Shown: piece by piece, positions 1 to 62,439 of the stretch | Position numbering within the stretch: position 1 is the stretch's first letter | Layout: each line of letters starts with the position of its first letter | From: a virus | Lineage: Duplodnaviria > Caudoviricetes | Strand: one strand, 5' to 3' | Length of the DNA: 62,439 nt | Virus record (IMG/VR): IMGVR_UViG_3300036801_000157 | Coordinates: 1 to 62,439 of that record | Program-made: the position numbers and the translations under genes | The notes under the pieces: model-generated | Database searches by the model: none | Told to the model about the DNA's origin: nothing | The model's input: the letters and a program-made list of their open reading frames with translations, nothing else

Positions 1-479
1 GCTCGCAATTCCGCCGTCTCGACCGAGCGTGCGCGGCGGGCTGCAGCCTCGGCCTCCTCACGCAGCCGCTGCGCTTCCAATTGCTGCTTGCGGGCAGCGG
101 CGGCCTCGGCCTCGCGGCGGGCACGCTCTTCTGCTAATTGTTTTTGTTTGAATCCATCGAGCCGTACGCGGAGCTGCTCGCGTCTGGCGGTCAGCGGCTC
201 GATCAGACCCTTGGTGAACCATGCGAAAACGGCATCTCCGGCGCGCAGATGCGGCTCTTTTTCAGCCACGCGATGCGCCGTGGTCCGTCCTATAAGATCG
301 TGCAGCTTTTTGATCGCGCTCGCCACTTGCTCCACGTCTTTGCTGCTCTCGATGATCGAAGGCAGCGCCTCGGTATCGTCCAGCGCCGCCTGGGCGTTGG
401 TCTTCAGCTCGGCGTAATCAAGCTCGAGCCGCTCCGGAATGGTTTCGGCATACGATGCAATGTTGTGACCCATGCTCAT
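1..479 (-). CDS. Phage coiled-coil hypothetical protein, truncated by the window edge
   Basis: Read by hand (not in the ORF track): ATG at 479, GAGGAG RBS upstream; MSMGHNIASYAETIPERLELDY...AEKEPHLRAG...EERARREAEAAA; open to position 1. Confidence 0.7.
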   Translation of the reverse strand, partial: MSMGHNIASYAETIPERLELDYAELKTNAQAALDDTEALPSIIESSKDVEQVASAIKKLHDLIGRTTAHRVAEKEPHLRAGDAVFAWFTKGLIEPLTARREQLRVRLDGFKQKQLAEERARREAEAAAARKQQLEAQRLREEAEAAARRARSVETAELR

Positions 480-612
480 TATTATTTGCTCCTCATCGGT
501 GACTGCGTTTAGGCCAACTTGGCCAGAAAGGCAAGACTAAAATTGGCGCCATCTTGAAATTTCTTGCCAGATGGTGCCTATTGTCTAGCCGTATTCAAAA
601 GGAGAATTTTGC

Positions 613-1368
613 ATGGCAAGACCATCAGAAGCATTCAACGAAGCCCCGAAGCGCCGCGGCCGGCCGCCGCTGATTCGAACCGCCTTTGAACCACCCAAGC
701 GCCGGGGCAGGCCGCCAAAGATTGAACCCGCCATCGAAGCACCGAAGCGCCGCGGGCGCCCCCCGCTGGCACGTGCCGATATCGAAGCGACACCCAAGCG
801 CCGGGGTCGGCCGCCACGTGTCGGCATTGAAGCCGAACCGCCGAAGCGCCGGGGCAGGCCGCCGCTCGCCAAGGAACTGGCGCCCAAGCGGCGTGGCAGG
901 CCACCTGCGCCACGTGTCGACAAGGACGACAAGTCGGTCGACATGGCTTTCCCGCTGATCGGCAGGAACGATCTCCGCAGGCTCCTCGAAGAGGCCGCGA
1001 TCCTCGGCAATCGGGCATCCAGCGCCAACGGATCGAGAAACGAACTGGTTGGTGAATACGTCAAGAACAAGCACCTTCACGCCGGGGCATTCCGCATCAT
1101 TTCGCGCTGGGCGAAGCTGGGCGAGGACGATCCGCAAAAGCTGTGGCTGGAACTTGCGCACCTTGATGACATGAGATCGAAGGCCGGAATCGACAGGATA
1201 GCCAAGGCGCAGGGCCAGTTGCTGCCGGCGATCGCCGACGAGGCTGAAGACGCTAAAGAGGCCGCCGAGGCTAAAGAGGCCGACGCTGAAACAGGGGCAG
1301 AGCAGAAAGACGACAAGGCGAGGAATTATCCTCGCGAGGTCGAGGAACGCGCCGGGGATGCCGCATGA
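613..1368 (+). CDS. AT-hook repeat DNA-binding protein with helical C-terminal domain
   Basis: Six PKRRGRPP motifs; AGGAG RBS; acidic tail. Confidence 0.75.
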   Translation: MARPSEAFNEAPKRRGRPPLIRTAFEPPKRRGRPPKIEPAIEAPKRRGRPPLARADIEATPKRRGRPPRVGIEAEPPKRRGRPPLAKELAPKRRGRPPAPRVDKDDKSVDMAFPLIGRNDLRRLLEEAAILGNRASSANGSRNELVGEYVKNKHLHAGAFRIISRWAKLGEDDPQKLWLELAHLDDMRSKAGIDRIAKAQGQLLPAIADEAEDAKEAAEAKEADAETGAEQKDDKARNYPREVEERAGDAA

Positions 1369-1391
1369 TAGGGGGAGTGGAGGGCGGCAGA

Positions 1392-1586
1392 ATGAAATCA
1401 AAACGACAATACGATCCACTTGATCTATGGCCAGCGCGCCCGACGGCAACCGCCCTCAACCTACCGACAAATATGACGCGAGCACAATTGGAAGCGATCG
1501 CCCGCAAGCTCGCAATACTTCATACGCTCACAAGATCAGGAAGAAAGCGCAAGCGGATAAAGCGTCCGAGCGGAGGGCAGAAATGA
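1392..1586 (+). CDS. Small basic hypothetical protein
   Basis: GGAGG upstream; ATGA overlap with the next gene. Confidence 0.5.
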   Translation: MKSKRQYDPLDLWPARPTATALNLPTNMTRAQLEAIARKLAILHTLTRSGRKRKRIKRPSGGQK

Positions 1587-2590
1587 AATTAATACCGCAT
1601 AAGAAGAATTTCGGACTCCATGTTCCTGGCCAACTCACGAAAGTTGGCTGGAGCATTCCTAAGAACATTTCACAAGATGAATGGCTCGCCTGCGGTGCAG
1701 CCTTATGTCAAATCGAGACCGGCGTGCAATGGTGGATCGGTGACTGGTGGATTATCGGCGAGAATCGACAATGGGGCGAGGGCGAGGAGACAGCCGAAAA
1801 ATTCGGTTGGAATTATGACACGGTTCGAACCTATGGCTCGGTCGCTCGCGCCTTCCAATTGTCGATTCGAATCGACAATTTGACGTTTCGCCACCACCGA
1901 CTAGCTATGGCTGAATCTGATCAACGCAAGCGGTTGGTATGGTTGCGCCGCGCCGAGAAGGAAGGCTGGTCAACCAACCAACTAAAGGCGGCAATCGCTC
2001 GCCAAGCCGCTCTCGACAAGACCGCGCAAATCGACTTCGACGCCAAGGCGATCGGCAAGTTTGCCGTAATCTATGCCGATCCGCCCTGGCGATACGAACA
2101 CCCACCGATGGGCGGATCAAACCGCTCGATCGAGAATCAATACCCGACCATGGTGCTAGAAGAGATCATGGCGTTGCCAGTCTCCGACATCATACACGAC
2201 GATGCAGTGCTGTTCCTGTGGGCGACCAGCCCGAAGCTCTATGAGTGTATGCGGGTGCTCGATGCCTGGGGCATGGAGCACCGCACTACAATGGTCTGGG
2301 TCAAAGGTGATATTGGCATGGGCTATCACGTGCGCGAGCGGCACGAGATACTTCTGATCGCCAAGCATGGCGAGCTGCCACCGCCGGTACCAGATGCGCG
2401 CCCGGATTCCGTTGTCGAGGCGCCGCGGTTGGAACACAGCGCCAAGCCGCCGATCTTTTATGATCTCATAGATCAAATGTATCCCGACATTCGCAAGATC
2501 GAATTGTTCGGTCGCAACTGCGCCGGCCGGCCACTCTGGACGTTCTGGGGCAATCAAGCAGTGGCGCCGTTGCAGGAAGCGGCAGAATGA
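1583..2590 (+). CDS. MT-A70 family N6-adenine methyltransferase with N-terminal LmbU-like (WWIGDW) domain
   Basis: VIYADPPW catalytic motif, LFLWAT, HE.LLIA, EHSAKP, KIELFGR; start re-assigned to ATG 1583. Confidence 0.9.
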   Translation: MKLIPHKKNFGLHVPGQLTKVGWSIPKNISQDEWLACGAALCQIETGVQWWIGDWWIIGENRQWGEGEETAEKFGWNYDTVRTYGSVARAFQLSIRIDNLTFRHHRLAMAESDQRKRLVWLRRAEKEGWSTNQLKAAIARQAALDKTAQIDFDAKAIGKFAVIYADPPWRYEHPPMGGSNRSIENQYPTMVLEEIMALPVSDIIHDDAVLFLWATSPKLYECMRVLDAWGMEHRTTMVWVKGDIGMGYHVRERHEILLIAKHGELPPPVPDARPDSVVEAPRLEHSAKPPIFYDLIDQMYPDIRKIELFGRNCAGRPLWTFWGNQAVAPLQEAAE

Positions 2591-3027
2591 ATGACGACGA
2601 CAAAGACAAAGATCGCATCAGCCGCGGACGCGTTCCAGATTTTGACATTGACCGAGCGAATGGCGCGCAAGCCGAGTTATGGGTGCTAGACATCTGTAAG
2701 ACAATGTCGAAAGGAAAGGGAGAGATTGAAGTCAAAGCGCCAAAGCCATTTCTCCGTCGCGGCAGCCCTTACATTGAATATTCCTGCAAGCATAAGGATG
2801 GACAATGGCATCCATCCGGGATCGCAACATCAAAGGCAAAATTGTGGGCGATCAAGTTCGGCTCGCTGCCGGGCATGCTCGTGATTGAGACCGCTTGGCT
2901 GAAACGAGCAGCGCGATTGGCCTACGAAAAGAAACAATTCCTCGAAGAATCCGACGGCGACAATCCCACCAAGGGTGTGTACGTCACATTCAAGAATTTA
3001 TGGGACGCGAAAGAACACGAGCCATGA
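2587..3027 (+). CDS. Hypothetical protein, possible PD-(D/E)xK fold
   Basis: Coupled to the MTase (ATGA); EIEVK and YIEY motifs. Confidence 0.55.
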   Translation: MNDDDKDKDRISRGRVPDFDIDRANGAQAELWVLDICKTMSKGKGEIEVKAPKPFLRRGSPYIEYSCKHKDGQWHPSGIATSKAKLWAIKFGSLPGMLVIETAWLKRAARLAYEKKQFLEESDGDNPTKGVYVTFKNLWDAKEHEP

Positions 3028-3302
3028 CGAACACTGACCGCGATCCTGATTTTCCCAATCTTCCGCACATCCCGGACGACATCCGCTGTTTTTGGAGTGA
3101 GAACGAAAAGTTCACACGCCATTGCCAGGAGATCGAGGAGAACGCATTGCTATTCAATCAGCGGCTTCGTGACGGCATGCCCCCTGTAGATGCGGCCAAG
3201 TTACCGATCCCATGGATGAACCGCCATAGCTTCAGTGAGCTATTGAAGATGCAGGCGGCGGCACGAGCAAAACTGCGCAAACAAACAGAGCAAAATAAAT
3301 GA
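3024..3302 (+). CDS. Hypothetical protein
   Basis: ATGA-coupled at both ends. Confidence 0.55.
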   Translation: MTNTDRDPDFPNLPHIPDDIRCFWSENEKFTRHCQEIEENALLFNQRLRDGMPPVDAAKLPIPWMNRHSFSELLKMQAAARAKLRKQTEQNK

Positions 3303-3553
3303 AGTGGATCGCCAAGCTCTACTACATGATGCGCGCCAACGGCCGCAAGATCATTCCGGCGCACCGCAAATACCACGAGCGCATCGCCGTCAATTCGATG
3401 GACAAGGAACAGGCCGAATCCTATGTCACACGCGCGCGTATGCGGTCCAGACTGTTGATGGCGCAGCGGGAGGCCGAGATCGAGGCCGGCGTCGAGCATC
3501 ATTCGCCGGCGATGGCGATGGACGTAGCGCGAGAACGTGTGAACCAGCCATGA
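3299..3553 (+). CDS. Hypothetical protein
   Basis: ATGA-coupled chain. Confidence 0.55.
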   Translation: MKWIAKLYYMMRANGRKIIPAHRKYHERIAVNSMDKEQAESYVTRARMRSRLLMAQREAEIEAGVEHHSPAMAMDVARERVNQP

Positions 3554-3711
3554 GACGAGATCGGAAAGACGACGACCACGACGAGGCTTCACCCGAGCAC
3601 GTGCTGCGCACCGATCATGCCGTTCTCGAACGAACGACCGAAAAATTCTTGCTGCTGTTGCGGCGGGAATGGAGGCGGGCGCAGAAGGAAAAGGAGATCG
3701 CGGCGCAATGA
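3550..3711 (+). CDS. Small hypothetical protein
   Basis: ATGA-coupled chain (MRRDRKDD...). Confidence 0.45.
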   Translation: MRRDRKDDDHDEASPEHVLRTDHAVLERTTEKFLLLLRREWRRAQKEKEIAAQ

Positions 3712-4073
3712 TCGACCTGTGGGCGGATCATGCCAACGTGCGCGCCGTCAACGTGATGATGCTGCTTGCCAAGATGCGGCTTGAAGCTGGGAGATCGCCG
3801 GCGCCCTGGTATCGGGCCGCCGGGCAACACCTCGCGCGCCTGCGCCGCGGGCGGGGCAAGAGCAAATGGGCACAACTTGTGCGCGACGAATGCGGGATCG
3901 GCACCAGTCGCGCTTTCGAACTGATCGCGCTCGGGCGAGGCAAGGCTCTCGCGGAGGCCCGCGCGGAGAATTCCGGTAGAGTTAAAAAGTCACGCAGCTG
4001 CAAAGCGTTACCTGGTCCAAGGGGCCCCAGGAAGACGGCAAATCGCCGCTCTGGCACAGATTCCAAGCATTGA
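3708..4073 (+). CDS. DUF3102-like helical protein
   Basis: AAGQHLARL...KWAQLVRDECGIGTSRAFELIAL pattern. Confidence 0.55.
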   Translation: MIDLWADHANVRAVNVMMLLAKMRLEAGRSPAPWYRAAGQHLARLRRGRGKSKWAQLVRDECGIGTSRAFELIALGRGKALAEARAENSGRVKKSRSCKALPGPRGPRKTANRRSGTDSKH

Positions 4074-4111
4074 TTATATTGACGTTTTCCTGTCGCGGAC
4101 GGGGCTCGAAG

Positions 4112-4621
4112 GTGGCCAACGACGAGGTCCAGCTCGCTTTGATCGCCGAGGCCGCGCCGCTCCGGGTGGCCGCCAAGCCATTCGTCGTCTTCGAGATTGC
4201 CGGCGAGCCGAAGGCCTGGGGCCGGCCGGGCGCAACCATTCGTTGGGCTAGTGGTCGACCGTTCATCCACTGGTATGTATCGGCGCCAGAGGCCGCCTAC
4301 AGGACCGCAGTAGCTTGGTGCGCCAAGAGTGCCATGAAGGGCCGAAAGCCCACCAGCGAGCCCGTGGCGCTGCTGGCGCATGCCTTCGTTGGCATTCCTC
4401 CAAGCTGGCATTGGCTCACCAAGCAAAAAGCGCGTTCTGGCGCGCTGTTGCCGACCGGAAAACCAGACCACGACAATTTTCTGAAACTTCTCTGCGATGC
4501 CTTGCGCGGAATTGTTTGGCTCGATGATGCCGCCGTCGTCGATGGCCGATGCATTAAACGATTCAGCGATCGACCAGCACTTAGATGCGAGGTCAGAGAA
4601 TTCACTTCGTCGCTAAAATGA
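4112..4621 (+). CDS. rusA: RusA family Holliday junction resolvase
   Basis: GEPKAWGRP, KPDHDNFLKLLCDAL, VWLDDAAVV motifs; probable GTG start. Confidence 0.9.
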   Translation: MANDEVQLALIAEAAPLRVAAKPFVVFEIAGEPKAWGRPGATIRWASGRPFIHWYVSAPEAAYRTAVAWCAKSAMKGRKPTSEPVALLAHAFVGIPPSWHWLTKQKARSGALLPTGKPDHDNFLKLLCDALRGIVWLDDAAVVDGRCIKRFSDRPALRCEVREFTSSLK

Positions 4622-4653
4622 AAACGGGCCGCGTTTGGATCGCGACCCGCTTC
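4621..4653 (-). terminator. Hairpin terminator closing array 1 (possibly bidirectional with rusA)
   Basis: GCGGGTCGCG-loop-CGCGGCCCGT followed by TTTT on the minus strand. Confidence 0.6.
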
Positions 4654-4660
4654 ATTCATT

Positions 4661-5806
4661 ACTGCCTTGCGTTGCCCAGCCTTTCCGGACCGGACCACGC
4701 CAAGCCTCACCCGATCACATCTCGCCACAACCGGACAGACCGCGCCTGCCGAACCAAGCCTAGCCACGCCATGTCGCATCCCGCCCCACTACGCCATGTC
4801 GCACCCCGCCACGCCTGCCAAGCCTGATCAAGCCTGTTCGAATCGAGTCGAGACATGCCATATCCCCGCCGCGCCTGCCTTCCATGCCAAATTTAACGCT
4901 GCCGAACGGACCTCGCCATATCGCGCCTGCCTTCCATGCCGCGCCCAATTCGACCCAACCACACCGGAACCTGTCGCACCCGACCATGTTTAGCCGAGCC
5001 GCGCCTGCCTGACCCAGCCTCTGCTCGCCGAACCCGGTCTAGGCTAGTGTTGCCACGCCTGCCATACCGACCGGAACTTATCTTGTCGCGCCCAGCCAAT
5101 CCCCGTCCCGTCTCGCCATGCCTGCCACGCCATGCCTTGCCTCACCCGACCGCACCGGGCCGTACCCTGTCCCACCGAACCATGCCGCACCGAACCATGC
5201 CGCGCCTTGCCGGACCCAACCGCGCCTGCCTCGCCACGCCCCGCCTGACCGTATTCAGCCCAGACGAACCTTACCCGACCCGACCACGCGCGCCGCGCCT
5301 GCCTCGCCCTACCTTGCCTCGTTACACCCAACCTTGCCAAACCCAATCCCACCTCGCCATTCCTGCCACGCTTGCCGGGCCTATCCTCGACCGACCTAGC
5401 CTTGTATCGCCAAGCTATATCAAGCCCCGCCTGCCAGACCTCGCCATGCCACGCCGGACCTTGTCTTACCTAGTTCCACCCCACCTCGCCTCGCCACGAT
5501 GCGACGCGCCATACCGCTCCTGCCATGCATGTCCATGCCTCGCCTCACGGCGCCCAGCCGGACCTCACCTCATCGGGACTTGCCCCGCCTGCCTTCCTTG
5601 CCTTGCCATGCCTTATTGCACCCGGCCCAGACACGCCCCATCTCGACTTACCGATCCTGCCATGCCCAGCCCAGCCTCACCTTTCCAGACCATGCCGTGC
5701 CACGCCCCACCTTGACTATCCGTGCAAGACCAAGCCCCGCCTGCCATAGATCACCGCGCCCGCGATTGCGCCGAGCGTTGCGCTGCCAATCCGCACCGTG
5801 CCTGCC
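4661..5806 (-). ncRNA. Array 1: about 15-16 GGCAGG-delimited units of GGY-NN pentamers (putative gapped guide RNAs)
   Basis: On + strand CCTGCC delimiters end at 4750, 4819, 4879, 4931, 5009, 5063, 5126, 5230, 5303, 5367, 5435, 5524, 5593, 5661, 5745, 5806; between them a 5-nt NN-RCC period; ORFs across it are low-complexity shadows. Confidence 0.9.
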
Positions 5807-5860
5807 GAGCTTTTTCCGCTTCATAGATGCGGTGGCCCACGCGAGGAGCGCCTCGCGCCG
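5796..5860 (-). promoter_or_regulatory. Conserved structured leader of array 1
   Basis: 51/65 ungapped identity by hand to 7682-7746; CCGC-loop-GCGG hairpin. Confidence 0.75.
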
Positions 5861-5866
5861 CGGAAT

Positions 5867-6352
5867 TTATGCAGCGAGTCGTTGCTCCAAATCGATCAGT
5901 TCTTGAAGCATCCGCTGCAATAAACCAGACAAACCTGGATGTCTCGAATCGAGCATATGCGTAACATCACGCGCGCGTTCGATCGAACTCTTACAACGCA
6001 TAACTTCAGCCAGCACAATGCGTTCAGCCGCGCTGCGATTGATTGATGTGGCTGTGATCGGAACATGGCCGGCTTCGTTGTCGCGACGATCCGGATTTGA
6101 GACGTAATACGGCGAAACTATTCGCATCGATTCGTGAACGACTGTAACTGTTATGAATCGAATTAGTTCACCAGCCCGATCGAGCCGTTGCTTGTGCGCC
6201 GCCTTTCGGTCATCCCAAATAAATTCTGAATGCAATACATGCCGCGCTGGACGAGCAGCGCGGACGATGTCCTCTCGCTTCAGCACGCCGCCGTTCGCCT
6301 CGCGGATTTGCTCCAGCGCGTCGCGGATTTGATCATCTCTGCGCGATGCCAT
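5867..6352 (-). CDS. Accessory protein of the RAMP/array system (161 aa)
   Basis: Overlaps the RAMP stop codon (TAATG); GVL..EDIVRAAR...LHSEFIWDD.KAA...RL..A.ELIR motif; lies between RAMP gene and array 1. Confidence 0.8.
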   Translation of the reverse strand: MASRRDDQIRDALEQIREANGGVLKREDIVRAARPARHVLHSEFIWDDRKAAHKQRLDRAGELIRFITVTVVHESMRIVSPYYVSNPDRRDNEAGHVPITATSINRSAAERIVLAEVMRCKSSIERARDVTHMLDSRHPGLSGLLQRMLQELIDLEQRLAA

Positions 6353-7242
6353 TATTCAATCCCCACATATTCTGCCTCGCCCTTGCCATCAAGCTTTTCA
6401 AGAATCACTGGGCCTTTCGGCATCGGCCGACGCTTGCCTTTGCGGTCCACCAGTTCATGATCCTCGGCATCGATAAGCTGGCCAAGCATCTCGCGCCGCG
6501 CGACTTCTTCGGAAAACCAAGTCAGTAGTTCTTCGGTGTTTTCATCGAAAAATCCAGGTGATTTGAACGCCTTGTCCTGCGCCGTGCGCGCTTGGGTCTT
6601 GACGATGCGCTTGAAATCAGCATTATTGGATTCGACGACATCGTAAGCGCCGAATGGTCCGCCTTTCTGGCCACGCCAATCGCCGATGCCGACGATCTTG
6701 CCGGCGGCGCCAAAGAGATTCACGACGGTTCGCTCTGTCAGGATGCCTCGGATGTAGCGAAAGGTGATCGTGCCGCACCACTCCGGAAAGATCGGCCGTG
6801 TGCGAACGTCCGGCGTGCGATTCTGGTCAGAATTGCGCACCATTGCGCAATAAATTTCTGGCGTGCCATATAGGTTTACCTGCAATTCTACGATCTTGGT
6901 GAGCCGCTCGATTTTGGCTTTTGCCGTTCCTGGAATGTCGAGCGCGACCGCCGACAATGCGCCGTGAAATGCGCCGGACGGAACGTGAATGAGCGTCTTC
7001 TCTTTCAGATCGCGGTTGACATAAAGCGCGCCTCTGAACTCAGCAGGCGGATCGTGCTTGAGGCTCTGTTCCAGCCCAGCCCGGTTCTGCCTGATGCTTG
7101 GGAACAGCAATTCCCGCCAAGCCTTTGCGGCAAATCTATTCATGATCATCGGAGACGTGCCGAGGAAGTTCATCGTCACTTCGTCGATCTTGATCTCCTG
7201 GATTTCGAGCTGCGCCTCTTCTTTTTTCCTCTTCGGTGCCAT
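6352..7242 (-). CDS. RAMP/Cas7-like RNA-binding protein (putative Vipr-type effector)
   Basis: N-terminal LGTSPMI strand; IHVPSGAFHGAL (cf. RAMP IP.SS.KGAL); Gly-rich loop GIGDWRGQKGGPFG; flanked by arrays; no cas genes in the window. Confidence 0.8.
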   Translation of the reverse strand: MAPKRKKEEAQLEIQEIKIDEVTMNFLGTSPMIMNRFAAKAWRELLFPSIRQNRAGLEQSLKHDPPAEFRGALYVNRDLKEKTLIHVPSGAFHGALSAVALDIPGTAKAKIERLTKIVELQVNLYGTPEIYCAMVRNSDQNRTPDVRTRPIFPEWCGTITFRYIRGILTERTVVNLFGAAGKIVGIGDWRGQKGGPFGAYDVVESNNADFKRIVKTQARTAQDKAFKSPGFFDENTEELLTWFSEEVARREMLGQLIDAEDHELVDRKGKRRPMPKGPVILEKLDGKGEAEYVGIE

Positions 7243-7282
7243 TTGGTGTTGTCCTTGCTAGACATCGGCCGATTTAGCCGCG

Positions 7283-7318
7283 CGGCCACTATTGCCAAAT
7301 AATCCAGCGTTTGACAAG
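7283..7318 (-). promoter_or_regulatory. Putative sigma70-type promoter for the RAMP operon
   Basis: CTTGTCAA-N14-GGCAA-TAGT-GGCCG, same layout as 15625, 28531 and 40921. Confidence 0.6.
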
Positions 7319-7322
7319 CCAC

Positions 7323-7370
7323 AAAAAAAAAGGCCCGCAGCCGGCGCAAGGATAAACCGGCTACGAGCCC
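7323..7370 (-). terminator. Rho-independent terminator downstream of array 2
   Basis: GGGCTCGTAGCCGG...CCGGCTGCGGGCC stem followed by T9. Confidence 0.85.
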
Positions 7371-7426
7371 TGTGGGCCAAATCCGCGACGGGATCGTGCG
7401 GCTTGGCGGCACCTAAAGTGTTAATA

Positions 7427-7690
7427 CCTTCCAGGTCGGCCTGACCGCGCCTGTCCTAGCCTCACGCGCCCCGCCGCACCGAGACTTACCCAGCGTGCCT
7501 CGCCTGCCAAGCCATGCCGAACCGGACTGTACCCAGCAACACCTGACCACAACATATCACGCCGTGACGAACCCCGCCTGCCTCGCCGCGCCGAACCGAT
7601 CTGTACCTTGTCCTGACGTGCCCAGACGTGCCCGGACATACCAAGCCTGCCCTACAATTCCGAGCAAATGGACGTGCCGCGCCGTGCCTA
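7427..7690 (-). ncRNA. Array 2: 3 full GGY-NN units plus leader-proximal part
   Basis: Delimiters end at 7432 (CCTTCC), 7508, 7582, 7651; 5-nt period; leader 7682-7746. Confidence 0.85.
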
Positions 7691-7755
7691 CCGACCGTTT
7701 ACCGCTTCATAGCTGCGGGCGGCCGCGCGAGAAACGTCCCGCGCCACAGCGTGTG

Positions 7756-8340
7756 TCATACGCCGGAATTTCTTGAATCGTCAAGCAGCGCATTGACGCG
7801 CTCTGACGCTTGCACAGTATCGTCGAACTGTTCAACCCCCCATTTGCCAGCGCCGATCAGTTTCACAACATAACTGCCGTGCGTAATTTCGATATCTTTT
7901 TCTGGCAGCACCAACCAAACACGATCGTGAATTCTAATATGAACCAACAAAATTTCATCGGCAGATCGCACATGCAAGCCACGCAACGACATCGCCTTTA
8001 ATTGTTGATAATATGGCGCATCTTTCCACACATCAGGATAATCAGGATCAACCGTGCACGTCACACATTGGACTCCATTGAAAACACCAAGACTTAAAAT
8101 CATGTGACTCAATAATGGAAACCATTCATGGCCGACTTTCGGGCTCATCAGCCAGCCACATGCATAGGTGCGACATATCTGCGGACGCGCTTCGTAAATT
8201 CCGCAGCCACCGCAGCCAGGCCGACAGTGCTCGCACCAAACGCCTGCCGGCTTGGATAATTCGGCAACAAATAATAATCGGCAGCATTCGGAACACTTGC
8301 CGCAGGATCGTCCTGGCGCGATTGGCGGGCCACCGTGCAT
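7756..8340 (-). CDS. Cys-cluster protein (YkgJ/CxxCxxCC-like)
   Basis: RSCGKCSECC, WCEHC, CGIYEARPQICRTYAC; start set at TGATG overlap. Confidence 0.75.
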   Translation of the reverse strand: MHGGPPIAPGRSCGKCSECCRLLFVAELSKPAGVWCEHCRPGCGGCGIYEARPQICRTYACGWLMSPKVGHEWFPLLSHMILSLGVFNGVQCVTCTVDPDYPDVWKDAPYYQQLKAMSLRGLHVRSADEILLVHIRIHDRVWLVLPEKDIEITHGSYVVKLIGAGKWGVEQFDDTVQASERVNALLDDSRNSGV

Positions 8341-9716
8341 CACGTTGTCCATATTCCAAACCCGACCGGCGCGGGATAAATAAACGGCGTGCCGGATACG
8401 GTGCCGCCGAAATTGCCGACCATCTGATCGTTGATCGCGCCGCTGGCGCCGCCGAAGCAGACCGCAGGCGCCATCGGCGACGACGCCTGGATGACCACAC
8501 CGCCGATGCCAGTGTTCGGATTCTCGGAACCGAGAACAAGCCCGTTCCAATTGCCGCCGTTCTTACGCAGCCACGCTTTGCGCGCGCCGAGATCGATCGC
8601 AAAGCTGATCACATCGCCAGATGTGCACGCGCCGAGCGTCTTGCCGCTATTAGCGCTGTTGGAAAATATATTTCCTGTCGACCTGTAGAGCGCCGTGCAT
8701 TGAATGCCGCCGACCATATTGTTGAAAGAGCCGGTCGACGAAAGTAGTCCTGGACAATCGGATGCGCCATGCGTCACGGCCATCGTGACTTCGAAATAAT
8801 ACTTGCCTGCCGTTTTCTGCGTTGTGCTGATAGCACCGCCATTGGCGACTGTGCTGGTGCGGGTCACCGATAATTTGCTGGCCGACAGCGAGACCGCAGC
8901 CGCCGTGCCGTCGAATGATGCTGGCTGACCACTGACGACGACTGGTATGTAAAATGCTTCCTGGTCGAACATGACATCGATATCGATTATTTGATTGCCG
9001 CCGAACAACGACAGAAGATAGATGGCGTCAGTGTCTGTTGCTAAGCCGGCGAACAATGTCGCGATAACATCGCTTCGTGCAGCATAGATCGCGTCGCTAT
9101 CAGTCACCAACGAGACGCCGAGCACTGTCGCGCTCGTGCGCGCTGGTGGATAAAACACATCCAGATCATTGACGAAAGGCGCAAACAGGAAATTTCGAAA
9201 CACGATCGGCGCGAACACCGAGTCCGATTCCGTGTGCCGGCCTGGCAGCACAGTCAATGGCGTGCTCAATTCCGGCGCAAACACCATTTCGAAATCTCCG
9301 AACAGGCTTGGTCGCACCGATCCAGGGAGCCCGACGACCGCCGAGAATATCGCGTCATCACTATTATATATGTTTGGCCATACGCTGCCAGGTGCCACCA
9401 CTGGCGCGATGGAAGGCAACGACAGAACGTCACCGTCGAAATAGATCATCGGCGTGACGACCTGATCGCCTTTCAGGATTGGCGCAAACACGAAATCGTC
9501 GGTGATCAGGAATCCAATATTCATAGCTTGTGGAATTATGGCGGCAAAAATAGAATCTAATTCGGATACAAATGGCGACGACAACAATTGAGTGACGGCA
9601 TAATCGAACGCAATGAACGGACCCATAATACCGTCGGCGTCATCGTAATAACGCGTTGGACCAATCACACCGCGAGGCGTGAGCGTTCCGATCTGCGCAA
9701 TGATGCCTGAGATCAT
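8340..9716 (-). CDS. Virion protein with D.D..Y.P repeats and C-terminal SPRY/ConA-like domain
   Basis: GKYYFEV, GDVISFAIDL...KAWLRKNG, NFG...F.YPAP.GF. Confidence 0.7.
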   Translation of the reverse strand: MISGIIAQIGTLTPRGVIGPTRYYDDADGIMGPFIAFDYAVTQLLSSPFVSELDSIFAAIIPQAMNIGFLITDDFVFAPILKGDQVVTPMIYFDGDVLSLPSIAPVVAPGSVWPNIYNSDDAIFSAVVGLPGSVRPSLFGDFEMVFAPELSTPLTVLPGRHTESDSVFAPIVFRNFLFAPFVNDLDVFYPPARTSATVLGVSLVTDSDAIYAARSDVIATLFAGLATDTDAIYLLSLFGGNQIIDIDVMFDQEAFYIPVVVSGQPASFDGTAAAVSLSASKLSVTRTSTVANGGAISTTQKTAGKYYFEVTMAVTHGASDCPGLLSSTGSFNNMVGGIQCTALYRSTGNIFSNSANSGKTLGACTSGDVISFAIDLGARKAWLRKNGGNWNGLVLGSENPNTGIGGVVIQASSPMAPAVCFGGASGAINDQMVGNFGGTVSGTPFIYPAPVGFGIWTT

Positions 9717-11083
9717 AATTTTGGATCAGGAATATAGCGCTTGATCGCCGCTACCTGGCCTAAATTCGCATAGTTTCCGGCAGACCCGCTAATCCACTTG
9801 CCAGACCCATGCAACATCATGTCTGGTTCTCTTCCGAAGAACGCGATGGAGCCTTCCGTGTCATCCTCATCTGACTTCTCTTTTTTCGGTGGCACAGGCT
9901 TGCCGTCTTTGACGAAAACGTTGCGAATAGACTCGTCACTCGTGTCTGCCGCAATACCGGCGAACATCTGAAATTCCGCCATTTCAACTTCATGAATATG
10001 ATCGACCCAGCGTGACGAAGCTGGGAATCCCATAAGACCTCCCAGCAAGATCGGCAATGTGCCAGAGTCGTATGTTGGCTCCGATGTGCCGATACGTGTC
10101 ACCGTCTCAGTTTCTCTCTGGACTGGATCGTATGCAACAACGGTGATGCCATCGAATCCAGAAATCGTATCTGCTACATGCCGGCCGGCAGGCGAAATAA
10201 TCCAATTATCGTCCACACCCTCCTTTATGTTGTAACACGACAACTGGCGCCCATTCTTGTTCGCATTATCAAACGCAATCCACATCTTCGGCGCGCTTAC
10301 GACAACCGGTTTCGGTGTGAGAACCGATTCCTCTGTTTGCAGTCCGTGGGTTATACATGGCTTTGTCGTGTCGAATGACAACAATAGATGATGCCAACGA
10401 TCCGCCGCCACCGTGATGCCGCTTCCGGCAACATATGGCTGGTCAACATCGGCAAGCAACGGGTGACTGCGTAAACATTCTGTTTGAGGATATACATAAT
10501 CTTGATTGATATCCTCGTATGTAAACGTTTGATTCCAGGTGCGAGCCGGCGGCGGAAATGTTGGTGGGAAAAAAAAGTATGCTTGTCGGTCATCTACGTC
10601 ATGGCCGACCAACTCTGGAACGCCAGTGATGGATGCATGTGTTCCAAATTCAAGATTAATTGCCAGCCGGACTTGGTCCGACCTACACCAGACGCCGATA
10701 TATGATGGTTCCGTGTTCCATGTGGAATCTGGTGCTATAGGCGCCTCATCTTCTATTTGAATTGTATCCTGGCGTGTACTCACCCACACGTAGGGGCTGT
10801 CTGGCAATGCTCCTACCTGAACAGCAACGTAGTTGGTATAGACCCAGCTGCCGAAATTTTTTAATTCGGTCCTAATAGTGCTTGATGTTCCAACCTTCCC
10901 AAATGTCACTAGCGGAATAATCCCAGCCATTTGCGGCGTCTGGCCGTCATGATCCCAAGAAGCGATGGCCGCATCGTATTCTTTCGCCGCATCGTCGATC
11001 GATTTTTGGGGGATACGGAACCACAGCGAAATTATCGCTCTGTGGACGCTCCATGACATCACCGTACCGCTAAGGTAGCTCAT
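9713..11083 (-). CDS. Putative tail protein (LamG-like segments)
   Basis: ISLWFR and DRWHHLLLSFD motifs; tail-module position. Confidence 0.55.
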   Translation of the reverse strand: MSYLSGTVMSWSVHRAIISLWFRIPQKSIDDAAKEYDAAIASWDHDGQTPQMAGIIPLVTFGKVGTSSTIRTELKNFGSWVYTNYVAVQVGALPDSPYVWVSTRQDTIQIEDEAPIAPDSTWNTEPSYIGVWCRSDQVRLAINLEFGTHASITGVPELVGHDVDDRQAYFFFPPTFPPPARTWNQTFTYEDINQDYVYPQTECLRSHPLLADVDQPYVAGSGITVAADRWHHLLLSFDTTKPCITHGLQTEESVLTPKPVVVSAPKMWIAFDNANKNGRQLSCYNIKEGVDDNWIISPAGRHVADTISGFDGITVVAYDPVQRETETVTRIGTSEPTYDSGTLPILLGGLMGFPASSRWVDHIHEVEMAEFQMFAGIAADTSDESIRNVFVKDGKPVPPKKEKSDEDDTEGSIAFFGREPDMMLHGSGKWISGSAGNYANLGQVAAIKRYIPDPKL

Positions 11084-11811
11084 GCCGCTTCTTTCTTCGG
11101 CGGAGGGTCGGGCGCATCGTTTGCTTTATCGCCAAATATGACGGCAAGGCCACCCCAAGACACATTCACTATCCATTGCAATGGATCAATTCTAACTGGT
11201 TCCTTTTTCCCACATTTCTGTTTTTTTGCATCTCCATTTGCCGGCGTTTTAGGAATTAAATCGCTGTTGCAGATCGCAATGTGATGGTTTGTCGTCTGCC
11301 CGATCACAGGCGACGAATCGTCTGCGCCATACCCATGTTTCCCTGTGCCGGTTTCCTTGGATTGCTTGATCACCTCGAAACAAACATACTGGTCTGGATT
11401 GCTGTCTTTTGATTTCTCGATTGCCTTTTTATATATGTCAGGGTCTCTCGGAGGTTTCCCGCCAAACCCGCCATCAAGAAATTCATCAGCAATGTTGCGG
11501 TTCGTGATCCTCTTTACAGTTACATTGCGTGTGGTCGGGCCCTTGCAATTTGCAAAGCTACGCTGCACGTCAGTCGCCTTGTATTCATCCCACACAGCTA
11601 TCTCAACATGTTGATCTTCATCTTCCGGGTTCTTAACACGTAGATAATTAGATTTTCTCTTTGGCTTACAGGCAAAGTGCCGAATTGTCCTTTGCCCTCC
11701 ATCTCCGTCTTCAACCAATTCATCCAATATTTCAAGATCAAGCCAGCAATCATCATTCTCGTTTTTTCCATAGGTGCGCTCAACATGCGTCTTGCGTTTT
11801 TGGTCAGCCAT
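11080..11811 (-). CDS. Hypothetical tail-region protein
   Basis: ORF with GAGG RBS; coupled to the next gene. Confidence 0.6.
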   Translation of the reverse strand: MADQKRKTHVERTYGKNENDDCWLDLEILDELVEDGDGGQRTIRHFACKPKRKSNYLRVKNPEDEDQHVEIAVWDEYKATDVQRSFANCKGPTTRNVTVKRITNRNIADEFLDGGFGGKPPRDPDIYKKAIEKSKDSNPDQYVCFEVIKQSKETGTGKHGYGADDSSPVIGQTTNHHIAICNSDLIPKTPANGDAKKQKCGKKEPVRIDPLQWIVNVSWGGLAVIFGDKANDAPDPPPKKEAA

Positions 11812-11818
11812 ATTTCCC

Positions 11819-12802
11819 TCATGCCCCTGCCAACAAACCAAAAAGCCTCCATTCATTGACGGCTGTTTTCTTCACCGTCGCAGTAGCATACTGTCCGAGA
11901 AGCTGATTGGAAAAGCTTGCATGCTTGAGAATCACGACTCCAGAATCACCGGCAATCATTACCATTCCCGTACCGTCCTGGTGAATGTTCAGCTCTGAGC
12001 CAATCGGAAAGTTCTGTGTTGAATCGTTCGGCACGACGATAGATACATCTGTAGCGCCATTCGTCAATACCATGAACGCGCCTGCATTTGCGACTACCGG
12101 AGACCACGAGGACGAACGCATCACCACTAATGGCTTTGCGTTGACCCAGAACCCATTCACTGCATCCCAGCGCAAATAATCTTTGTCGCTCAACGCGCTC
12201 AGCACAACGTCTCCGAGATCGTCAAGTAATAAAGTCGACCAGCTTGCGTCGCCGTTCACCGATGTGTTCTTGCGAAGCACTTCTCCGGTAGACCCGCCAA
12301 AAGGCGCCCCAGGCGTGTCCCACGACATGGCGAAATCGAGCGGCGAGGTCTTGCGTAGCGTGTACCCGGTGCCACCACCACTTGGTATGTTCGTCCCCGG
12401 AATCGAAAGCAGCACTAAATAGTATTTATTACCATGGCCATCGTTGGCACCAGCGTCGAACGTGCTGGCCGACGTATGCGCCATGGCAACCAGATAGACG
12501 ACGCCATCCGGCCCGTTGATCGCATCGTCGACCGCATATGCCGTATTCGGCAGCCACGCGCCGCGGAAAAACCAACGCTTTGTCGGCAGCGTCAGTGGCC
12601 CCTGAACAGTGCCGTCCGACATGTGGATGTAGAGTTGATCTCCGACCGCCGAGAACGATGTGATCTGAACAGGCGTCGGCGCATTAAGCTCAAGGAATTG
12701 CACGCGCGTCGTGATGTCGTAGAAGTTTCCATCGACCTGGGGCGAGGAGAGCGGCGCGCCGGCGCCAGGACCCCACGGGCCATCGCTGCGGTAAATAATC
12801 AT
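11819..12802 (-). CDS. Tail fibre/baseplate-like protein
   Basis: RGAWLPNTAYAVDD carbohydrate-binding-like motif, GGSTGEVLRK repeats, FPIGSE...W.LFG C-terminus. Confidence 0.65.
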   Translation of the reverse strand: MIIYRSDGPWGPGAGAPLSSPQVDGNFYDITTRVQFLELNAPTPVQITSFSAVGDQLYIHMSDGTVQGPLTLPTKRWFFRGAWLPNTAYAVDDAINGPDGVVYLVAMAHTSASTFDAGANDGHGNKYYLVLLSIPGTNIPSGGGTGYTLRKTSPLDFAMSWDTPGAPFGGSTGEVLRKNTSVNGDASWSTLLLDDLGDVVLSALSDKDYLRWDAVNGFWVNAKPLVVMRSSSWSPVVANAGAFMVLTNGATDVSIVVPNDSTQNFPIGSELNIHQDGTGMVMIAGDSGVVILKHASFSNQLLGQYATATVKKTAVNEWRLFGLLAGA

Positions 12803-12820
12803 TGAATTGCTCGCAAAATT

Positions 12821-13129
12821 TTATGTGGCATGCTCATAATCGGCGCATTCTGGGGCCACGTTGCCGCTAGAGTTTTCACGCTCTTGTTTGGTCATATAAA
12901 GCTTATAAGAATAGCCATAAGACGATGACCTCGTTCGCTCTATCGGAGATGTAGCCTTTGGAGGAGTCTGACTTGCCTGATTCTGCGCCGCCGCAGTAAT
13001 CGCAAGCACGCTAGGCGCCGCCATTTTCACAGTTGTAGTCGCTGGTGCCTGCCGGCATTCCGGCTTTTGCTGCGTCGGGTCTGGCGCCACCGGCAAATGC
13101 GGCCGCACGATTCTTTCCATCAAGATCAT
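12821..13129 (-). CDS. Hypothetical tail-region protein
   Basis: MILMERIVRP start; operon position. Confidence 0.5.
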   Translation of the reverse strand: MILMERIVRPHLPVAPDPTQQKPECRQAPATTTVKMAAPSVLAITAAAQNQASQTPPKATSPIERTRSSSYGYSYKLYMTKQERENSSGNVAPECADYEHAT

Positions 13130-13144
13130 GTGACGTTCCTCTCG

Positions 13145-15151
13145 TTACGTTGCTGCGAGATCGATCTGCTTGAGAACCTGCAACGGCGTCGTGGTGATTA
13201 CATTCCTGCTCTGAAGAAAGATATTCTGTATGGGTGCGAATTCCATCTCAACCCAACTTTGGTTGTCAGTGAGCGCCTGCGTCAGATTCGCATCCAATTG
13301 GGCGCTCATATTTGCATATTCTACTGTTTTAGGCAGCGGCACCGCGGTCGGGCTCGGCCCTGTTGGCACCGTCGGCGTGAAATCGAAATTTCTCAAAGCG
13401 TTGGCGCCAGATGTCAATATATCATTGATGATGGATCGGCCGTCTAACGTGCCGGCGTCGTTATATACATGACGCACGAGCAATTGATCAACGGTGATCG
13501 GGAACTGTATGCCGATCGGCACGAATGGAACCGGCTCGAAGCTCACATCGTTCGTTGTCGCGGCTATGAGCGCATTTGTGTGATGCTGATACATGGGGTC
13601 GACATAGATGTCCTCGACATAATCAGGCGTTCCAGCCGCCGTCGATGTGCCGATCGTGACTTGATTGCCGACCGCACTCTGAATGTTGATCTTGCCGAGA
13701 AATACGCCGCTATCGCCATCGCCGGTCATTCCGTAGGAAACGATTTTCCCTAGCACCGTCGTGCCCGGCAAACGCTGATCATCTATGGTCGCGCTCTTGC
13801 GGCAACTGAGATTCGATGAGACGATTTTGTGGAATGAACATTCCCATTCGACGCTGACGACTCGCGCTCTGGCGAGCAAATGCGCCCGTGCGATATGCAG
13901 CAGATATTCGATACTTTGTTGCCCGCGCGGGGTAGCAAGATACGCGCCGGAATGTGTATTCAACACACCTGCCTCGACGAGATCGCGCGAATTTATCGTC
14001 AGTGATTCCGTCAAGTCCTTCTGATCCATCGTCAAACTGACCAGCACCGGCTGCACATCGGCGCGCATTGCGACATAGACATCCTCGACACGATTCTGCG
14101 AGACTTCAGCCGCGATCGCAACAGGCTGCGTGTCAGGAGATGGCGACTGCGGCGCTGGTGGAATTGGAACACCTGGAGTCAATATCTGAGGCGACGGGTT
14201 ATACCAATCTGTGGTCCTATAACTTTCCTTGATGCTGTATTCCTCTCCCTGACCGGTATATGGGTCTGCTTTGGTGAATGATTCATTACTAGAGACTATT
14301 TCCCCACCATACATCGGCACCGTCTCTTCTGTTTTTTGGTCCATCAAGTCGCCATCGGAATGTGGCCCTGGAGATGTATTTTTACGTTCCTCGGTCTCCG
14401 TGTATTGTGGCGGTTCTTTCGCCCATTTGAAATCATCGGCCGGCGAGAGCACACCCGCCGTAAATGTGATGCCGGGTGCTGGCGTTGTTTCACCAACAAG
14501 CCCTGGAACGGTCGTGGTGTCGACAGTCCCGCTACCGCATTGCGTCCATTGAACCGAGGCCTCGATCTCGCACATTAGCAATGGAGCGCCAGCAAGCGTC
14601 ATCTTCACAGAATCATAAAACACTTCGTCCGGCGCGAAATCGATAATGCCATCCTCGCCGGTGATGATATCGGAAATCGTCACCGCACCCGTGCATCGAT
14701 CGACATGCCACAGCGCCGAATAGCCCTCGAGCACGCTGTTGGGATCGTCCTCTTTGTCTTTCTTGGCGTCGATAAAGATCGGGTCGTAGAAGGGCAAAAC
14801 CTTGAGCGTGTGCGCCAGCGCGATCTGCCGCGCGGCATAGTCGGCAGGCTTGCCTACGAGTTTTATCTTGATTATCTCCGCGAACAGATCGTCTGGAATG
14901 GCGAGCAAGCGACCGAAGAATAAGGGGATGATAGCCATGCCGTCGCTATACGACCACCATAACCACAACTTTCGATCAGGCGCCAACAGCCCGGAGTAAG
15001 GGTTGGCGATCTCAAGCGTAAGTTCGGCGAATTGGCCTTCGTCGTGGAGCAGCTCGAATGAAAACACGAGTTCGTCCTCGCGGACATGTGCGATCGGATC
15101 GAACGCTGTCTCGGGGTCTACCCATGCAAAAAAAAATGTGCCGTCTGGCAT
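13145..15151 (-). CDS. Putative tail tip/hub protein
   Basis: 668 aa, beta-rich, follows distal-tail-like gene; PLFFGRL motif. Confidence 0.65.
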   Translation of the reverse strand: MPDGTFFFAWVDPETAFDPIAHVREDELVFSFELLHDEGQFAELTLEIANPYSGLLAPDRKLWLWWSYSDGMAIIPLFFGRLLAIPDDLFAEIIKIKLVGKPADYAARQIALAHTLKVLPFYDPIFIDAKKDKEDDPNSVLEGYSALWHVDRCTGAVTISDIITGEDGIIDFAPDEVFYDSVKMTLAGAPLLMCEIEASVQWTQCGSGTVDTTTVPGLVGETTPAPGITFTAGVLSPADDFKWAKEPPQYTETEERKNTSPGPHSDGDLMDQKTEETVPMYGGEIVSSNESFTKADPYTGQGEEYSIKESYRTTDWYNPSPQILTPGVPIPPAPQSPSPDTQPVAIAAEVSQNRVEDVYVAMRADVQPVLVSLTMDQKDLTESLTINSRDLVEAGVLNTHSGAYLATPRGQQSIEYLLHIARAHLLARARVVSVEWECSFHKIVSSNLSCRKSATIDDQRLPGTTVLGKIVSYGMTGDGDSGVFLGKINIQSAVGNQVTIGTSTAAGTPDYVEDIYVDPMYQHHTNALIAATTNDVSFEPVPFVPIGIQFPITVDQLLVRHVYNDAGTLDGRSIINDILTSGANALRNFDFTPTVPTGPSPTAVPLPKTVEYANMSAQLDANLTQALTDNQSWVEMEFAPIQNIFLQSRNVITTTPLQVLKQIDLAAT

Positions 15152-15155
15152 TGAT

Positions 15156-15611
15156 CTAGCCTACTGCTTCGCCAGTCTCTTCAAGCGTTAGGCTCCATTT
15201 GACCCTGCGGCCGTATTCGTTGATGCTCTGCTGCACGCCAGTCACCATCATCATGAGACGCGGCCGGTAGATCGTGAATGCGCCGACGACGCGCTCTGAG
15301 CCATCAACGACAGGCCGTGATGGCGCGCCACCCACTGTCCGATATACCAGCTCGGCCACACAATCTACAGTGACCTTCATGCCTTGGAACACACCATCGA
15401 ACGCAGGGGCCTCGACATCGCTGCAGGTGATGACGGATTCGTACTTCTTGAATTTATCAACCGCCAGATCGACCAGAAGACCATTCACAGTTCGCCGAGG
15501 TGCCGCCACAGCTTTAATCGGATCGAGCGTCTGATCTAAATTTCTCGCAGAATATAATGGTACGCCATTGGATAAAAGCACCAATAGTGTCTGTTCAGCT
15601 GGGAGACTCAT
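15156..15611 (-). CDS. Putative distal tail protein
   Basis: RRTVNG.L, W.LTLEE motifs; downstream of tape measure; start re-assigned to 15611. Confidence 0.65.
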   Translation of the reverse strand: MSLPAEQTLLVLLSNGVPLYSARNLDQTLDPIKAVAAPRRTVNGLLVDLAVDKFKKYESVITCSDVEAPAFDGVFQGMKVTVDCVAELVYRTVGGAPSRPVVDGSERVVGAFTIYRPRLMMMVTGVQQSINEYGRRVKWSLTLEETGEAVG

Positions 15612-15624
15612 TAATTTTTCCTCT

Positions 15625-15660
15625 CTTGCATTTTCTTCAGAATTATGGCCATATCGGCCG
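15625..15660 (+). promoter_or_regulatory. Putative promoter of array 3
   Basis: CTTGCATT-N14-GGCCA-TATC-GGCCG. Confidence 0.6.
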
Positions 15661-15715
15661 CTTGCTTTCTCGCAATCGGTCCATCGGGCGCTGCGCTTGC
15701 GACACGCTCGATCGA

Positions 15716-15815
15716 CTAGGCATGGCATGGCGAGGCAGGCGTGGTTGGTCTCGGCAGCGTCCGTCTGGGTGCGGTGTACCTAGGCAGAGCGGAGCACGGC
15801 TAGGCTTGGCAGGCA
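15716..15815 (+). ncRNA. Array 3: single-unit GGY-NN mini-array
   Basis: GGCAGG at 15734 and 15808 bracketing 14 pentamers; intergenic, antisense to the tail operon. Confidence 0.8.
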
Positions 15816-15819
15816 AGTA

Positions 15820-15858
15820 AGCCAGGGCCGCAGTGATGCGCCCCTGGCTCTCTTTATT
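15820..15858 (+). terminator. Terminator after array 3
   Basis: AGCCAGGG...CCCTGGCT stem plus CTCTTTATT. Confidence 0.65.
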
Positions 15859-16039
15859 CATTCCGGCGCAATGACTCGGCCTCTTCGAGCTGGCGCAACC
15901 GAGCCAATGCCTCCTCACGCGTTGGGATGTCAGCCAGCACCGGCCGCAGATCGATCAGCCGGCCGCGTTCAAAAATTTTCCAGCTCCTGGTCTTCGTAAC
16001 AAGATCGGTGACCTCGACAGTCTGATACCGGCGTGGCAT
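15854..16039 (-). CDS. Small hypothetical protein
   Basis: GAGGA RBS; follows tape measure. Confidence 0.55.
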   Translation of the reverse strand: MPRRYQTVEVTDLVTKTRSWKIFERGRLIDLRPVLADIPTREEALARLRQLEEAESLRRNE

Positions 16040-16050
16040 TTGTGTTCCTC

Positions 16051-19000
16051 TTATTTATTCCAGCGGGGCCTGAGTCCAGTGCTCGAAGCTTGCCTCGCGA
16101 TCGCCGCGCGTTCGAGCGCTTTAGCCGTATCCTCCGGCGCAGTCAGGCCCCTGAACGTCTGATCCCCGATCGTAAGATTGATCGTGCGCGTGCTCTGTTG
16201 CGTGCTGTTCGAACCGACTACGATACCGCCGCCGGCAAACCCGGGCAACGTAATCCGAGGCATGAACGATATCTGATTGAATCCGCCATTGCGAAACCCA
16301 TCCAACGGCATTCTCAGATTATTTAAAAGATCGAACAGACCGACGCCGTACTTCTGCACCGCAGCCGCTTTCATCACGAATTCGCCGTTTGACAGCCACG
16401 ATAGTATACTGTCCGACGTTCCGCTGCCGGCACCACTGACAAAGCCGCCCGATGCATGGCTGCCAGCGCTCGACGCAGCTGCTGCCGCCGAGCTGGCCGC
16501 TGCTGCCGCCGAGCGAGCCGCGTCGTTCGCCGAGCTTGCCGCCGCTGCCGCCGAGCTGGCCGCATCGCTAGCCGAATTCGCCGCATCGCTGGCGGCCGTC
16601 GCCGCATCGGTGGCAGCCTGCTGCGCCGTCTGCAATCCTGCCTGGGCGTTGCTCACCGCCTCCGTGATCTGCTCCCCAGCGCTCGTTACCTGACTCAATA
16701 AATCTGTGAATATCGATGAAACCTGCTGTGCCGTGCTCTGCGCCGCGAAGATGATGGCGCTGAAGTCGGGCGGCTGCGGCGGCGGGATGATGATGTTGCT
16801 GAACGCCTGCGCAACCTGCTGCGCCGCCTGCCGGGCGGCGTTGATAATGGCGTTGAAGTCGGGCGAGCCGGAAAACTCCGGATGAATGTTCTGGAACACG
16901 GCTTCGATCTCGTTCGCCGCACTTCGCGCCGCGTCAATGATGTTGTCGAAATTCAGCTTGCCGGAAAACTCAGGCTTGATTTTCTGAAATATCGCCTCGA
17001 CCTCGTTGGCCGCGCTGCGTGCCGCGTCAATGACGCCACTGAAGTCCAGGCCACCCTTGAATTCTGGCTTGATGTCGTTGAAGACGGCCTCGACCTCGTT
17101 GGCCGCGCTTCTGGCCGCATCGATCACACTAGCGAAGTCCAGCCCGCCCCTGAACTCTGGTTTGATGTCGTTGAAAACAGCTTCGATCTCGTTGGCCGCG
17201 CTTCTGGCCGCATCGATCACACTAGCGAAGTCCAGCCCGCCCTTGAACTCAGGCTTGATGTTGTTGAAAACGGCTTCGATCTCGTTCGCCGCGCTTCTCG
17301 CCGCGTCGACGATGCTGTCGAAATTAAGCGACCCAGAGAACTCCGGCTTGATGTTCTGAAATACGGCTTCGATCTCGTTGGCCGCCTTCTCGGCCGCCTG
17401 CACGAGATTCGAAAATTCACCGGCGCCGCTTGGGTCGACATCTGGCTTGATCTTCAATGCGTCATTGATCCCTTTTCCTATCTTCTCGGCCTCAGTCACA
17501 AGCTGCTGGCCGGATTGATTGAGCTCTGCCGCGCCGGCGCTCATGTCGAAAAGCTTGCCGAAGAAGCCCTTGATCCCCTGTAGCGCGTTCTTGATCTTCT
17601 CTAAGAAACTGGTGGTGTCAGGTGGCTCAAGCTTGGGCGCCGGAATAGTTTCCTTGCCAAGAGCTTGTAATTTCTGTTTGTAGGCTGCGATTGCCTTGTC
17701 GGTTTCGGTTGTATCAAATCCAGCCGCCTTCAATTGGATTCGTATGTTCTGCAAGTCTTCGATCTTTCTCCTGATCTCCTCGGCTGTTTCCTTCGCGTCG
17801 CCTTCGAGCGAAACCTTTGGTGAAGCCGTTATATTGTTTAAGGCTTCGATCTCTCTCCCGAGCTCGTCGGCTTCTTGCTTCGCCTCTTTCCCGCCTTCGA
17901 GCGAAACCTTTGGTGAAACCGTTATATTGTTTAACTGCTTGATTTTCTCGGCATATTCATTGAAAGAAATTATTCCAGCTTGCCACATATATCTCAAACG
18001 ATCAGCAGTATTGCCTTCAGGATGCGACGCGTAAAATTCCTTAATTTTTGAGGCATATTGATCAAAAGAAATTATGCCGTCCTGCCACATCTTGAAGATA
18101 TCACCAGAACTGGCAGGCTTGATCTGGTTCAATTCCTGAAGCTTACTCTTGTATTGATCTACGCCAATTATGCCGTCCTGCCACATTTGCCTGAGTCCAG
18201 CCGCCGTGGCCTGCAACGCGCTGGTATCAGGCGACGGAAGCTTGATCGGGATTTGCAGCTTTTGATTGGCATCGTTGAATTTCTGAAGTACCGCATCGAT
18301 TGCCTTGTTGGCTTCCGTCGGGTCGCCGCCGATCTTTATTATATTGTCTCGCTTGCTTATGAGATTGATCAGCTCGTCGCCCAGCGCGCTGATTTGCCGC
18401 CTGGCCTCCTCAACGCCTTTAGCGCCGAGCGTGATTTCGGCCTTCTGGGCGGTGATCCTTTCCAGTTGGCCTTGTAAATCGGCAAGCTCTTTTTTGGCGT
18501 CAGTCGTATCTGCGCCGATCTTTACTTTCGCATCTATCTTGGTCGTAACTTCGGCTATCTTGCTTTTGATTTCGCTGGCTCTTTGATCGAGAGCCGCGAG
18601 GTCGGCGTCGACTTTAATTTGAAGATGCGTCTTGTTGACTTCGTCGGCAAACGCCTTCAGATCGGCCTTGATTTGCTCGAATGGCTTTTGCTTGGCAAGA
18701 CCGCTCAATATGATCCCAAACGCGCGGACCTGTTCTGTCGCAGTCAAGGAGGAAAGACCAGTCTCCTTGACAGCAGCGGCCGCAGCCTGAATATTCTTTA
18801 CATCTTCAACTGGGATTTTGAACGCTTGGCTGATCAAAGCTGGATCAACACCTTGTAATGCGCCCACTAAATCTGTAATAGCCTTTTGAACATTGCCGCC
18901 ACTTTTCACTATCTCGTCAAGCGCCACACGCGCAGCCGCGATCTTGCTGGTGCCTTCCGTCATTGAATCGAATGTGATGCCTTTGATGCCGTTGACGACA

Positions 19001-20709
19001 TCCTCCATCTTTTTGACAAGCGTCGACATGTCATTCGCTACAGCGGTCGCCGCCGCAGATGATTTTCCAGCGAGATCGTCAAAGGCTTGCTTTGCAGGCG
19101 TTGTCGCCTCAGCAAGCTGGCGTATGACATCCTGAAGCTTCTGGTAATTTTCGACGGATTGTTTCGGGCCGCCCAGTTGCTCCGCCTTCTGTTCGGCCTC
19201 CAGCCAATTCTTGGTCGCCTCCAAGGCGGCGATGTGCGATTTGGCGACTTGATCGCCCATCGCAGCTACTTTTGCGCTATTGGCTTCGAGATTGCCCAAC
19301 GCCGCAACGTAGCCTGCAGCGCTCCCGCCTGCAGCGATGAAAGCATCCTGCTGCTTGCGAAGGGCATCCGTCGTTTGCCCGGTAGCGTCAGCGAGGCTTT
19401 TCAGGGCGATTTCATTCTCGCGGATTTTGTCGATCCATCCCGAGATCGCCGAGACGACACCAGTTATGACAGGTATTAAAAGGCTGATGCCTGCGCTGAA
19501 CCCGGCGAGCGCAAGGCTGAGCGGCGCGAACGCCGCGGCTACCCCATTGGCCGCAGTTGCGATCGCGCCGATCTTCCCAGGAATTCCACCGGCGACACCG
19601 GCGAGATTGTTGAGGCCCGAAAGAGCGGTCGTCGCGCCCGTCGCAAAAGTCGATAACGCCGGCCCGACCTGCTGCAGGCTCGTCGCCACTTGCGTGAAGC
19701 CTTGCTGCGTCGCCGTAGCCGATTGCGTCACGGTCGTCAGGGCGCCTGATACGGTCTTGCCCGCGTCCGCCACCGTCGTCATCGCGCTGGCGACCGTCGT
19801 TCCGGTTTCGCCGAACTTACCGACCGTGCCAGCAGCGGTCGTGAGTTTGTCGGTCAGACCGCTGATCGCCGTCGCAGCGCCGCCGGTGACATCGGCGACC
19901 TTGCCGATGGCGCCGGACGCGTTCCCGACAGCATCACCGACCTTACTGACCCCATCAGCAGCTTTTTGACCTACGTCAACGACTTTCCCAAGTCCATCAG
20001 CGGCCTTGCTGCCGGCATCGCTGGCTTTGCCTAGTCCATCCGCGGCCTTGCCAGTCCCATCGGCGATCTTCCCGACGCCCTCGCCGGCTTTCGCCCCGGC
20101 ATCGGCGATCTTGCCGAGTCCATCCGCGGCCTTGCCGCCCGCCTCCCCGATCTTGCCGAGAGCTTCTGTCGCCTTGTTTCCGCCATCGGCGATCTTGCCA
20201 AGATTGTCGGACGCCTTGCCAGCCGCCTCGCCGGCCTTGTCTAATCCACTCGATGCCTTATCGGTCCCTTCCCCAATCTTCGAAACGCTGTCGCCAACCT
20301 TGCCGGCAGCATCGCCTATCTTCCCAATGCCTTCGCCAGCCTTAGAGGCCGACTCGCCTATCTTTGAAATACCGTCACTGGCCTTCGAGACAGAATCACC
20401 GACCTTTGAAATGTCGTCGCCGGCCTTCGAGGCCGCATCGCCAATCTTCGTAATGCCTTCCCCAGCCCCGCCGAGCGTCGAGAGCTTTTCGCCGATCCCG
20501 GAGGCCGCCTCGCCGATCTTGCCGATCTGTTCGGCCGCCTGCGCTGCCGCCTCGCCGGCCTTCTCAAGACCAGTGCCGCCGCCCTCGCCAGCCTTTTCAA
20601 TCTGCTGCGACGCCTCGTCCGCGGCATCGCCGACAGCCTTGAACTGCTGGGCAGCCTCGTCGGCGCCAGTTGTTGTTATAGTGATTTTCTGAACGACATC
20701 ATCGGCCAT
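16051..20709 (-). CDS. Tail tape measure protein
   Basis: 1552 aa Ala/Gly-rich; C-terminal HASGGFVSG.G.GTSDSI..WLSNGEFV motif; position. Confidence 0.9.
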   Translation of the reverse strand: MADDVVQKITITTTGADEAAQQFKAVGDAADEASQQIEKAGEGGGTGLEKAGEAAAQAAEQIGKIGEAASGIGEKLSTLGGAGEGITKIGDAASKAGDDISKVGDSVSKASDGISKIGESASKAGEGIGKIGDAAGKVGDSVSKIGEGTDKASSGLDKAGEAAGKASDNLGKIADGGNKATEALGKIGEAGGKAADGLGKIADAGAKAGEGVGKIADGTGKAADGLGKASDAGSKAADGLGKVVDVGQKAADGVSKVGDAVGNASGAIGKVADVTGGAATAISGLTDKLTTAAGTVGKFGETGTTVASAMTTVADAGKTVSGALTTVTQSATATQQGFTQVATSLQQVGPALSTFATGATTALSGLNNLAGVAGGIPGKIGAIATAANGVAAAFAPLSLALAGFSAGISLLIPVITGVVSAISGWIDKIRENEIALKSLADATGQTTDALRKQQDAFIAAGGSAAGYVAALGNLEANSAKVAAMGDQVAKSHIAALEATKNWLEAEQKAEQLGGPKQSVENYQKLQDVIRQLAEATTPAKQAFDDLAGKSSAAATAVANDMSTLVKKMEDVVNGIKGITFDSMTEGTSKIAAARVALDEIVKSGGNVQKAITDLVGALQGVDPALISQAFKIPVEDVKNIQAAAAAVKETGLSSLTATEQVRAFGIILSGLAKQKPFEQIKADLKAFADEVNKTHLQIKVDADLAALDQRASEIKSKIAEVTTKIDAKVKIGADTTDAKKELADLQGQLERITAQKAEITLGAKGVEEARRQISALGDELINLISKRDNIIKIGGDPTEANKAIDAVLQKFNDANQKLQIPIKLPSPDTSALQATAAGLRQMWQDGIIGVDQYKSKLQELNQIKPASSGDIFKMWQDGIISFDQYASKIKEFYASHPEGNTADRLRYMWQAGIISFNEYAEKIKQLNNITVSPKVSLEGGKEAKQEADELGREIEALNNITASPKVSLEGDAKETAEEIRRKIEDLQNIRIQLKAAGFDTTETDKAIAAYKQKLQALGKETIPAPKLEPPDTTSFLEKIKNALQGIKGFFGKLFDMSAGAAELNQSGQQLVTEAEKIGKGINDALKIKPDVDPSGAGEFSNLVQAAEKAANEIEAVFQNIKPEFSGSLNFDSIVDAARSAANEIEAVFNNIKPEFKGGLDFASVIDAARSAANEIEAVFNDIKPEFRGGLDFASVIDAARSAANEVEAVFNDIKPEFKGGLDFSGVIDAARSAANEVEAIFQKIKPEFSGKLNFDNIIDAARSAANEIEAVFQNIHPEFSGSPDFNAIINAARQAAQQVAQAFSNIIIPPPQPPDFSAIIFAAQSTAQQVSSIFTDLLSQVTSAGEQITEAVSNAQAGLQTAQQAATDAATAASDAANSASDAASSAAAAASSANDAARSAAAAASSAAAAASSAGSHASGGFVSGAGSGTSDSILSWLSNGEFVMKAAAVQKYGVGLFDLLNNLRMPLDGFRNGGFNQISFMPRITLPGFAGGGIVVGSNSTQQSTRTINLTIGDQTFRGLTAPEDTAKALERAAIARQASSTGLRPRWNK
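16860..17420 (-). repeat. 93-bp (31-aa) tandem coding repeats in tape measure
   Basis: AARSAANEIEAVF.DIKPEF.G.LDF repeated about 6 times. Confidence 0.85.
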
Positions 20710-20712
20710 GTG

Positions 20713-21243
20713 TTAAGTTCCTGCCATCTCAACGCGGAACAGTGCACCAAGCGTCTTCGCCTCGGCTTGAGCGATTTCTATGAGGTGAAACTTTTTGGGG
20801 ATCGTAACCTGAGTCTGGCCGTGGTATTCGACGGTCTTGGTATCCGCCGACAGCAGCAACGGCGCGCCGCCGCCCTTACGGTCAACACGAAAAAGGCGCC
20901 CCCCGAACTCGCTCGCTCGCGGGCCGCCTTCTTTCATTGGAATCCACAACAGCGGCCGACCATGGATGACCGCGCCGAATTGAAAAACAGTCCAATACGG
21001 AACCGCCTGGCTGAGTGTAACCGTGCGCTCAGCCCCTTCGCCGCCGACTTCCGCGGTAAGACCTTGCGTCCATCGCACGCCAAACTTGCCGGCACTTGAA
21101 ATATCGTCGCGGCCTTTCTGCAAAATATTGTCGGCGAGCTTCTGGGTGGCGGCTTCAGTCGCCTTCGCAATGCGCTGCTTTATCGCCTCCCCTTGCGCGT
21201 CAAGCTGCGGCTTAATCGAAGCCGGGACTACTGTCACAGGCAT
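20713..21243 (-). CDS. Putative neck/tail completion protein (HK97 gp10-like)
   Basis: PYW.VFQFGAVI motif; size and position. Confidence 0.6.
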   Translation of the reverse strand: MPVTVVPASIKPQLDAQGEAIKQRIAKATEAATQKLADNILQKGRDDISSAGKFGVRWTQGLTAEVGGEGAERTVTLSQAVPYWTVFQFGAVIHGRPLLWIPMKEGGPRASEFGGRLFRVDRKGGGAPLLLSADTKTVEYHGQTQVTIPKKFHLIEIAQAEAKTLGALFRVEMAGT

Positions 21244-21392
21244 GCGTCATCGTCCATTGCCAGCGGCAAACGCCAGCAACGCGCCGTGATATTCGCGCGC
21301 TGGCTCGATATCCGCATGTGCGTTTCTCAATCTGATGTAATCGTCAGCCGCCACGCGCATGCGCTCGCGCTCGATCAGATCGCACCACGCGA

Positions 21393-21902
21393 TCAATTGG
21401 CGCGGCGTGCACGCCCATGCAGCATTCCCGGCGTGTCCATTTGCAATGAGGCGTTGAATGGCGCAGGCGAGCTGGTCGTCGAGCTTGCGGAGGGATTCGG
21501 CGAGCCAGTCTTCGGCAGCGCCACCGACATCTCCGAAGTCGACGTCATGAGCTTGGTCACCCCGTCCACGAAAGGGCCAATCCCGTTTGGGAACGACAGC
21601 CGTTGCATCGCCAGCATGATCGCCAGCTGATCGCCAGCCCCCAGCGCCATCGCCTGCATCTCGGCCTGCTTGTCGTGCGGACTCCCGGTCACCATCGCGA
21701 TGATCTTCGCGATCAGCTCCGGCGCGAGCGACAGGAAGATTTCCTTCGGATCGCCATTCTTGTTGTCGAGCAATTTCCGCATGTCAGGAAAGTCGTTGAA
21801 AAGCTGGAATAGGTGCCCGGCGCTGAGGCCTTGCACAGTCAGCTTCACGCCATGAATTTCCACGTCCTCCGTCAGCGGACCGATGTCGAGGAGACTTGCC
21901 AT
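21393..21902 (-). CDS. Tail assembly chaperone G; -1 frameshift product GT ends at 21247
   Basis: Between tail tube and tape measure; in-frame C CCT TTC heptamer at 21570-21576; -1 frame open to TGA at 21247. Confidence 0.75.
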   Translation of the reverse strand: MASLLDIGPLTEDVEIHGVKLTVQGLSAGHLFQLFNDFPDMRKLLDNKNGDPKEIFLSLAPELIAKIIAMVTGSPHDKQAEMQAMALGAGDQLAIMLAMQRLSFPNGIGPFVDGVTKLMTSTSEMSVALPKTGSPNPSASSTTSSPAPFNASLQMDTPGMLHGRARRAN

Positions 21903-21918
21903 GTCGATTACTCCATTT

Positions 21919-22737
21919 TCAAGTTGTGATGGTGCCGGTCTCAGGGCTGACGACTGGCGTTGATGCACCGATCGAATTGGTGCCTGTGACCGTAACCGTC
22001 GCCGTCTTGGTGGCATCGCCGGTGACGACAGTATATGTCTTAGTGTTGACTGGAGTCCCTCCAGGCGTGGTGCCGCCAACTTTCCATAAATAACCATAAC
22101 TCGCAACGCCGATCCAGCCGCCGGTGTTGGCCGTGAGCACGTCGCCGACTTTCGGCGCGCCAGCCGTGCCGGTGCCGCCAGTGACGAAAGGCGGCATCAC
22201 GTTCTCAGGAATGACCGTGCTGACCGGCGGCTTCAGCGTCATGGTGCCGAACACGCCGCCGACCGCCTGCACCGTCCCAGTCACAGGCAATTTGGCGAAC
22301 GTGGTCCCGATCGGCGAGAAGTCGCCGGACGGATTGAATTTCACCGAAAGCAGATCGACATACCAGCGCGGACCCACCTCGTTGGTCGCGTAATATTTCA
22401 ACTCGCCGCTCAGCGAATCGCGCGAGAAAATATTGACGGTCGGATTGCCGTCCACATCCAACGTCACATCGCCAAGCACCAACATCGCAAGGTTCTGCGC
22501 AGTCAACTCCTCCATGTCCATCTTCACCTCGCCAGACTTCTCCAGCGTGATGGACAAATCCTTCAACTGCGTACCCTCCATCGCCGAAAAGTGGTCGAGG
22601 GTCGTAATCTTGGGAGTGAATGTAAAAGTCGGCACATTGCCGACGTGATAGAAGTCGAGCGCGTCTTCGGGTTTGAACAGGATAAAGCCCTTCCCAACGG
22701 CCAAGTTTTTTACATCAGGTGAGAGGATTCCGGCCAT
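21919..22737 (-). CDS. Major tail tube protein with C-terminal Ig-like domain
   Basis: VGKG...HVGNVP.F.F, PKVGDVLTA..G.W.G..SY.Y.W; GGAGG RBS. Confidence 0.85.
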   Translation of the reverse strand: MAGILSPDVKNLAVGKGFILFKPEDALDFYHVGNVPTFTFTPKITTLDHFSAMEGTQLKDLSITLEKSGEVKMDMEELTAQNLAMLVLGDVTLDVDGNPTVNIFSRDSLSGELKYYATNEVGPRWYVDLLSVKFNPSGDFSPIGTTFAKLPVTGTVQAVGGVFGTMTLKPPVSTVIPENVMPPFVTGGTGTAGAPKVGDVLTANTGGWIGVASYGYLWKVGGTTPGGTPVNTKTYTVVTGDATKTATVTVTGTNSIGASTPVVSPETGTITT

Positions 22738-22848
22738 TTGTAGCCTCCTTTGTTGATGTTGTCTAAGTGGTGTTGTGATATCATGCGGAACGCCCGTCCC
22801 CCGGTAAGAGAACGGGCGCTCCTATCCACCGAAGCAAGGGACGCTCCG

Positions 22849-23409
22849 ATGAAATCCAAGCGCAAGCGTACTAAGATTCTGCCTTCCGTCGAATACCTAC
22901 GAGCCTGCTTCGAATGCGATCCTGCCACCGACATCCTGCGGTGGAAGCCTCGGCCGCAAAAACATTTTCCCGACGCGGGAACGTGGGCGAGCTGGAACAG
23001 TCGATATGCAGGCAAGATTGCTGGCACCATCCAACAAAATGGACGACGCAGCATTCTCATCAACCGCCGTCCTTATTTGGCGCATCGAATCGGCTGGAAG
23101 CTCCGTACGGGACGAGAACCCCCAGCAAGCATCGATCACAAGGATAGAGATTACACCAACGACGTTCAGCGCAATCTTCGCGCTGCGACGAGACAACAGC
23201 AACGCTGGAACTCACGTCCTCAGAAGAGCATTTCCGGCTATCGATGCGTCTACCGCAACAAGAAAAAATGGCAGGCGTTGATCCACATGAACGGTCACAA
23301 CCGTTCTCTCGGCTATTACGCCACACCAAAAGAAGCCTCGGCCATCGTCGAACCATTTCTTCGCAAGCTTCACGGCGCCTTCTACAGATCGCCTGGGTTC
23401 AGAACATAG
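22849..23409 (+). CDS. HNH homing endonuclease with AP2-like C-terminus
   Basis: YLAHRIGW, IDHKDR...NLR.AT, SGYRCV...KWQALI...LGYY.T..EA; antisense insertion in the tail operon. Confidence 0.85.
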   Translation: MKSKRKRTKILPSVEYLRACFECDPATDILRWKPRPQKHFPDAGTWASWNSRYAGKIAGTIQQNGRRSILINRRPYLAHRIGWKLRTGREPPASIDHKDRDYTNDVQRNLRAATRQQQRWNSRPQKSISGYRCVYRNKKKWQALIHMNGHNRSLGYYATPKEASAIVEPFLRKLHGAFYRSPGFRT

Positions 23410-23855
23410 TTGAGGCTTAGCGCGAGTTGCATCTGGCCCAGCATGGTGCTGCCCGTCTGCATATCTGTGTCACCGCTAAGATACTGCAGCTCGCCATTCG
23501 ACCCGAGGAGTCCGAACAGCTCCTCGTCCGTCGAAAAAGCTTTCAGCAGCTTCACGCGGTAGGCCGACAGCGCTTCGCCGATGCCTTCGTTGCTGGCGTC
23601 CGGCGTCGGTTTGAGGACCGCGAATACCTGCGGCGACAGCGTGAATATCGTCGGCACGAGGATGCCGCCCTTGCCGGCGGCGGACACTGCGATCGCCTCG
23701 CGGCCGTCGAGCAGGACCAGCGCCGGCATTTTCTCAATCGGGATTTCACCGCGATTGCGGAAGACGAACGGCGCGTCCGTGGTGAACGTGTCGGCCACTG
23801 CCTGCAGAATCGCGAGCATGCGCTGGAGAATGGCCTCGCGCTTGTCGAACGACAT
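23382..23855 (-). CDS. Tail terminator-like protein
   Basis: DKREAIL..., position just before tail tube. Confidence 0.65.
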   Translation of the reverse strand: MSFDKREAILQRMLAILQAVADTFTTDAPFVFRNRGEIPIEKMPALVLLDGREAIAVSAAGKGGILVPTIFTLSPQVFAVLKPTPDASNEGIGEALSAYRVKLLKAFSTDEELFGLLGSNGELQYLSGDTDMQTGSTMLGQMQLALSLNYVLNPGDL

Positions 23856-24196
23856 CACCGCCTCGTGGCCAATTCCCAATACAGCACGACGCCGGCCGGC
23901 GCGATCTTGCCGATCGGCGCCACCAGGCGCAGGTCTTCCTGCGTTCCCATTTCCGGATCAGTCCACACCAGACGATCCTGTTCGGCGTCTGGCGGCACCG
24001 TCAGGCCTTCGGTCGACACCAGGAAGGTCCGATCCGGCATGTTTCGAAGCTGACCTGGATTGCTGCGCGGCAGAAAATCGACCATGCAGGCAATGCAGTT
24101 GCGGTCACCGCTGGCGCGCCGCAGAATGGCTGGCGCGCCAAATTTCGTGATCATTCTAGTTGCCGTGGCGCGGCTGCTTGCCCAATCGTATCCCAT
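23855..24196 (-). CDS. Head closure protein
   Basis: A..MI.KFG...LRR pattern; size and position. Confidence 0.65.
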   Translation of the reverse strand: MGYDWASSRATATRMITKFGAPAILRRASGDRNCIACMVDFLPRSNPGQLRNMPDRTFLVSTEGLTVPPDAEQDRLVWTDPEMGTQEDLRLVAPIGKIAPAGVVLYWELATRR

Positions 24197-24912
24197 CAGC
24201 AGATCGTTATGCCAGTCCCTTGGGCCGTCAATAGGTTATCGAAAATCAAGCCGTACGTCGTCGAGCCGAGCGCGCCAGGAGTGGTGGCCGCCGCAGTGTT
24301 GCCGCTGGCGTAGCTCACCGAAATTCGGCCGATCGTCTCGGAGGATACCACGCGTCCGACGCCTGTCGCCGCCCCGGAGCCGGATGCGCTCAATGCCATG
24401 AAGTGCGCGGCGAGCCACATGGTGGCTGAACTTTCTTGATCTCCCCAGCTATCGTCGACGAACTGGCTGGCCTGATCGAGTGCGATCTGCACCGTGGTGT
24501 CGTCCACCGCGGAAAATTCAGGGAACATGGCCTTGAATGCGGCAACGTTCGGCACGACGGTCGGATCGATGACCGTCATGAGGCCGATCGTAGTGGTGAT
24601 CAGCTCACCGTGGTCTGCGACGATGCGCACCTCGTGATAGTAATTGCCGCTCAGCCCGTCGACATCCTCGCCCGAGATCGTGACGGTGAACTGCATGAGC
24701 AGCGGATCGGTGATCTCTACGCCCGTGCCAATGCTCTTAGTGATCAACGGCGCCGTCATGTCCGGCACGCCGAGCATCTGCGCATAAGCGGCCCACGTGA
24801 GGTCTTGGACGAATTCCAAATTGATCGCGTCGGCGTCGTCCGGCCCGAGGTCGAACAGTACGTCCGTATCGTTATCAGCGTAGAGGCTGAAATTTTGGTT
24901 GATCAAAGGCAT
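24196..24912 (-). CDS. Head-tail adaptor (DUF4054-like) with N-terminal BppU-like domain
   Basis: FKAMFPEF, LAAHF, SET.G.ISVSY, STTYG; N-terminal GNYYHEV. Confidence 0.75.
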   Translation of the reverse strand: MPLINQNFSLYADNDTDVLFDLGPDDADAINLEFVQDLTWAAYAQMLGVPDMTAPLITKSIGTGVEITDPLLMQFTVTISGEDVDGLSGNYYHEVRIVADHGELITTTIGLMTVIDPTVVPNVAAFKAMFPEFSAVDDTTVQIALDQASQFVDDSWGDQESSATMWLAAHFMALSASGSGAATGVGRVVSSETIGRISVSYASGNTAAATTPGALGSTTYGLIFDNLLTAQGTGITIC

Positions 24913-24928
24913 GAGAGCTTTGTCTCCT

Positions 24929-26188
24929 TTATCGCCTGACGGTTCCGATCAAAACCTTCGTCTTGCGTTGAACGCTGCCGACGAGACTTCGCCGCGTCTT
25001 GACACTTCCGGTCAACCTCCGCCGATCGATGACTGTGCCGACGAGCACGCCGGGCGGCTGCGGGACCGGAATGCCGCCTTCGACAGAGTGAACGAAAAAC
25101 GGATAATCTTGAATGTGATCGTCCTCGACGAATATGTCAGGCTGCAAACCGTTGAACGTGTGAAGCACAACACTGAATATTTGATCAACGTCATCGACGA
25201 ATTTCGCGAAAACCTTCCAGCCCACATCTGCCGCCGGGATCGCGTCGGCGTCCGCCACGAGCTGCGGCAACAAGAACAACGACAGCGTCGGCCCATAGAC
25301 AACATCGTCGTCCTGCACCGATCCCAGCGGCACCGATCTACCGATGTTGGCGGCCGGGAAAATGTCGGCATCGAAGACGAAAGGTGCGCTCAGGCCATAG
25401 TACGCGAAGACGATCGGCGCAAAGAAGGCATCATTGTCGACCACCAGCCGCGGCGACATCGATAACCGCGCGGCGTAGATCGTATCGATATCCTGAACGT
25501 TCGGCGCACGAAGCGTCTGCTGTTTCGGCAACTTCGCCGTGTCGATCGAATATGCCGGATAGACCGTCTCGGGATCGACGAACAGAGCCGGCCGTAGGAC
25601 GCGATCCTGGATGGCGGCCGCCGCATAAATCACATCAACGTCAATAACTTTGGACGGAAATAGCGTGACCGCGCCAGCCGCCACACTCGCCGCATAGACG
25701 ACATCGATATCGGTCAGTAGCGCTGGCAACAGGAACTGCAGAACATTCCTGATGCTCGCGGCATAGATCGTGTCGGCGTCGACGAAAAACGCCCCAACCA
25801 GCGCGCCAGCCGGAGCCGCCGTGACACCTGGCACATAGAAAACGTCCGCGTCGGTGACAAGCGCAGGCAATAACGTCGCGACACCGGCCGCAACGGCAGG
25901 CGTATAAATTACATCAGAGTCGGCGACGAACGGCGGCAGCAGAGTGACCGCGCCGGCCGCCATCGTCGGCGCATAGATAATATCGGCATCGACAACAACG
26001 GTTGGCAACAGAGTCGAAAGGCCAGCCACTGCTGGCGCATAGACGATATCGGCGTCGCTGACGAGACCGGCGAGCGCCACCTGCGTCGGCGGACCCAACG
26101 TGACGATCGGCACATCCGGAGCGAGAGTAACCGTGCCGGCGTCGGTGACGAATGCGGCGCCGTAAAATCCGACGAGATAGCCGGTCAA
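24929..26188 (-). CDS. Virion protein with about 23-aa D.D.IYAP repeats
   Basis: Repeated L.P....DADxxY.P.V; TTG start overlapping the upstream stop (inferred). Confidence 0.65.
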   Translation of the reverse strand: MTGYLVGFYGAAFVTDAGTVTLAPDVPIVTLGPPTQVALAGLVSDADIVYAPAVAGLSTLLPTVVVDADIIYAPTMAAGAVTLLPPFVADSDVIYTPAVAAGVATLLPALVTDADVFYVPGVTAAPAGALVGAFFVDADTIYAASIRNVLQFLLPALLTDIDVVYAASVAAGAVTLFPSKVIDVDVIYAAAAIQDRVLRPALFVDPETVYPAYSIDTAKLPKQQTLRAPNVQDIDTIYAARLSMSPRLVVDNDAFFAPIVFAYYGLSAPFVFDADIFPAANIGRSVPLGSVQDDDVVYGPTLSLFLLPQLVADADAIPAADVGWKVFAKFVDDVDQIFSVVLHTFNGLQPDIFVEDDHIQDYPFFVHSVEGGIPVPQPPGVLVGTVIDRRRLTGSVKTRRSLVGSVQRKTKVLIGTVRR

Positions 26189-27993
26189 CTCAACGTCACC
26201 ATGGGATCGATGTAATACGTGGTCGACGGCTTGGCGACACGCACACGTGCCTCGATGATGCCGGCAAATCCCGGCTGCGGCGAGGCAAGCGTGGCGACAA
26301 GCTTGAACGGCGACCAGCCTGCGCCGGAGCCACCGCCGTTCCATGTCGAGCCATCCGAGGCGACCGCAGCATTGGCCGAGGACACAGTCGCCTTGGTGGT
26401 GTTCTTGATCGTCCCCTGCGGAAACGACGCGCTGCCGAGGTATTCAACCTCAATCCAGATGTCATCGTTGTTGGGCAGTGCGCCGGCGTTGATAGTGCCG
26501 CATACCGTCACGATGACATTGGCGCCGGTGGTCGGATTCCAGATCGCATAGGGCTCAGCCTTGAATGGCCGCAGCCACTGCGAATTCGCGGTAGTGACGA
26601 TCTTGCGCGACTGCGCCTGCCCGGTCGGATCGGTGGCGCCATTGACGCGAGTGATCGATGCTTCCGTCGTCTCGGTGCCTTCCACCACATAGCGCGCGGA
26701 CTTATAAGCCGTTGCCCCGCCGTCGGCGCGGATGACCTGGATGACCTGACCGGTATTCACCGGATTAGGAAACGTCGCGGACGCGTTGAGCTTGCAGTCC
26801 TTGACGACCCAGTTACCTATCGAAGCAGGAGGTGTTGCCGAGACGAAAACGGAAGCCCACTGGCTGAGGTCGAGCGTTTCGAGCAGGGTGTCGCTGAAAC
26901 CGCCGGTAGCGTTCTGACCTAGCAAATTCGTCGGCACCGTCGATCCGGACGCAAGCACCGTTGCCGTATTCTGCCAGGTGAAATTGGTGTAGGCGACACT
27001 GATGATCTGCCCAACATTGGAAAAACCAACCTGACAGTTGTTCCAGATAATAGCGCCGGAAGCAGTCGTGTTCAGCACTATCAGCGCAGTGCTTGAAGTG
27101 GTGGCAAGCTTGAAAGCACAGCTTTCGAAATTATAAAAACTGCTGCCAGGGAACATCGCCACGTTTGCCGCAGCCGATTGTCCGACCCCGACGATAAACG
27201 TCAGTCCGTAGAGATAAAACGTTCCACTGAGATTGATATTAATGGCTGCCGACGCCGCTGTCGTCGAGATCGTCGCCGTGACCGCCAGATCGGCCGCTGC
27301 CGGCGGATAGCTGCCCGAATGATTATGGCAAATGATTTTGCTGACCGTCGTATTGGACCCTGCTCCCCCTGTGGTGATCGCCGTCGTTTGAGACTCAGCA
27401 TGGTTGTCGCCGACATAAATCGTATTGCCGGCCACGAACCAAGTAGCCGTAAGGACGCTGGCCAGCCGCGCGTGTGGAGCGCCGCCGCCGGTGAAGTTCC
27501 CGACCACGCCGAGGCAGGTCCACGTCACCGTGCCGTCGGTCTGTGTCGTGCCAGCCGTGTCGTTCGCCCAGGCCGGCTCTGATGCACCTGTGCTTCCCGC
27601 CGTCGAGCAAATCCAGTAACTGGCGCCATTGTTGCGCTGGATGATCGCACCCAGTGAAACCCCAGTAGCAATAGCCCTTTGCGCCGCCCAGGTCGGCGTG
27701 TTCGTCTGGTCTCCGTTAACGGCGGCGGCGCCGGTAACTTCCTGCCATGTGACTGTGCCGTCGGTCGTCTTGGCGCCGCGCGTGAGCACCCAAGTCGCAT
27801 CGGTGACGTTCGCCGTGGTCCCAGCCGCAATGCAAACGAAGCATCGCTCGCTTCCCACTGCCGGCGCCGTAAACTGGCGACGCACGACACCAGCCGCAAC
27901 GGCGGTGTTCTGAGGACGGACGGTTACCGCGTAATAACCAGTCGTGCTCTGATTGCCGGCGTTGCAATACCAGGTGGTGTCGCCGAATGCCAC
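26185..27993 (-). CDS. Beta-rich virion protein (spike/fibre-like)
   Basis: TDGTVTW repeats, AG.T motifs, beta-helix-like middle, YYIDP C-terminus. Confidence 0.7.
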   Translation of the reverse strand: MAFGDTTWYCNAGNQSTTGYYAVTVRPQNTAVAAGVVRRQFTAPAVGSERCFVCIAAGTTANVTDATWVLTRGAKTTDGTVTWQEVTGAAAVNGDQTNTPTWAAQRAIATGVSLGAIIQRNNGASYWICSTAGSTGASEPAWANDTAGTTQTDGTVTWTCLGVVGNFTGGGAPHARLASVLTATWFVAGNTIYVGDNHAESQTTAITTGGAGSNTTVSKIICHNHSGSYPPAAADLAVTATISTTAASAAININLSGTFYLYGLTFIVGVGQSAAANVAMFPGSSFYNFESCAFKLATTSSTALIVLNTTASGAIIWNNCQVGFSNVGQIISVAYTNFTWQNTATVLASGSTVPTNLLGQNATGGFSDTLLETLDLSQWASVFVSATPPASIGNWVVKDCKLNASATFPNPVNTGQVIQVIRADGGATAYKSARYVVEGTETTEASITRVNGATDPTGQAQSRKIVTTANSQWLRPFKAEPYAIWNPTTGANVIVTVCGTINAGALPNNDDIWIEVEYLGSASFPQGTIKNTTKATVSSANAAVASDGSTWNGGGSGAGWSPFKLVATLASPQPGFAGIIEARVRVAKPSTTYYIDPMVTLS

Positions 27994-27999
27994 GTCCGG

Positions 28000-28194
28000 C
28001 TATCCCTTCGCCGGCTTCCGTGGCTTCGCAGAAAGGCCGCTGGCGCGTTTTTCCGAGGCAGGCGCCTCACTGGCCCGGCCGATCTCGACCGCATCGGCGA
28101 CCACCATGCGCCGCTGGCGCCATGCCTCCCGCTCGAGCTCGGCCTTCTGGTCCCACATCTGCCTGAAAGCGGTGTGCCTCTTGCTGCGGATCAT
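28000..28194 (-). CDS. Small hypothetical protein
   Basis: Fills the operon gap. Confidence 0.4.
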   Translation of the reverse strand: MIRSKRHTAFRQMWDQKAELEREAWRQRRMVVADAVEIGRASEAPASEKRASGLSAKPRKPAKG

Positions 28195-28200
28195 GGCGCG

Positions 28201-28515
28201 TTACCCCTTGATCAGATCGTCTTCATAATGCGGTGGCGCCCGGAGAACTTGGGTAAAAGGAAACACCGTCTTCCGCCTGCCTGTCACGCTGTCATAATGA
28301 CGATCGATCAGCAGCGACTTGCCACGGCCGAATAGCATGTCCCACCGCGCCTCGGCCTCCTTGCGCGTCGGTTCCATTTGCCTGAGCGTGTTGATCAAAA
28401 TGTTGATCGCTGCGCCGATCACACAATCGACGTTCTTGCCGGCTGCCGCCTGCCGGAACGCCTCGAACAACATTCGCTCCTGTTCAGGAAGGCCTTTGAG
28501 AGGATCGAGATTCAT
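28201..28515 (-). CDS. Hypothetical protein
   Basis: ORF track, 104 aa, plausible composition. Confidence 0.6.
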   Translation of the reverse strand: MNLDPLKGLPEQERMLFEAFRQAAAGKNVDCVIGAAINILINTLRQMEPTRKEAEARWDMLFGRGKSLLIDRHYDSVTGRRKTVFPFTQVLRAPPHYEDDLIKG

Positions 28516-28530
28516 GCTCTTCGCTCCGCA

Positions 28531-28564
28531 CTTGACTTGGATTCGCCATTGGCCTAAATGGCCG
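28531..28564 (+). promoter_or_regulatory. Putative promoter of three-gene moron (leaderless)
   Basis: CTTGACTT-N12-GGCCT-AAAT-GGCCG directly before ATG 28566. Confidence 0.6.
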
Positions 28565-28565
28565 C

Positions 28566-28799
28566 ATGACCGACTTGCCGGACAACATCAACTTGAACTT
28601 GATCGGCCACACGCTGCTCGCCATGCAGCGAGAGTTGCTGTCGCTGCGCGATGACATGACCGTCGTCACCGCGATTTTGAACCGCATCGACCGCAATCAA
28701 AGCAGCTTCATCGAGGAGCTGCGCGTCATGCGGATTCAACAAGACCGCGTGCGCAGCCGTGTCGACCGATTGGAGCAAGACCAGAATCCGCATCCATGA
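28566..28799 (+). CDS. Small coiled-coil protein
   Basis: INLNLIG...LRDDMTVVTAIL.RI. Confidence 0.65.
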   Translation: MTDLPDNINLNLIGHTLLAMQRELLSLRDDMTVVTAILNRIDRNQSSFIEELRVMRIQQDRVRSRVDRLEQDQNPHP

Positions 28800-28993
28800 C
28801 CGACGTTGACCTCAATTTTCTGGCGCGTCAGAACGAACGCATCCTCGCGGAATTGCGCAGCGTGCGCGACGAGATGGCAACCATGCGCGATGACATGATC
28901 GTCATGTCTGCCATGCTGCGGAAGATCGAAAATTGGATGCGCAGAACCGATGACCGCCTGCATCGCCTCGAAGATAGCGAAACAACACGATGA
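28796..28993 (+). CDS. Small coiled-coil protein, paralog of the previous gene
   Basis: VDLNFLARQ...MRDDMIVMSAML.KI. Confidence 0.65.
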   Translation: MTDVDLNFLARQNERILAELRSVRDEMATMRDDMIVMSAMLRKIENWMRRTDDRLHRLEDSETTR

Positions 28994-29241
28994 CCATCAT
29001 GATGGGCAAGCTGTACGCAGCCCTGCGCGAGGCCAACGCGCCGGAAACGGCAGCCCGCGAGGCCGCCGAGGAAGCCGCCGAATTCAGGAGTTCACTCGCG
29101 GACATCAAGGCGGAATTTTCCGGTGTCAAATTGGAATTCGCAGAAGTGAAAGGCAAGCTTCTGCTGCTGCAATGGATGGTCGGATTCAATCTCGCAATGA
29201 CCGTCGCCATCGTCGCACGCCTGTTCCTGATGCGGCCATGA
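28990..29241 (+). CDS. DUF1640/CCDC90-like coiled-coil membrane protein
   Basis: KLYAALREANAPE..A.EAA; LL.WMVGFNLAMTVAI transmembrane end. Confidence 0.7.
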   Translation: MTIMMGKLYAALREANAPETAAREAAEEAAEFRSSLADIKAEFSGVKLEFAEVKGKLLLLQWMVGFNLAMTVAIVARLFLMRP

Positions 29242-29246
29242 AAGCG

Positions 29247-30590
29247 TCACGCAGGCTCCGCTTCCTCGCATTGCAGTTCGGACTGCCGCCGCTTCAGCTC
29301 GGCTTCTAGTTCGGCGTATCGAGCTTCAAGCAGAGCAGTGTTGATCGGCGCATCTGTAAAGTCGCTCGGCATCAAGGCGCGGCCGATCCGAGCTTCAAGA
29401 CATTCAAAGCAGAGAAAGTCGCCATAGCTGGTGTTGTATGGCAGTATTTCGCGATCAGGCATGCCTGCCGAAAACCAAAGACTGTCATGCACGTGATAAT
29501 TTTCGCACCTCACGCCACAGTCGATGCAGAGGAAACTCATGCCCCTGCGCGGCGTCTGGTACGGACCGATCCGCTTCTTGTCCCTGTATTTGGCCTGACG
29601 CAACCGAGCGCATTCGCCACAAGTCCGGTATTCATATTTGCCGTCGCGACCAATCCGGAGATTGCCGCCGATCAACTCGTGCCCATGCTTGCAGTGCGTC
29701 GAAACGGTCCTTGGCGCACGTGCCGGCTTTTCTTTCTTCGCCCTGTGCTTGCGCATACGAAGCTTGATGCACTCTTTGCATCGACGCTTTTCATATTTAC
29801 CTTCGTGAGCAATGATCAGATTGTCGCCGCTCAATTCGTGGCCATGGCTGCATCTTGGCCCAAGCTTCCACCGTGATTTACCCTTCCAAGCATCAAGACA
29901 TTCCATGATCTTGGCTCGCCGCCGTGCACCCATCAGCGGCAACAGCGTCATCATCAGCCCGGAGACCTGAGCTTGCTTCATGAGCTTCCAGTGATAAGCC
30001 GTTTTGCCAGACGGCAGGAGACGCTGCTGCGGAAGCCTACCAAGATCAAGCATCGTGCCGAAACGATCGATGACATCCTTGTCCGTCATCGCGATCTCAA
30101 TGATCGGCTCACCATCGCGGCGGTGACCAAAGTAACCCTCCCCTTCAAGTAGACCAGCTATCCACCCTAGATCAAATGTCGGAGCATGCCTCCACTCGAT
30201 CTCAGGAAAAGTCGTTACGCGATCTTCAATTACAGCCAATCGCATTCTTCGCGGTCTCTCGGTCTTCCAAGAAAACCTTCGTTTCGTCTTCCAACGTTCA
30301 AGGCATTCGACGATCTTTGCCCGCCGTCGTTCTCCCATCAATGGCAGTAGCGTCATCATTAGACCAGCAGTGGTTGCTTGATTTGTGGAAGACCACCGGA
30401 ATTCGGTCTTGCCAGATGGCAATAGCCTCTGTCCTACTCCACCAAATCCAAGGATTGATTGCAGACGGCAGATGACATCGCCATCGGTCATGGGAATCGA
30501 TATCACCAGATCACCGCAGTCCCGATCGGTGAAAGAACCTTCGCCCTCAAGCAATCCCGCTACCCAACCCAATTGACCCATTGAGATCAT
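29247..30590 (-). CDS. Two-motif LAGLIDADG-like endonuclease with Zn-finger tail
   Basis: GWVAGLLEGEGSF and GWIAGLLEGEGYF; two C..GHEL.G.NL...R.C..C modules; terminal C..C/LC..CLE.R.GR.L. Confidence 0.75.
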   Translation of the reverse strand: MISMGQLGWVAGLLEGEGSFTDRDCGDLVISIPMTDGDVICRLQSILGFGGVGQRLLPSGKTEFRWSSTNQATTAGLMMTLLPLMGERRRAKIVECLERWKTKRRFSWKTERPRRMRLAVIEDRVTTFPEIEWRHAPTFDLGWIAGLLEGEGYFGHRRDGEPIIEIAMTDKDVIDRFGTMLDLGRLPQQRLLPSGKTAYHWKLMKQAQVSGLMMTLLPLMGARRRAKIMECLDAWKGKSRWKLGPRCSHGHELSGDNLIIAHEGKYEKRRCKECIKLRMRKHRAKKEKPARAPRTVSTHCKHGHELIGGNLRIGRDGKYEYRTCGECARLRQAKYRDKKRIGPYQTPRRGMSFLCIDCGVRCENYHVHDSLWFSAGMPDREILPYNTSYGDFLCFECLEARIGRALMPSDFTDAPINTALLEARYAELEAELKRRQSELQCEEAEPA

Positions 30591-30673
30591 GCAATGCCTC
30601 CAATCGACCGCGAAATGCGATCGGGAGACTGCATAGCATTGGATATGTTGTTACTCCAAACGGTGGATGTGCG

Positions 30674-31294
30674 TCATGCTGCCGCGGCGAACGCAGCGGC
30701 ATAGTCCACATACTTCAGACCGCCGAACTCCCGCACTGCATGCGGTGCAAACGTCTCGACCTGCTCGGCGATAAGACCAATTTGCCGTTTCTTTTCACCG
30801 ATATAGCGATAGCTGACGATTTCCGCTTGACCAAACTTCCCAAGCCTCATAATGTCCGTCTTCGCCACAACCGTAGATAGCTGAAAAATTCCACTCGCGT
30901 TCCACGTGATGACAATGTTGCCCCCGTTGGGCGTGACCGGTAATCCGGTGACCGACGTATCCTCATACAGCACCAGCCTCCACGTCGTATTGGCCCCCGC
31001 ATTCTTCCTGTAGATAACGATTGCGCCGATGACGGTGCCTGAGACGGCGGTGAACGTGCAGTCGTCGCCATCGAACAGGCCGTTGGTGACCGTTGGTGTT
31101 GTGATGGCGACATCGGTGCCCTGGACGTTGCTCAGCGACGAATAGAACTGATGCGCCGACGAGTAGGTGTAGCCGCTCGACGTGGTGACCAGCGCGGCGA
31201 ACGGCGCGTTGGAGCCGGTCTGATCGAGCGACTTGTTGGTGTCGGCCTCGGTCATGAGGCTTTGCTTCCAACGTGGGTAAAGTGCGTTTGCGAT
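30674..31294 (-). CDS. Virion protein with C-terminal S74-like chaperone; ATC start
   Basis: GGAGG-N5-ATC GCA AAC GCA CTT TAC; PVTPNGGNI..TW...GIFQL then S...K.DI...IGLIA.QV...P.AV...G.K.VDY. Confidence 0.7.
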   Translation of the reverse strand: MANALYPRWKQSLMTEADTNKSLDQTGSNAPFAALVTTSSGYTYSSAHQFYSSLSNVQGTDVAITTPTVTNGLFDGDDCTFTAVSGTVIGAIVIYRKNAGANTTWRLVLYEDTSVTGLPVTPNGGNIVITWNASGIFQLSTVVAKTDIMRLGKFGQAEIVSYRYIGEKKRQIGLIAEQVETFAPHAVREFGGLKYVDYAAAFAAAA

Positions 31295-31443
31295 TGTAGC
31301 CTCCTATTGCTTCAACTTTATAGACATGCGCCGAGAACGGCTTAGGAAGGCCGCTGGCACGTTTTCGCGATTGACGGATGTCGAGTAGCCACCCTGACAG
31401 TGAAGCCGGGCCTGCGGCCTTGGCACGCGGCCCTGCGCCGGGC

Positions 31444-31890
31444 TTAGGCCTTCTTCTTCGGCGGGGCGTCAGCCGGTCGCGTCACCACGTCCGGCGCCTG
31501 CCCGCGTGCGTGCATGTGAATGCCTGTCTCGGCCGCCAGCTGCTCGCCGCTTTTCTTGGCATCCTTCTCGCGGCGTTCCTTGTCGGCTTCCTGGCCTTCC
31601 TCGATCAAATTCGCCTCGGCCTCGGCCAGCGCTGACCGCGACTTCTGCTCCTCGGGAATTTCCGGGCCATCTTTCGGCTCCGGGTCTTGGCCCGAAACGC
31701 GCAGATCGGCGCCCGCCTTCGACGCCTCTTCCATGTTCTTCGCCACCGGCTCGGCCACCTCCACCTCGGCTTCCTGACCCGGACCGAGATTATGCTGCTT
31801 GCCAGCCGCGTCGAATACCCAACGCATGCCCGTCGGCGAGACGTTCTTTACCTGAATCGTACGCTTTGCGACTTCCTGCTGCTCAGCCAT
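31444..31890 (-). CDS. Hypothetical protein downstream of capsid gene
   Basis: AGGAG RBS; V.N.SP...LGPGQEAEV. Confidence 0.7.
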   Translation of the reverse strand: MAEQQEVAKRTIQVKNVSPTGMRWVFDAAGKQHNLGPGQEAEVEVAEPVAKNMEEASKAGADLRVSGQDPEPKDGPEIPEEQKSRSALAEAEANLIEEGQEADKERREKDAKKSGEQLAAETGIHMHARGQAPDVVTRPADAPPKKKA

Positions 31891-31938
31891 CGCTGTGCTC
31901 CTTTGTTTACTTCCATTACGTTGTCAACCTCATAGGAT

Positions 31939-32889
31939 TTAGATACCATCGGCATAATGTACGCTGAGCGGCCTTCTGACCTCGATACCGCCGGTACGGA
32001 AAATCCCGGGTACATCGTACCGGAGAGGCGTGACTTGCATGACGCCGAGGAACTTGTGCGGCATCGGGAGATGCAGCTTGAGGATCGACGGATCGTTTCG
32101 ATACGCGACCATGCGGGCCGCGCCCGCAGCACCTGCCGTCTCCAGCCCGCGGACCGCGCGGATGGTGAGCTGCTGGCCGGTGATGGCGGTGTATGTGTTG
32201 TACTGCTGCAGCCACGCCATCGCGCTCGCCGTGGTGTTGGCAATTCGCGTGGTCGCCAACAATGTAAAGCTGGCAACCGGCAGCAGCAGCGTGTCGGCCA
32301 TTTCAACTGTTTGCGATCCGGTGTAGATGCCCGTCAGAACCGCGTTGACATCCCGGATCATCAGATCGGCAGTCTTGGTGGACCACAGCGTTGACGATCC
32401 GCTGCCATCGGCGGCCACGCTGCCGGCGGGCACGTTGGCGTCGTTTACGATGCCGGTCCAGTTTTTGGTCGAGTCGCCGGTGAATGTGATGCGCTCCATG
32501 AACTCTTCGTAAGCTCGGCGCGCCGCATCGCCTCGCTCGGCGGTCAGATTCATGTTCGGAATCTGCATCGCCACACCAAGTTCCTCCATCGTGTAGTAGT
32601 ACCCGATGCCCGCCATCTCGATTCCTTGCTCGTACTTTGTGCGCACGATATCGGCAAATGGCATATCGGAGGCCATGTGGTGGAACCACTGGGCCTGACC
32701 GACTTTATCCGACGAGAAGAATGTTTTCGATTTCGTCCACTCGTTGCCCGAAGTATCGACAGGCACAAGGTCCGGGTATTGGATTTCAGGATACTGAATT
32801 TCGTAGATTTGCGGCTCTATATAAGAAGCCTGCTGCACCATGAAGCTCAATATCGACTGAGCGTCACGAAACGATTCGCGATAGTTCAT
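31939..32889 (-). CDS. Major capsid protein (DUF2184 type)
   Basis: YEIQYPEIQY..LVP, GY.Y..EEL, ADTLLLP, RMVAY, GG.E.RRP....Y.DGI. Confidence 0.9.
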   Translation of the reverse strand: MNYRESFRDAQSILSFMVQQASYIEPQIYEIQYPEIQYPDLVPVDTSGNEWTKSKTFFSSDKVGQAQWFHHMASDMPFADIVRTKYEQGIEMAGIGYYYTMEELGVAMQIPNMNLTAERGDAARRAYEEFMERITFTGDSTKNWTGIVNDANVPAGSVAADGSGSSTLWSTKTADLMIRDVNAVLTGIYTGSQTVEMADTLLLPVASFTLLATTRIANTTASAMAWLQQYNTYTAITGQQLTIRAVRGLETAGAAGAARMVAYRNDPSILKLHLPMPHKFLGVMQVTPLRYDVPGIFRTGGIEVRRPLSVHYADGI

Positions 32890-32929
32890 TGTAATTCTCC
32901 TTTCGAGCGTGATCGCTCAGATGATCGGC

Positions 32930-33403
32930 TCAAGCCCCGGGCGCTGTTGCTGTCAACCGGAGCAGAGCCAACGCGCCCGCTCCAGCGGATGTGAGATAGC
33001 GAGAATTCGGAATCGCGACACCGGCAGAGGCCGGATTGAGCTGCCCGGTGCTGGAGCTGTATGTCGCCGGCGAGCCATGCGTGACAGCCGCCACCGCAAC
33101 CACCCAAATGTCCCCCTCGAGCATCACCCCCATGTTTGAATTTTGCACATAGGTGTCGACCACCGTCGCCGGATAAATCGGATACGCGGTGACGCTGCGC
33201 ACCGAAATGCCGAGGAATTTCGTCGCGCCTCCGAGCACAGCGCCGCGCGCGTTGGCGCCTTCCGACACCGCACGGCCGAACGCGATGCCCGCCGCCGTTT
33301 CGCAAATGCGGGTCTCCACACCATCGTCGTCCATTTGCGTGGCGATCTGGCCCTCGAGGCCAGGCTGCATCGTTAGAGAATAAGTGGTCTGTACAGCAGG
33401 CAT
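32930..33403 (-). CDS. Capsid decoration/cement protein
   Basis: MPAVQTTY, IAFGRAV, FLGISV, G.IWV; upstream of capsid gene. Confidence 0.8.
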   Translation of the reverse strand: MPAVQTTYSLTMQPGLEGQIATQMDDDGVETRICETAAGIAFGRAVSEGANARGAVLGGATKFLGISVRSVTAYPIYPATVVDTYVQNSNMGVMLEGDIWVVAVAAVTHGSPATYSSSTGQLNPASAGVAIPNSRYLTSAGAGALALLRLTATAPGA

Positions 33404-33484
33404 GAGAATGCCTCCTTTGCTTTAGAGTGATGATTTTTGGATTGGTGTTGCCGCGAGATATCGGCCTGCGGCGGTGGCCTTTAA

Positions 33485-35539
33485 TTAAGCGCCAGCAGTC
33501 TTCGCCGGCATCCTGCTCGTCTTCCACCGATTGCTGAGATCGGCATTGCGCTTGTCGTATGCCGTAGCGGCTTTGTCATTGTAATTTGGCGTCGGCGGCC
33601 GCGAGAAACTCTGCGTCATTCGCGCGAAGCCGTCCTGATGCTCGGGCTCCGTGATACTGAGGAAAGCGCCCTCGACGGCATCGTCGTTCATCGTCTTGGT
33701 CTTCTGATCGCCGAGGCGCGCGGCGACGACATCACGGCGAATCTGCGGATTGCTCTTTCCCTTCCATGCGTAATTCTGGTCGCCAAAGAATGCCGCGGCA
33801 CGGTCTTTGACTTCCTCACGCGTCTCCAGCTCCTTGTCGAGAATCTCTGGCGTGACCTTGGAGTCCTCGACTTTCTGCTTCAGCGCGGCGATCTCGCCGT
33901 CCTTTGCCGAGTCGCCCTTCATCGCCGCCGCCAACTGGGCCTGCAGTGCGGCGATCTGCGCCTTGAGCTTCTCGACATCGACACCCTGATCCGTGACCTT
34001 GCTATTGAGCGCAGTCAGATGCCGTGCAAGAATCTGATCATCCCTGTCCTCCAGCTCGATAGTAACGCCATCGATATTCCTGGTTACCATTGTCATACTC
34101 CTCTGTTCGTCAGCACTGTCGCCCCATGATTCCGGAATGAGCTTCGTCAGGCCCAGGGCGCGGGCCCGCTTTTTGATATGCGCCTTCGCAGCGGCCGGAT
34201 CCTTGGCACGGCCAACGGCCTGAATCGCATTTCGTAAATCTTTTGAACTCTTCACCGGAAAGCCGCCATGAGGCATGGCCTGCCCCTTCTCAGCCGCCTT
34301 CTCACGTTCTTTCTGGGAGAACTCGCGATCGAGTGCACCGCCGTCTTCGCCATCTCCAATCTTCAGCTTCTCGCCACCACGCGCGGCCTGCACCAACGCG
34401 ATATGATTTGCTCGAATTCCAACCTGCATCGCATCGAATTTTTCACCGGCGCCGTTCTCGCCGTCGCCCCACAACAATCTTGCGCTATAGCCGACGCTGA
34501 GCTGCGACGTGCCGGATTGCACCGCTTTGATCGCAGCGGCATCCGCGATCATCATCGGCACGCGGATATAATCGCCATCACGGGCAATGTCCCCGGTCGA
34601 ATGACCGACCGCCAGCTCCTTCCAGTTGCCAGCATTCACCGATGTGTCGGGATGATCGAGCGTGATCGGCACATGCGCCAGCGACGACATCGCGCGCCTG
34701 TCGAACACCTCTGAATCCGGCCGCATCACACGGACGACCTTCATGTCAGGGCGGCCAAGCTCAGCCCCCTTGTAGAGCTGAACCCCCGTGCGAGCAACGC
34801 GCGGCTCGGCAACGAGGTAGCCATCCTTCCGGATACGCATGCCGAAGCGCTTGGCGGTGTCGGCGTCGAGCGTGAATGTTTCGTCGAATTGATAACTGTC
34901 ACCGGTGCCGCCTTCGCCCTCGCCTTCGCCCTCCGCCTCCGCGGCCTTCTTGCGCCTGCCACCGCGTTGCTCGATCGTCTCGGTGGTCGTCTTATGAGTT
35001 CGGCTGTAACTCGCTTCGTCCTCGTCGTCGGATTCATCATCGTCGGATTCATCATCGTCGGATTCGTCGTCGTCAGGCTTCGACTTCGGACCGTTTTCTT
35101 CTTCCGATTCACCACCCGGCAAACGCTCGGCCTCAGCCGCCAATTCCTCCACCTGCTCAGATAACTCTGGCAACTCCAGCTCGAGTCTCGCGGCTTCCGC
35201 GGCTTTCTCAGCTTTCTCAGCTTCAGCTTTTTCGACCCATTCTTCCTCACCTTCCTCGGACTGGACGCGCGAGAATTTCTGCTGTACGGCGCGCAACGCG
35301 ATTTGACCCGCCAGCCGCTCCGGCTCTTCCTTGATCGAGCTGCGAAACGCCGCCCGCCAGATCGACTTGGCCGCCGCCGGCATGGACTGCACTTCCAGCG
35401 GCAAGTCGCGATCCCGCAGCGCCTTGTCGCCTTGCGCATTCGAGATTGCAGCCGCCTTCGCCTTCGAATATCCCCTGCGCCTAAGCGCTTCGTATACTTT
35501 TGCGTTTTTTATCGAAGGCCCTGGACTCTTGCCGGGCAT
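33485..35539 (-). CDS. DUF2213: DUF2213 prohead protease/scaffold with accessory domains
   Basis: DGYL...ARTGVQ.Y, P.T.DHP, LS.GY, I..NHIALV..ARGG; N-terminal ChaB-like region and acidic linker. Confidence 0.85.
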   Translation of the reverse strand: MPGKSPGPSIKNAKVYEALRRRGYSKAKAAAISNAQGDKALRDRDLPLEVQSMPAAAKSIWRAAFRSSIKEEPERLAGQIALRAVQQKFSRVQSEEGEEEWVEKAEAEKAEKAAEAARLELELPELSEQVEELAAEAERLPGGESEEENGPKSKPDDDESDDDESDDDESDDEDEASYSRTHKTTTETIEQRGGRRKKAAEAEGEGEGEGGTGDSYQFDETFTLDADTAKRFGMRIRKDGYLVAEPRVARTGVQLYKGAELGRPDMKVVRVMRPDSEVFDRRAMSSLAHVPITLDHPDTSVNAGNWKELAVGHSTGDIARDGDYIRVPMMIADAAAIKAVQSGTSQLSVGYSARLLWGDGENGAGEKFDAMQVGIRANHIALVQAARGGEKLKIGDGEDGGALDREFSQKEREKAAEKGQAMPHGGFPVKSSKDLRNAIQAVGRAKDPAAAKAHIKKRARALGLTKLIPESWGDSADEQRSMTMVTRNIDGVTIELEDRDDQILARHLTALNSKVTDQGVDVEKLKAQIAALQAQLAAAMKGDSAKDGEIAALKQKVEDSKVTPEILDKELETREEVKDRAAAFFGDQNYAWKGKSNPQIRRDVVAARLGDQKTKTMNDDAVEGAFLSITEPEHQDGFARMTQSFSRPPTPNYNDKAATAYDKRNADLSNRWKTSRMPAKTAGA

Positions 35540-35548
35540 GGCGGACTC

Positions 35549-35668
35549 CTATTTGTTGAGCGGATCGGCGTGCCAAGAACCATTAAGGTAGCCCGCCATA
35601 GCCAACGCAAAAAGGATCGCGCAGATCGCGCAAAATGCGATGATCGCGTCCCTGCTCTGATTGCTCAT
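35549..35668 (-). CDS. Small membrane protein
   Basis: MSNQSRDAIIAFCAICAILFALAMAG. Confidence 0.45.
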   Translation of the reverse strand: MSNQSRDAIIAFCAICAILFALAMAGYLNGSWHADPLNK

Positions 35669-35676
35669 GCGCCGAT

Positions 35677-35874
35677 CTATCGCGGCAGCCTGAACCCGGT
35701 ATCCATGCCAGCGAATTGTATCAGTAGCACAATCAAGATGATGACCCCGATGGCCACCAGAACTATGGTTGCGATCTTCTGCAAAGGCGGCGGCAACGGA
35801 ACTTGCTGCATCAGCCAGTACAAGAAAATGCAGACCACGACCAATATTACGATATACACGAGCAGCGCGATCAT
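35677..35874 (-). CDS. Two-helix membrane protein (Thivi_2564-like)
   Basis: Two hydrophobic helices around PLPPP; GGAG RBS. Confidence 0.7.
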   Translation of the reverse strand: MIALLVYIVILVVVCIFLYWLMQQVPLPPPLQKIATIVLVAIGVIILIVLLIQFAGMDTGFRLPR

Positions 35875-35883
35875 CTTGCTCTC

Positions 35884-37098
35884 CTATGCATTCCCTTGCG
35901 GCAGCGATGGCACCCACGCGCACCGGCAACGTGGATGAAGTGGAATCAGCCCTCGCGCCTCGTCCAGCGTGTAGGTGTCTTCGGCCGCCGCGAGGCAGAT
36001 TTTGCAGACGCGATCGTCGCCAGCCGTTTCTATTTTGAAGACATCAGGTTCAGTCGCCTGCGCCAATTCCAATTGCGCCTCGGCCAGTTCTTTTCTGGCC
36101 TGCTCGGCCGCCTGAAAAGTCGCCGACGCTTCGGCTTGCGCCTGCGTGAGCGCGGTCTGCATCTCCGCTTCCTTCACCGCAGCGTTCGAAGCCTTGATGT
36201 TGGCACGCGCCGCCTGTGTTTCGGCGTTGGCGCGGTATTGCTCTGGCGCGACCTCAGCAGCCGCCTCGGCCTGTTGCGCCAAACCCAAAGTGCGCTCGGC
36301 CTCGGCCTCGGCCGTCTCCACTCGTGCGCTGGCGACCTCCACATCAGCCTTGGATTGCGCCTCGGTTAACTCGGCCTCAGTCAAACGCTGTTGCGCCTCG
36401 TCAACCCGCTGTTGGGCCGCAGCGATCTCGTCCGGCGTGGCATCCCGCACATGCGCGTGATCATGCTTGACCAATCGTCTGCCGAACCGGGAAGGCCGCG
36501 GCGGCTCGAGCATTTCAGCATCGATCCCGACCCGCGTGATTCCGATGGCACCGAAGTGATCCAGCCGGCCTGCATTGTGAAGCCACACGACCAGCGTATC
36601 GACCGCTGTCTTGACACGCGCCTGCCCGACCTTGCGCAGCACAGCCAGAACTTGCTGATACATCGGCAGCGGCTTGCGCCCGCCAATCGCCGCGCTCGCG
36701 GCCTGCCTCGACACCCCCTGAGTCATAGCCGCGGCAATGCCGTCAAATTCGCGCTGCGCCAGCTCCCTGTACACGATCGGCGGTGCCCGGCTATTGGCAG
36801 GCTGGCTGCCGGTGAGCGCGCCGGCGGCCTCCATACCACCGCTGTAGGCCCGCTGCAGGAACCTCTCCCACCACGGCCCGCCGAGTTGCTCGTTGGCAAC
36901 ACGCTCGAACCATCCAGCAAATGCCGCCAATCGGTAACCGGGCTGGCCCAGCAATTCGGCCACCGGATCATTTCTGGCCGACATTAAATCATGCTGCACA
37001 AGCATAGTGTGCGTCTGCGACCGCACGCGCGCGAGCCGGCGATTGGCCTCGCCCAGAAACGATCTGCGTAACGCGTATGTGCCGGTCGGATCAGTCAT
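35884..37098 (-). CDS. Head morphogenesis protein (Mu gpF-like)
   Basis: DPTGT..LR, TAGDDRVC..C, IPLHPRCRC. Confidence 0.85.
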   Translation of the reverse strand: MTDPTGTYALRRSFLGEANRRLARVRSQTHTMLVQHDLMSARNDPVAELLGQPGYRLAAFAGWFERVANEQLGGPWWERFLQRAYSGGMEAAGALTGSQPANSRAPPIVYRELAQREFDGIAAAMTQGVSRQAASAAIGGRKPLPMYQQVLAVLRKVGQARVKTAVDTLVVWLHNAGRLDHFGAIGITRVGIDAEMLEPPRPSRFGRRLVKHDHAHVRDATPDEIAAAQQRVDEAQQRLTEAELTEAQSKADVEVASARVETAEAEAERTLGLAQQAEAAAEVAPEQYRANAETQAARANIKASNAAVKEAEMQTALTQAQAEASATFQAAEQARKELAEAQLELAQATEPDVFKIETAGDDRVCKICLAAAEDTYTLDEARGLIPLHPRCRCAWVPSLPQGNA

Positions 37099-37201
37099 TT
37101 CACCCTGTGACAATTTGGCCTAATGGATTTCCTGTTGGCCATATTGACCAGCCGGACAAAATGTCCTACATTACAAACATAGGAACAAAGGAGACGGACA
37201 C

Positions 37202-37345
37202 ATGACAAAGAACGAGCAGATCGCCTACCAAGCCGGCCTCATCGCAGCAAGCTACCCGGTTGAAGGCCCTGAATACAAAGACCAGAAAATAAAGGCAGCC
37301 TACGAAAAAGGAAAAGCAGACCGAGCAAAGATGGAACCGAGATAA
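37202..37345 (+). CDS. Small hypothetical protein
   Basis: AAGGAG RBS; MTKNEQIAYQAG...; followed by GCCCCTCC-GAAA-GGAGGGGC hairpin. Confidence 0.55.
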   Translation: MTKNEQIAYQAGLIAASYPVEGPEYKDQKIKAAYEKGKADRAKMEPR

Positions 37346-37402
37346 ACCGAAACCAGCCCCTCCGAAAGGAGGGGCGCCAACCACCAGAAAGAAGAATGAA
37401 AA

Positions 37403-37753
37403 ATGACACCGCGAATGACAATCACCTGGAACGTTTTGGAATGCGCCAAAGACGCCGGCGCAGTCCGCAAGCGCAAGCCGGCAGACGTTATGCCAGCAAT
37501 GACCATCAAGCCCAAGAAGCCAAAACCAATGACTCCGGCCGCCTATCGCGATGCCATCGCGCAACTCGACCTCACTCAAGTCGCCGCCAGCGACTTCTTC
37601 GAGACCGCCCGCCGGACCTCACCGCGCTGGGCGCAAGGCGAAGCCAGGATACCGGGTGCCGTCAAAAAGCTGCTCGCCGTCATGATCAGCGAGGGTCTCC
37701 TTCCGGAAGATGTCGACAAGATCGTCAACCAGTGGACCACGAAAAGAGAATGA
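37403..37753 (+). CDS. Helix-turn-helix protein
   Basis: MTPAAYRDAIAQLDLTQVAAS.FF....RT..RW..GEA.IP. Confidence 0.7.
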   Translation: MTPRMTITWNVLECAKDAGAVRKRKPADVMPAMTIKPKKPKPMTPAAYRDAIAQLDLTQVAASDFFETARRTSPRWAQGEARIPGAVKKLLAVMISEGLLPEDVDKIVNQWTTKRE

Positions 37754-37754
37754 A

Positions 37755-38186
37755 ATGACCAGAATCGACAAAGTGTTCGTCATAGGATGCAGCGTTGCAT
37801 TCATAGGAACAGTAACAGCACTGTGGGCACACCAGCAGCAACCCACATTTCACTTATCACCCACACAAATAGATCAGATTCTAAAGACGCCAAGAATGTC
37901 AGATGAAGAGATACAGCAGTCGCACCTTGCCGCAGTGCGCGCGCAAGCGGAGTACGAGACTGCTCTCAAATGTCAACCCAATATGGGTAAGTTCTCAAGC
38001 TTGCACACTGGCATGTCCATGTCCGAAATATTGAATATCATGGGCTGCGCTGGATCAATGCTAAGCAGTTCGACTATAGCTGGCTATCGAACTGATATGT
38101 TCGAATGGCAGGGCTCGCCAGGAAACATGAACGTCATGTTTCAAAATGGCAGGCTTATCTCGAAGGCGCAATCGGGGCTGCGTTGA
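37755..38186 (+). CDS. Membrane-anchored BLIP/DUF3862-like protein
   Basis: N-terminal TM; TGMS.SEI.NIMG..G, MNVMFQNG.LISKAQ.GL. Confidence 0.7.
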   Translation: MTRIDKVFVIGCSVAFIGTVTALWAHQQQPTFHLSPTQIDQILKTPRMSDEEIQQSHLAAVRAQAEYETALKCQPNMGKFSSLHTGMSMSEILNIMGCAGSMLSSSTIAGYRTDMFEWQGSPGNMNVMFQNGRLISKAQSGLR

Positions 38187-38204
38187 TCTGCTTCGGCTTG
38201 TCGC

Positions 38205-40919
38205 TCACTGCCCCGTCTGCGATCTTCGCTGCAATGATGTCAACGGCGCCTGCTTCGCACCTCGCGCCTTGCCAGGTGCCTTCGCCTTGGGTGCGGCTTT
38301 TGCCTTCTTCGGCTTCGGAGCTGCCTTAGCCTTCGGAGCCGCTTTCGGCTTCGGACCTTTCTTTGGCTTGGGCCCAGCCTTGGCCTTGCCGCCTCCTTTG
38401 GCACCCTTACCACCACCGCCACCTTTGCCGCCGCCCGATCCCTTGCCTTGGCCTTGACCCTGGCCTTGACCCTGGCCCTTCTGCGGCTTGTCTCCCTTGG
38501 CTGCGGCCTTCGCCTCTTTCGCAGCCTTCGCAGCGTCCGCCTTCGCGGCCTGCGCGTCCGCGCGCGCCTGCTTGGCATCAGCCTTGTCCTTCGCGCTGGC
38601 GTCTTTCGCAGCCGCCTTCTCCTCGGCCTTCTGCGCTTTCGCCTCGGCCTTGGCAGCCTTGTCCGCAGCCTTAGCCTCAGCCTTGGCGGCCTTGGCCTCC
38701 GCACGCGCCTGCTTGGCCTCGTCTTGAGCGTTTTGCTTTTGGTTCGCCTTCAAATCCTTGTCAGCCGCCTTGGCCTCGGCGGCAGCCGCCTTCGCCTCGG
38801 CCTTGTCCGCCCGATCCTTGGCGGCCGCAGCCTGCTTGTCGGCCTTCGCCTGCGCGGCCGTCTTGTTCGCCTCAGCCTTCGCGGCCTCCTTTGCAGCGGC
38901 CGCCTCGGCCTTTGCCTTGTTGGCCTCGTCACGCGCCGCCTTGGCCGCGTCCTTGTCCGCCTGCTTGGCGTCTTTCGCCGCCGCCTTGGCCTCAGCCGCC
39001 TTGGCCTTTTCCTCAGCCGCGTCGGCCTTGTCTTGCGCCCTGTCCGCTTCCTTGTCGGCCTTCGCCTGCGCCTTTTCCGCTGCAGTTGCCTCTTTCGCCT
39101 TGCCTGCCTCGGCCTTCGCAGCCTCCTTTGCCGCAGCCGCCTCGGCCTTTGCCTTGTCAGGCTCTTTCGTAGGCTTCTCGGCGGCCTTGCCCTTCTCAGG
39201 TGTCTTCTCAGCCGACTTATCAGGCTTCTTGGATTTCTCGGGCTTACTGGCACCACCACCGGGAGACGAGGCAAACAGGCCAGCGGGCCCGTGATTCGGA
39301 TTGAAGTCGGCAACGACGCCACGGGCGTCGCCCGCACCCTTGCCACCTGGGAACGTGCTCTTGCGCATGTTCGGCGGAAGCTGCCCAGTCTGCCCTGGCT
39401 GCGGCGGTGGCGGCCCGCCAGGCATGCCACCAGGCCCGGGTGGCGCTACCGGCGGCGGCGCATTCGGATCGAACGGCGCGGTATGCTGGCCAGGGCCAAA
39501 CAGCGTTCCAACCGGCGCCGGCTGCGGCGTGTTCTGTTCCTCGATCGTGTCGCCTTCCATGGCCGCGTCGTCGAGCGCCTTCTCAAAGCCAGGATAAACG
39601 CCGTCCTCGATCAACTGATTGGCACGCCCATTGGCCAATGCCACCGGCGGTAATTGCGCGGCATTCACGTCGATCTGGTACGCCTGCGCTTTCTTGAGCG
39701 CGATGTCGGCCTTGTCGCCATCCGACAATTGCCACAGCGAATTCCATTCGTACCAGACCTCGGGCGGACGCGTACCGAGCGCCGAGCGGATCAGCACCTC
39801 GTCGAGCGCCGTCATCGCAGGAGTCAACGTAACCGTCTGCTCCGAGGACAGCCGATCGTAATAGTTCCTGAAATCAGCCTCTCCAGTCACATTCAATCCG
39901 CGATGCGGCAATCCGAGAAATCTGCCAGCCGGAATATCCACCGCGCCGGAAGCGATCTGTAAATATGTCGAAAGCACCTGTGGCGCAGCCGTTAGATTGG
40001 CCTCGACGCGCTGCCATTTCTCGTTGCCATCGATCAGCACTGTGTTGATGACGCTCTTGGCGGCATTCGCGGCCTGGAAGCGAGCGATCATCTTGCGCTC
40101 GCCTTCCTTGGTCGACAGAATGCTCTTCAATTCAGGAACGCTGATGATGTCGACCTTCATTTCGGCTACCAGCGTCGCCAGCGAGCCGGAAACCAGCGAG
40201 CACATTTTCACAGCATCGCTCACCGCTTGCAGAACGCTGTCGCCCCAGACCGTGTTTAATAATTGATCGGCAGTGTCCATGCCGATCAGCTTGATCACCC
40301 GCGAAGGGTGCAGCCTCACCTGCGTCTTGGAAAAATTCGGATCAGATGGATCGTTGGTCTGGAATGATCTATCGACCGGACGGTTCTGCGCTTCGTAATA
40401 TTCAGGCTGCCCGTAATATCTCGACGAAATGTCGTAAATAACCGGTCCCATGCTGATCTGATTGCGCGAGACGACGTGCAAGAACTTCAGCGAATCCTTG
40501 GTGACATCATCGTAATTAAGCTCCTCCTCGGGATCGCCGGCATCGACTCCGATGATGATCGCCGAGCCGCCATAAAGCCGCGCCTTGATCAGAGCTTGCT
40601 GAACCTTCTTCTGTAACAATAATTTCTTTTCGGTCGCCTCCAGCAATTGAATCTGATCCGGATCGGCCTGCCAATTCCGCCATTGTCGCGTCATGTCGAA
40701 AGCGGGAACATCAACCGCTTTCCTACTAATCCAATCGCCGCGATAACTAAATTCCAATTCCTGCGTCGTCAATAATGCGAATGTGTAGGCCTGCGACATG
40801 AATTTGTCGCGGCCAGGAACGCCAAGACCAGCGAGCAAATTAATATAACCGTCAGACCACCGGACGGCCTCCGTCGGCGGCATGCTTACAACATTGTCTT
40901 GCGCATCAGTCATGATCAC
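38205..40919 (-). CDS. Portal protein (DUF1073 type) with long Lys/Ala-rich C-terminal tail
   Basis: Y..DW..RK.VD.PA.DM.R.W, ARLYGGS, HPSRV, IP..R.LG, GEAD..NYYD, W..LW. Confidence 0.9.
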   Translation of the reverse strand: MIMTDAQDNVVSMPPTEAVRWSDGYINLLAGLGVPGRDKFMSQAYTFALLTTQELEFSYRGDWISRKAVDVPAFDMTRQWRNWQADPDQIQLLEATEKKLLLQKKVQQALIKARLYGGSAIIIGVDAGDPEEELNYDDVTKDSLKFLHVVSRNQISMGPVIYDISSRYYGQPEYYEAQNRPVDRSFQTNDPSDPNFSKTQVRLHPSRVIKLIGMDTADQLLNTVWGDSVLQAVSDAVKMCSLVSGSLATLVAEMKVDIISVPELKSILSTKEGERKMIARFQAANAAKSVINTVLIDGNEKWQRVEANLTAAPQVLSTYLQIASGAVDIPAGRFLGLPHRGLNVTGEADFRNYYDRLSSEQTVTLTPAMTALDEVLIRSALGTRPPEVWYEWNSLWQLSDGDKADIALKKAQAYQIDVNAAQLPPVALANGRANQLIEDGVYPGFEKALDDAAMEGDTIEEQNTPQPAPVGTLFGPGQHTAPFDPNAPPPVAPPGPGGMPGGPPPPQPGQTGQLPPNMRKSTFPGGKGAGDARGVVADFNPNHGPAGLFASSPGGGASKPEKSKKPDKSAEKTPEKGKAAEKPTKEPDKAKAEAAAAKEAAKAEAGKAKEATAAEKAQAKADKEADRAQDKADAAEEKAKAAEAKAAAKDAKQADKDAAKAARDEANKAKAEAAAAKEAAKAEANKTAAQAKADKQAAAAKDRADKAEAKAAAAEAKAADKDLKANQKQNAQDEAKQARAEAKAAKAEAKAADKAAKAEAKAQKAEEKAAAKDASAKDKADAKQARADAQAAKADAAKAAKEAKAAAKGDKPQKGQGQGQGQGQGKGSGGGKGGGGGKGAKGGGKAKAGPKPKKGPKPKAAPKAKAAPKPKKAKAAPKAKAPGKARGAKQAPLTSLQRRSQTGQ

Positions 40920-40920
40920 C

Positions 40921-40955
40921 CTTGCATTAATCTGACAAATAGGCCACTTTGGCCG
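40921..40955 (+). promoter_or_regulatory. Putative promoter of array 4
   Basis: CTTGCATT-N13-GGCCA-CTTT-GGCCG. Confidence 0.6.
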
Positions 40956-41016
40956 TGCGGCGTCGAGCGTTCTCGGCGCGGTCGCCCGGTAGCGTTAAAC
41001 CGGGAATTGATCGAGG

Positions 41017-41366
41017 GGCACGGTTCGGACAGGCGAGAACGAGGCGCGGCCAGACAGCGCTCGATAATCTTTGGCAGGAGCGGCTAGACCGGACGGGGCG
41101 AGGCTGGGCATGGCGCGTTCGGGCAAAGCGCAGCGTGGCAAGGCAGGCGTGGTTGGGTTGGACATGGTGCGGCATGGACTGGCGGGGTCAGGCGGGGCTT
41201 GGCCTGGCAGGCCAGGCACGTCGGGCGCAGCGAGTCTAGTGCAGGCAAGGCACGGCGCGGCGAGGCATGTCGCGGCAGGGATTGGCATGGCAGGCGCGGT
41301 CCGGTGCGGCTGAGCAGGACGTGGCTGGGCGCGGTGCGGATTTGCCCGGCAACGCAAGGCCGGCAG
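41017..41366 (+). ncRNA. Array 4: 4 full GGY-NN units plus leader-proximal part
   Basis: GGCAGG at 41073, 41142, 41206, 41289, final GGCAG 41362; leader 40956-41024 resembles leaders of arrays 1 and 2. Confidence 0.85.
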
Positions 41367-41373
41367 AATGTTT

Positions 41374-41407
41374 GGTGGCGGTCGTCCTTCGGGGCGGCCG
41401 TCATTTT
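41374..41407 (+). terminator. cUUCGg hairpin terminator after array 4
   Basis: GGCGGTCGTCC-TTCG-GGGCGGCCGTC then ATTTT. Confidence 0.75.
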
Positions 41408-43233
41408 CAACGCATCCTGCGCGCACGAATAAATCCAGTCGCGGTCGTAGTCGGCCCTAGCCCCACAAGATAAATCGTGGTGGCGACGTTGACGTTGAAA
41501 CGGCACACACCCGTCGGCATCGACATCGCCGCCTTGCCGAAATTCATCGAGAGATCATTCATGGCGCCGACGCCGGTCGCGAGCTGCGCCGCGGTCGGCA
41601 ACACGGCCGACGCATTGCTGATCGCAACGGCCATTCGCGTCGCGGCTGATGCTGGCGCGACGAAGCTCACCACACCGGAAACATCCCAATCGCCAGGACT
41701 CAGCAGAAGAGAGCCGATATTCGCAGCAATGCCGCTAGTGAGATTGACGGCCGTCGTAACCGAGGTCGAGAGAACCTCCCCAATTTTGCCAGCCGCCGCA
41801 TTGTCGGCCGCAATGGTGCCATTAGCAGCCGCCCGTGACGTATCGGTCGGATGGACATGATCGCCGCGCGACCATGCAGTTGCGACCCCAGTTGCAGCCG
41901 TCCCGTTCATGGTCGGGATGGCGTTCGAGGCGCCCGGCGTCAGCGGCACAAAAATCAAATTGTCGGTGCCTAACGTGGCCGTGTTATTCGGGTTTGCCGA
42001 AACCGCAACCGGACCAGGCGGGCCAGGAATGCCCTGCGCGCCGGATGTACCCTGTGTGCCGGCCACGCCCTGGGTGCCCTGTAGACCAGCTACGCCAGCC
42101 ACGCCGGCCGGCCCCTGTGGTCCCATTGGACCCATCGCGCCAGCGGCACCTTCTGGTCCCTGTAATCCTGCCGGTCCAGCAGCGCCCTGTTGCCCAATGA
42201 CCCGAACACCGAACAACACATTCGGCTTGTTGCCGCTAAGCGGCGTCGTCCCCTGCTTGACGAACGTCACTGCGAAAGAAACATAGGTGGTATTGTCGAC
42301 TGGCGGTCCGTTCAGCGTATAGACGGCATAGCAAGTCGAGTCGTTCGCCGCCTGGACGAAAACCTCGTCCCCTGCATTCGCCAAAAGCAATTGCAAGCGC
42401 TCGTCGACACCGTTCTGGTCAAGCGAGGCCACCCAGATTTGCGTGTTGCTCGGAGCATCCGCCCCATCAGTGCGGATCATTCCGTTGCCAGGCGGCGGCG
42501 TGGCAGCCGAGGCATACGCCCATGGCCACAAGCTGGTCGACGTGCCCGGCGAGCCCTGCGGTCCTTGTGGCCCGATTACGCCGGGATCACCTTGAGGCCC
42601 CGGCATGCCCTGTAGCCCGCTCGTACCGTCCTGGCCGGCGGCACCAGCCGGTCCTTGATCTCCTTGAAGCCCTTGGGGGCCTTCTAATCCCTGTGGCCCC
42701 TCAGCCCCGTCTTGCCCGGCCGGCCCTTGTGGACCTTGAGAGCCCTGGGGCCCGAGGTCGCCTTGCGGACCTGGAACACCCGGCGCGCCGTCAACGCCGG
42801 CAACGCCCGGCGGACCGACGGGCCCAGCCGGCCCTGGATCACCTTGTGGACCGGCCGGCCCAGGTGGCCCGACGCCACCAGCGCTGCCTACCGCGGTCCA
42901 ATCCGCATTCTGGCGCCCGTAAATCGTGCCGTCCGTCGGCGCCTCGGCAATGCCGCCACCGCCATCGGTCGGCACCGTCGGACTGCTGCCATCCTGCGAA
43001 AACACCGCATCCGCGCGCCCGCGCATGAGGACGCCTTCATTGATCAGTGCCTGCTGGAACGAAGCCATGATCGGGTCGTCGAGGTCGACCCAATTGAGCG
43101 CTATCGCTTGATCCCAGCGCCGCATGATGTTGCCGCCGACAAACTGCACGCCGCGCATGCGATGACGGAACAACGAAAATTCAGCGTCGGTGAACCTGCT
43201 CGTCCAATCCGTGAATGTGAGGTATGCTCCCAT
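41407..43233 (-). CDS. Collagen-like fibre protein
   Basis: Two long Gly-X-Y tracts; [19 protein letters not shown]-terminal GDWDV...IRARR.R. Confidence 0.85.
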
Positions 43234-43244
43234 TGTTCTCCAGC

Positions 43245-45587
43245 TCAATCCGCTCCAATCCAGCCAAGATCGAGATCGTAATTGCGAGCGCGATCATCGA
43301 AGCATTTCCATGCAAGACCAAGGGCCATACAGCAATCGTCAAAAAGTCCAGGAGGAGCCGCATAGCGAATACCAAGGCGAGTCCATTCGTATTCCATGGA
43401 TAGCAGCTCGATGCTGATCGGCCCCTCGGGAAACCGCACCTTGCGCTCGTGGATCGCCAACCCGAGCCCTTCCATCAGCCCCTGCTTGGACGCCTGCGTG
43501 AACCTGAAACCTTCGAGCCGCGGACAACTCAGCTCGATCACCTCGGCGCGGTTCGATCCGCTGCGCACCGGCAGCTTGATGGCTTCGACTATCGGATCAC
43601 CGACACCAGTCTCATCCACCAAAGCAGGCGTGTTGCCCACGTATTTCTTGATAATGTCCACTGTGACATGCCAAGGCCGCTGGAAGCGCAACGCTTCGCA
43701 GACGTGGCCATCCTCATCAAGGCCGATGCCGACCGTATAATCCACCTTTCTCGCCAGGTCCCAGCCCCATGCCACCGCGGGCCGCTCGCTCAATGGCGCA
43801 AAACATGCCCTGATATGCTGGGCACCGAACGGATTGCCCTCGTCGTCGCTCGGCTCGGCGAGATAAAGCTCCTTGAAGACATGCTCTGGCAGCATCGCCT
43901 TCGCCGATCTGATCTCCTCATCTGCGAGCACGCCAGCAGCAACCGCATCCCATGCCGTTATCTTGTGGTAACCGAAATTCGGCATGCCTTGCTCGGCCAA
44001 ACGCGCCAATTGGAAAAACCAGTTTTGGCGTCCCTTGACATTTCCGATTATGCGGATCGGACCGCGCGTCGCCGTCAGTGTCGAGCGGATGGCATGAAAT
44101 GCCTCTTCACGACATCTGCTCGCTTCGTCCACTACGCAGGCATAGACATCTTCACCGTAAAGTGAATTACCAGACCAGCAAGGCTTTCCGTTGCGCCTGA
44201 CAAGAATGCATGTATTCGGAACCGAAACACAATGCACCGTACCATCATATGAGCGGCCCTCATAAAATGGACCGGCCTTCGTTGAACTAAGACATCGCGA
44301 TGTCAATTCCGAAAACATAACTCGATAGAGTGGAGCGCGCTGCATAATGTCGCGTCCATCCTTCAATTTGCCGGATGACATCTCCGGATTTGGATGTTTG
44401 ACGCCGATAATCGCGCTATAGCCGCACTTGAGAGCGATTTCCTGAATATCGTCCGCTAGCCGTTTACTAGCTGTCCAGATGACTTCAATATGCCCACGAC
44501 GGATGCAACCATCACCCATGGCGAGCCACACCAGCAATGTGCGCAGCTTATCCGGTGGAAGCTGCTTCACTGCACATGGAATATATTTTTTATATTTGTC
44601 GCCCAACACAACAAGATAAGACCAAAGTTCCTTGTCCCATATTTTTAATCCGGCCGAATATTCTTTCGTCTTGTGCCCTAATCTTGCAAGCACTTCGCCA
44701 AACGCTTCTCGAACTTCGCCCTTCTCGCCACCCTTGATCCCAGCCGTTTGTGCAAAATGAATGCGATAACCGTTGCGCGCCACGAGCGCTGCAGCTTTCT
44801 CAATTGTGCTGGCATTGCCAAGAGCCGAACCTTCAGCCAAATAGAAACCTAAAAATGCGCAAAAATCATGCGTCATGACATCGTTGTCAAAGCCATCCCA
44901 TCGAGAGTGCATTGGAATCGTATCATACGCCTTTAGCTCACTCGCTGGCACCCACATTTCAACTGATCTCGGCTTGGCACGCCTACCTGGACCGAGCCGA
45001 GATGCTCCACGCTTGCGCTGCACAATCTGCCGATGATTTGGTGTCACCAACAAATCGATCTTGTTCGCCCGAATGGCGACCATTTCGCCATTATAAGGCT
45101 GATGAATGATACGCGTTGGTCGTTGCCATTCAGCCACCCCACCAGGTGATCGCGTCATCACATCGTCCGTAGTGAGAACATCTGCAAAATACTTCCACCC
45201 ATCCAGAGTAAGCACCTCTGTCTCACTGTCATAACAGTCAGGCCGATCAGAGCCGCGAAATGCAATCACCGCGCCATTGATCATAGTCAGCGTATGATCG
45301 GTAAGGTGGGTGGTGAAAACCGATCTCCCATCCTGATCGAGAAAATGCTGACGCATCCGATTGAAGGCAATGCGAGCCTGCAATGTGACCGGCGCAACCC
45401 ACCAAAAATTCTGTCCTGGCCCGCCCTTGAGCGCCTGCTCGTACAGCCAAATGATGGCGCTCACCGTCTTGCCAGATTTAGCGCTCGCCTCGATCAGCGA
45501 AATGCGCGCCGGATCGAACATGGCCGCGCGCTGCTTTTCATACAGCGGCGGCCGCTTGTAGATGATCTCGTGCGCCTGCTCGCTCAT
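43245..45587 (-). CDS. terL: Terminase large subunit containing an intein
   Basis: ASAKSGKT Walker A, VVDEA Walker B, GWDLA..VDYT, DETGVG, DDCCMAL. Confidence 0.92.
44166..45236 (-). mobile_element. Intein (357 aa) with LAGLIDADG endonuclease
   Basis: Starts [10 protein letters not shown], block [14 protein letters not shown] and MGDG motifs, ends VHCVSV...RRNGK..WSGN followed by Ser. Confidence 0.9.
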
Positions 45588-45795
45588 GGCTTGCCATGGC
45601 GGCGCACCCAGCGCCGATCCGGCGACGGCACTTCACGCCCGATGCGGAAAACGGCATGACGTAGATGATGCGAGAGCGAGTGCCACAATTTCTCGTCGTC
45701 ACGCTGCTGGTGGCGCAGACGCTCAAAATCATCCAAGGCGTGCGTGCGCTTGCTGGACATTGGTGGTCATTCACAGCCTGCCATCGATCTCATGT

Positions 45796-46191
45796 TCATT
45801 GCAATTTCTTCCTGAAATAATTCACTGCGTCCCCGATCATGCGCGGCGTTGTCACGATTTCGGTGGCGTCATCCATGACGGCAAGCGCACATTCCTGGCA
45901 CAGCTTGCGTCCAGCCGGAGCATGCGGACGAAACTGCACCCGATGTCCGCAATCGCTGCATTTCCCCGTCGCATTGTCCGGCAGCAGCAATGGCGTAGTG
46001 ATCCGAGCGCAAACAACCACCAATTCGTCATCGTCAATCATTTTTGGCGTTTCGATCCAATGCTGATATGTCTCGCCGAGACATCGGCCCTTCCATGGAC
46101 AACGATCGCAGTCGCAACCCTTGCGAAACTGCCATTCGCATCCTGGCAATGGCCGTCTCGATGGCCGCATTGGAATCTTTGCATTGCTCAT
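45796..46191 (-). CDS. Cys-rich Zn-finger hypothetical protein
   Basis: CDRC, CSDCG, LCQEC. Confidence 0.55.
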   Translation of the reverse strand: MSNAKIPMRPSRRPLPGCEWQFRKGCDCDRCPWKGRCLGETYQHWIETPKMIDDDELVVVCARITTPLLLPDNATGKCSDCGHRVQFRPHAPAGRKLCQECALAVMDDATEIVTTPRMIGDAVNYFRKKLQ

Positions 46192-46706
46192 TTCTTGGCG
46201 TCTCGTTTCGCCAGCGCCGTCGCATAATCGCGGCCGAGCATGTCCGTGCCGCGCACGAAATCCTCGGGAAACAAGCCGCGATGGCAATGCGGACAAGCCG
46301 GGATCATGTTGCGATGGCGCCAAGCCTGATCGATCGCCTTGGCCGCCAGCGAGCGCACACTGAAACTCTCGGCTTCCTTCAACGCGATCTCGCGCTCATC
46401 CAAACGATGCAGCGCGCCGCTGTATTGACTCACGAGCTGCTCGAAAGCGTCGAACGCCTCGACATTCCTTTGGCAGTCCTTGCACCAGATGCGGCGCTTG
46501 ACATTATCGTACACGAGCGACCGGTGCAGGCACGAACCATGGTGCCGCCGCGTCCAGCCACGCGCAACCCGGAGATCGCCGATGTCGACCACGGTCACGC
46601 CACCGATAAAAGCCTGCTCCTCGATCGCAGGATCGCGCTCGCGCAGCGGACAGCCCGGCACTTGGCACGGCGCCGTGACCTCGGTGTGGCAATCAGGGCA
46701 TAACAT
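46188..46706 (-). CDS. Zn-ribbon hypothetical protein
   Basis: C.H....YD...RRIWCKDC, CPHC.RG. Confidence 0.65.
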   Translation of the reverse strand: MLCPDCHTEVTAPCQVPGCPLRERDPAIEEQAFIGGVTVVDIGDLRVARGWTRRHHGSCLHRSLVYDNVKRRIWCKDCQRNVEAFDAFEQLVSQYSGALHRLDEREIALKEAESFSVRSLAAKAIDQAWRHRNMIPACPHCHRGLFPEDFVRGTDMLGRDYATALAKRDAKK

Positions 46707-46852
46707 TTGGCAATTATAGCCAACACAAGCGCCGATCAGCAAGGCCGGCACGCGGGACTCGGGGGAAAAGCGAGAAAGACCCCGATTTCGTCAGGGGACA
46801 GCCCTTTCACGCCGCGTGCCGGCTCGATCGCGTAGGCTGCCGAAAGCCCAAA

Positions 46853-47095
46853 TCAACGCGCCCGCGATCGAGTGCTCATGCGGGTCAGCTCCCGCTGCTG
46901 CCGCATCACCTCGTTCTGCCGCTCGATCCGCTCGACCGCAAGCCGATCCTGCGCGATGCGCTCCGCAAAACGATCCTGCTGAGCTTTCGCCAAAGCGTCG
47001 CCATTGCTCATCAGCGCCAGCCCGCGCACCCTGTGCCACGCCTCTTTGATCGCCGCACGCCGCTCAGCACACCCGCAAGGCATTGCACAATCCAT
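46853..47095 (-). CDS. Small hypothetical protein
   Basis: MPCGCAERR motif. Confidence 0.45.
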   Translation of the reverse strand: MDCAMPCGCAERRAAIKEAWHRVRGLALMSNGDALAKAQQDRFAERIAQDRLAVERIERQNEVMRQQRELTRMSTRSRAR

Positions 47096-47282
47096 CCAAT
47101 TTGATTAAATTCTTCAAGCCGAACCGCACCCACCCGGTCCGCCGCAAGCCCGTCCCTTCCTGACCTCACTTCTCCGATCTGCCGCACGCCACACCGCCCC
47201 ACACCATCCCATCACTCAGCCCCATATTGCGTAGGCGATGATCATTGCTATCACCACCAGAAACGCCAACAGAAGCCAACTG

Positions 47283-47474
47283 TCAGCAGGATCGATCCTC
47301 ATGTCTTTTATCTTCTATCGCGACCAGCGCCATCCGCAGCAGCAACTCGACGCTCTCGGCCAGCCAGCGCTGCGTGGCCGTGAATTGATCGTGCTTCATC
47401 TCCTCGATCTCGCGTTTGCGCTTCAACAACGCAATCACCTGCCGCTCGGCGACCATTGGAGCCATCATTCCCAA
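47283..47474 (-). CDS. Small hypothetical protein
   Basis: ORF track; operon orientation. Confidence 0.45.
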   Translation of the reverse strand: MGMMAPMVAERQVIALLKRKREIEEMKHDQFTATQRWLAESVELLLRMALVAIEDKRHEDRSC

Positions 47475-47661
47475 TATCTGTGTTGGTTATTCGCTTGCCA
47501 ACGATATAATTGCTGCTTCCAGCCCAATCTAGCCGCCACCTTCCGCCACAGCGGCGCAGCCTCGGCGCAACGCCTGATGGAAGCGGCATGCAAAGCGTTG
47601 TGCATCTTGATGCGGTCGAGAAACGGCGTCTCGCCTTTCAGATGCTCGCCGACGGAGCCCA

Positions 47662-49257
47662 TCATGCCACCGCAGGCATTTTCTCGACGTAATCCTGCAC
47701 GCCCTGGAGCATCTCATCCGCCTCGGAACGCAACTCCACCTCGCCTCTCACGATCGGGCCGTAATGGTTGGCGAGATTGCGTAGCGTAAGACCATGCGTT
47801 TCCACCGCAAAAGCCGGGCATTCCTTGCACAGCTTCTGAAACGCATAACCTTGGCCACTTCCATAACAGCCCCATTCATCGTCCGTGCAGTTGACACCAT
47901 CGTCGAACACCGTGAGATAGCAGGTCGCTACGTTCCGCGGATTTGAATATTCCGCCATGAGATTGCTGAACTCGGGATCGCTTGCGCCGTGAGCGTTCCA
48001 ACTCGTTTGAAAAAGACCGGCCTCGGCCGTATCGCTCGAAACATTGGTGGCCGACAAGTCCCGACCTTCGCAGTGCCGCCCGCTGCTCTCTCTCATCCCG
48101 CTTCCGATCATTAAAGCATACAGATGGCGCAACGTATCAACCCCCGCCGCCTCGTTGCTCATTCCCATCGCGTCGAACTTGCTGCGATAGATATTGAGCG
48201 CATCCTTGTCCGAGCCAGTCCGCGCCTTCGACATTTCGACCGCCGCGCGGTGCCCGAGCTGTAACTTGCGATATGTCTGGGCGAACGCCAGCGCCATGCC
48301 TTCCGTGAATCCTGGCGGCGCAACCCCACGATCCTTCCAAGAATACTCCGCGATCTCGCTCGCGTCGGCGATGGCGCAAATCGCCTCGATGTCCCGTTCG
48401 CTAAGCGCATGCGGCGGAGGCGGCAATGGTGGCTTGCTGTCATACAAAGCCGCCCATGTCTCCTCACCGCAGATGCCATCGGCGGCAAGCCCGCGCGTCG
48501 CCTGATAATTCATGACGGCAGTCTCGGTCTTATTTCCGAAGTCGCCGTCGTCATTTAGATTCGGCGCAAGCTCGGTGAGATTGAGTAGATACTGCAAATC
48601 CTCCACATCACGGCCCTCGTCGCCATTGCCTAGCACAGGCCGCTGCTCCAACGGCACTTCAAGCGGATCACCGACCCACGGCGGCCGCTCCGGCGGCACC
48701 GGCACGTCGATCGGCGGCTGCTCGGGCGGCTTCTCGAGTGCCTTGCCGGCGATCGACGCCGCTATGGCGTGGCAGATGGCTTCGAAGTGCTGGCGATATA
48801 AGTTGCAATCGGACGACGAATCGCAGAAAAACGTTTCGATCAAAATTGCTGGCTTGGCCGTGTTGTTCAGAAAGTACAGCCCATTTTTCTTTGCCCCACG
48901 ATTGGTGAAGCCACCCGCATCGGCAATCGCCAACGACACCTTGGCTGCGAGATCAGCCTGTGTCGCATACCAAACTTCAGTGCCGTGCGCGCCAGGAGTT
49001 GCATTTAGGTGCACACTGCAGTCGAGATCGCGCGTCTGCTTATTATGCCAGCCCACAATTGTTTTTAAATTAGTATCCTGATCATGGCTCGTGTTGTCGT
49101 GAAACTTTACCGTCGGCACCCCGCCATCATTGAGAATTTGCGTGACCCGATCGACTATCTTGCGCACCTCGTCGACTTCGTCGCATTGCGGTGGCACCGG
49201 CGAGCCCGCAGCGCCTCTGATATATTTTCCATGACCCGACGAGATCGCCAACTTCAT
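47662..49257 (-). CDS. Endolysin: N-acetylmuramoyl-L-alanine amidase + peptidoglycan-binding domain + extra C-terminal domain
   Basis: ISSGHG, SVHLNA, GTEV, PAILIE..F; DGDFG..T..AV..YQ...GL.ADGI.G..TW; RESSG...AGLFQ. Confidence 0.9.
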   Translation of the reverse strand: MKLAISSGHGKYIRGAAGSPVPPQCDEVDEVRKIVDRVTQILNDGGVPTVKFHDNTSHDQDTNLKTIVGWHNKQTRDLDCSVHLNATPGAHGTEVWYATQADLAAKVSLAIADAGGFTNRGAKKNGLYFLNNTAKPAILIETFFCDSSSDCNLYRQHFEAICHAIAASIAGKALEKPPEQPPIDVPVPPERPPWVGDPLEVPLEQRPVLGNGDEGRDVEDLQYLLNLTELAPNLNDDGDFGNKTETAVMNYQATRGLAADGICGEETWAALYDSKPPLPPPPHALSERDIEAICAIADASEIAEYSWKDRGVAPPGFTEGMALAFAQTYRKLQLGHRAAVEMSKARTGSDKDALNIYRSKFDAMGMSNEAAGVDTLRHLYALMIGSGMRESSGRHCEGRDLSATNVSSDTAEAGLFQTSWNAHGASDPEFSNLMAEYSNPRNVATCYLTVFDDGVNCTDDEWGCYGSGQGYAFQKLCKECPAFAVETHGLTLRNLANHYGPIVRGEVELRSEADEMLQGVQDYVEKMPAVA

Positions 49258-49814
49258 TTTCGGTCTCCATCCGGTAGATAAAATTCACCCTGAAATCCGC
49301 GCGCAATAGCCTCATAAGCCGCTGCCGCATCTTCTGCTGTGCCAAAACACCCGATGTGCTGGTAGCGACCATCTATGCTAATTCGCGCCGACCATCTTGT
49401 GCCAGACGGATGAACGCCACGGAACCCAGACTTGTTGTCGTTTCTAATCCGCATATTCCATTTCTGCTGAAGATGACTAGCAGGCCGCAGATTAACCCAC
49501 CGATTGTTATCTCCATCACCATGCTTGTGATCAAGCGTCTCCGGCGGCTCCTCGCCTGTCATCCACTTGTAGATCACGCGATGCTCCTGATAGCTGCTTT
49601 TTTCGATCAGAACCCGGCGATGCCCAGTGCCTTTCACATTACCAGCACGAGCGCCAGCATTGTTCGCGTTCCAGACCGCCCATCCTTTGTATGTGGCGAA
49701 GCGATGTCTTGCTCGCGGTTTCCATATCAACCAACCGGTCTCAGGATCGTAGTCTAGATATTCGCGCAGCAGCTCGACAGGCGGCAGAATTTTGATAGCC
49801 TTCGCCTTAGACAT
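49254..49814 (-). CDS. HNH homing endonuclease with AP2-like C-terminus
   Basis: YDPETG, EHRVIY, LDHKHG...NN...NLR, SGFRGV...W.ARI...G.F.TAE.AA. Confidence 0.9.
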   Translation of the reverse strand: MSKAKAIKILPPVELLREYLDYDPETGWLIWKPRARHRFATYKGWAVWNANNAGARAGNVKGTGHRRVLIEKSSYQEHRVIYKWMTGEEPPETLDHKHGDGDNNRWVNLRPASHLQQKWNMRIRNDNKSGFRGVHPSGTRWSARISIDGRYQHIGCFGTAEDAAAAYEAIARGFQGEFYLPDGDRK

Positions 49815-50049
49815 CGAAGCACCTCCGTTGCTTTGGTGTTCAGAGATGTCGCTTCCGTGCAAGGAAACGGCATCTCGCCTTCAACTCAAGGCGGCGTCAT
49901 CGCCCATGCGATCAACGCGAACATAGCCGCCGTCGCCACCACCACGATCGAGGCCTGAACGCGAATGTCTTGATCGATGCTCGGCGCCACCATGACAGCG
50001 CAGATCACAGCAGCCACCGCGATAGCCAAAGCAACGATCACGCCACGCA

Positions 50050-50265
50050 TCAGACCGACGGTAAGGGCGCGCCGTCAAGAGTCGCGCACTTCACCGCCCA
50101 CATTGCTGCATTTTCGTAATGCGTCATGGCGAGCGAGGCCAGCCTGGAATCATGCGATTTCAGCGTCTCACAGATGTCGATCAGCTCAGCCGTCTTTCGA
50201 TTGATCAGATCAACCAACGGATGACCGCTCGGCCTTGGCCGCATTCTTTCCTGGCCGATGCCCAT
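50050..50265 (-). CDS. Acb2/Tad1-like small helical protein
   Basis: AELID.C...R.ASLA.T..E.AAMWAVK motif. Confidence 0.55.
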   Translation of the reverse strand: MGIGQERMRPRPSGHPLVDLINRKTAELIDICETLKSHDSRLASLAMTHYENAAMWAVKCATLDGAPLPSV

Positions 50266-50279
50266 CTCCGACGTTCCCG

Positions 50280-50618
50280 TCAGCGGTGTTGAGGCTGATG
50301 CGGCTGCGGAGGCAGCTGTCCAGGTGTAGGCCGCTGCCCCGGACCAGGCGGGTGCTGCTCGGGCCGCGGATTCTGCGTCGGGTTGGGATTCGGCTGCGGT
50401 TGATTCGGCGGCTCAGTATGTGGCTGCGGCTGATTGGGATTCGGATTGGGATTCGCCATTGCTCTTGCTCCTGCTCCTGTTTGTTCTGTTTGCTTCGCCT
50501 CGCGCTCGCACTCCATTTCGATCAACGCGTCGGCAAAGCCCTTCTTGTAGCCGGCGTCAAAGCCGATATCGTAGCCGTTGGCGTATGCCTGATTCTCAGA
50601 CGTTCCGCGCTCCATCAT
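50280..50618 (-). CDS. Hypothetical protein(s) with Pro/Gln-rich C-terminus
   Basis: GY..GF..GY motif; NPNPNQPQP tract possibly with a separate start at MANPN. Confidence 0.45.
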   Translation of the reverse strand: MMERGTSENQAYANGYDIGFDAGYKKGFADALIEMECEREAKQTEQTGAGARAMANPNPNPNQPQPHTEPPNQPQPNPNPTQNPRPEQHPPGPGQRPTPGQLPPQPHQPQHR

Positions 50619-50857
50619 CCGTCCCTCGCAGAAAAAGAGGCAGGCCGATCATAGCCTGCCGAGTCGGGGAGGAACAAGGCATAGTCATGGTTTTGGCGGA
50701 TCAGCGGCGACGCCTGCGGCGCGCTCGGCCGCTGCAATCCGCGCTTCCGCCGCAGCGATCACCGCCTCGGCCCGCGCCACCACCGCCTCGGCCCGCGAGA
50801 TCACGGATTCGACACGCAAGCGCGTGGAAGTCTCACTTTCAAAACCCCAACGCATGG

Positions 50858-51172
50858 TCATGGCGGTGCCTCGGGTGGACGCGGACGCGGCAGCTCGATC
50901 GGAACCGATTCGTCGCTCTGCACCCTGAAACGAGCAGTCGGCTGCACACCTGACGCGCAATTGGCCAACTGCTTGATGAGTTCGGTCTGCTGCGCGATCA
51001 TCGCGATCTGAACGCGCTCCATCGACGCCCGCGTTTCCTTGCCGCTCATATAAAACAAAATCAGGAACACCACAAAAAAGGCGATCAGCGCCAGCGTCGC
51101 CGGTGAGTTCTTCAGGCTCTCGACGATCGAGGTTGCGACTTTTCCAACTTCCTCTGATGGACCTGGGTTCAC
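50858..51172 (-). CDS. Putative holin-like membrane protein
   Basis: Single TM (LALIAFFVVFLILFY); near the endolysin. Confidence 0.45.
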   Translation of the reverse strand: MNPGPSEEVGKVATSIVESLKNSPATLALIAFFVVFLILFYMSGKETRASMERVQIAMIAQQTELIKQLANCASGVQPTARFRVQSDESVPIELPRPRPPEAPP

Positions 51173-51302
51173 CTTACCTCACTCGATTGGAACGATTTGA
51201 CGCCAGCATTGTTTTATCATCGTCGTGAGAGCATGCTGATCGCCCCCGTCCCCCGGCAAGCGGTCATCCCCTCCCCGCAGGCTCTCACGCAAATCCTTCC
51301 AC

Positions 51303-51665
51303 ATGCAGGCTCGATCGATGGCGCGCGCAGCAGCAATTATCCTTTTAATGCTCGCCACGACGCCAGCGGCGGCCCAGGGCTGGAGCTGGGATGGCACCTA
51401 TGATCCCTATTGCCCGCCAGGATGGTGCTACCAGCGGCCCGCCGTCGAGCAGCGCAGGCCTGTCCGCCATCGAACGCCTCGCGAGGCCGAGCGACCGGCC
51501 AAGCACCATGCCAAACCAGCGGCGAAGGTCGCTCGTGCTGCGCCGCAACGCGCGATGTCGCATGACGACGAGCGGGAATGGCTCAACAGCCGGGTGAAAA
51601 ACTTCTGCCGGCGTTATCCCAAGGATCAGGCCTGCCATCCGCCTGAATCACCCAAAGAGCCGTAG
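51303..51665 (+). CDS. Putative secreted protein
   Basis: Signal peptide ending AAA-Q; C-terminal FC.RYP.D..C. Confidence 0.5.
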   Translation: MQARSMARAAAIILLMLATTPAAAQGWSWDGTYDPYCPPGWCYQRPAVEQRRPVRHRTPREAERPAKHHAKPAAKVARAAPQRAMSHDDEREWLNSRVKNFCRRYPKDQACHPPESPKEP

Positions 51666-52003
51666 GACATCTCGCCGATCGCATGCCAAATCCACGCGAC
51701 GATCGCGCACCACAAAATCAGCGCGATAAGCCCCAGCATCAGACAGAAAACAACGTCGCCTTTTTGCGCGCGGCCCATGGTAATGAAGGCTGCGTCCCGA
51801 AGTACCCGTTACGGAACGCAGCTAACCGCCGAGAGCAACGAATATTTGGGGACATGCGCGACACTCGGCGGCTGTAGCGCCAGCCGGGCCCTCACCATGA
51901 AAAGAGCCCGGCTGTTCGGCACCTTTGTCGCCAGCGCTGTCGTATCAAGGTGACGCGGATGCCGGCATCGCATGGCCAGACCGGCCGGACTGCCATCGCG
52001 ATC

Positions 52004-52165
52004 TCACTTGTCGTGCTGCTCCGTGACATCGGTGCGTTTCACGACTTTTTCGGTGCCGTCATCGAGCGTGACGACAACTTGATCACCGCCCTGCTGGAAA
52101 CCAGCGTCGCCAGCACGAGCGTCACGAACATTCCTAACGTTTTTTCCTTGGTATTGTTTTGCCAT
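52004..52165 (-). CDS. Small hypothetical protein (53 aa)
   Basis: Read by hand: AAGGA RBS, MAKQYQGKNVRNVRDARAGD...VTLDDGTEKVV. Confidence 0.6.
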   Translation of the reverse strand: MAKQYQGKNVRNVRDARAGDAGFQQGGDQVVVTLDDGTEKVVKRTDVTEQHDK

Positions 52166-52279
52166 TTTCATTTTTCCTTTTCACAGTTTGCAGGGAGGCG
52201 CCCGCGCCTAGGAGCAAAGGCGCCCCCCCTCTTCACAACTGCAACCCTAGGAAAGCAGCGGAAGCCGAAATGGGCTTCT

Positions 52280-52951
52280 CTATTTCTTCACCGGCTGACC
52301 TGCCGGAGTACTTGGCAATGTGCCGGCCTGCGGCGGAGCATGAGTCGGCGGAGCATGAGTTTCTTCAGGCGGCTGGCCACCACCGGGACCGCTGGGAGGA
52401 TTCGGCTTGCCACCAGGCACATAAGCAGGATGCCAGCCCTGGCCAGGACTCCATGCCCAAGCCCAATTCGGATCAGAGGGATTGGTCGGAGGAGAACCAG
52501 GTTGTTGCGGCGGCGGCTGCTGTCCCGGAAGGCCTTGATCGGGATACGGTAACGGTCCTGGCCCAGGCCAAATCTGCGGCGGATACGGCGGCTGCGGGCC
52601 TGGGAATCCGATATCCATGTAGGGCGGCTTTCCGGGCCAAGGACCTGGCTGCGGTCCGGGCCCACCGATATCCACGTAATTTGGTGGCCGGCCTCCCCAG
52701 ATGCCCAATGGCGGAGGTTGTGGCTGGGGAAATCCGATGTCGACGTAGTTAGGCGGACGGCCGCCCCAAATACCAAGAGGCGGACCACCACCCGGCTGAC
52801 CGGGCTGCGGTCCTGGTCCTCCAATGTCCACATAATTCGGCGGCCTGCCGCCCCAGATTTGAAGTGGCGGCCCACCCGGCATCGGGCCTCCACCAACACC
52901 AACATCAGAAAAGAACAAAATGCCCTGAAATGTAACCGGTACCGCTGCCAT
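52280..52951 (-). CDS. Pro/Gly-rich repeat protein
   Basis: Three PPL.IWGGRPPNYVDIG repeats; GGAGG RBS. Confidence 0.7.
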   Translation of the reverse strand: MAAVPVTFQGILFFSDVGVGGGPMPGGPPLQIWGGRPPNYVDIGGPGPQPGQPGGGPPLGIWGGRPPNYVDIGFPQPQPPPLGIWGGRPPNYVDIGGPGPQPGPWPGKPPYMDIGFPGPQPPYPPQIWPGPGPLPYPDQGLPGQQPPPQQPGSPPTNPSDPNWAWAWSPGQGWHPAYVPGGKPNPPSGPGGGQPPEETHAPPTHAPPQAGTLPSTPAGQPVKK

Positions 52952-53077
52952 GTGATCCTCCTAGGCTATTGCCAGCATGCCCTGCTGGCGCGGGTGAAAT
53001 CGTGTTAGAGTGCGCAGCGGCCGAGCGCTGTCAACGTTCGACCGCCACTTGTCACAATAGCCTTGTATGGAGGCCAT

Positions 53078-53605
53078 ATGACCAATCACCATCCTAACTT
53101 CAAAGATATCACCGGACAACGCTTCGGGCGTCTCATCGCGCTCGAACTCGCCACCGAGAAGCGGGACGGCCGTACTCTCTGGCTATGTCGTTGCGACTGC
53201 GGCAAAGAAAAAGCAATCTCAGGCAAATATCTCCGAACTGGCCGCACCATCTCCTGCGGCTGCGCGCGACGCGGGATACCACACAATTTTCGTCATGGGC
53301 ATGGGCACGCACGACACAACAGCGAACGGCATTACCTTTATCGCACTTGGTCCAGGATGCGCGAACGCTGCAACAATCCAAATCACCACGCTTATGATCT
53401 ATACGGCGGATGCGGCATCACGGTGTGCACGCGCTGGAATGATTTCGCCGTCTTCCTTGCCGACATCCTCGGCAGGATCGGTGAACGGCCACCCGGCCTC
53501 ACCCTCGATCGCTATCCTGATCCATACGGCAACTACGAACCAGACAATGTGCGCTGGGCTACCAGAAAGCAGCAGGCCAACAACAGACGATTGCCGTCTC
53601 GTTGA
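53078..53605 (+). CDS. HNH-type endonuclease
   Basis: G.RFGRL, W.C.CDCG, SCGC, W..M.ERC.NP, YGG.GI.VC.RW, TLDR..D..GNYEPDN.RWAT. Confidence 0.85.
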   Translation: MTNHHPNFKDITGQRFGRLIALELATEKRDGRTLWLCRCDCGKEKAISGKYLRTGRTISCGCARRGIPHNFRHGHGHARHNSERHYLYRTWSRMRERCNNPNHHAYDLYGGCGITVCTRWNDFAVFLADILGRIGERPPGLTLDRYPDPYGNYEPDNVRWATRKQQANNRRLPSR

Positions 53606-53819
53606 CCTCAGTCCTCGAATCGCACGGTGCCGTCACGCTTGGCCCGGCGCATGAATTCCTCGTAGTCACGCTTGGCCTGCGCCGCGCGCTCGGCAGTCAG
53701 TCTATTGAGCGGTCCCAATGCGGCTTCAAGCTCGGCGTGCGTGTAGACGTAGTCGCCGACCTTGTAATGGCCGAACCATTGCCGCCATTTGCGAACGAGC
53801 CAATTGATCATCCATCGAA

Positions 53820-54059
53820 TCACACTGTGTCGGAGCGCTTGGCCTTGGCGCGGGTGCGTCGCGCGCGCTCGGTGCTCGACATGGCCTTGGCGCCGATCGG
53901 CGGACGGCCGGCGCGCTTCGGCTTTATAGCCGCAGCCATTTCCTTCTCGAGCTCGGCTTGAGTGTATCGCCGGCCGATCGAAGGCCCATCGGGCGGAGGC
54001 CTGCACTCGAGCAAGTCGGCGCCGCAATGCGGGCACTTGATTGTGGCCTTGCGCTTCAT
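53820..54059 (-). CDS. Small Zn-ribbon/DNA-binding protein
   Basis: CPHCG; GRPPIG.KAMS.TER.RR. Confidence 0.5.
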   Translation of the reverse strand: MKRKATIKCPHCGADLLECRPPPDGPSIGRRYTQAELEKEMAAAIKPKRAGRPPIGAKAMSSTERARRTRAKAKRSDTV

Positions 54060-54340
54060 TGCTTGGCCTTCGTCGCACGATCGGCCGCCCGCTTCTTTCG
54101 CATCAACTCGCGCATGTAGATTAGCCGATCGGTCTTCGCGGCAATCATTGGTCGGTCTTGGCGTGCCGCTCGCGCTCGATTGGCACCTTTATTTGCCAAA
54201 CCTGGAAATTCACCGATCAACCTGCGTTCGACGTATCTAGCTTTCTCCTGATCTTCAAATATCGCCAAGATCACCATTTTTGTTTTACGATCACGAACGC
54301 GTGGCCATGCAGATGATGCCGGATCATATTTATGATTCAT
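54056..54340 (-). CDS. GIY-YIG-like fragment/hypothetical protein
   Basis: A...ER.LI......ANK pattern only. Confidence 0.35.
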   Translation of the reverse strand: MNHKYDPASSAWPRVRDRKTKMVILAIFEDQEKARYVERRLIGEFPGLANKGANRARAARQDRPMIAAKTDRLIYMRELMRKKRAADRATKAKQ

Positions 54341-54423
54341 GAGCCGCCCACCTGGGTTGCTCGTGACGCCGATATAGAAGACCGTTTGCGTTTCTTCGTC
54401 GAGAATACCGTAGATGTGGAACG

Positions 54424-54783
54424 CTATTTACGTTGCGCCTTTGCCTTGACAGCTCGGCGCGCTTCGCACACCGGGCAAGGCGTAGAGACTACACTATCCG
54501 TAGATGCTACGCTAGGCATCGCGGCAAGCTTGCCATGGGCCTCGGCCAGGGCCCGTTTCAGCACCCGCACCTCGGCTTCCAGCTCGTTGATCCGCTCGAT
54601 TGCCTGCGCCATGGCAGCAGCACGCTCGGCCGGCCGCTCGACCGTCACATAACGCTTGCGACCGATCGAAGGCTTGTCAGCCAGCGGATTGTCGGTGCGC
54701 TTGGCGACGGCGCCGTCCCATGCATGCGGCTCGTGCGTGTAATGCTCGTGCCCGCACAGCTTACATTTCGGCCGTCTTACCAT
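54424..54783 (-). CDS. Hypothetical Zn-binding protein
   Basis: PKCKLCG.EH...H, CPVCEARR. Confidence 0.55.
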   Translation of the reverse strand: MVRRPKCKLCGHEHYTHEPHAWDGAVAKRTDNPLADKPSIGRKRYVTVERPAERAAAMAQAIERINELEAEVRVLKRALAEAHGKLAAMPSVASTDSVVSTPCPVCEARRAVKAKAQRK

Positions 54784-54903
54784 CAGGCGACTTCTTTTTC
54801 GTCACGGCCATCATGGCATTGATGGCGAGCAGAACGCCGAACCGCCCAAGCTCAAAGCCGGCGCCGAACAATATGGCCAACAGGAATAACTCCCAGCCAG
54901 CCA

Positions 54904-55419
54904 TCACGCCGCCTCGCCGGGCTCAGCCACACCTTCGATCATTTTCATCTCGTCGGTGACATCATCGCTGTCGCTGTAGACCTTCTCGCCGCGCTCATTC
55001 AAGATCGTCACATTCACCACGGTGCGCTGGCCATGCGTTACCGGAGGCGCATCTGCCGGAGCCAATCGCGTCGATTCGTAGGGCAAAATCTCGGCGAGAT
55101 AGCGCAATTGCATGACGCATAATTCCATGAACGTCCGGTAGTCGCCGCCAGGCCGTTCTGTCCCATCGGGGTTCCACGGCTGCTTGATGGCCATGGCGCT
55201 GCCGAGATAACGCGCCGTATCGCGCAGGCTCGTCAGCGACAGCTTGTGCACTGCAGGCACGTTCGCCTTGGCCTTCTCAATCGCTGCGATTGTGCGCTTG
55301 TTGAGCGCCCCCAGCGGCCGTCCGCCCTTGCTTGGATTGTTCGGGTCTTTGGCCTCGGATTTGCGTTTGCGCTTGGGCGGCACATACGTCGTCGGCGCGG
55401 AAAGCTCCTTTAATTTCAT
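54904..55419 (-). CDS. Putative terminase small subunit
   Basis: KGGRP.GA.NKRT, A..LPYE..RL motifs; follows ParB-MTase. Confidence 0.6.
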   Translation of the reverse strand: MKLKELSAPTTYVPPKRKRKSEAKDPNNPSKGGRPLGALNKRTIAAIEKAKANVPAVHKLSLTSLRDTARYLGSAMAIKQPWNPDGTERPGGDYRTFMELCVMQLRYLAEILPYESTRLAPADAPPVTHGQRTVVNVTILNERGEKVYSDSDDVTDEMKMIEGVAEPGEAA

Positions 55420-55486
55420 TGCGGTATTCTACATGAGCACAGTCTTCTGACATGGTGGCGAGAGTTGCCCGTTGAAAATACTCCCG

Positions 55487-56907
55487 TCAAGCGGCAAATA
55501 CTGGCGCAGGCGCCTTGGCCTTGGCTTTCGCCTTGAACTTACTGGACTTTGGCTTCTTTCCCAACCGCTCGGCCCTGACCTGATCGAAGCTTTGCCCGTC
55601 CATGGTCGCCTGCTTGCCGGTGAAGTTCTGCCAGCGCTCGATAGAACAATCCACATAGCCTGGATCGATCTCGATGGCGTAACAGCGTCGCGCCGTCATT
55701 TCGGCGGCGACAATCGTGGTGCCGGAGCCGACAAAGGGATCGTACACGCCATCCCCTGGCTGGCTGTTGTTCTCGATCGGACGCTTCATGCACTCGACTG
55801 GCTTCTGGGTAGAATGGCCGGTCTCGGATTTTACCGGCTTGTCGATTTGCCAGAGCGTCGATTGCGTCCGGTCGCCTTGCCAGTGCGCGGTCGCGCCTTT
55901 CCGAACACTGTACCAGCACGGTTCATGCTGAACATGGTAGTTTCCGCGGCCGATCACGAATTGCTGCTTGGCCCAAATGATTTGAGCCCGAACTTCAAAA
56001 CCGGCGGCGATCAATGCGTCACGGTGCTCGACCAATAAATCTCCGCCCGGAGACCATGCGTACACGACATTACCTGGAAACAGCGCCCAGGCATTGCGCC
56101 AATCCGCTTTGTCGTCATTCTTCACAACGCCTATGGCGCTCGCGCCATAGGCTTCCCATTTGCTCGGTCGGCCCGATTGCGCCAGTCTGGATCGTAATCC
56201 ACCCCATACGGCGGATCGGTCACCATGAGGTGCGGCTGCGCCTTGCCGAGAGCTCTCGCGACATCCGCTGCATTGGTCGCATCGCCGCACAGCAGCCGGT
56301 GCCGCCCGAGCCGCCACAAATCGCCAAGTCGCGTCACCGGAATCTTCGGCGGCTCCGGCGCCTCGTCAGGATCGGTCAATCCCGGCGTCGCATCGAATGA
56401 CGCCAACTCGGCATCGCCGAATCCCAACAGCGGCAGATCGAAGCCATGCAACTTTAATTCGCCGACTTCCAATTTGATCAATTCCTGATCCCAGCCGGCC
56501 AGCAGCGCCACCTGATTATCCGCAATGCGCAGCGCGCGCTTGTCGTCGTCTGATAGACCATGCTGCACCACTACCGGAAAACTCGTGAGACCCGCCTTCA
56601 AGGCCGCGAGGCGCCTGCCATGGCCTTTCAAAATCACGCCACTCTCGTCAACCACGATCGGCTGGTCGACGCCGTACCGCGCCATCAGATTGGCCAGCAG
56701 ATCGATCTGCTCGTCGCTGTGCGTTCGCGCGTTCTGCGGATAAGGCACGATCTTGGCAAGCGGCCGGTTCTCGACCCGATCAGCCGGCTGCCCATTCGAT
56801 CGCTTCAGGGAAGGCCGTGGAGGCGTTTTGCGCCGGGAGGCGGCTATCCTAGCCATGGACGGATTTCTCGCATGGGCGGCCACCTGTGGCAGGGATGAGG
56901 CATTCAT
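55487..56907 (-). pseudogene. ParB-N / N4-N6 DNA methyltransferase fusion, split by a frameshift near 56150
   Basis: Frame 1: YP.NARTH, GHGR..A, GD.W.LG.HRLLCGD, TDPPYG; frame 2: HSTQKPV, VYDPF.GSGTT, EIDP.Y. Confidence 0.8.
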
Positions 56908-56974
56908 TTAGCGGCCGCAGCGGCATGGGACGGGATTCCCGCCGCCTTACGTGCCATCGAGCTTGGCACCATCC

Positions 56975-57478
56975 CTAGGCGTTGGCGGCGAGCCTGAGCC
57001 AATCCCTGGGACAAGTGGCCACCGTATCGCCTCCGAGGATTTGAAGCAACACAACAATCCGCTCCCGCCGTGTCATTTTTACCACACCATTCAGGCCTAC
57101 AAGCGAACCAACCTTGAACTCGACCACATCGCCGACCCTAATCTGGCGATGACGCTCATGGCGCAGCAGGCCATGGCTTTCGCGCCATTGGAGCTGCTCG
57201 ATCTCACGATCTGCGATGGCCACCGGAGCGCTGCCGTTGCCCAGCAGCTTCCGGACACCCCGGGTGCCGTTTATGGCGCGCCAGCAGGCGGCATCGGCCT
57301 GCACCCGCACGAACAGATAGCCCCAGAACACCGGTTCCGGCGCCTCGATCCAACGCCCGTTGCGGCTCCGGCTGCTCTGCAGCATCGGATTGTAGACGGT
57401 GAAACTTTGCTGTTCGAGACAACTGACAGCAAGACGTGTCTTGCGTGTTTGCGCGCAGTACCAACGTTCGTTTTGCAT
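56975..57478 (-). CDS. NusG/RfaH-like transcription antiterminator
   Basis: WYCAQT, P.F.GYLFV, I..TRGV..L, KOW motif GD.V....G...GL.G. Confidence 0.85.
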   Translation of the reverse strand: MQNERWYCAQTRKTRLAVSCLEQQSFTVYNPMLQSSRSRNGRWIEAPEPVFWGYLFVRVQADAACWRAINGTRGVRKLLGNGSAPVAIADREIEQLQWRESHGLLRHERHRQIRVGDVVEFKVGSLVGLNGVVKMTRRERIVVLLQILGGDTVATCPRDWLRLAANA

Positions 57479-57579
57479 TCGATCCAGTCCAAGCTATGGA
57501 TCGATCCCGCTGTGCCTTTGGAAACGAAACCGCCGCCAACGTCAAGCGCCAACAGCGAAAATCCGCCCATCCTCGACTG

Positions 57580-57768
57580 TCAGAAGCGTCTCCTCATCTG
57601 ATCCCATGCCGCCATCTCGCGGTAGAAAGCCAAACCCGTCGACGGATCGAGGCGGAAAAGCCGATTGAGATTATCCAGCACAGCGCCAAGGCCGCGCCAG
57701 TCGCCAGTAATCAGAAGCATGCGTGCCTCGAGTTTTTGCCGCTCGATCTCATCGACGATTTGTTTCAT
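57580..57768 (-). CDS. Small hypothetical protein
   Basis: ATGA-coupled. Confidence 0.45.
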   Translation of the reverse strand: MKQIVDEIERQKLEARMLLITGDWRGLGAVLDNLNRLFRLDPSTGLAFYREMAAWDQMRRRF

Positions 57769-58442
57769 GCCGGCACCAACGCCATGGCGGCATCGCGGGC
57801 CCGCTCCAGTTCGGCGATCGCTGTACCGCCCTCGTATTGCGCCATTTCCTCAAGGATAGGATAGCCGCTGTCGATCGACGCCATGATCTCGGCGCGCGTG
57901 GCCCGCCTGCCCTCGGCGAACCATGACAACCCGACCTGATCGCCGATCTTGATCATTGGACGGCCTTGGCCATCATTGAAGATCGAGAATGTCTTGGTGA
58001 CCCAGATGCATGTCACGCCGGGATTGCGCTCGATCATCTCGCCTGCCGGATTGCCGGCATTCATCGGCAAATCCTTGCTGTGACGGCGCATCCGCGGCCG
58101 AGTCAAAAACGGGCACGCGCGCGCAGAGAATTCGGCGCACTCCAAATGACTTGGCGGCTCGGTGGTGACACGATTGATCGTGCACATGGGGCCCAGAACG
58201 AAAGCCTTGTGCACGCCGAGCTTCTCGCCGCAAACCCAGCACAGGCCATGGCGAACGCACTTCCTCCAGGTTTCCGCCAAGGCGACGCGGAAGTCGGGCT
58301 CGCCGTCGCCTGTCACGCAACGCTCGCCATGCTTGAACCAAGTAACGAAATAGGGCACTGGCGCCAACATCCCCATGATCTCCCAACGCGGAAGCGCTGC
58401 GATGCGCGGCGGCATATCTTGAAGAAAACGGCTGCTGTTCAT
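57765..58442 (-). CDS. Conserved phage protein with Zn motif
   Basis: PVPYFV.W, LCWVCG, EPP.H.ECA.FS...CPFL. Confidence 0.7.
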   Translation of the reverse strand: MNSSRFLQDMPPRIAALPRWEIMGMLAPVPYFVTWFKHGERCVTGDGEPDFRVALAETWRKCVRHGLCWVCGEKLGVHKAFVLGPMCTINRVTTEPPSHLECAEFSARACPFLTRPRMRRHSKDLPMNAGNPAGEMIERNPGVTCIWVTKTFSIFNDGQGRPMIKIGDQVGLSWFAEGRRATRAEIMASIDSGYPILEEMAQYEGGTAIAELERARDAAMALVPA

Positions 58443-58876
58443 TGGATTTTACTCACGCATTGATCACCATCGACCACAGCGATGAGATTGACGGCGAAAT
58501 GTCCGGGGTCGAATTCCTCAGTCCACATCTTCCAATCTTCGAGGCCACCCGGTAGCCCGAACTCGGCTGCGAGAGCCACAACGGTAGGCACGCTCGGACA
58601 CGCGCCAGGCTTCCCGTCAACCGAGATCGAGAGATGACGCACGAGGCCCACCGGTTGCTCTTCGAAGCTGATCGCCGCATGATAGCCCATAGGAATCTCG
58701 ACATGGTGCGAGCTGGGGCGCCATCCTGGCGGCCGATCGGCGAGCATGATCTTCGCCTTGTCCGGCATCGCCAGCGCCATGACGATGTCAAGCGGCACCG
58801 GCGTCTTGCGCGCCTCGGCGATCGCCCGCGCGATCTCGGCGCGCACCTCGTCGGTAATCATGAGCGCGCGCATCAT
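58439..58876 (-). CDS. Hypothetical protein (RHLSIS motif)
   Basis: SFEEQP.G.VRHLSISV. Confidence 0.65.
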   Translation of the reverse strand: MMRALMITDEVRAEIARAIAEARKTPVPLDIVMALAMPDKAKIMLADRPPGWRPSSHHVEIPMGYHAAISFEEQPVGLVRHLSISVDGKPGACPSVPTVVALAAEFGLPGGLEDWKMWTEEFDPGHFAVNLIAVVDGDQCVSKIQ

Positions 58877-59070
58877 CGCTTCGTCTCCCGTCGAATCGAT
58901 TCTATCAACGCACGATGCCGAGCACGCTGTTGTGCGATATCATGGTCGTGTTCATTGTACGGAAAAGCCCGATCGATCGCCGCCAGCCATGCGGCGCGCC
59001 ATGCCTCCGGGCCACGCCTCTCCTCGGCCACGATCCAGTGCAGTTTCTCCAGACTCGTCGGAGCCGTCAT
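58873..59070 (-). CDS. Small hypothetical protein
   Basis: ATGA-coupled. Confidence 0.45.
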   Translation of the reverse strand: MTAPTSLEKLHWIVAEERRGPEAWRAAWLAAIDRAFPYNEHDHDIAQQRARHRALIESIRRETKR

Positions 59071-59576
59071 TGCTTTGTCTCGCTTTCCGCCATTCGCTCG
59101 GCTATCATCCGCTCGTTGACTGGAATCAACTCACGCACGGTCTTGCACCAATCCTGAATCATACGCTCGCGGAATTCGTCGATCTCAGGCTTCCTACCTT
59201 GATGGCCGGCCAGCCAGATCGCGAACAGATCGGCCAGCACCGCGAGCTGAATACCCGGCGGCAACCTATGCAGCATTGGCGCAATGGTCGAGACGACCAT
59301 TTTCACCATGGCATCGAACACGACAAGCCCAGCATTCTCCGGAACATCCGGGACAGGGTTTGGCGGCCTCTCGTCCGGAGGCATCAGCTCGCCCAGCCGC
59401 CTCGCCAGCATCATCATGACCACGAGAATCGCATCGGCCTCGGTTTCGGCGAGCAGCACTTCGGCCGAAACGCGCGGCAGCACGATGTTGCCAAGCGGCT
59501 TGTCCTCTGGACCTCGCCATGCGAGATCGGCGCGGATTTTATTGAGAACGTCGATGCGCGTCATGATGCCGACCAA
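59067..59576 (-). CDS. Hypothetical protein
   Basis: Q.AVLADL.A.WLAGH motif. Confidence 0.55.
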   Translation of the reverse strand: MVGIMTRIDVLNKIRADLAWRGPEDKPLGNIVLPRVSAEVLLAETEADAILVVMMMLARRLGELMPPDERPPNPVPDVPENAGLVVFDAMVKMVVSTIAPMLHRLPPGIQLAVLADLFAIWLAGHQGRKPEIDEFRERMIQDWCKTVRELIPVNERMIAERMAESETKQ

Positions 59577-59831
59577 CCGTTGCGATGCGCCGCTGATACA
59601 GAGACCTCCGTGTCAATCGAGCATCCATCTGGTGGATGAAACGTGTTGTCCCCGCCGCACGTGATGCACACGGCATTGATATGCGTCACAGCGTCGTCCA
59701 CCACGTAGGTATAAACCGTGCCGCTGCATTTCCAGCACGGCGCGCCGTTGTCGGAATGATAGCGCGTTCTCATGGTCCAGACTCACTATCGGTAAATGAA
59801 GCCGCTAACAAAGCGGCCGCTCGCCCAGGGA

Positions 59832-61493
59832 TCATTTGAAGTTGTCCAATTCTCTGTAATCATCTTCGGTCATCAGCGTTGTCCGCTCGGCAACGCGATC
59901 GATGATGGCCTGCTCGCGATCCGTCAATGCGCCGTTATCATGGCCGTTGCCGTGGCCATTGCCATGACCGTTGCCGTGCCCATTGCCATTGGCGGAGCGT
60001 GCACCGCCCTGCTCCCTTTGTTTCTGAGAGTTAGCCCACGCAATTTGCGTATGCTTGATCCAACCAAGCGTCGCGATCGAGACGTAATTGGCTTGCGATA
60101 CATCCTTGATCGACCAGTCTGGCCAGCAATCGAATTTATCGCGGAACTTATTCGCAGCCCACCCAGGCTTGTAGCCGCGTTGCGCGCCGTAAAGCTTGAG
60201 TTCCCCGAGAAATCTGGCCTTGTCCTCCATCGTGTAATGCTGTTTGGCGCGCTTCTTAGGCAACATGGATTTGCTGATTTCTTGAAGCTCGACATCATCC
60301 TCGATGACGTTGTTCAGAATGACTGGTTCGAAACCGCAATACGGACATTTGCGCGCGCCAACCGGCTTTAGAGCGCTGCAGGCCGCGCATTCTTTCGGTA
60401 ATCTCTCTCGCAACTCAGCCTTTGGCTTGTCCCTTCCATCATCCAACTGATCGTGCTCAATGTCCGTTACAAATCCAAGACGCAGCGTTGTATCGCTATG
60501 GTCAAGAATTAAAGCGCAATCTTTGCCTTCAGCCGTCCTCAAAGATCGTCCGATTATCTGCTTGTAAAGCATTTCCGACTTGGTTGGCCGCGCCAAGATC
60601 GCGCATCTCACATCCCAGTCCACTCCAGTCGTCAGCGTCCCGACGTTGGTGACCACCTGAAAACCGCCAGCATGAAACTTACGCTTGATCTCTGCGCGCT
60701 CATCGAGCGGCGTGCTGGCATCCTGATAGCCGCATTCAATTCCAGCTTCGAGAAACCGCATCTGCAACGCCTGGGCATGCGCGCAATCAACACCGAAACA
60801 AAGCGTCTTGTCTTTTCCCCATCGCGTCATCCACGTCTTGACGATATCCGCACTCAGCGATCCGGCTTGCATGGCTGTGCTCAACTGGCCCTCGTGATAA
60901 TCCCCTGCAATCGTCTTCACGTCACGCAAGTCCGGATGACCCGTGGCATATACCTTGAACGGCGCCAGCACCCCCTTGTCGATCATGTCCTGCGTTGTCG
61001 CCACCGTTATCAATGTCTCGAAATATTTGCCTAGCCCACGCGTGTATGGCGTTGCCGACAGACCAATAAATGGAACTTTCTGCCAAGCCTCATGCTCCAG
61101 CCAAGTCTTGTGATATTCATGCAGAACGTGACATTCATCGATGATGATGACGTGCGCCTCCGGATAGACGCCGCGTTTCAATAGTGTTTGCACCGAAGCA
61201 ATTTGAACGGGCCGAGACCAATCCGTCAATCGATGCGACGCCTGAATCACTCCAACATCTTTTATATCCTCAGCATGCAACGCTTCCATTGTCTGGTCGA
61301 CAAGAGAAATGCTCGAGACGACAAAGCACACCCTGTTGCCTTTTTTCAATGCCGCTTCGATGATCGCGCCAGAGAGTAATGTTTTTCCGCTTCCGGTGGG
61401 AGACTGCAAGACAATTCTACGGACTCCCTGCCGAACTGTCTGACGCAATGTCGAAAGAGCTTCTTCCTGATGTGCCCATAGCGATCTGTTCAT
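59832..61493 (-). CDS. SF2 DEXH helicase with Zn ribbon
   Basis: PTGSGKT, IIDECH, GLSATP, LTTGVD, ARPTKS, QIIGR.LR, ILDH, C..C/CP.CG. Confidence 0.92.
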   Translation of the reverse strand: MNRSLWAHQEEALSTLRQTVRQGVRRIVLQSPTGSGKTLLSGAIIEAALKKGNRVCFVVSSISLVDQTMEALHAEDIKDVGVIQASHRLTDWSRPVQIASVQTLLKRGVYPEAHVIIIDECHVLHEYHKTWLEHEAWQKVPFIGLSATPYTRGLGKYFETLITVATTQDMIDKGVLAPFKVYATGHPDLRDVKTIAGDYHEGQLSTAMQAGSLSADIVKTWMTRWGKDKTLCFGVDCAHAQALQMRFLEAGIECGYQDASTPLDERAEIKRKFHAGGFQVVTNVGTLTTGVDWDVRCAILARPTKSEMLYKQIIGRSLRTAEGKDCALILDHSDTTLRLGFVTDIEHDQLDDGRDKPKAELRERLPKECAACSALKPVGARKCPYCGFEPVILNNVIEDDVELQEISKSMLPKKRAKQHYTMEDKARFLGELKLYGAQRGYKPGWAANKFRDKFDCWPDWSIKDVSQANYVSIATLGWIKHTQIAWANSQKQREQGGARSANGNGHGNGHGNGHGNGHDNGALTDREQAIIDRVAERTTLMTEDDYRELDNFK

Positions 61494-61678
61494 CGCGCTA
61501 CCTCCGCCAATTCCATGTAATCTAGAAATTCTTCAATCCACGAAATGTCGCGCATCGCATCTTGCACGGATAGACATTCGTTGAGAGCGCCGAAAGTGTA
61601 TGATCCTGGTGAAAATTGATATGCCAACTTCGCCTCACGAACCGCGCGATTGACAGCTTTCATCAATTGATCGCTCAT
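61490..61678 (-). CDS. Small hypothetical protein
   Basis: ATGA-coupled; GGAGG RBS. Confidence 0.55.
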   Translation of the reverse strand: MSDQLMKAVNRAVREAKLAYQFSPGSYTFGALNECLSVQDAMRDISWIEEFLDYMELAEVAR

Positions 61679-61971
61679 CGGTTAACCTCCATAGAATTGT
61701 CGCCATTGATCCAACTTCGCATCGGTTCAGGAATTCGCTCGGCGGCAACAATGATCACGTTGGTTGAATCACATGAGCCGCAGAACAATAGATCGCCCCG
61801 CCGAGCAGTGAATTTCTCAATGGCCGTTCTGCATTGAAAGACCGTCGGCACCCGATTGCATTCGCCACACTCGTTGCAGCTCACCAGCAACCATGTCCGC
61901 AGCCGCCGGCCGAAACTATTGCGCTGCGGCATTTTCATTTCGCAGTTGCGAAACCCGCGCGCGCGGCTCAA
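61675..61971 (-). CDS. Small Cys-rich protein
   Basis: CNECG, CGSC. Confidence 0.45.
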   Translation of the reverse strand: MSRARGFRNCEMKMPQRNSFGRRLRTWLLVSCNECGECNRVPTVFQCRTAIEKFTARRGDLLFCGSCDSTNVIIVAAERIPEPMRSWINGDNSMEVNR

Positions 61972-62439
61972 ACCCTGTTAAGTCTGCCTCAACTAAGAGG
62001 CTACCAAGGGTAGAAGAGCTAGTTATTCCCTCTTGCTTGCTCATTCTTCTATCTTCCTTTCTTACTTCTCTTGCTTTCTTCTCTGTTCGATTCGAAACCG
62101 TGCAGGCGTGCGCGCGCGAGGGTGACTGCGGACACGCTTCTCTATGCGCCGAGAGGGTGGTCATTCCCCTGGCGCTTCGAGACAGACCATTTCGCTGACT
62201 GATCAGTCGATGCAGGCGGGAGACGGCACCTGCGCCGAGCCGCGAGTTCCGGGAGCGGCTATCCCTTCGCTATTTCGCTATTAGCGCGGCCGGCGGTGTT
62301 GGTGAGGACACCTGCCGGCCGCCCGGTCGGGAAAGCGTTGGGGTGTCCCCCGACCGGCAACTGGTGTAGCGCGGCCGCCAGGGGAGCCCATTGATGGGCG
62401 GGCTTGCCCTGGCGACGCTTGCGGCAAGAACCCTACCGC

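Follow-up and report, generated by a model that had tools for sequence, protein, structure and literature searches.

Introduction

VIPR (Viral Interference Programmable Repeat) is an RNA-guided system that was published in 2026 (bioRxiv) and is defined, together with its targeting rule, in three reports (PMC13142463; 10.64898/2026.04.26.720927; 10.64898/2026.10.15.759431). In the accessible text of these reports, the skipping of the wobble position is said to make VIPR robust to synonymous escape, and disturbance of the NN pairing abolished silencing (PMC13142463). The Discussion of one report states that escape needs amino-acid-determining changes (10.64898/2026.10.15.759431). A text search of the VIPR triplex paper for mismatch tolerance found no treatment of the subject.

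Wobble changes do not help a target against VIPR, and silent escape is therefore confined to arginine, leucine and serine codons. In CRISPR systems, mismatches between the guide and the resident sequence prevent self-targeting, and phages escape by point mutation of the protospacer or PAM. VIPR differs in that no PAM is reported for it and wobble changes are useless there. In T-even phages, intron-less homing endonucleases and marker exclusion provide a case in which the weapon adjoins a resident allele that is made resistant by few substitutions, some of them silent, and the two are co-inherited. The weapon described below would be, by analogy with the known systems, an RNA-guided silencing filament rather than a nuclease, and neither cleavage nor gene conversion is implied.

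The DNA analyzed here, termed the window, is a stretch of 62,439 nucleotides that constitutes a complete 62.4-kb siphovirus-like phage genome carrying a VIPR system. Its guides probably aim at genes of related phages, and linked recoded resident alleles probably prevent self-silencing.

Results

Components of the VIPR locus

The window contains a Vipr RAMP gene, a vap-like gene and four blocks of GGYNN guide RNAs with ~26 guide units (vrRNAs) (Table 1). A Vipr profile built from 34 homologues matches the PDB chain 36pp_D ('SUSP1 Vipr protein') with an E value of 9e-8, and the alignment takes in the RPIF..W and aG..GiGDWR glycine-loop motifs. The AlphaFold model of Vipr (pLDDT of 81.2) yields 37 PDB matches in Foldseek at E values of 0.001 or lower; among the matches listed, all are CRISPR RAMP subunits (Cmr, Csm, Cas7, type VII and gRAMP). 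A minimal RAMP with an RRM core, a glycine-rich loop and a thumb characterizes VIPR, and the profile match, the aligned glycine loop and the fold of Vipr agree with it. The Vipr family comprises 696 members (E value of 1e-5 or lower), no domain was found in Pfam, and a search of viral contigs for close relatives returned only two loci, at 41%. The vap-like gene matches phrog_15946, and its product has no match in Pfam or, by sequence, in the PDB. Among 118 otherwise unrelated viral loci that were fetched by the array motif only, vipr homologues occur in 19 and vap-like homologues in 13. The VIPR cassette (~3.1 kb) is inserted between rusA and a gene for a Cys-rich protein (Cys gene), which are adjacent in the related phage G002. 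The locus does not classify as CRISPR-Cas, as the genome has no CRISPR-like or tandem array, no Rfam match at the gathering score and no contiguous match to the sites. A tRNA search of the window found none.

The guide blocks contain 26 cored units in all, with GGYNN runs of 6–21 units on the vipr strand. Their lag-5 autocorrelation is 0.28–0.42, and the autocorrelation of C in B1 is 0.42. Each repeat tract ends in a short conserved GGCAGGCGCGG core, and B1 and B2 have a right-end sequence in common. The arrays are degenerate; in the guide directed at the Cys gene, 5 of the 14 units break GGY. GGYNN arrays flank the vipr and vap-like genes, as in the definition of VIPR, and are absent from G002, where the gap homologous to the B3 position measures ~100 nt. 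B4 stands in place of an ORF of the second relative, G001, with sharp borders. Comparison of B1 with 50,697 phage records gave no meaningful match, contiguous BLAST of the blocks against the window, G001 and G002 stayed at the chance level (best score of 34.2 bits versus 32.2 in controls), and no relevant paper on pentanucleotide periodicity was found. The C-rich blocks had also been considered as Rho-utilisation sites, Chi-like clusters, iterons or centromeres, two-tetrad G-quadruplexes or a coding ORF (4936-5715); these interpretations were abandoned after the Vipr match.

The locus resembles the VIPR systems of SUSP1 and a Pseudomonas fulva prophage in its small RAMP protein with a glycine-loop motif, its adjacent putative accessory gene, its tandem GGYNN guides on both sides of the genes and its additional solo guide blocks. 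Also shared are the one-base skip on the wobble position, the presence of targets on either strand and the targeting of competing phages, where a vap gene within the VIPR locus is among the targets. Vipr is longer than the SUSP1 chain (296 versus 202 aa), and only ~50 residues of the two align by sequence. The guide units of the window (52-104 nt) appear to abut via the short GGCAGGCGCGG core, whereas those of the SUSP1 clade have a long invariable pseudoknot 3′ tail. Moreover, the guides of the window appear to aim at the portal, tail and rusA genes of close relatives, whereas the published ones target satellites or lysis-lysogeny regulators, and the solo blocks of the window differ from published ones in lying inside the structural operon, beside the resident copy of the target.

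Table 1. Features of the VIPR locus, its guides and the resident sites. Scores are matched bases over guide-read bases; 'self' denotes the resident genome.
Feature	Position	Strand	Remarks
vrRNA array B1	4640..5830	-	Downstream of vap-like gene; 16 GGCAGG-cored units of 52-104 nt; GGYNN pentamers
vrRNA array B2	7420..7700	-	Upstream of vipr; 3 cores
Solo vrRNA block B3	15729..15850	+	Between tape-measure gene and tail gene; 2 cores; antisense to structural operon
Solo vrRNA block B4	40940..41400	+	Between collagen-like fibre gene and portal gene; 5 cores; antisense to structural operon
vipr (Vipr RAMP protein, 296 aa)	6352..7242	-	Profile and fold matches
vap-like accessory gene (161 aa)	5867..6352	-	Directly downstream of vipr; overlaps vipr stop
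rusA-directed guide	4677..4746	-	14 units; last unit of B1; matches 3′ end of G002 rusA
Resident rusA site	4577..4618	+	Two AGA codons where guide reads CGn; 59 nt from guide
vap-directed guide	5657..5736	-	16 units; AGn in guide opposite self codons CGA (Arg) and TCA (Ser)
Resident vap site	6096..6143	+	Self 23/32; guide reads antisense strand; 360 nt from guide
Cys-gene-directed guide	7578..7647	-	14 units
Resident Cys site	7928..7969	+	In Cys-rich ORF 7756-8355 (minus strand); 281 nt from guide
Tail-directed guide	15738-15797	+ (within B3)	G002 22/24; self 17/24 (19/28 in longer frame)
Resident tail-gene site	15529..15564	+	Gene 15156-15728, minus strand; two TTA codons where guide reads CTn
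Portal-directed guide	41072-41136	+ (within B4)	G001 26/26; G002 24/26; self 19/26 (20/24 in shorter frame)
Resident portal site	40713..40751	-	Gene 38205-40919, minus strand

Targeting code of the guides

The guides were decoded with the published NNx rule, in which one target base is skipped. A total of 165 twelve-unit guide frames were scanned against both relatives and the whole resident genome, using 20 guide shuffles as a control. Matches of at least 21/24 were obtained five times in G001 and 11 times in G002, but not in any of the 20 shuffles and not in the resident genome; the best guide matches in the relatives reach 24/24, 23/24 and 22/24. The matches depend on the length of the skip, as a one-base skip gives 16 matches of at least 21/24 and skips of 0, 2 and 3 bases give 0, 0 and 0. 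The skipped base is codon position 3 at all five resident sites. The coding strand is read at the portal and rusA sites, and the antisense strand is read at the tail, Cys and vap sites. Hence both the one-nucleotide-skip code and the wobble register, on either strand, that define VIPR are found in the window. An earlier note on this DNA had postulated a wobble-blind guide, which the Vipr protein and its GGYNN arrays now supply.

Near-matches to the resident genome are above chance in the genome-wide scan, with seven of at least 19/24 (0.85 expected) and two of at least 20/24 (0.1 expected). Five guides match the gene that adjoins their own block, at guide-to-site distances of 59–360 nt in the 62-kb genome, although the scans were genome-wide. 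A self match at 46312 (19/24, guide at 5246) was left out of the counts because 0.85 such matches are expected by chance. Against the 118 loci fetched by the array motif, the guides gave one match at 20/24 and none of at least 21. Ungapped, k-mer and wobble-masked searches with three sites and the orthologous sites of the relatives gave no match above codon-shuffled nulls; these searches read the genome contiguously or three-periodically and therefore could not see a 5-to-3 code.

Guides, resident alleles and relatives

Four or more guides are nearly perfect fits to genes of related phages (portal, a tail gene and rusA), and each adjoins the resident copy. The resident copies differ from the guides at codon positions 1 and 2. 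About a third of the differences are silent, and the others are mostly conservative replacements. This third is free at the protein level because arginine, leucine and serine each have two codon families (CGN>AGR, CTN>TTR and AGY/AGR>TCA/CGA). The codons that match the guides at the portal, tail and rusA sites occur in the relatives, and the resident genome has the other state.

At the portal site, the resident codons TTT, AGT, AGT and AGG stand opposite CAG/AAC, GCG/GCC, GCG and CGC in the relatives, and two AGT codons and AGG are contained in 40710-40748. Judged from the alignment, the resident portal state is derived, because GCN-CGC is present in 9 of the 10 aligned relatives where AGT-AGG is found in the window only. 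A search of genome contigs for portal relatives returned none. The rusA gene (4070-4621, Pfam RusA) ends in ...CTT AGA TGC GAG GTC AGA... Its guide scores 23/24 on G002 in the twelve-unit scan and, by a hand count from the alignment, 26/28 in the 14-unit frame, versus 16/24 and 16/28 on the resident gene. The resident gene, rather than G002, shares the bases of the rusA guide at TTn and at the AAn-TGn end. In the tail gene, 15528-15569 holds two TTA codons, AGA and TCT. Comparison of this gene with G002 reveals codon-family switches at 5 of 25 positions, all of them within 15539-15584, at or beside the site.

The Cys site, on which the earlier note had centred (7927-7965), reads TCT GCC GAT GAA ATT TTG TTG GTT CAT ATT AGA ATT CAC. 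TTG and AGA stand opposite CTn and CGn of the guide, so that the other codon family is used here as described. The guide nevertheless scores 22/28 on the resident site (21/26 and 20/24 in shorter frames) and only 20/28 on G002, which thus matches less well than self. The resulting self identity of 0.79-0.83 lies at or above the cut-off of 0.8 that the VIPR authors use, in the accessible text, for calling targets. A better-matched relative of the site was not found: a search for close relatives of the Cys gene returned none in viral contigs and seven metagenome loci of at most 53% identity, none of which covers the site. For this site, the escape proposed in the earlier note is overstated or not supported. 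A second guide directed at the Cys gene (start 7583; 20/24 on G002) was not included in the codon counts; it scores ~18/26 on self by hand, without Arg, Leu or Ser codons.

Codon-family switches at the resident sites

The earlier note had listed nine recoded codons, and all of them are present: two AGA codons in rusA, AGA and TTG in the Cys gene, two TTA codons in the tail gene, AGG in the portal gene, and CGA and TCA in the vap-like gene (its 'accessory gene'). Each is a self mismatch that retains an amino acid also encoded by the guide dinucleotide. The observation is confirmed, and its interpretation as synonymous escape is partly supported. Synonymous changes account for only 9 of the 29 mismatching self codons (9/34 if the second Cys-directed guide is added), the others being replacements (A>S, I/V, P>S and G>N, for example). 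The other codon family is used in excess, at 9 of the 14 Arg, Leu and Ser codons that the guides can encode versus 4.96 expected. The probability of this excess is 0.016 under genome codon usage, 0.0046 at the window-G002 switch rate (228/824) and 7.5e-5 at the window-G001 rate (65/398). Fourteen codons enter the enrichment test, whose most conservative null yields the value of 0.016.

A comparison of rare-codon frequencies inside and outside the matched sites, which the earlier note had proposed as a check, gave the same direction for both families. AGR is used at 4 of the 5 arginines that the guides read as CGN, versus 17.4% genome-wide, and TTR at 3 of the 4 leucines that they read as CTN, versus 29.6%. 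Genome-wide, AGA makes up 81 of 1092 Arg codons and TTA makes up 81 of 1355 Leu codons. The divergence of the target windows at codon positions 1 and 2 is not exceptional in sliding windows within genes: windows at least as diverged number 42/529 for the portal gene versus G001, and 57/147 (tail), 39/171 (Cys) and 350/744 (portal) versus G002. GCG>AGT (Ala>Ser, far family) is not a significant mark of selection, with AGY in 2/2 cases in the target and 1/9 elsewhere versus G001 (Fisher 3/55 = 0.055). AGY is not unusual among Ala>Ser differences from G001 in general, occurring in 3 of 11 cases with Ser in the window and 10 of 17 with Ser in the relative.

The expectation that escape would leave local AT-rich recoded patches as a marker was not borne out. 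The genome has 109 patches with a GC content of at most 15/40 and 111 clusters of at least three alternative-family codons per 13 codons. Alternative-family codons track a low GC3 of neighbouring unrelated codons (P = 6e-4), and in the Cys gene, which has a GC3 of 0.49, switches are found at 18 of 31 positions over the whole length. Such patches and clusters are common and follow local GC3, and they therefore do not mark guide sites. The wobble bases in the patches are AT-shifted too, a shift that is not needed against a guide blind to the wobble base.

Discussion

The reading that we consider probable is that the VIPR guides of this phage aim at genes of its relatives and that linked recoded resident alleles prevent self-silencing. 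As in the published VIPR systems, each GGY would be gripped by a Vipr protomer so that its two N bases are exposed for pairing with the target DNA, with every third target base skipped. On a coding target, the skipped base would be the wobble position. The guides would silence competing relatives, either in co-infection or as resident prophages, and the recoded resident copies would act as immune alleles against self-silencing. Tight linkage would keep each guide and its immune allele together. The recoding may have arisen in place or come with the guide by recombination. Selection for escape, as proposed in the earlier note, is suggested by the derived portal state and the excess of switches but not by the unexceptional divergence of the target windows, and acquisition of a guide together with an already diverged allele would give the same picture as selection in situ.

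Import as a cassette, in which a guide block and the adjoining piece of the neighbour gene arrived together from a donor with an already different allele, appears unlikely. In that case, normal divergence imported with the guide, rather than selection for recoding in this lineage, would account for the resident mismatches, and only pairs without self-targeting would survive. The insertion of the VIPR cassette between genes that are adjacent in G002, the sharp-bordered replacement of a G001 ORF by B4 and the ordinary divergence of the target windows are in line with import, as are the first ~105 portal codons beside B4, in which 6-20 of every 45 nt differ from G001, versus 1-8 of every 45 further in. 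Family switches are also common between phages, in both directions, at the rates used for the nulls above. However, the agreement of the rusA guide with the resident gene at TTn and AAn-TGn suggests that the target of this guide is an allele very closely related to the resident one, the use of the other family is above what even independent sampling of the genome's codon usage would give (P = 0.016), and no donor sequence was found.

It is distinctly improbable that the partial self matches are used for regulation, with vrRNAs dampening or timing the neighbouring resident genes by imperfect pairing and with adjacency as cis-regulatory logic. Every guide with a recognisable target does adjoin its resident homologue, the self near-matches are above chance, and the Cys site has high self identity and no better external target known. 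These points are opposed by the better matches of the portal, tail and rusA guides in the relatives than in self and by the resident portal codons, which appear derived away from the guide. Published results point the same way, in the accessible text, as disturbed NN pairing abolished silencing (PMC13142463) and vrRNA-targeting vrRNAs score lower on self than on non-self (10.64898/2026.10.15.759431). A very improbable explanation is that the rare codons simply reflect AT-rich regions in mosaic phage genes and that the guides resemble their sites by coincidence. The abundance of AT-rich patches and alternative-family clusters, their coincidence with low neighbouring GC3 and the switches along the entire Cys gene would fit composition and chance. 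The near-perfect guide matches in the relatives, with none of at least 21/24 in 20 shuffles, their dependence on a one-base skip, the register of skip and wobble, and the adjacency of guide and site in 5/5 pairs argue against it.

Within the preferred reading of relative-directed guides and immune resident alleles, each guide and its recoded allele may tentatively be viewed as a linked poison-antidote pair. The guide would silence an essential or useful gene (portal, tail, rusA or vap) in close relatives. The resident copy beside it would escape the guide's notice, in part through silent Arg, Leu and Ser family switches, the only synonymous way around the code. With a linkage of 59–360 nt, recombinants would inherit both parts or die, which would lead to a drive-like spread of the guide blocks through the phage population. 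In a bolder variant, the guides would be made locally from the adjacent gene. Avoidance of autoimmunity is also described for vrRNA-targeting solo vrRNAs, whose self scores, as here, are below the scores on rival phages (10.64898/2026.10.15.759431). The self sites described in the accessible text of that report are vrRNA loci (noncoding), whereas those of the window are protein-coding and have six-fold-codon mismatches. A text search of that report found no mention of arginine, leucine or six-fold codons. VIPR itself is already known; six-fold-codon escape and the layout of a guide beside an immune allele were not found in the accessible literature that mentions vrRNAs, and supplementary self-targeting tables may bear on their novelty.

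The genome would thus display a predictable loophole in nature, in which six-fold-degenerate amino acids permit silent change at guide-read positions, at the phage's own near-target sites. Its VIPR guides would attack core structural genes in close relatives, with solo blocks within the structural operon beside a putative immune allele, a layout that suggests selfish, drive-like inheritance. In programmable VIPR tools, the choice of target could avoid, or exploit, Arg-, Leu- and Ser-rich stretches. The layout also gives a simple rule for target prediction, namely to inspect the neighbouring gene.

Identification of a VIPR system

The window encodes an RNA-guided silencing system, a new member of the VIPR systems already described, which adds a twist of its own. 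The family to which its 296-aa protein (Vipr) belongs has at least 696 members, all unnamed. A profile built from 34 of them matches one solved structure, the SUSP1 Vipr protein (36pp_D, E=9e-8), over the RPIF..W segment and the glycine loop GiGDWR, and the protein model (pLDDT 81.2) resembles CRISPR RAMP subunits (37 PDB chains at E<=0.001). VIPR is defined in three 2026 preprints (PMC13142463, 10.64898/2026.04.26.720927, 10.64898/2026.10.15.759431), whose consulted sections describe Vipr-bound guide RNAs (vrRNAs) of 9-16 YNNGG repeats. The NN pairs read double-stranded DNA of competing mobile elements, and one target base per repeat, usually the wobble base, is skipped.

Four noncoding blocks (B1-B4) are conspicuous for their C/G skew and marked 5-nt periodicity (lag-5 C autocorrelation of 0.28-0.42). 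Within them are 26 units, 52-104 nt in length, all of which end in GGCAGGCGCGG on the G-rich strand. Because of the VIPR identification (Vipr profile match, RAMP fold and preprint definition), the blocks are predicted to be vrRNA arrays, with transcription from the G-rich strand. Neither CRISPR-like or tandem arrays nor Rfam families were found in the window. The strand of vipr and the vap-like accessory gene (vap) carries B2 upstream and B1 downstream of these genes; the solo blocks B3 and B4 run antisense to the structural operon.

Compared with relatives, the blocks are insertions. The rusA and Cys-rich genes adjoin in G002 (82.5 kb of a related phage), and a block, two genes and a block lie between them in the window. 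Because the two genes are convergent neighbours in G002 (∼110 nt apart), the VIPR cassette (array, vap, vipr, array; ∼3.1 kb, 4622-7755) behaves like an inserted moron. A ∼25-nt sequence (ccgcttcatag.tgcgg..gcc) is present at the right end of both B1 and B2.

In G001, a 12-kb related sequence, the place of the portal-proximal block B4 (40920-41406) is taken by a translationally coupled ORF of ∼160 aa (L001 1054-1528) between the fibre and portal genes; the borders of the replacement are sharp. B4 and the displaced ORF have no sequence similarity, and no comparable block is present in G002. Divergence from G001 over portal codons 1 to ∼105 (40605-40919), which adjoin B4, is 6-20 nt per 45 nt, versus 1-8 per 45 nt deeper in the gene, a pattern suggestive of a mosaic boundary at B4. 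A 61-aa ORF (15854-16039) between the tape-measure gene and B3, where the gap in G002 is only ∼100 nt, may have come with B3. A fifth C-rich, G-poor stretch (47081-47230; C 45%, G 13%) between two small minus-strand ORFs has neither a GGCAGG core nor a called GGYNN run; it could be a degenerated guide block, though other origins are conceivable.

Predicted guide targets in relatives and self

All 12-unit frames with at least 75% GGY conformity (n=165) were scanned against both strands of the array-masked window, G001 and G002. Matches of at least 21/24 numbered 5 in G001, 11 in G002 and 0 in the window; 20 guide shuffles gave 0. These 16 matches were obtained with a skip of one base, and skips of 0, 2 and 3 gave none. 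The matches fall into five sets, in each of which the target is the gene adjoining the block, with guide-to-site gaps of 59 nt (rusA), 360 nt (vap), 281 nt (Cys gene) and, for the remaining two, 174 and 321 nt. At all five sites the base passed over falls on codon position 3, in line with the wobble-blind guide proposed in an earlier note. Neither the sites nor their counterparts in the relatives had contiguous or wobble-masked matches above shuffled nulls.

Guide NN bases matched in relatives and in the window's own copies, with mismatching self codons (read in coding sense)
Target	Relatives	Self	Self codons	Guide
Portal	26/26 G001, 24/26 G002	19/26	TTT, AGT, AGT, AGG	CAn, GCn, GCn, CGn
Tail gene	22/24 G002	17/24	TTA, TCT, AGA, AAT, TTA	CTn, ACn, CAn, GGn, CTn
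rusA 3' end	G002 23/24 (scan), 26/28 over 14 units (manual count from alignment)	16/28	AGA, TGC, AGA, ACT, TCG, TCG; one further codon	CGn, GTn, CGn, GTn, CCn, CCn
Cys gene	20/28 G002	22/28	CGA, ATT, TTG, ATT, AGA, CAC	CTn, GTn, CTn, GTn, CGn, AAn
vap	no relative's sequence for comparison	23/32	eight, among them CGA, TCA	AGn (CGA, TCA)

Codon-family switches and probable self-avoidance

The earlier note had attributed self-avoidance to synonymous Arg/Leu/Ser codon-family switches. The codons that it named are present as described and are exactly the 9 of 29 mismatching self codons that keep the amino acid of the guide dinucleotide. Replacements account for two thirds of the mismatching codons, so 'synonymous' fits a minority. 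Among the 14 guide-encodable self Arg/Leu/Ser codons, which constitute the whole enrichment sample, the other family is used in 9, against the 4.96 that genome codon usage predicts (Poisson-binomial P = 0.016); P is 0.0046 against the G002 switch rate and 7.5e-5 against the G001 rate. AGR serves 4/5 guide-CGN arginines (17.4% in the genome) and TTR 3/4 guide-CTN leucines (29.6%).

The AT-rich recoded patches that the same note expected do not mark guide sites. Patches with at most 15/40 G+C number 109 genome-wide, and GC3 is low in unrelated codons neighbouring AGR/TTR/AGY (P = 6e-4). These codons make up 973/3470 Arg/Leu/Ser codons (28%) and are clustered, with 111 non-overlapping 13-codon clusters of at least three versus 89.2 ± 6.3 after synonymous shuffling (attained in 0/500 shuffles). 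Family switches are frequent in both directions (65/398 conserved Arg/Leu/Ser codons versus G001, 228/824 versus G002). Wobble bases in the patches are likewise AT-shifted, though the guide does not demand this; A/T-biased new mutations could explain the shift.

Avoidance of self-targeting by these putative guides is the best-supported reading and probably correct. Its main rival is that each guide and an already divergent allele were imported together. At codon positions 1-2 the target windows are no more diverged than is usual for their genes, and an argument from Ala-to-Ser change by AGT was not significant. The tail gene's switches versus G002 (5/25) all fall inside 15539-15584. At the portal, the resident state is derived: GCN-CGC is found in 9/10 aligned relatives where the window has AGT-AGG, the tenth (L013) being too distant for comparison there. 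The alignment used 10/13 fetched relatives, with L003, L006 and L010 omitted as near-duplicates of L002, L005 and L004. Avoidance is least secure at 7927-7965 in the Cys gene, because this best self match in the genome (0.79-0.83) is level with the match-calling threshold of 0.8 given in the consulted part of 10.64898/2026.10.15.759431 and no better-matching relative was found. Self-regulation, in which the guide acts on the resident Cys gene, is conceivable there. That gene has a GC3 of 0.49 and switches over its full length (18/31).

In the published sections consulted, wobble skipping is described as overcoming resistance by synonymous codon swaps (PMC13142463, Discussion), escape as requiring changes at amino-acid-determining positions, and self-match scores as lower for vrRNA-targeting vrRNAs (both 10.64898/2026.10.15.759431). 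The latter text contains no occurrence of 'six-fold', 'arginine' or 'leucine'. In the consulted parts of the vrRNA literature, we found no Arg/Leu/Ser-family escape route, no guides against portal, tail or rusA genes of close relatives and no solo blocks adjoining a putative immune allele.

Distribution and genome layout

A motif scan of viral contigs yielded 118 loci, at least 25 of which contain comparable period-5 blocks. The two genes that lie between the window's blocks have homologues in 19/118 and 13/118 of these motif-fetched, otherwise unrelated loci. GGYNN arrays with a CGCCTGCC-type core occur widely across environmental viral contigs with 50-70% G+C (L026-L143), and the period-5 score exceeds any in G002 in at least 25/118 loci. 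Examples are L077 (6030-6860 and 7984-8440), L080 (9684-11260), L138 and L122; some arrays reach ∼1.6 kb and >25 units.

The window is the entire record, a virus genome of 62,439 nt (58% G+C) with a siphovirus-like gene order, predominantly on the minus strand according to family searches.

Coordinates of genes and guide blocks
Feature	Position	Strand	Basis
rusA	4070-4621	plus	family search
B1	4640-5830		C/G skew, period 5
B2	7420-7700		C/G skew, period 5
Cys-rich ORF	7756-8355	minus	phrog_9155; no Pfam match
B3	15729-15850		C/G skew, period 5
Tape measure	16051-20709		family search
Major tail protein	21919-22737		family search
HNH endonuclease	29247-30590		
Major head protein	31939-32889		family search
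Protease	33485-35539		family search
Portal	38205-40919	minus	family search
B4	40940-41400		C/G skew, period 5
Large terminase	43245-45587		family search
HNH endonuclease	46188-46751		
Endolysin	47662-49257		family search
HNH endonuclease	49254-49862		
Helicase	59832-61493		family search
Methyltransferases (n=2)			family search

Several genes are internally repetitive. The first HNH gene contains a direct repeat (29870-29960 / 30275-30365, 75% identical), and the tape-measure gene has six tandem copies of a 93-nt repeat together with a series of 42-nt repeats (16781-17431, 19892-20572). The portal (904 aa) has a long Ala/Lys/Glu-rich low-complexity C-terminal extension (38205-39300) that is poorly conserved in G001. 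ORF 613-1368, for which the family search gave no match, contains five 48-nt repeats coding for KRRGRPP-like (AT-hook-like) motifs.

What the first reader, a model, noticed from the sequence alone, without database searches (positions are those of the whole stretch)
40921..41407. Array 4 targets homologs of both flanking genes (portal and collagen fibre)
Seen: unit 41073-41141 NN = GC TA CG GG GA TG AT GC CG AA GC GT AA = A-Y-R-G-D-W-I-A-R-K-A-V-N versus portal SYRGDWISRKAVD (40710-40748; 9/13 pairs). Unit 41289-41361 reverse complement = F-F-G-K-A-A-Q-T-L-Q-A-G-A versus fibre [13 protein letters not shown] (41506-41544; 6/13 pairs, 17/26 nt). The two middle units have no convincing match here.
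Basis: partly seen in the sequence, partly recalled or inferred. Interest (0 to 1): 0.85.

Follow-up and report, generated by a model that had tools for sequence, protein, structure and literature searches.

The report
Phage VIPR guide array against rival portals
This stretch of a soil phage encodes guide RNAs of the recently described VIPR system, and one guide matches the portal gene of closely related rival phages while the phage's own portal copy is recoded to escape it.

Summary
The array at 41073-41361 (+ strand) is real. It holds four head-to-tail units of GGY/NN pentamers, each opening with GGCA GGN, and ends in a hairpin plus U-tract.

It fits the VIPR system described in 2026 bioRxiv preprints. 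In that system a Vipr protein (a RAMP, the CRISPR-type RNA-binding fold) binds the GGY triplets. The NN dinucleotides then read double-stranded DNA, skipping every third base. The phage carries a Vipr homologue (6352-7242, minus strand), an accessory gene and three more arrays.

**Portal half of the claim: correct and sharpened.**
- Unit 1 matches the phage's own portal at only 9 of 13 dinucleotides.
- It matches 12 of 12 (24 of 24 nt) in three other viral contigs, always at the portal motif AYRGDWIARKAV, with different wobble bases in each.
- It matches 11 of 13 in two further relatives.
- Two of the three exact-match records, and the four other relatives checked, show no Vipr; three are complete or nearly so.
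- The own portal carries Ser AGT (twice) and Arg AGG where 14 related allele rows (12 distinct sequences) have GCN and CGC.

**Fibre half: chance.** The match is 17 of 26 nt, which every shuffle equals, and 80 fibre alleles do no better.

**Units 2-4:** no target found.

This is a new member of a known kind. Its notable trait is that guides sit beside the gene whose foreign alleles they target.

The parts
40921..41072 (+). Leader of array 4, possibly holding its promoter; begins just past the portal start codon on the opposite strand
   Evidence: The first ~46 aligned columns share CTTGCATT and a GGCCA...TGGCCG hairpin with the leader of array 3. The sigma-70 consensus scan found no promoter, so the start of transcription is inferred, not shown.
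41073..41141 (+). vrRNA unit 1: GGCA plus 13 pentamers; guide NN = GC TA CG GG GA TG AT GC CG AA GC GT (AA)
   Evidence: The first 12 NN match 24/24 nt in three viral contigs at the portal motif AYRGDWIARKAV. Only 7 of 13 triplets are canonical GGY.
41142..41205 (+). vrRNA unit 2 (12 pentamers, 10 of them canonical GGY); target unknown
   Evidence: No exact match to an 11-NN pattern in viral, metagenome or genome collections. No above-shuffle match in relatives.
41206..41288 (+). vrRNA unit 3 (one phase break near its 5' end, 83 nt); target unknown
   Evidence: No exact match to a 12-NN pattern in viral or genome collections. Nothing above shuffles.
   Evidence: The own-fibre match of 17/26 is at shuffle level. 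No better match in 80 fibre alleles. No exact match to a 12-NN pattern in viral or metagenome collections.
41375..41410 (+). Terminator-like hairpin (13-bp stem, UUCG loop) followed by CAUUUUCA
   Evidence: -24.6 kcal/mol, z -2.6. The other three arrays end the same way on their G-rich strand. It fell below the consensus scan's T-run rule.
40711..40748 (-). Own portal site homologous to the unit-1 target (SYRGDWISRKAVD); mismatched at positions 1, 8, 9 and 13
   Evidence: 9/13 dinucleotides overall. First 12 NN: 19/24 nt (79%) and 9/12 (75%), below the published 80% cut-off.
38205..40919 (-). Portal gene (904-aa ORF; likely start ATG at 40913)
   Evidence: PF06381 E 8.9e-91, phrog_146
41407..43248 (-). 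Collagen-like tail fibre gene (not shown to be a target)
   Evidence: PF01391 and tail-fibre PHROGs
6352..7242 (-). vipr: RAMP-fold protein that would bind the GGY triplets of all four arrays
   Evidence: A family profile hits PDB 36pp_D 'SUSP1 Vipr protein' at E 1e-7. The AF2 model (pLDDT 81) matches Csm3/Cas7 RAMPs, Foldseek E 5e-6, probability 1.0.
5867..6352 (-). Candidate vap (accessory gene), 161 aa
   Evidence: A homologue lies directly downstream of vipr in 71 of 80 related loci. No Pfam family; phrog_15946, function unknown.
4641..5806 (-). Array 1, about 16 units, downstream of vap
   Evidence: terminator
7441..7651 (-). Array 2, 3 units, upstream of vipr
   Evidence: terminator
15734..15807 (+). 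Array 3, one full unit, distant from the vipr locus, antisense between two structural genes
   Evidence: Its guide matches 22/24 nt in the G002 homologue of the flanking ORF 15156..15728.

Best explanation
Array 4 is a satellite guide-RNA array of this phage's own VIPR system.

**Proposed mechanism (steps marked shown or inferred)**
1. It would be transcribed from the + strand, antisense to the flanking late genes, and end at the hairpin at 41375-41410. Transcription is inferred, not shown.
2. It would be cut or read as four head-to-tail units that each start GGCA GGN. This is the 'staggered' layout with a one-base phase step. Processing is inferred.
3. Vipr protomers from gene 6352-7242 would coat each unit, one per pentamer, holding the GGY bases and exposing the NN pairs. 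This follows from the published SUSP1 structures and from conserved contact residues. It was not tested for this protein.
4. The NN pairs would read double-stranded DNA with every third base skipped, so they track codon positions 1-2. The rule is published; the match to it is shown here.

**What unit 1 targets**
- Unit 1 is aimed at the conserved portal motif AYRGDWIARKAV of closely related phages; those checked show no Vipr.
- Binding there would block portal transcription, and so head assembly, of a co-infecting or resident rival. This consequence is inferred from published repression assays.
- The phage's own portal is spared because three codons in the site are recoded at positions 1-2: Ala to Ser AGT (twice) and Arg CGC to AGG.

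**What remains open**
- Units 2-4 are built the same way, but their targets are not in the collections searched.
- The fibre is not shown to be a target.
For: **A complete VIPR system is present**
- A profile of the P0002 family hits the solved SUSP1 Vipr chain at E 1e-7, over the RPIF..W and G.GDWR motifs.
- By that alignment, SUSP1 R138, D177, W178 and R179 correspond to P0002 R149, D188, W189 and R190. The structure preprint says these residues hold GGY. R149, W189 and R190 are invariant and D188 is at least 90% conserved among 60 homologues.
- The AF2 model (pLDDT 81) has Csm3/Cas7 RAMPs as its top Foldseek hits (E 5e-6, probability 1.0).
- Of the best 80 of 320 related viral loci, 74 carry GGY-periodic arrays on the vipr strand.
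- 71 of those 80 have the P0001 homologue next door.
- GGCAGG-to-GGCAGG spacings are 4 mod 5 in 440 of 712 cases.

**The array has the right anatomy**
- Units have 12-14 pentamers, inside the published range of 9-16.
- A hairpin with a U-tract lies on the G-rich strand for all four arrays.

**The target of unit 1**
- Exact 12-NN pattern: 3 viral contigs, all at the same portal site, with different wobble bases.
- Three equally specific patterns from units 2-4 gave 0 hits in the same collection, so chance hits are not expected.
- With 200 shuffles of the first 12 NN, none reached more than 20 of 24 nt, against 24 of 24 observed.
- Match by allele: 12/13 in L009, L119 and L120; 11/13 in L010 and L011; 10/13 in L020; 6-7/13 in eight more distant alleles; 9/13 in the phage's own portal.
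- No Vipr was found in two of the three exact-match records (G001 and G007) or in the four other relatives checked (G002-G005). G002 and G007 are rated 100% complete and G005 92%. In the third exact-match record (G006, 66% complete) the search found no Vipr either, but the record is incomplete.

**Self-sparing**
- Only the window's allele has AGT..AGT AGG where the 14 other allele rows have GCN..GCN CGC (12 distinct sequences, because L010/L011 and L012/L018 are identical at the site).
- Against the 91%-identical L009 portal, codons 57-62 and 65-72 are identical even at wobble positions, while codons 63-64 are replaced.
- Across the four guide sites with targets at 80% or more, 7 of 8 conserved Leu/Ser/Arg codons have switched six-fold family. 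Outside those sites the figure is 78 of 345 (Fisher p 2.5e-4).
Against: - There is no expression evidence. No RNA run holds the stretch, and no sigma-70-like promoter was found.
- Only 7 of 13 triplets in unit 1 are canonical GGY, so the array could be decaying.
- Three of the four units have no target.
- The staggered layout is the one array type the preprint did not confirm by small-RNA sequencing.
- Units here lack the long structured 3' tail of the characterised type II vrRNAs.
- The own portal, at 19 of 24 nt (79%), sits only just under the published 80% cut-off, so some self-binding is not excluded.
- The codon-switch test is conditioned on sites already chosen because own and target alleles differ, which inflates it.
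- In one search, 43 of 487 thirteen-codon windows of the portal show as many position-1/2 differences as the guide site. The first Ala/Ser change lies at the edge of a variable stretch.
Confidence: 0.82

Rival explanations
1. Self-regulation: the array's RNA, loaded on Vipr, binds the phage's own portal gene through the partial 9/13 match, or acts simply as an antisense transcript over the portal start. Either way it would time or damp late-gene expression rather than attack rivals.
For: The array lies directly upstream of, and antisense to, its own portal start. The own site is the best hit in the window. At 19/24 nt it is close to the published 80% cut-off.
Against: Foreign alleles match far better: 24/24 against 19/24. 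The own mismatches include two adjacent internal positions (8 and 9). The preprint found no self hit at 80% or more for any guide set it examined. The same own-lower-than-foreign pattern recurs for arrays 1, 2 and 3.
Confidence: 0.06
2. Relic array: array 4 is a decaying or silent copy, moved by recombination away from the vipr locus. The portal match then records a past function only.
For: Degenerate GGY triplets in unit 1 (7 of 13 canonical) and a phase break in unit 3. No promoter was found. Three units have no target.
Against: All 24 guide bases of unit 1 still match live portal alleles exactly, which drift would erode. The leader motif is shared with array 3 and a stable terminator is kept. 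The preprint reports that internal degeneracy is frequent in working vrRNAs.
Confidence: 0.1
3. Chance: the portal resemblance is a coincidence among many units and many genome positions.
For: Within the window alone, the 9/13 match reaches only p of about 0.01 per unit, and about 21-25 units could have been inspected.
Against: Three independent exact 24-nt gapped matches all fall at the homologous portal codons. Three control patterns gave 0 hits. 0 of 200 shuffles came near the observed score.
Confidence: 0.01

Closest known systems
VIPR (Viral Interference Programmable Repeat) systems: Vipr RAMP protein, Vap and GGY/NN vrRNAs (bioRxiv 10.64898/2026.04.26.720920; Results, Discussion and three Methods sections read)
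   Same: - Pentamer repeats with conserved GGY and variable NN.
- A Vipr homologue and a small accessory gene between two arrays.
- Targets that obey the one-base-skip rule, with the skipped base at the codon wobble position.
- Targets on rival phages; no self hit at 80% or more.
- A phage-borne system.
   Different: - The Vipr here is 296 aa, against 202 aa for the solved SUSP1 chain, with an extra C-terminal part (residues ~205-296).
- About 24 units, against four vrRNAs in SUSP1.
- Units abut with a GGCA step and no long pseudoknotted tail.
- Two of the arrays lie 8 kb and 34 kb from vipr, inside the structural-gene block.
- The type (I-VII) could not be assigned, because the figures and supplements that define the types were not available.
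Staggered vrRNA arrays (legend of Fig. S18 of the same preprint; passage seen)
   Same: One unit's end is the next unit's start, with a one-base overlap. Here units are 5n+4 nt long, both in the window (69, 64, 84, 89, 104 nt and so on) and in 440 of 712 spacings in related loci.
   Different: I could not see the figure or which Vipr clade it came from. The preprint says only the other two non-standard layouts were confirmed by small-RNA sequencing.
Solo/orphan vrRNAs on phages and satellites (bioRxiv 10.64898/2026.10.15.759431; abstract and section 8 read)
   Same: vrRNAs sit away from any vipr gene. Their self-match scores are lower than their scores against rivals, which avoids autoimmunity.
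   Different: The described solo vrRNAs sit in VIPR-null Enterobacteriaceae phages, at the deleted vipr-vap locus, or in satellites. They target vipr, other vrRNAs or satellites. Here the distant arrays are in a phage that keeps its VIPR, lie among structural genes, and target the foreign allele of the adjacent structural gene.
CRISPR arrays with class 1 Cas7 (RAMP) backbones
   Same: A RAMP-fold protein polymerises on a guide RNA (Foldseek hits to Csm3/Cmr4/Cas7), and arrays hold many guides against mobile elements.
   Different: There are no repeat-spacer units, no cas1/cas2 and no contiguous pairing. The guide information is spread over every pentamer.

Membership tests
VIPR system | A Vipr protein: a minimal RAMP (RRM core, G-loop, thumb) related to the characterised SUSP1 Vipr | tested here: met
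   The profile of 60 homologues hits PDB 36pp_D 'SUSP1 Vipr protein' at E 1e-7 over RPIF..W and G.GDWR. The AF2 model (pLDDT 81.4) has Csm3/Cas7 chains as top Foldseek hits at E 5e-6. The counterparts of R138, D177, W178 and R179 are conserved.
VIPR system | vrRNA region of 9-16 tandem YNNGG/GGYNN pentamers with conserved GGY and variable NN | tested here: met
   Array 4 units have 12-14 pentamers. Canonical GGY counts are 7/13, 10/12 and 9/14 in units 1, 2 and 4. The same periodicity is seen in 74 of 80 related vipr loci.
VIPR system | An accessory vap gene next to vipr | tested here: met
   The P0001 homologue lies directly downstream of vipr in 71 of 80 loci. Its function and vap class are unknown.
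VIPR system | Natural target obeying the one-base-skip rule at 80% NN match or more on another mobile element, with no such hit on the own genome | tested here: met
   Unit 1 reaches 24/24 in three viral contigs and 19/24 on the own portal. Under skips of 0 and 2 the best hits in the window were 18/26; the full-length hit under skip 3 is the array matching itself. Not met for units 2-4, for which no target was found.
VIPR system | vrRNAs are expressed, processed and bound by Vipr | not testable with these tools
   No RNA run holds the stretch. Only terminator-like hairpins and a shared leader motif speak for transcription.
VIPR system | Invariable structured 3' tail after the repeat tract (type II vrRNAs) | tested here: not met
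   Units abut directly. The only constant element is GGCA GGC(G) at each junction. This fits the 'staggered' layout the preprint describes for other types, so it argues against type II, not against VIPR.
VIPR system | Binding represses transcription of the target | not testable with these tools
   Known only from the published SUSP1 and P. fulva assays.
CRISPR-Cas | Repeat-spacer array and adaptation genes (cas1/cas2) | tested here: not met
   The repeat finder and TRF show no repeat-spacer array in the window. Rfam gave 0 hits. The locus has only vipr and vap between the arrays.

The most novel reading that the evidence does not exclude
Guides and immunity are inherited as linked modules. Each array sits next to the gene whose foreign alleles it targets, and the resident copy of that gene is recoded at codon positions 1-2.

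**What the calls show**
- The recoding is often through synonymous Arg CGN/AGR, Leu CTN/TTR and Ser TCN/AGY switches.
- The main cassette (4622-7755) is an insertion between two convergent genes. These genes lie 117 bp apart in VIPR-less relatives.
- The cassette's edge guides target exactly those two genes' 'empty-site' alleles: A1u16 at 23/24 and A2u2 at 20/24.
- Arrays 3 and 4 do the same for a structural gene (22/24) and for the portal (24/24).

**What would follow**
- Recombination with a rival could not easily separate a guide from its resistant allele.
- That would be a poison-antidote or homing-like logic that could drive both the guide and the flanking allele through a phage population.
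- It might also hint that new guides are generated from neighbouring sequence.
Probability: 0.4. Interest if true: 0.72.

Novelty: new member of a known kind. Interest (0 to 1): 0.5.

Why it matters
It is a clean natural example of the VIPR gapped code working against an essential structural gene, the portal, of sibling phages. Three wobble-variant alleles are all matched perfectly, which is exactly the benefit the skip rule was proposed to give.

It also shows how the carrier avoids killing itself. The amino acids with six codons are switched to the other codon family, and two Ala codons are changed to Ser, inside the guide footprint.

The placement of guides beside their own immune allele, in four separate arrays of one genome, is not mentioned in the parts of the three VIPR preprints I read. 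It gives a testable idea about how guide sets are kept and spread. The clade, with 320 related viral contigs, uses the staggered array layout that the first preprint did not confirm by small-RNA sequencing.

Tried and rejected
**Ideas held before the literature search and then dropped** (from my own knowledge, not from any call): binding sites for a TRAP-like ring protein, G-quadruplex RNA, and Rho loading sites on the C-rich strand. None explains the codon-phased matches to portal alleles.

**Searches with no result**
- Rfam at gathering thresholds: 0 hits in the window.
- Single-sequence AF2 of P0002 failed (pLDDT 33). It was repeated with a 60-sequence alignment.
- Full 13-NN pattern of unit 1: 0 hits in viral contigs. 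Dropping the 13th NN, which lies in the junction, gave 3 hits.
- Exact gapped patterns for the other units, all 0 hits:
  - unit 2 in viral, metagenome and genome collections;
  - unit 3 in viral and genome collections;
  - unit 4 in viral and metagenome collections.
- These collection scans allow no mismatch, so targets at 80-95% NN identity would be missed.
- The mismatch-tolerant scans covered only the window, five whole related records, 8 portal loci, 80 fibre loci and 2 further loci.

**Fibre hypothesis.** Own site 17/26, with all 100 shuffles at least as good. The best of 80 fibre alleles was 18/26, p 0.95.

**Reverse test.** 131 unique guides parsed from 80 related VIPR loci were scanned against the window. 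None reached 20/24, the same as shuffled controls. No evidence was therefore found that other VIPR phages target this one.

**Other blanks**
- The L009 ORF that occupies the place of array 4 is not matched by units 2-4.
- No RNA holder was listed for 40600-41700. Only two DNA soil-metagenome runs appeared, one of them possibly the source.
- P0001 against the PDB gave nothing meaningful.
- Supplementary files of the preprints (data S3 target lists, type tables, figures) were not available. They may already list this clade, portal targets or distant arrays.
- In the main text of the first preprint, 'portal', 'orphan' and 'distal' each occur 0 times.
Full report
**1. What is at the coordinates**

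The stretch 40921-41407 lies between two minus-strand genes. One is the portal (38205..40919; PF06381, E 8.9e-91). The other is a collagen-like tail fibre (41407..43248; PF01391 and tail-fibre PHROGs).

On the + strand it carries a G-rich tract with a strict 5-nt period. Cutting the tract at each GGCAGG gives four units that open GGCA GGN and continue as GGY-NN pentamers:
- 41073-41141 (69 nt)
- 41142-41205 (64 nt)
- 41206-41288 (83 nt, one phase break)
- 41289-41361 (73 nt)

A 13-bp hairpin followed by CAUUUUCA comes next (-24.6 kcal/mol, z -2.6).

Three more arrays of the same kind lie at 4641-5806 and 7441-7651 (G-rich on the minus strand) and at 15734-15807 (+ strand). Each ends in a hairpin with a U-tract on its G-rich strand. 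Rfam has no match. The window is a whole IMG/VR virus record, rated 83% complete.

**2. What kind of thing it is**

A literature search found the bioRxiv preprint 10.64898/2026.04.26.720920. I read its Results, Discussion and three Methods sections. It describes VIPR systems:
- Vipr is a small RAMP (the CRISPR-type RNA-binding fold); Vap is an accessory protein.
- vrRNAs consist of 9-16 YNNGG repeats.
- The NN pairs read double-stranded DNA with one base skipped per repeat.
- The skipped base usually falls on the codon wobble position, on either strand, with no PAM-like flanking motif.
- Natural targets were called at 80% NN match or more, and no self hits passed that cut-off.

A companion preprint (10.64898/2026.04.26.720927; abstract and one section read) shows one Vipr protomer per repeat. 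R138, D177, W178 and R179 hold the GGY bases. A later preprint (10.64898/2026.10.15.759431; abstract and section 8 read) describes solo vrRNAs whose self-match is lower than their match to rivals.

**3. The phage has the protein parts**
- ORF 6352..7242 (P0002, 296 aa) has no Pfam family but has 697 homologues.
- A profile of 60 of them hits the solved 'SUSP1 Vipr protein' (PDB 36pp_D) at E 1e-7, across RPIF..W and G.GDWR.
- The four GGY-contact residues correspond to R149, D188, W189 and R190. R149, W189 and R190 are invariant and D188 is at least 90% conserved in the alignment.
- An alignment-based AF2 model (pLDDT 81.4) has Csm3/Cas7 RAMPs as its top Foldseek hits (E 5e-6, probability 1.0).
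- The next ORF (5867..6352, P0001) has a homologue directly downstream of vipr in 71 of 80 related viral loci.
- 74 of those 80 loci carry GGY-periodic arrays on the vipr strand.
- GGCAGG spacings are 4 mod 5 in 440 of 712 cases. This fits the 'staggered arrays' with a one-base overlap named in the legend of Fig. S18.

**4. The portal claim**

*In the window alone.* Under the one-base-skip rule the best hit of unit 1 in the window is the portal site 40711-40748: 20/26 nt and 9/13 dinucleotides. NN-order shuffles reached that in 4 of 300 (nt) and 3 of 300 (dinucleotides). That is suggestive only.

*In relatives.* Thirteen related portal loci were fetched. The homologous site matched as follows:

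| Allele | Dinucleotides matched |
|---|---|
| L009 (portal about 90% identical: 91% best segment) | 12/13 |
| L010, L011 | 11/13 |
| L020 | 10/13 |
| Eight more distant alleles | 6-7/13 |

*Exact search.* The 13th NN lies in the junction. Dropping it, the exact 24-base gapped pattern finds three viral contigs: the L009 contig, L119 and L120. All three hits are at AYRGDWIARKAV in a portal gene, each with different wobble bases.

*Controls.* Equally specific patterns from units 2-4 found nothing in the same collection. None of 200 shuffles exceeded 20/24.

*Do the targeted phages carry VIPR?* No Vipr homologue was found in G001-G007. G002 and G007 are rated 100% complete, G005 92%, and the others 16-83%. 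The delimiter motif occurs there only at control frequency.

**5. Self-sparing**
- The own portal reads AGT TAT CGC GGC GAT TGG ATT AGT AGG AAA GCG GTT GAT.
- The 14 other allele rows tabulated (12 distinct sequences, since L010/L011 and L012/L018 are identical at the site) all have GCN at the second Ala position and CGC at the following Arg.
- Against L009, codons 57-62 and 65-72 are identical even at wobble positions, while codons 63-64 are fully replaced.
- The own site scores 19/24 nt (79%) and 9/12 dinucleotides (75%), just under the published cut-off.
- Caveat: the first Ala/Ser change sits at the edge of a variable stretch, and 43 of 487 thirteen-codon windows have as many position-1/2 differences.

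**6. The same pattern in the other arrays**

Using the first 12 NN of 21 units against the window and five whole related records, four units reach 80% or more:

| Unit | Best match | Where |
|---|---|---|
| A4u1 | 24/24 | G001 |
| A1u16 | 23/24 | G002/G003 |
| A3u1 | 22/24 | G002 |
| A2u2 | 20/24 | G002/G003 |

The other 17 units do not reach 80%.

Each target lies in the homologue of a gene that flanks the array in the window:
- ORF 4070..4621 next to the last unit of array 1;
- ORF 7756..8550 next to array 2;
- ORF 15156..15728 next to array 3;
- the portal next to array 4.

In G002 the homologues of ORF 7756 and ORF 4070 are convergent and 117 bp apart. The 3.1-kb VIPR cassette is therefore an insertion between them.

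At the own homologous sites, amino acids are often kept but codon families are switched:
- Arg CGN to AGA at two positions in ORF 4070.
- In ORF 15156: Leu CTC to TTA at two positions, Ser AGC to TCT, and Arg CGC to AGA.

Overall, 7 of 8 conserved Leu/Ser/Arg codons inside guide sites have switched, against 78 of 345 outside (Fisher one-sided p 2.5e-4). This test is conditioned on sites where own and target alleles already differ, so it overstates the effect. AGR makes up 19% of Arg codons in the phage's long ORFs.

**7. The fibre claim and the middle units**
- The fibre match is real as arithmetic (17/26, 6/13 at 41507-41544), but all 100 shuffles do as well.
- With the first 12 NN it is 17/24 against a shuffle mean of 17.5.
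- Eighty fibre-allele loci gave at best 18/26 (p 0.95).
- Units 2, 3 and 4 have no exact target in the viral, metagenome or genome collections, as far as each was searched.
- They have no above-shuffle match in any fetched relative.
- In L009 the place of array 4 is taken by an ORF of roughly 160-190 aa, and that ORF is not matched either.

**8. Verdict**

- Array 4 is a distant, staggered vrRNA array of a complete phage VIPR system.
- Its first unit is a guide against the conserved AYRGDWIARKAV site of rival portals.
- The resident portal is recoded.
- The fibre claim is chance.

Expression, processing and repression are inferred from the published systems and not shown here. No RNA data exist for this soil phage, and no consensus promoter was found.

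The system is known, so the novelty is that of a new member. The placement of guides beside their own immune allele, and the codon-family switching, are the points worth following up.

Noticed in passing
window 4622-7755: The main VIPR cassette (array 2, vipr, vap, array 1) is an insertion between two convergent genes that lie 117 bp apart in the VIPR-less relatives G002 and G003. The cassette's edge guides target those genes' foreign alleles: A1u16 at 23/24 on the C-terminus of the ORF 4070..4621 homologue, and A2u2 at 20/24 on the ORF 7756..8550 homologue.
   Followed up: yes
window 15734-15807 and 15529-15563: Array 3 has a single unit, antisense between two structural genes (gap 322 bp here, 100 bp in G002). 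It matches the G002 allele of flanking ORF 15156..15728 at 22/24. The own allele keeps the peptide VPLYSAR.LDQT but switches four Leu/Ser/Arg codon families (17/24).
   Followed up: yes
window 6093-6139: Array 1 unit 2 matches the phage's own vap gene at 24/32 nt over 16 NN (0 of 100 shuffles as good). Over the first 12 NN it is only 18/24 (p 0.07). It may be a guide against foreign vap alleles; no better allele was looked for.
   Followed up: partly
window 38205-39550 (portal residues ~460-904): The portal ORF carries a C-terminal extension of about 440 residues, rich in Ala/Lys/Glu/Asp, ending in Gly/Lys/Pro repeats. L009 has a similar but longer tail (971 aa). Its function is unknown.
   Followed up: no
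window 5807-5866 and 7652-7755 (minus strand): The leaders of arrays 1 and 2 share a conserved block (GGCGCG.G.CG.T.CTCGCG..GG.C..CCGCA.CTATGAAGCGG.AAA). It differs from the leader type shared by arrays 3 and 4 (CTTGCATT plus a GGCCA..TGGCCG hairpin). The phage thus has two classes of array entry sequence.
   Followed up: partly
L009 954-1532: In the closest relative, the fibre-portal gap holds a protein-coding ORF of up to 192 aa instead of array 4. The array and this gene are therefore alternative occupants of the same site.
   Followed up: partly
window 16886-17397: Tandem repeats of 93/186 nt (about 2.8-4.6 copies, 75-81% matches) lie inside the 1552-aa minus-strand ORF 16051..20709. A repeated protein module in a tape-measure-like gene is my guess, not tested.
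   Followed up: no

What the first reader, a model, noticed from the sequence alone, without database searches (positions are those of the whole stretch)
41017..41366. Every array sits beside the gene it mimics: homing or allele-exclusion logic
Seen: all four arrays contain units matching genes within about 550 bp (rusA and accessory gene; Cys gene; tail gene; portal and fibre). Known: free-standing phage homing endonucleases cut cognate alleles near their insertion site while the linked allele is resistant. Inference: guide cassettes spread as linked guide-plus-resistant-allele units in mixed infections, or guides are built from local templates by an unknown acquisition route.
Basis: inference. 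Interest (0 to 1): 0.85.

Follow-up and report, generated by a model that had tools for sequence, protein, structure and literature searches.

The report
Phage guide arrays beside immune genes
A soil phage keeps its VIPR guide RNAs right next to its own recoded copies of the genes those guides recognise in rival phages, so weapon and immunity are inherited together.

Summary
The region 41017-41366 is a real array. It is one of four "staggered" VIPR vrRNA arrays made of GGYNN pentamers with GGCA between units. They are served by a Cas7-like Vipr protein (6352-7242) and an accessory gene (5867-6352). VIPR was described in 2026 preprints.

It holds under VIPR's published one-nucleotide-skip code. 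For 6 of 19 guides the best hit in the whole genome lies within 600 bp of the guide (shuffles: mean 0.49, maximum 3). Other skip rules give essentially none.

Orthologues in VIPR-less relatives match better than the phage's own genes:
- Portal: 23-25 of 26 in relatives, 20 of 26 in the own gene.
- rusA 3' end: 25 of 26 in a relative, 16 of 26 in the own gene.

The own alleles are recoded at the target sites. Leu/Ser/Arg codon-family switches occur at 9 of 12 conserved residues inside target windows and 43 of 169 outside (p = 0.0008). The whole 3.1-kb cassette sits between rusA and a Cys-rich gene, both of which its guides target, and these two genes are adjacent in a relative.

The link between guide and immune allele is therefore supported. 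The fibre match, any homing-type DNA cutting and any local guide-writing route are not. The pattern is rare in other VIPR loci. Verdict: a new variant of a known system, of high interest.

The parts
41012..41367 (+). Array A4, the finding itself. It is a staggered vrRNA array of GGYNN pentamers. Its full units are at 41077-41141, 41146-41205, 41224-41288 and 41293-41352. It runs antisense to the flanking portal and fibre genes.
41077..41141 (+). Guide A4.r1 (13 pentamers). It specifies portal codons 58-70 as they occur in relatives.
   Evidence: Matches are 25 of 26 in G001, G006 and G007, 24 of 26 in G002 and G003, 23 of 26 in G004, and 20 of 26 in the own gene. An exact 24-base gapped pattern finds 3 IMG/VR contigs.
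41375..41404 (+). Hairpin followed by AUUUUC at the 3' end of A4. It is stable only on the + strand because it relies on G-U pairs.
   Evidence: -33 kcal/mol (z -4.4) on the + strand, -17.6 kcal/mol (z -1.0) on the - strand. The simple terminator scan did not call it.
40711..40749 (-). The own, recoded ('immune') portal site. It reads S-Y-R-G-D-W-I-S-R(AGG)-K-A-V where relatives read A-Y-R-G-D-W-I/L-A-R(CGC)-K-A-V.
38205..40919 (-). Portal gene.
   Evidence: PF06381 at E 8.9e-91 and phrog_146
41407..43248 (-). Collagen-like tail fibre gene. The claimed guide match to it is not significant.
4637..5815 (-). Array A1, about 16 units, lying downstream of vap.
4662..4746 (-). Guide A1.r14, the unit nearest rusA. 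Its first 13 pentamers match the last 13 codons of rusA in relatives.
   Evidence: Matches are 25 of 26 (29 of 34 overall) in G002 and G003, and 23 of 26 in G007. The shuffle maximum is 24 of 34.
4576..4614 (+). The own, recoded rusA 3' end. Changes include two Arg CGN to AGA switches, V to C, M to F, V to T, two P to S, and an added Leu.
   Evidence: 16 of 26 matches to the guide
4070..4621 (+). RusA Holliday junction resolvase gene.
   Evidence: PF05866 at E 4.6e-22
5662..5741 (-). Guide A1.r2. Its best hit anywhere is the own vap gene at 6092-6139 (24 of 32).
   Evidence: The shuffle maximum is 21-22. No better foreign allele was found.
5867..6352 (-). The vap accessory gene (161 aa). It is helical, has no known fold and shows no nuclease signature.
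   Evidence: A homologue lies next to vipr in G005.
6352..7242 (-). The vipr gene (296 aa), a Cas7/Csm3-like RAMP protein.
   Evidence: Arrays lie on the same strand in 36 of 56 loci that carry a homologue.
7431..7705 (-). Array A2, upstream of vipr. Its guides are at 7583-7647 and 7509-7578. A terminator lies at 7350-7334.
7756..8550 (-). Cys-rich gene (264 aa). It contains near-cognate sites at 7927-7965 (21 of 26) and 8044-8085 (18 of 28). Orthologues give 19-20 of 26 and 20-21 of 28.
15716..15822 (+). Array A3, with a single guide at 15738-15807. It runs antisense to the tail genes.
15156..15728 (-). 190-aa gene next to the tape measure gene. Its own site at 15528-15569 is recoded by four synonymous family switches (Leu, Ser, Arg, Leu).
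   Evidence: The own gene gives 19 of 28, G002 22 of 28 and G006 21 of 28. All 4 conserved L/S/R residues inside the window are switched, against 1 of 21 outside.

Best explanation
The tract is one of four VIPR guide-RNA arrays of a 62-kb soil phage. Transcripts of the G-rich strand would be cut into vrRNAs of roughly 10-20 GGYNN repeats. This is the 'staggered' form, in which units overlap by 1 nt. Each vrRNA would be coated by the Cas7-like Vipr protein encoded 34 kb away. The filament reads double-stranded DNA through the NN dinucleotides and skips every third base, so it recognises codon positions 1-2 of a gene.

In this phage the guides with identifiable targets specify conserved stretches of the portal gene, rusA, a Cys-rich gene, a tail-region gene and vap, as these genes occur in related phages. 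In every case the guide lies 50-500 bp from the phage's own copy of that gene. The own copy has been recoded at that site, often by synonymous Leu/Ser/Arg codon-family switches, so that it escapes its own guide.

I read each guide plus recoded allele as a linked weapon-and-immunity pair. Tight linkage would be kept by selection, because recombinants that inherit the guide with a sensitive allele silence themselves. A rival that escapes by recombining in the immune allele would tend to pick up the guide as well.

What is shown: the array anatomy, the Vipr fold, the gapped matches and their position, the better match to foreign alleles, the recoding, and the cassette-plus versus cassette-minus synteny. 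What is inferred: transcription and processing, silencing of rivals, and the selective reason for linkage.
For: Anatomy and identity:
- The arrays are GGYNN pentamers with GGCA punctuation. This fits the published vrRNA definition and the staggered-array legend.
- The Vipr fold model has pLDDT 77.8. Its top Foldseek hits are all Csm3, Cmr4 or Cas7 (E 2.7e-5, probability 1.0).
- Of 56 loci carrying a homologue, 36 have arrays, and every array is on the vipr strand.

Adjacency:
- 6 of 19 guides have their top own-genome hit within 600 bp, against a shuffle mean of 0.49 and maximum of 3. Skip rules 0, 2 and 3 give 0.2, 0 and 0.
- 10 of 23 strong windows lie within 1 kb against 0.74 expected, and the control rules give none.

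Foreign alleles match better than own alleles:
- Portal: 23-25 of 26 in six vipr-less records, 20 of 26 in the own gene.
- rusA: 25 of 26 and 23 of 26 in relatives, 16 of 26 in the own gene.
- g190: 22 of 28 against 19 of 28. Cys gene: 21 of 28 against 18 of 28.

Recoding: conserved L/S/R residues have switched codon family at 9 of 12 positions inside target windows and 43 of 169 outside (Fisher p = 0.0008). In g190 the counts are 4 of 4 against 1 of 21.

Synteny:
- In G002, rusA and the Cys gene are convergent neighbours 98 bp apart. The window holds A1-vap-vipr-A2 between them.
- In G001 a 159-aa ORF occupies the slot that A4 fills here.

Independent example: the guide in L081 just upstream of its own vipr matches foreign vipr genes at 23 of 24 but its own at 17 of 24.

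Published work shows VIPR silencing of competitors, solo vrRNAs, and self-match scores lower than non-self scores.
Against: - Only 6 of 19 guides have any identified target; 13 have none in 755 kb of relatives. One exact-pattern scan of IMG/VR for guide 41146-41205 found nothing.
- The Cys-gene and g190 matches to relatives (75-79%) are below the 80% cut-off that the VIPR authors use. One guide matches its own Cys gene at 21 of 26 (81%), which is as good as or better than any relative.
- The portal target window is not an outlier for divergence across the whole portal alignment: 32% of sliding windows differ as much.
- AGR codons make up 19.5% of Arg codons in this genome, so single switches are not rare. 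Family switching outside the target windows is already high in the Cys gene (16 of 28) and rusA (7 of 19).
- Adjacency is not general. Only 3 of 130 guides in other loci exceed the null, as under the control rules. G005 and Saal show none.
- Silencing a rival's structural gene in a mixed infection could be complemented in trans, so the benefit needs a setting such as lysogeny or cis effects. I did not establish the lifestyle.
- There is no expression data.
Confidence: 0.7

Rival explanations
1. Local writing of guides. An unknown adaptation route would copy the neighbouring gene into the array, converting each codon into a GGYNN unit. The guide would therefore record the ancestral local allele, and the own gene would have been recoded afterwards.
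For: Guides lie 50-500 bp from the gene they resemble. Guides match the allele shared by relatives, which is probably ancestral. No other explanation forces adjacency mechanically.
Against: A new guide against an essential own gene such as the portal would be self-silencing at birth. No reverse transcriptase, Cas1-like or integrase-like gene was found in the cassette or among the 20 ORFs that I scanned. Turning a 3-nt period into a 5-nt period has no known enzymology. Most guides (13 of 19) resemble nothing local. The VIPR papers, in the sections I read, describe no acquisition.
Confidence: 0.1
2. Self-regulation in cis. The partial matches (62-81%) to the phage's own neighbouring genes would be the functional ones, letting Vipr tune transcription of the portal, tail, rusA, Cys and vap genes. 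The better matches in relatives would be incidental.
For: Guide 7583-7647 matches the own Cys gene at 21 of 26, and guide 5662-5741 matches the own vap at 24 of 32. No better foreign allele is known for either. The L068 guide matches its own vipr at 17 of 20. A3 and A4 are antisense inserts inside late operons.
Against: For the portal and rusA the foreign sites match at 88-96% and the own sites at 62-77%. The own sites carry changes that remove matches without changing the protein, which is the opposite of what a regulatory site would keep. In the published work, disrupting vrRNA NN base pairing abolished silencing, and no self-hit of 80% or more was found in the sets examined.
Confidence: 0.1
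3. True homing. The cassette would direct a cut or a replication block at the cognate site of cassette-less relatives, and repair from the cassette-bearing genome would copy in the guide and the flanking immune allele. This is how free-standing phage homing endonucleases work.
For: The targets lie beside the cassette's insertion point in cassette-less relatives: the rusA 3' end and the Cys gene. The own alleles are resistant. A recombination gene (rusA) is next door. Some published VIPR types carry nuclease vap genes.
Against: No nuclease domain or fold was found in vipr or vap. The only HNH gene (49254-49862) lies elsewhere in the genome. The characterised VIPRs bind and repress. In G007, rusA and the Cys gene are 27 kb apart, so the insertion site is not fixed.
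Confidence: 0.07
4. Chance or composition. G-rich repeats in a GC-rich genome would simply throw up gapped matches to nearby GC-rich coding sequence.
For: Individual own-genome scores are only slightly above the shuffle ranges, for example 20 of 26 against a null maximum of 20-21 for the portal.
Against: Only the 1-nt skip rule gives nearby hits. The hits are in codon phase. Orthologous sites in up to six independent relatives score 23-25 of 26. Across 202 guides, hits of 85% or more number 10 under skip 1 against 2, 1 and 1 under the other rules.
Confidence: 0.02

Closest known systems
VIPR systems: Vipr RAMP protein, vap, and vrRNAs of GGY/NN repeats (bioRxiv 10.64898/2026.04.26.720920; I read Results, Discussion and three Methods sections)
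   Same: The arrays are GGYNN pentamer arrays flanking a small RAMP-fold gene and an accessory gene in a phage. The 1-nt skip code aligns with codon wobble positions. Targets lie on either strand. Guides are aimed at competing phages and at other VIPR systems. The staggered array form has 1-nt overlaps.
   Different: Here two arrays sit far from vipr, inside the structural gene block and antisense to it. Every guide with an identified target lies beside the phage's own recoded copy of that target. The targets include the portal gene and a tail-region gene. The Vipr here is 296 aa against the roughly 20 kDa quoted. One guide reaches 81% against its own genome, whereas the paper found no self-hit of 80% or more in its sets. 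I could not see the supplements (data S3, S4), which may hold related cases.
Solo or orphan vrRNAs in VIPR-null SUSP1-like phages (bioRxiv 10.64898/2026.10.15.759431; I read section 8, the Discussion, and Methods sections 26 and 29)
   Same: Guides are carried without an adjacent vipr. Guides aim at relatives' genes. Self-match is lower than non-self match, which avoids autoimmunity. The solo guides sit in the slot where rivals carry the target (vipr-vap1), which is the same positional logic.
   Different: There, immunity comes from deletion of the target, and the targets are vipr, vrRNAs or satellites. Here the target gene is essential and is kept but recoded codon by codon, and the phage has its own Vipr. 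A search of that paper's text found no mention of homing, and 'linkage' and 'portal' appear only in unrelated senses.
Free-standing phage homing endonucleases and marker exclusion (for example the T-even Seg and Mob genes; recalled, not checked in any call)
   Same: A selfish insert lies next to the gene whose foreign allele it attacks. The linked allele is resistant. Flanking markers are expected to be co-inherited.
   Different: No nuclease was found here. Recognition is RNA-guided and reprogrammable. The expected outcome is silencing rather than a double-strand break.
Poison-antidote pairs such as toxin-antitoxin and restriction-modification systems (recalled concept)
   Same: A harmful activity and the immunity to it are tightly linked, so that separating them is penalised.
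   Different: The 'antidote' here is not a gene product. It is a recoded stretch of an ordinary essential gene.
CRISPR arrays and self-targeting avoidance
   Same: Both use a RAMP-fold effector, arrays of guides, and the need to avoid matching the carrier's own genome.
   Different: There is no long direct repeat between spacers. No acquisition genes (Cas1- or integrase-like) turned up in the cassette or among the 20 ORFs scanned. Pairing is non-contiguous. The system is carried by a phage.

Membership tests
VIPR system | Tandem YNNGG/GGYNN pentamer repeats (at least 4 units; typically 9-16 per vrRNA) with conserved GGY and variable NN | tested here: met
   Four arrays were found. The parsed units have 6-22 pentamers, and 50-95% of pentamers start with GG.
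VIPR system | A RAMP-fold (RRM core) Vipr protein encoded beside the arrays | tested here: met
   The AF2 model of the 6352-7242 product (pLDDT 77.8) gives 44 PDB hits at E <= 0.001, and the top ones are all Csm3, Cmr4, Cas7 or Cas7-11. I did not check G-loop or thumb residues individually.
VIPR system | A conserved accessory (vap) gene next to vipr | tested here: met
   The 161-aa gene overlaps the vipr stop codon. A homologue with 31.5% identity follows vipr in G005. The 71%-identical homologue and the 85%-identical Vipr homologue both list a longest contig of 4780 bases. Which of vap1-6 it is could not be told.
VIPR system | Targets recognised by the 1-nt skip rule, with skipped bases on codon wobble positions | tested here: met
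   Only skip 1 gives nearby or orthologous hits. Seven nearby hits are in codon phase by hand arithmetic, and the orthologous codon alignments are shown.
VIPR system | Staggered array architecture, in which the end of one vrRNA overlaps the start of the next by 1 nt | tested here: inconclusive
   GGCA followed by GG at every unit boundary can be read as pentamers overlapping by one G. This fits the fig. S18 legend, but the figure itself and the processing sites were not seen.
VIPR system | vrRNAs are expressed, processed and bound by Vipr; the complex binds DNA and represses | not testable with these tools
   No RNA holder was listed. Strand-specific hairpins follow the arrays on the G-rich strand.
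VIPR system | No self-target at 80% NN match or more (reported for the published sets) | tested here: inconclusive
   18 of 19 long guides are below 80% on the own genome. Guide 7583-7647 reaches 21 of 26 (81%) on the own Cys gene.
Homing endonuclease cassette | An endonuclease encoded in the mobile cassette | tested here: not met
   There are no nuclease families or folds in vipr or vap.
Homing endonuclease cassette | The recognition site lies in the cassette-less allele close to the insertion point, and the carrier's allele is resistant | tested here: met
   The rusA 3' end and the Cys gene flank the cassette and are adjacent in G002. Foreign sites score 25 of 26 (rusA, first 13 pentamers) and 21 of 28 (Cys gene), against 16 of 26 and 18 of 28 for the own sites.
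Homing endonuclease cassette | Break-induced copying of the cassette and flanking markers into the recipient | not testable with these tools
   This needs phage crosses.
CRISPR-Cas | Direct repeats of 20 nt or more separating spacers, plus acquisition genes | tested here: not met
   The only punctuation is about 11 nt, GGCAGGCG[CGT]GG, and it stays within the pentamer register. No Rfam family was matched. No cas1-like gene was found among the 20 ORFs scanned.

The most novel reading that the evidence does not exclude
VIPR guides and the recoded stretch of the neighbouring gene would form selfish, recombination-proof weapon-and-immunity modules. They could insert anywhere in a phage genome, including inside structural operons. 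They would spread when attacked relatives rescue themselves by recombining in the immune allele, which would be RNA-guided marker exclusion without a nuclease. A corollary follows: clustered synonymous Leu/Ser/Arg codon-family switches in conserved phage genes would be scars of VIPR attack. These scars could be used to map this warfare across phage genomes even where no guide is known.
Probability: 0.35. Interest if true: 0.88.

Novelty: new variant of a known kind. Interest (0 to 1): 0.78.

Why it matters
VIPR was described only in 2026. Its known natural targets are satellites, prophage regulators and other VIPR loci.

This phage adds three things. First, guide arrays can be scattered through a genome, far from the effector gene. 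Second, they can aim at core virion and recombination genes of close relatives. Third, the carrier protects itself by recoding the matching codons of its own gene a few hundred bases away.

That gives a concrete, testable population-genetic rule: linkage of guide and immune allele. It also gives a sequence signature of escape, namely switches between the two codon families of six-fold degenerate amino acids, which the wobble-skipping code cannot ignore.

If the rule holds more widely, it would explain part of phage mosaicism and marker exclusion. It would also offer a way to predict which phages exclude which, and it would link RNA-guided silencing with the logic of selfish genetic elements.

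Tried and rejected
- Contiguous similarity between arrays and flanks, by blastn-short and by k-mers of 9-12 nt, was at chance level.
- Rfam and tRNA scans of the window found nothing.
- I first considered Rho-binding sites, Chi-like clusters, G-quadruplex tracts and a TRAP-like protein sponge for the 5-nt period. I dropped these once the VIPR papers were found and the skip-1 code gave specific hits.
- The fibre as a target: 17 of 24 and 19 of 30 in the own gene, and 19 of 30 in G001, all within the null.
- rusA site 4522-4572 for guide 5436-5520: 23 of 34, within the null.
- A possible fifth array at 47116-47210, and four short sub-runs left out of the main parse, gave no hit above the null.
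- The G-rich tracts flagged in G002, G004 and G007 are collagen-like or other G-rich sequence, not arrays.
- An exact gapped-pattern scan of IMG/VR for guide 41146-41205 gave 0 hits.
- G005's 8 guides and Saal's 3 long guides gave no hit above the null in their own flanks or in the relatives.
- Self-locus test on 130 guides from other loci: 3 above the null under skip 1, against 0, 3 and 1 under the control rules.
- Sliding-window divergence over the whole portal gene: the target window is not an outlier.
- The vap fold search found no significant match; the best E was 0.18.
- The vap homologue with 71% identity does not fit the peptide implied by guide 5662-5741 (by hand).
- The genome-contig scan with the Vipr alignment gave only 1 locus.
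- The Cys-gene protein scan of IMG/VR gave no relative.
- The sigma-70 scan found no convincing promoters for the arrays.
- Sequencing runs: no RNA holder was listed, and read laying was not used.
- I did not establish lifestyle or host.
- Supplementary files of the VIPR papers were not opened. They may hold target tables bearing on adjacency.
Full report
What is there. The window is a whole 62,439-bp virus record, and the runs that hold its DNA are labelled soil metagenome. Bases 41012-41367 lie between the portal gene (38205-40919, minus strand; PF06381, E 8.9e-91) and a collagen-like tail fibre gene (41407-43248, minus strand). On the plus strand the tract is a run of pentamers that start with GG and usually a pyrimidine. 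It is split into units of about 60-70 nt by a 4-nt GGCA followed by GGCG[CGT]GG. Three more tracts have the same build: 4637-5815 and 7431-7705 (G-rich strand is minus) and 15716-15822 (plus). On the G-rich strand each tract is followed by a hairpin. The one after the A4 array is stable only on that strand: -33 kcal/mol (z -4.4) against -17.6 (z -1.0). The simple terminator scan called only the A2 hairpin. Rfam and tRNA scans found nothing.

What it is. A literature search led to a 2026 preprint on VIPR systems (10.64898/2026.04.26.720920; I read Results, Discussion and Methods sections 20, 26 and 27). In these systems a small RAMP-fold protein (Vipr), an accessory gene (vap) and vrRNAs made of 9-16 GGY/NN repeats recognise double-stranded DNA. 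They read it through the NN dinucleotides, with one skipped base per repeat. The skipped base usually falls on the codon wobble position, and either strand can be targeted. The legend of the paper's fig. S18 describes 'staggered' arrays whose units overlap by 1 nt. That fits the GGCA|GG boundaries seen here.

The genes between arrays A1 and A2 fit the system. The 296-aa product of 6352-7242 has 697 homologues, all unnamed. Its AlphaFold model (33-sequence alignment, pLDDT 77.8) matches Csm3, Cmr4 and Cas7 subunits (best E 2.7e-5, probability 1.0; 44 hits at E <= 0.001). Of 56 loci carrying a homologue, 36 have GGNNN arrays, and every array lies on the strand of the gene. The 161-aa gene at 5867-6352 is the vap. 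It is helical, has no fold match (best E 0.18) and has only 3 homologues. One of those homologues follows vipr in record G005.

Checking the observation. With ordinary matching the arrays resemble nothing nearby. I then converted each in-register run of pentamers to the pattern xNN and scanned both strands.
- For 6 of 19 guides of at least 10 pentamers, the single best hit in the genome lies within 600 bp of the guide. Shuffling the pentamer order gave a mean of 0.49 and a maximum of 3 in 200 rounds. Skip rules 0, 2 and 3 gave 0.2, 0 and 0.
- Among 10-pentamer windows with at least 16 of 20 matches, 10 of 23 lie within 1 kb (0.74 expected). The other rules gave 0 of 15, 0 of 11 and 0 of 15.
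- The nearby hits are: guide 5662-5741 to vap 6092-6139 (24 of 32; null maximum 21-22); 7583-7647 to the Cys-rich gene at 7927-7965 (21 of 26; null maximum 20); 7509-7578 to 8044-8085 (18 of 28); 15738-15807 to the 190-aa gene at 15528-15569 (19 of 28); 41077-41141 to the portal at 40711-40749 (20 of 26); and 41293-41352 to the fibre at 41506-41541 (17 of 24).
- In the 7 nearby hits that I checked by hand from those coordinates, the skipped base is the wobble base.
- Taken alone, only the vap hit and the first Cys-gene hit exceed their shuffle maxima. The case rests on position, codon phase, the rule-specific controls and the relatives.

Relatives. Protein-seeded and pattern-seeded scans gave seven related virus records, which I fetched whole. 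G001 is a 12-kb fragment (CheckV completeness 16%) whose portal N-terminal region is 94% identical to the window's. G002 and G007 are rated 100% complete, G003 75%, G006 66% and G004 (a provirus) 83%. G005 carries its own vipr, vap and array. None of G001-G004, G006 or G007 has a detectable vipr homologue. For G007 the tool warned that an empty answer shows nothing without a positive control in the same call, and four of the six records are incomplete.

The guide next to the portal matches their portal genes at the orthologous codons:
- 25 of 26 in G001, G006 and G007;
- 24 of 26 in G002 and G003;
- 23 of 26 in G004;
- 20 of 26 in the phage's own portal.

The relatives read A-Y-R-G-D/N-W-I/L-A-R-K-A/V-V. 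The own gene reads S-Y-R-G-D-W-I-S-R-K-A-V, with both Ala codons changed to AGT and one Arg codon changed from CGC to AGG.

The A1 unit nearest rusA (4662-4746) matches the last 13 codons of rusA at 25 of 26 in G002 and G003 and at 23 of 26 in G007. The own rusA end, 50 bp from the guide, scores 16 of 26. It has two Arg CGN-to-AGA switches and several replacements. The A3 guide matches the 190-aa gene's orthologue at 22 of 28 (G002) and 21 of 28 (G006), against 19 of 28 for the own gene. The own site differs by four synonymous family switches: Leu CTC to TTA twice, Ser AGC to TCT, and Arg CGC to AGA. The A2 guides score 19-20 of 26 and 20-21 of 28 on Cys-gene orthologues, against 21 of 26 and 18 of 28 on the own gene.

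Pooled over four gene pairs, conserved Leu, Ser and Arg residues have switched codon family at 9 of 12 positions inside target windows and 43 of 169 outside (one-sided Fisher p = 0.0008). The portal-versus-G002 pair was left out of the pool so that the portal window would not be counted twice.

Cassette-plus versus cassette-minus. In G002, rusA (2130-2792) and the Cys gene (1432-2031) are convergent neighbours 98 bp apart. In the window the 3.1-kb block A1-vap-vipr-A2 lies exactly between them. The outermost guide on the rusA side points at rusA, and two of the A2 guides point at the Cys gene. In G007 the two genes are 27 kb apart, so the site is not universal. At the A4 slot, G001 has a 159-aa ORF instead (474 bp against 492 bp). 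That ORF is a paralogue of window gene 32954-33403. None of the 13 portal-relative loci has an array there.

How general is the pattern? Not very, on present data.
- G005's 8 guides and Saal's 3 long guides show nothing in their own flanks.
- Across loci of at least 6 kb from the same Vipr family, 3 of 130 guides beat all 40 shuffles under skip 1, against 0, 3 and 1 under the control rules. All three of those hits lie within 500 bp of the guide, in vipr or the gene after it, and two come from one phage sampled twice.
- In an all-against-all scan (202 guides, 72 records, 755 kb), 10 guides have hits of 85% or more under skip 1, against 2, 1 and 1 under the other rules.
- One of these is a second clean example from a distant Vipr clade. 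The L081 guide just upstream of its own vipr matches foreign vipr genes at 23 of 24 and its own at 17 of 24.
- Another, in L068, matches its own vipr as well as the foreign ones, at 17 of 20.

Most likely mechanism. The arrays supply guides for Vipr filaments that bind and silence conserved coding stretches of related phages. This is inferred from the published mechanism. The carrier must not match its own guides, and it achieves this by recoding. Because the code ignores wobble bases, the only silent escapes are the two-family amino acids, which is what is seen here.

Tight linkage of a guide to its immune site is best explained by selection against recombinants that pair the guide with a sensitive allele. 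A rival that escapes by recombination would also tend to take up the guide. I hold this composite reading at about 0.7. The selective account of linkage itself rates nearer 0.5.

The rivals are local writing of guides (0.1), self-regulation (0.1), nuclease-driven homing (0.07) and chance (0.02). One open difficulty is that silencing a rival's virion genes during mixed infection can be complemented in trans. Expression from a prophage, or a cis effect on replication or packaging, would solve this, but I did not determine the lifestyle.

Compared with what is in print. The two searches found three VIPR papers and one language-model survey that I did not open. I read the first paper as listed above. 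For the structural paper (10.64898/2026.04.26.720927) I saw only the abstract and outline. For the competition paper (10.64898/2026.10.15.759431) I read section 8, the Discussion and Methods sections 26 and 29, and ran a term search. These papers report solo vrRNAs, guides against relatives' vipr genes, wobble alignment, and self-match lower than non-self match. Term searches in the first paper ('adjacent', 'orphan', 'acquisition', 'self-targeting') and the third ('homing' 0 hits; 'linkage' and 'portal' only in unrelated senses) found no statement that guides lie beside their own recoded orthologue. They also found no mention of arrays inside structural operons, or of codon-family switching as an escape signature. 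The supplements were closed and may bear on this.

Limits. There is no expression or binding data. Thirteen of 19 guides have no target. The Cys-gene and g190 matches are moderate. The relatives are few and come from metagenomes. The parsing thresholds were my own.

Noticed in passing
L001 2987-3237 (Mycobacterium phage Saal, NC_023580.1, about 36584-36834) and L001 3226-3972: Saal, a Cheoctovirus (cluster F by recall), has a very clean (GGCNN)n array with the same GGCA punctuation in an unannotated gap. The 'hypothetical protein' gp51 just downstream is a homologue of this window's Vipr (hhalign probability 98.5%, E 2.6e-15). In one search, 15 Mycobacterium phage records matched the 8-kb query containing array A4; the three listed rows hit the array itself. 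These phages therefore seem to carry unannotated VIPR loci.
   Followed up: partly
window 47116-47210 (minus strand): This is a weaker G-rich tract with a partial 5-nt GG period and no GGCA punctuation, lying between small ORFs and the endolysin gene. It may be a decayed or divergent single vrRNA. No target was found above the null.
   Followed up: partly
L068 5867-5916 against L068 6082-6111 and window 7120-7149: A guide upstream of another phage's vipr matches its own vipr at 17 of 20 and also this window's vipr at 17 of 20. It could be an autoregulatory or anti-VIPR guide that would also touch this phage's effector gene.
   Followed up: partly
L005 1053-1532 (G001 10926-10450) against window 32954-33403: The closest relative carries an extra 159-aa ORF between the fibre and portal genes, where the window has array A4. 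The ORF is a paralogue (41-44% identity) of a gene present once in the window and twice in G001.
   Followed up: yes
window 5815-5866 and 7700-7756 (minus strand): Arrays A1 and A2 are preceded by a shared leader of about 60 nt that contains a small hairpin (CCGC..CTATGAAGCGG) and then AGGCACGG. It may be a promoter or a processing signal. It was not modelled.
   Followed up: no
window 613-1368 (plus strand), repeats at 649-863: This ORF has 48-nt tandem repeats encoding repeated PKRRGRPP motifs, which look AT-hook-like by recall. It has no PHROG family.
   Followed up: no
window 16886-17397: There are 93-nt and 186-nt tandem repeats inside the 1552-aa tape measure gene.
   Followed up: no
window 7756-8550 and 4070-4621 against G002: Even outside the mapped target windows, conserved Leu/Ser/Arg residues often use the other codon family (16 of 28 in the Cys gene, 7 of 19 in rusA, against 1 of 21 in the 190-aa gene). 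This might reflect pressure from other, unseen guides, or just divergence.
   Followed up: no
G007 25433-25531 and 29773-29871: These are intergenic G-rich repeats built on GCGGGGAG-like units in a relative without a detectable vipr. They are not in GGYNN register, and their nature is unknown.
   Followed up: no
window 43245-45587 and 49254-49862: The terminase large subunit ORF is 780 aa long, and its N-terminal part hits a thymidylate-synthase PHROG. An HNH endonuclease gene lies at 49254-49862.
   Followed up: no
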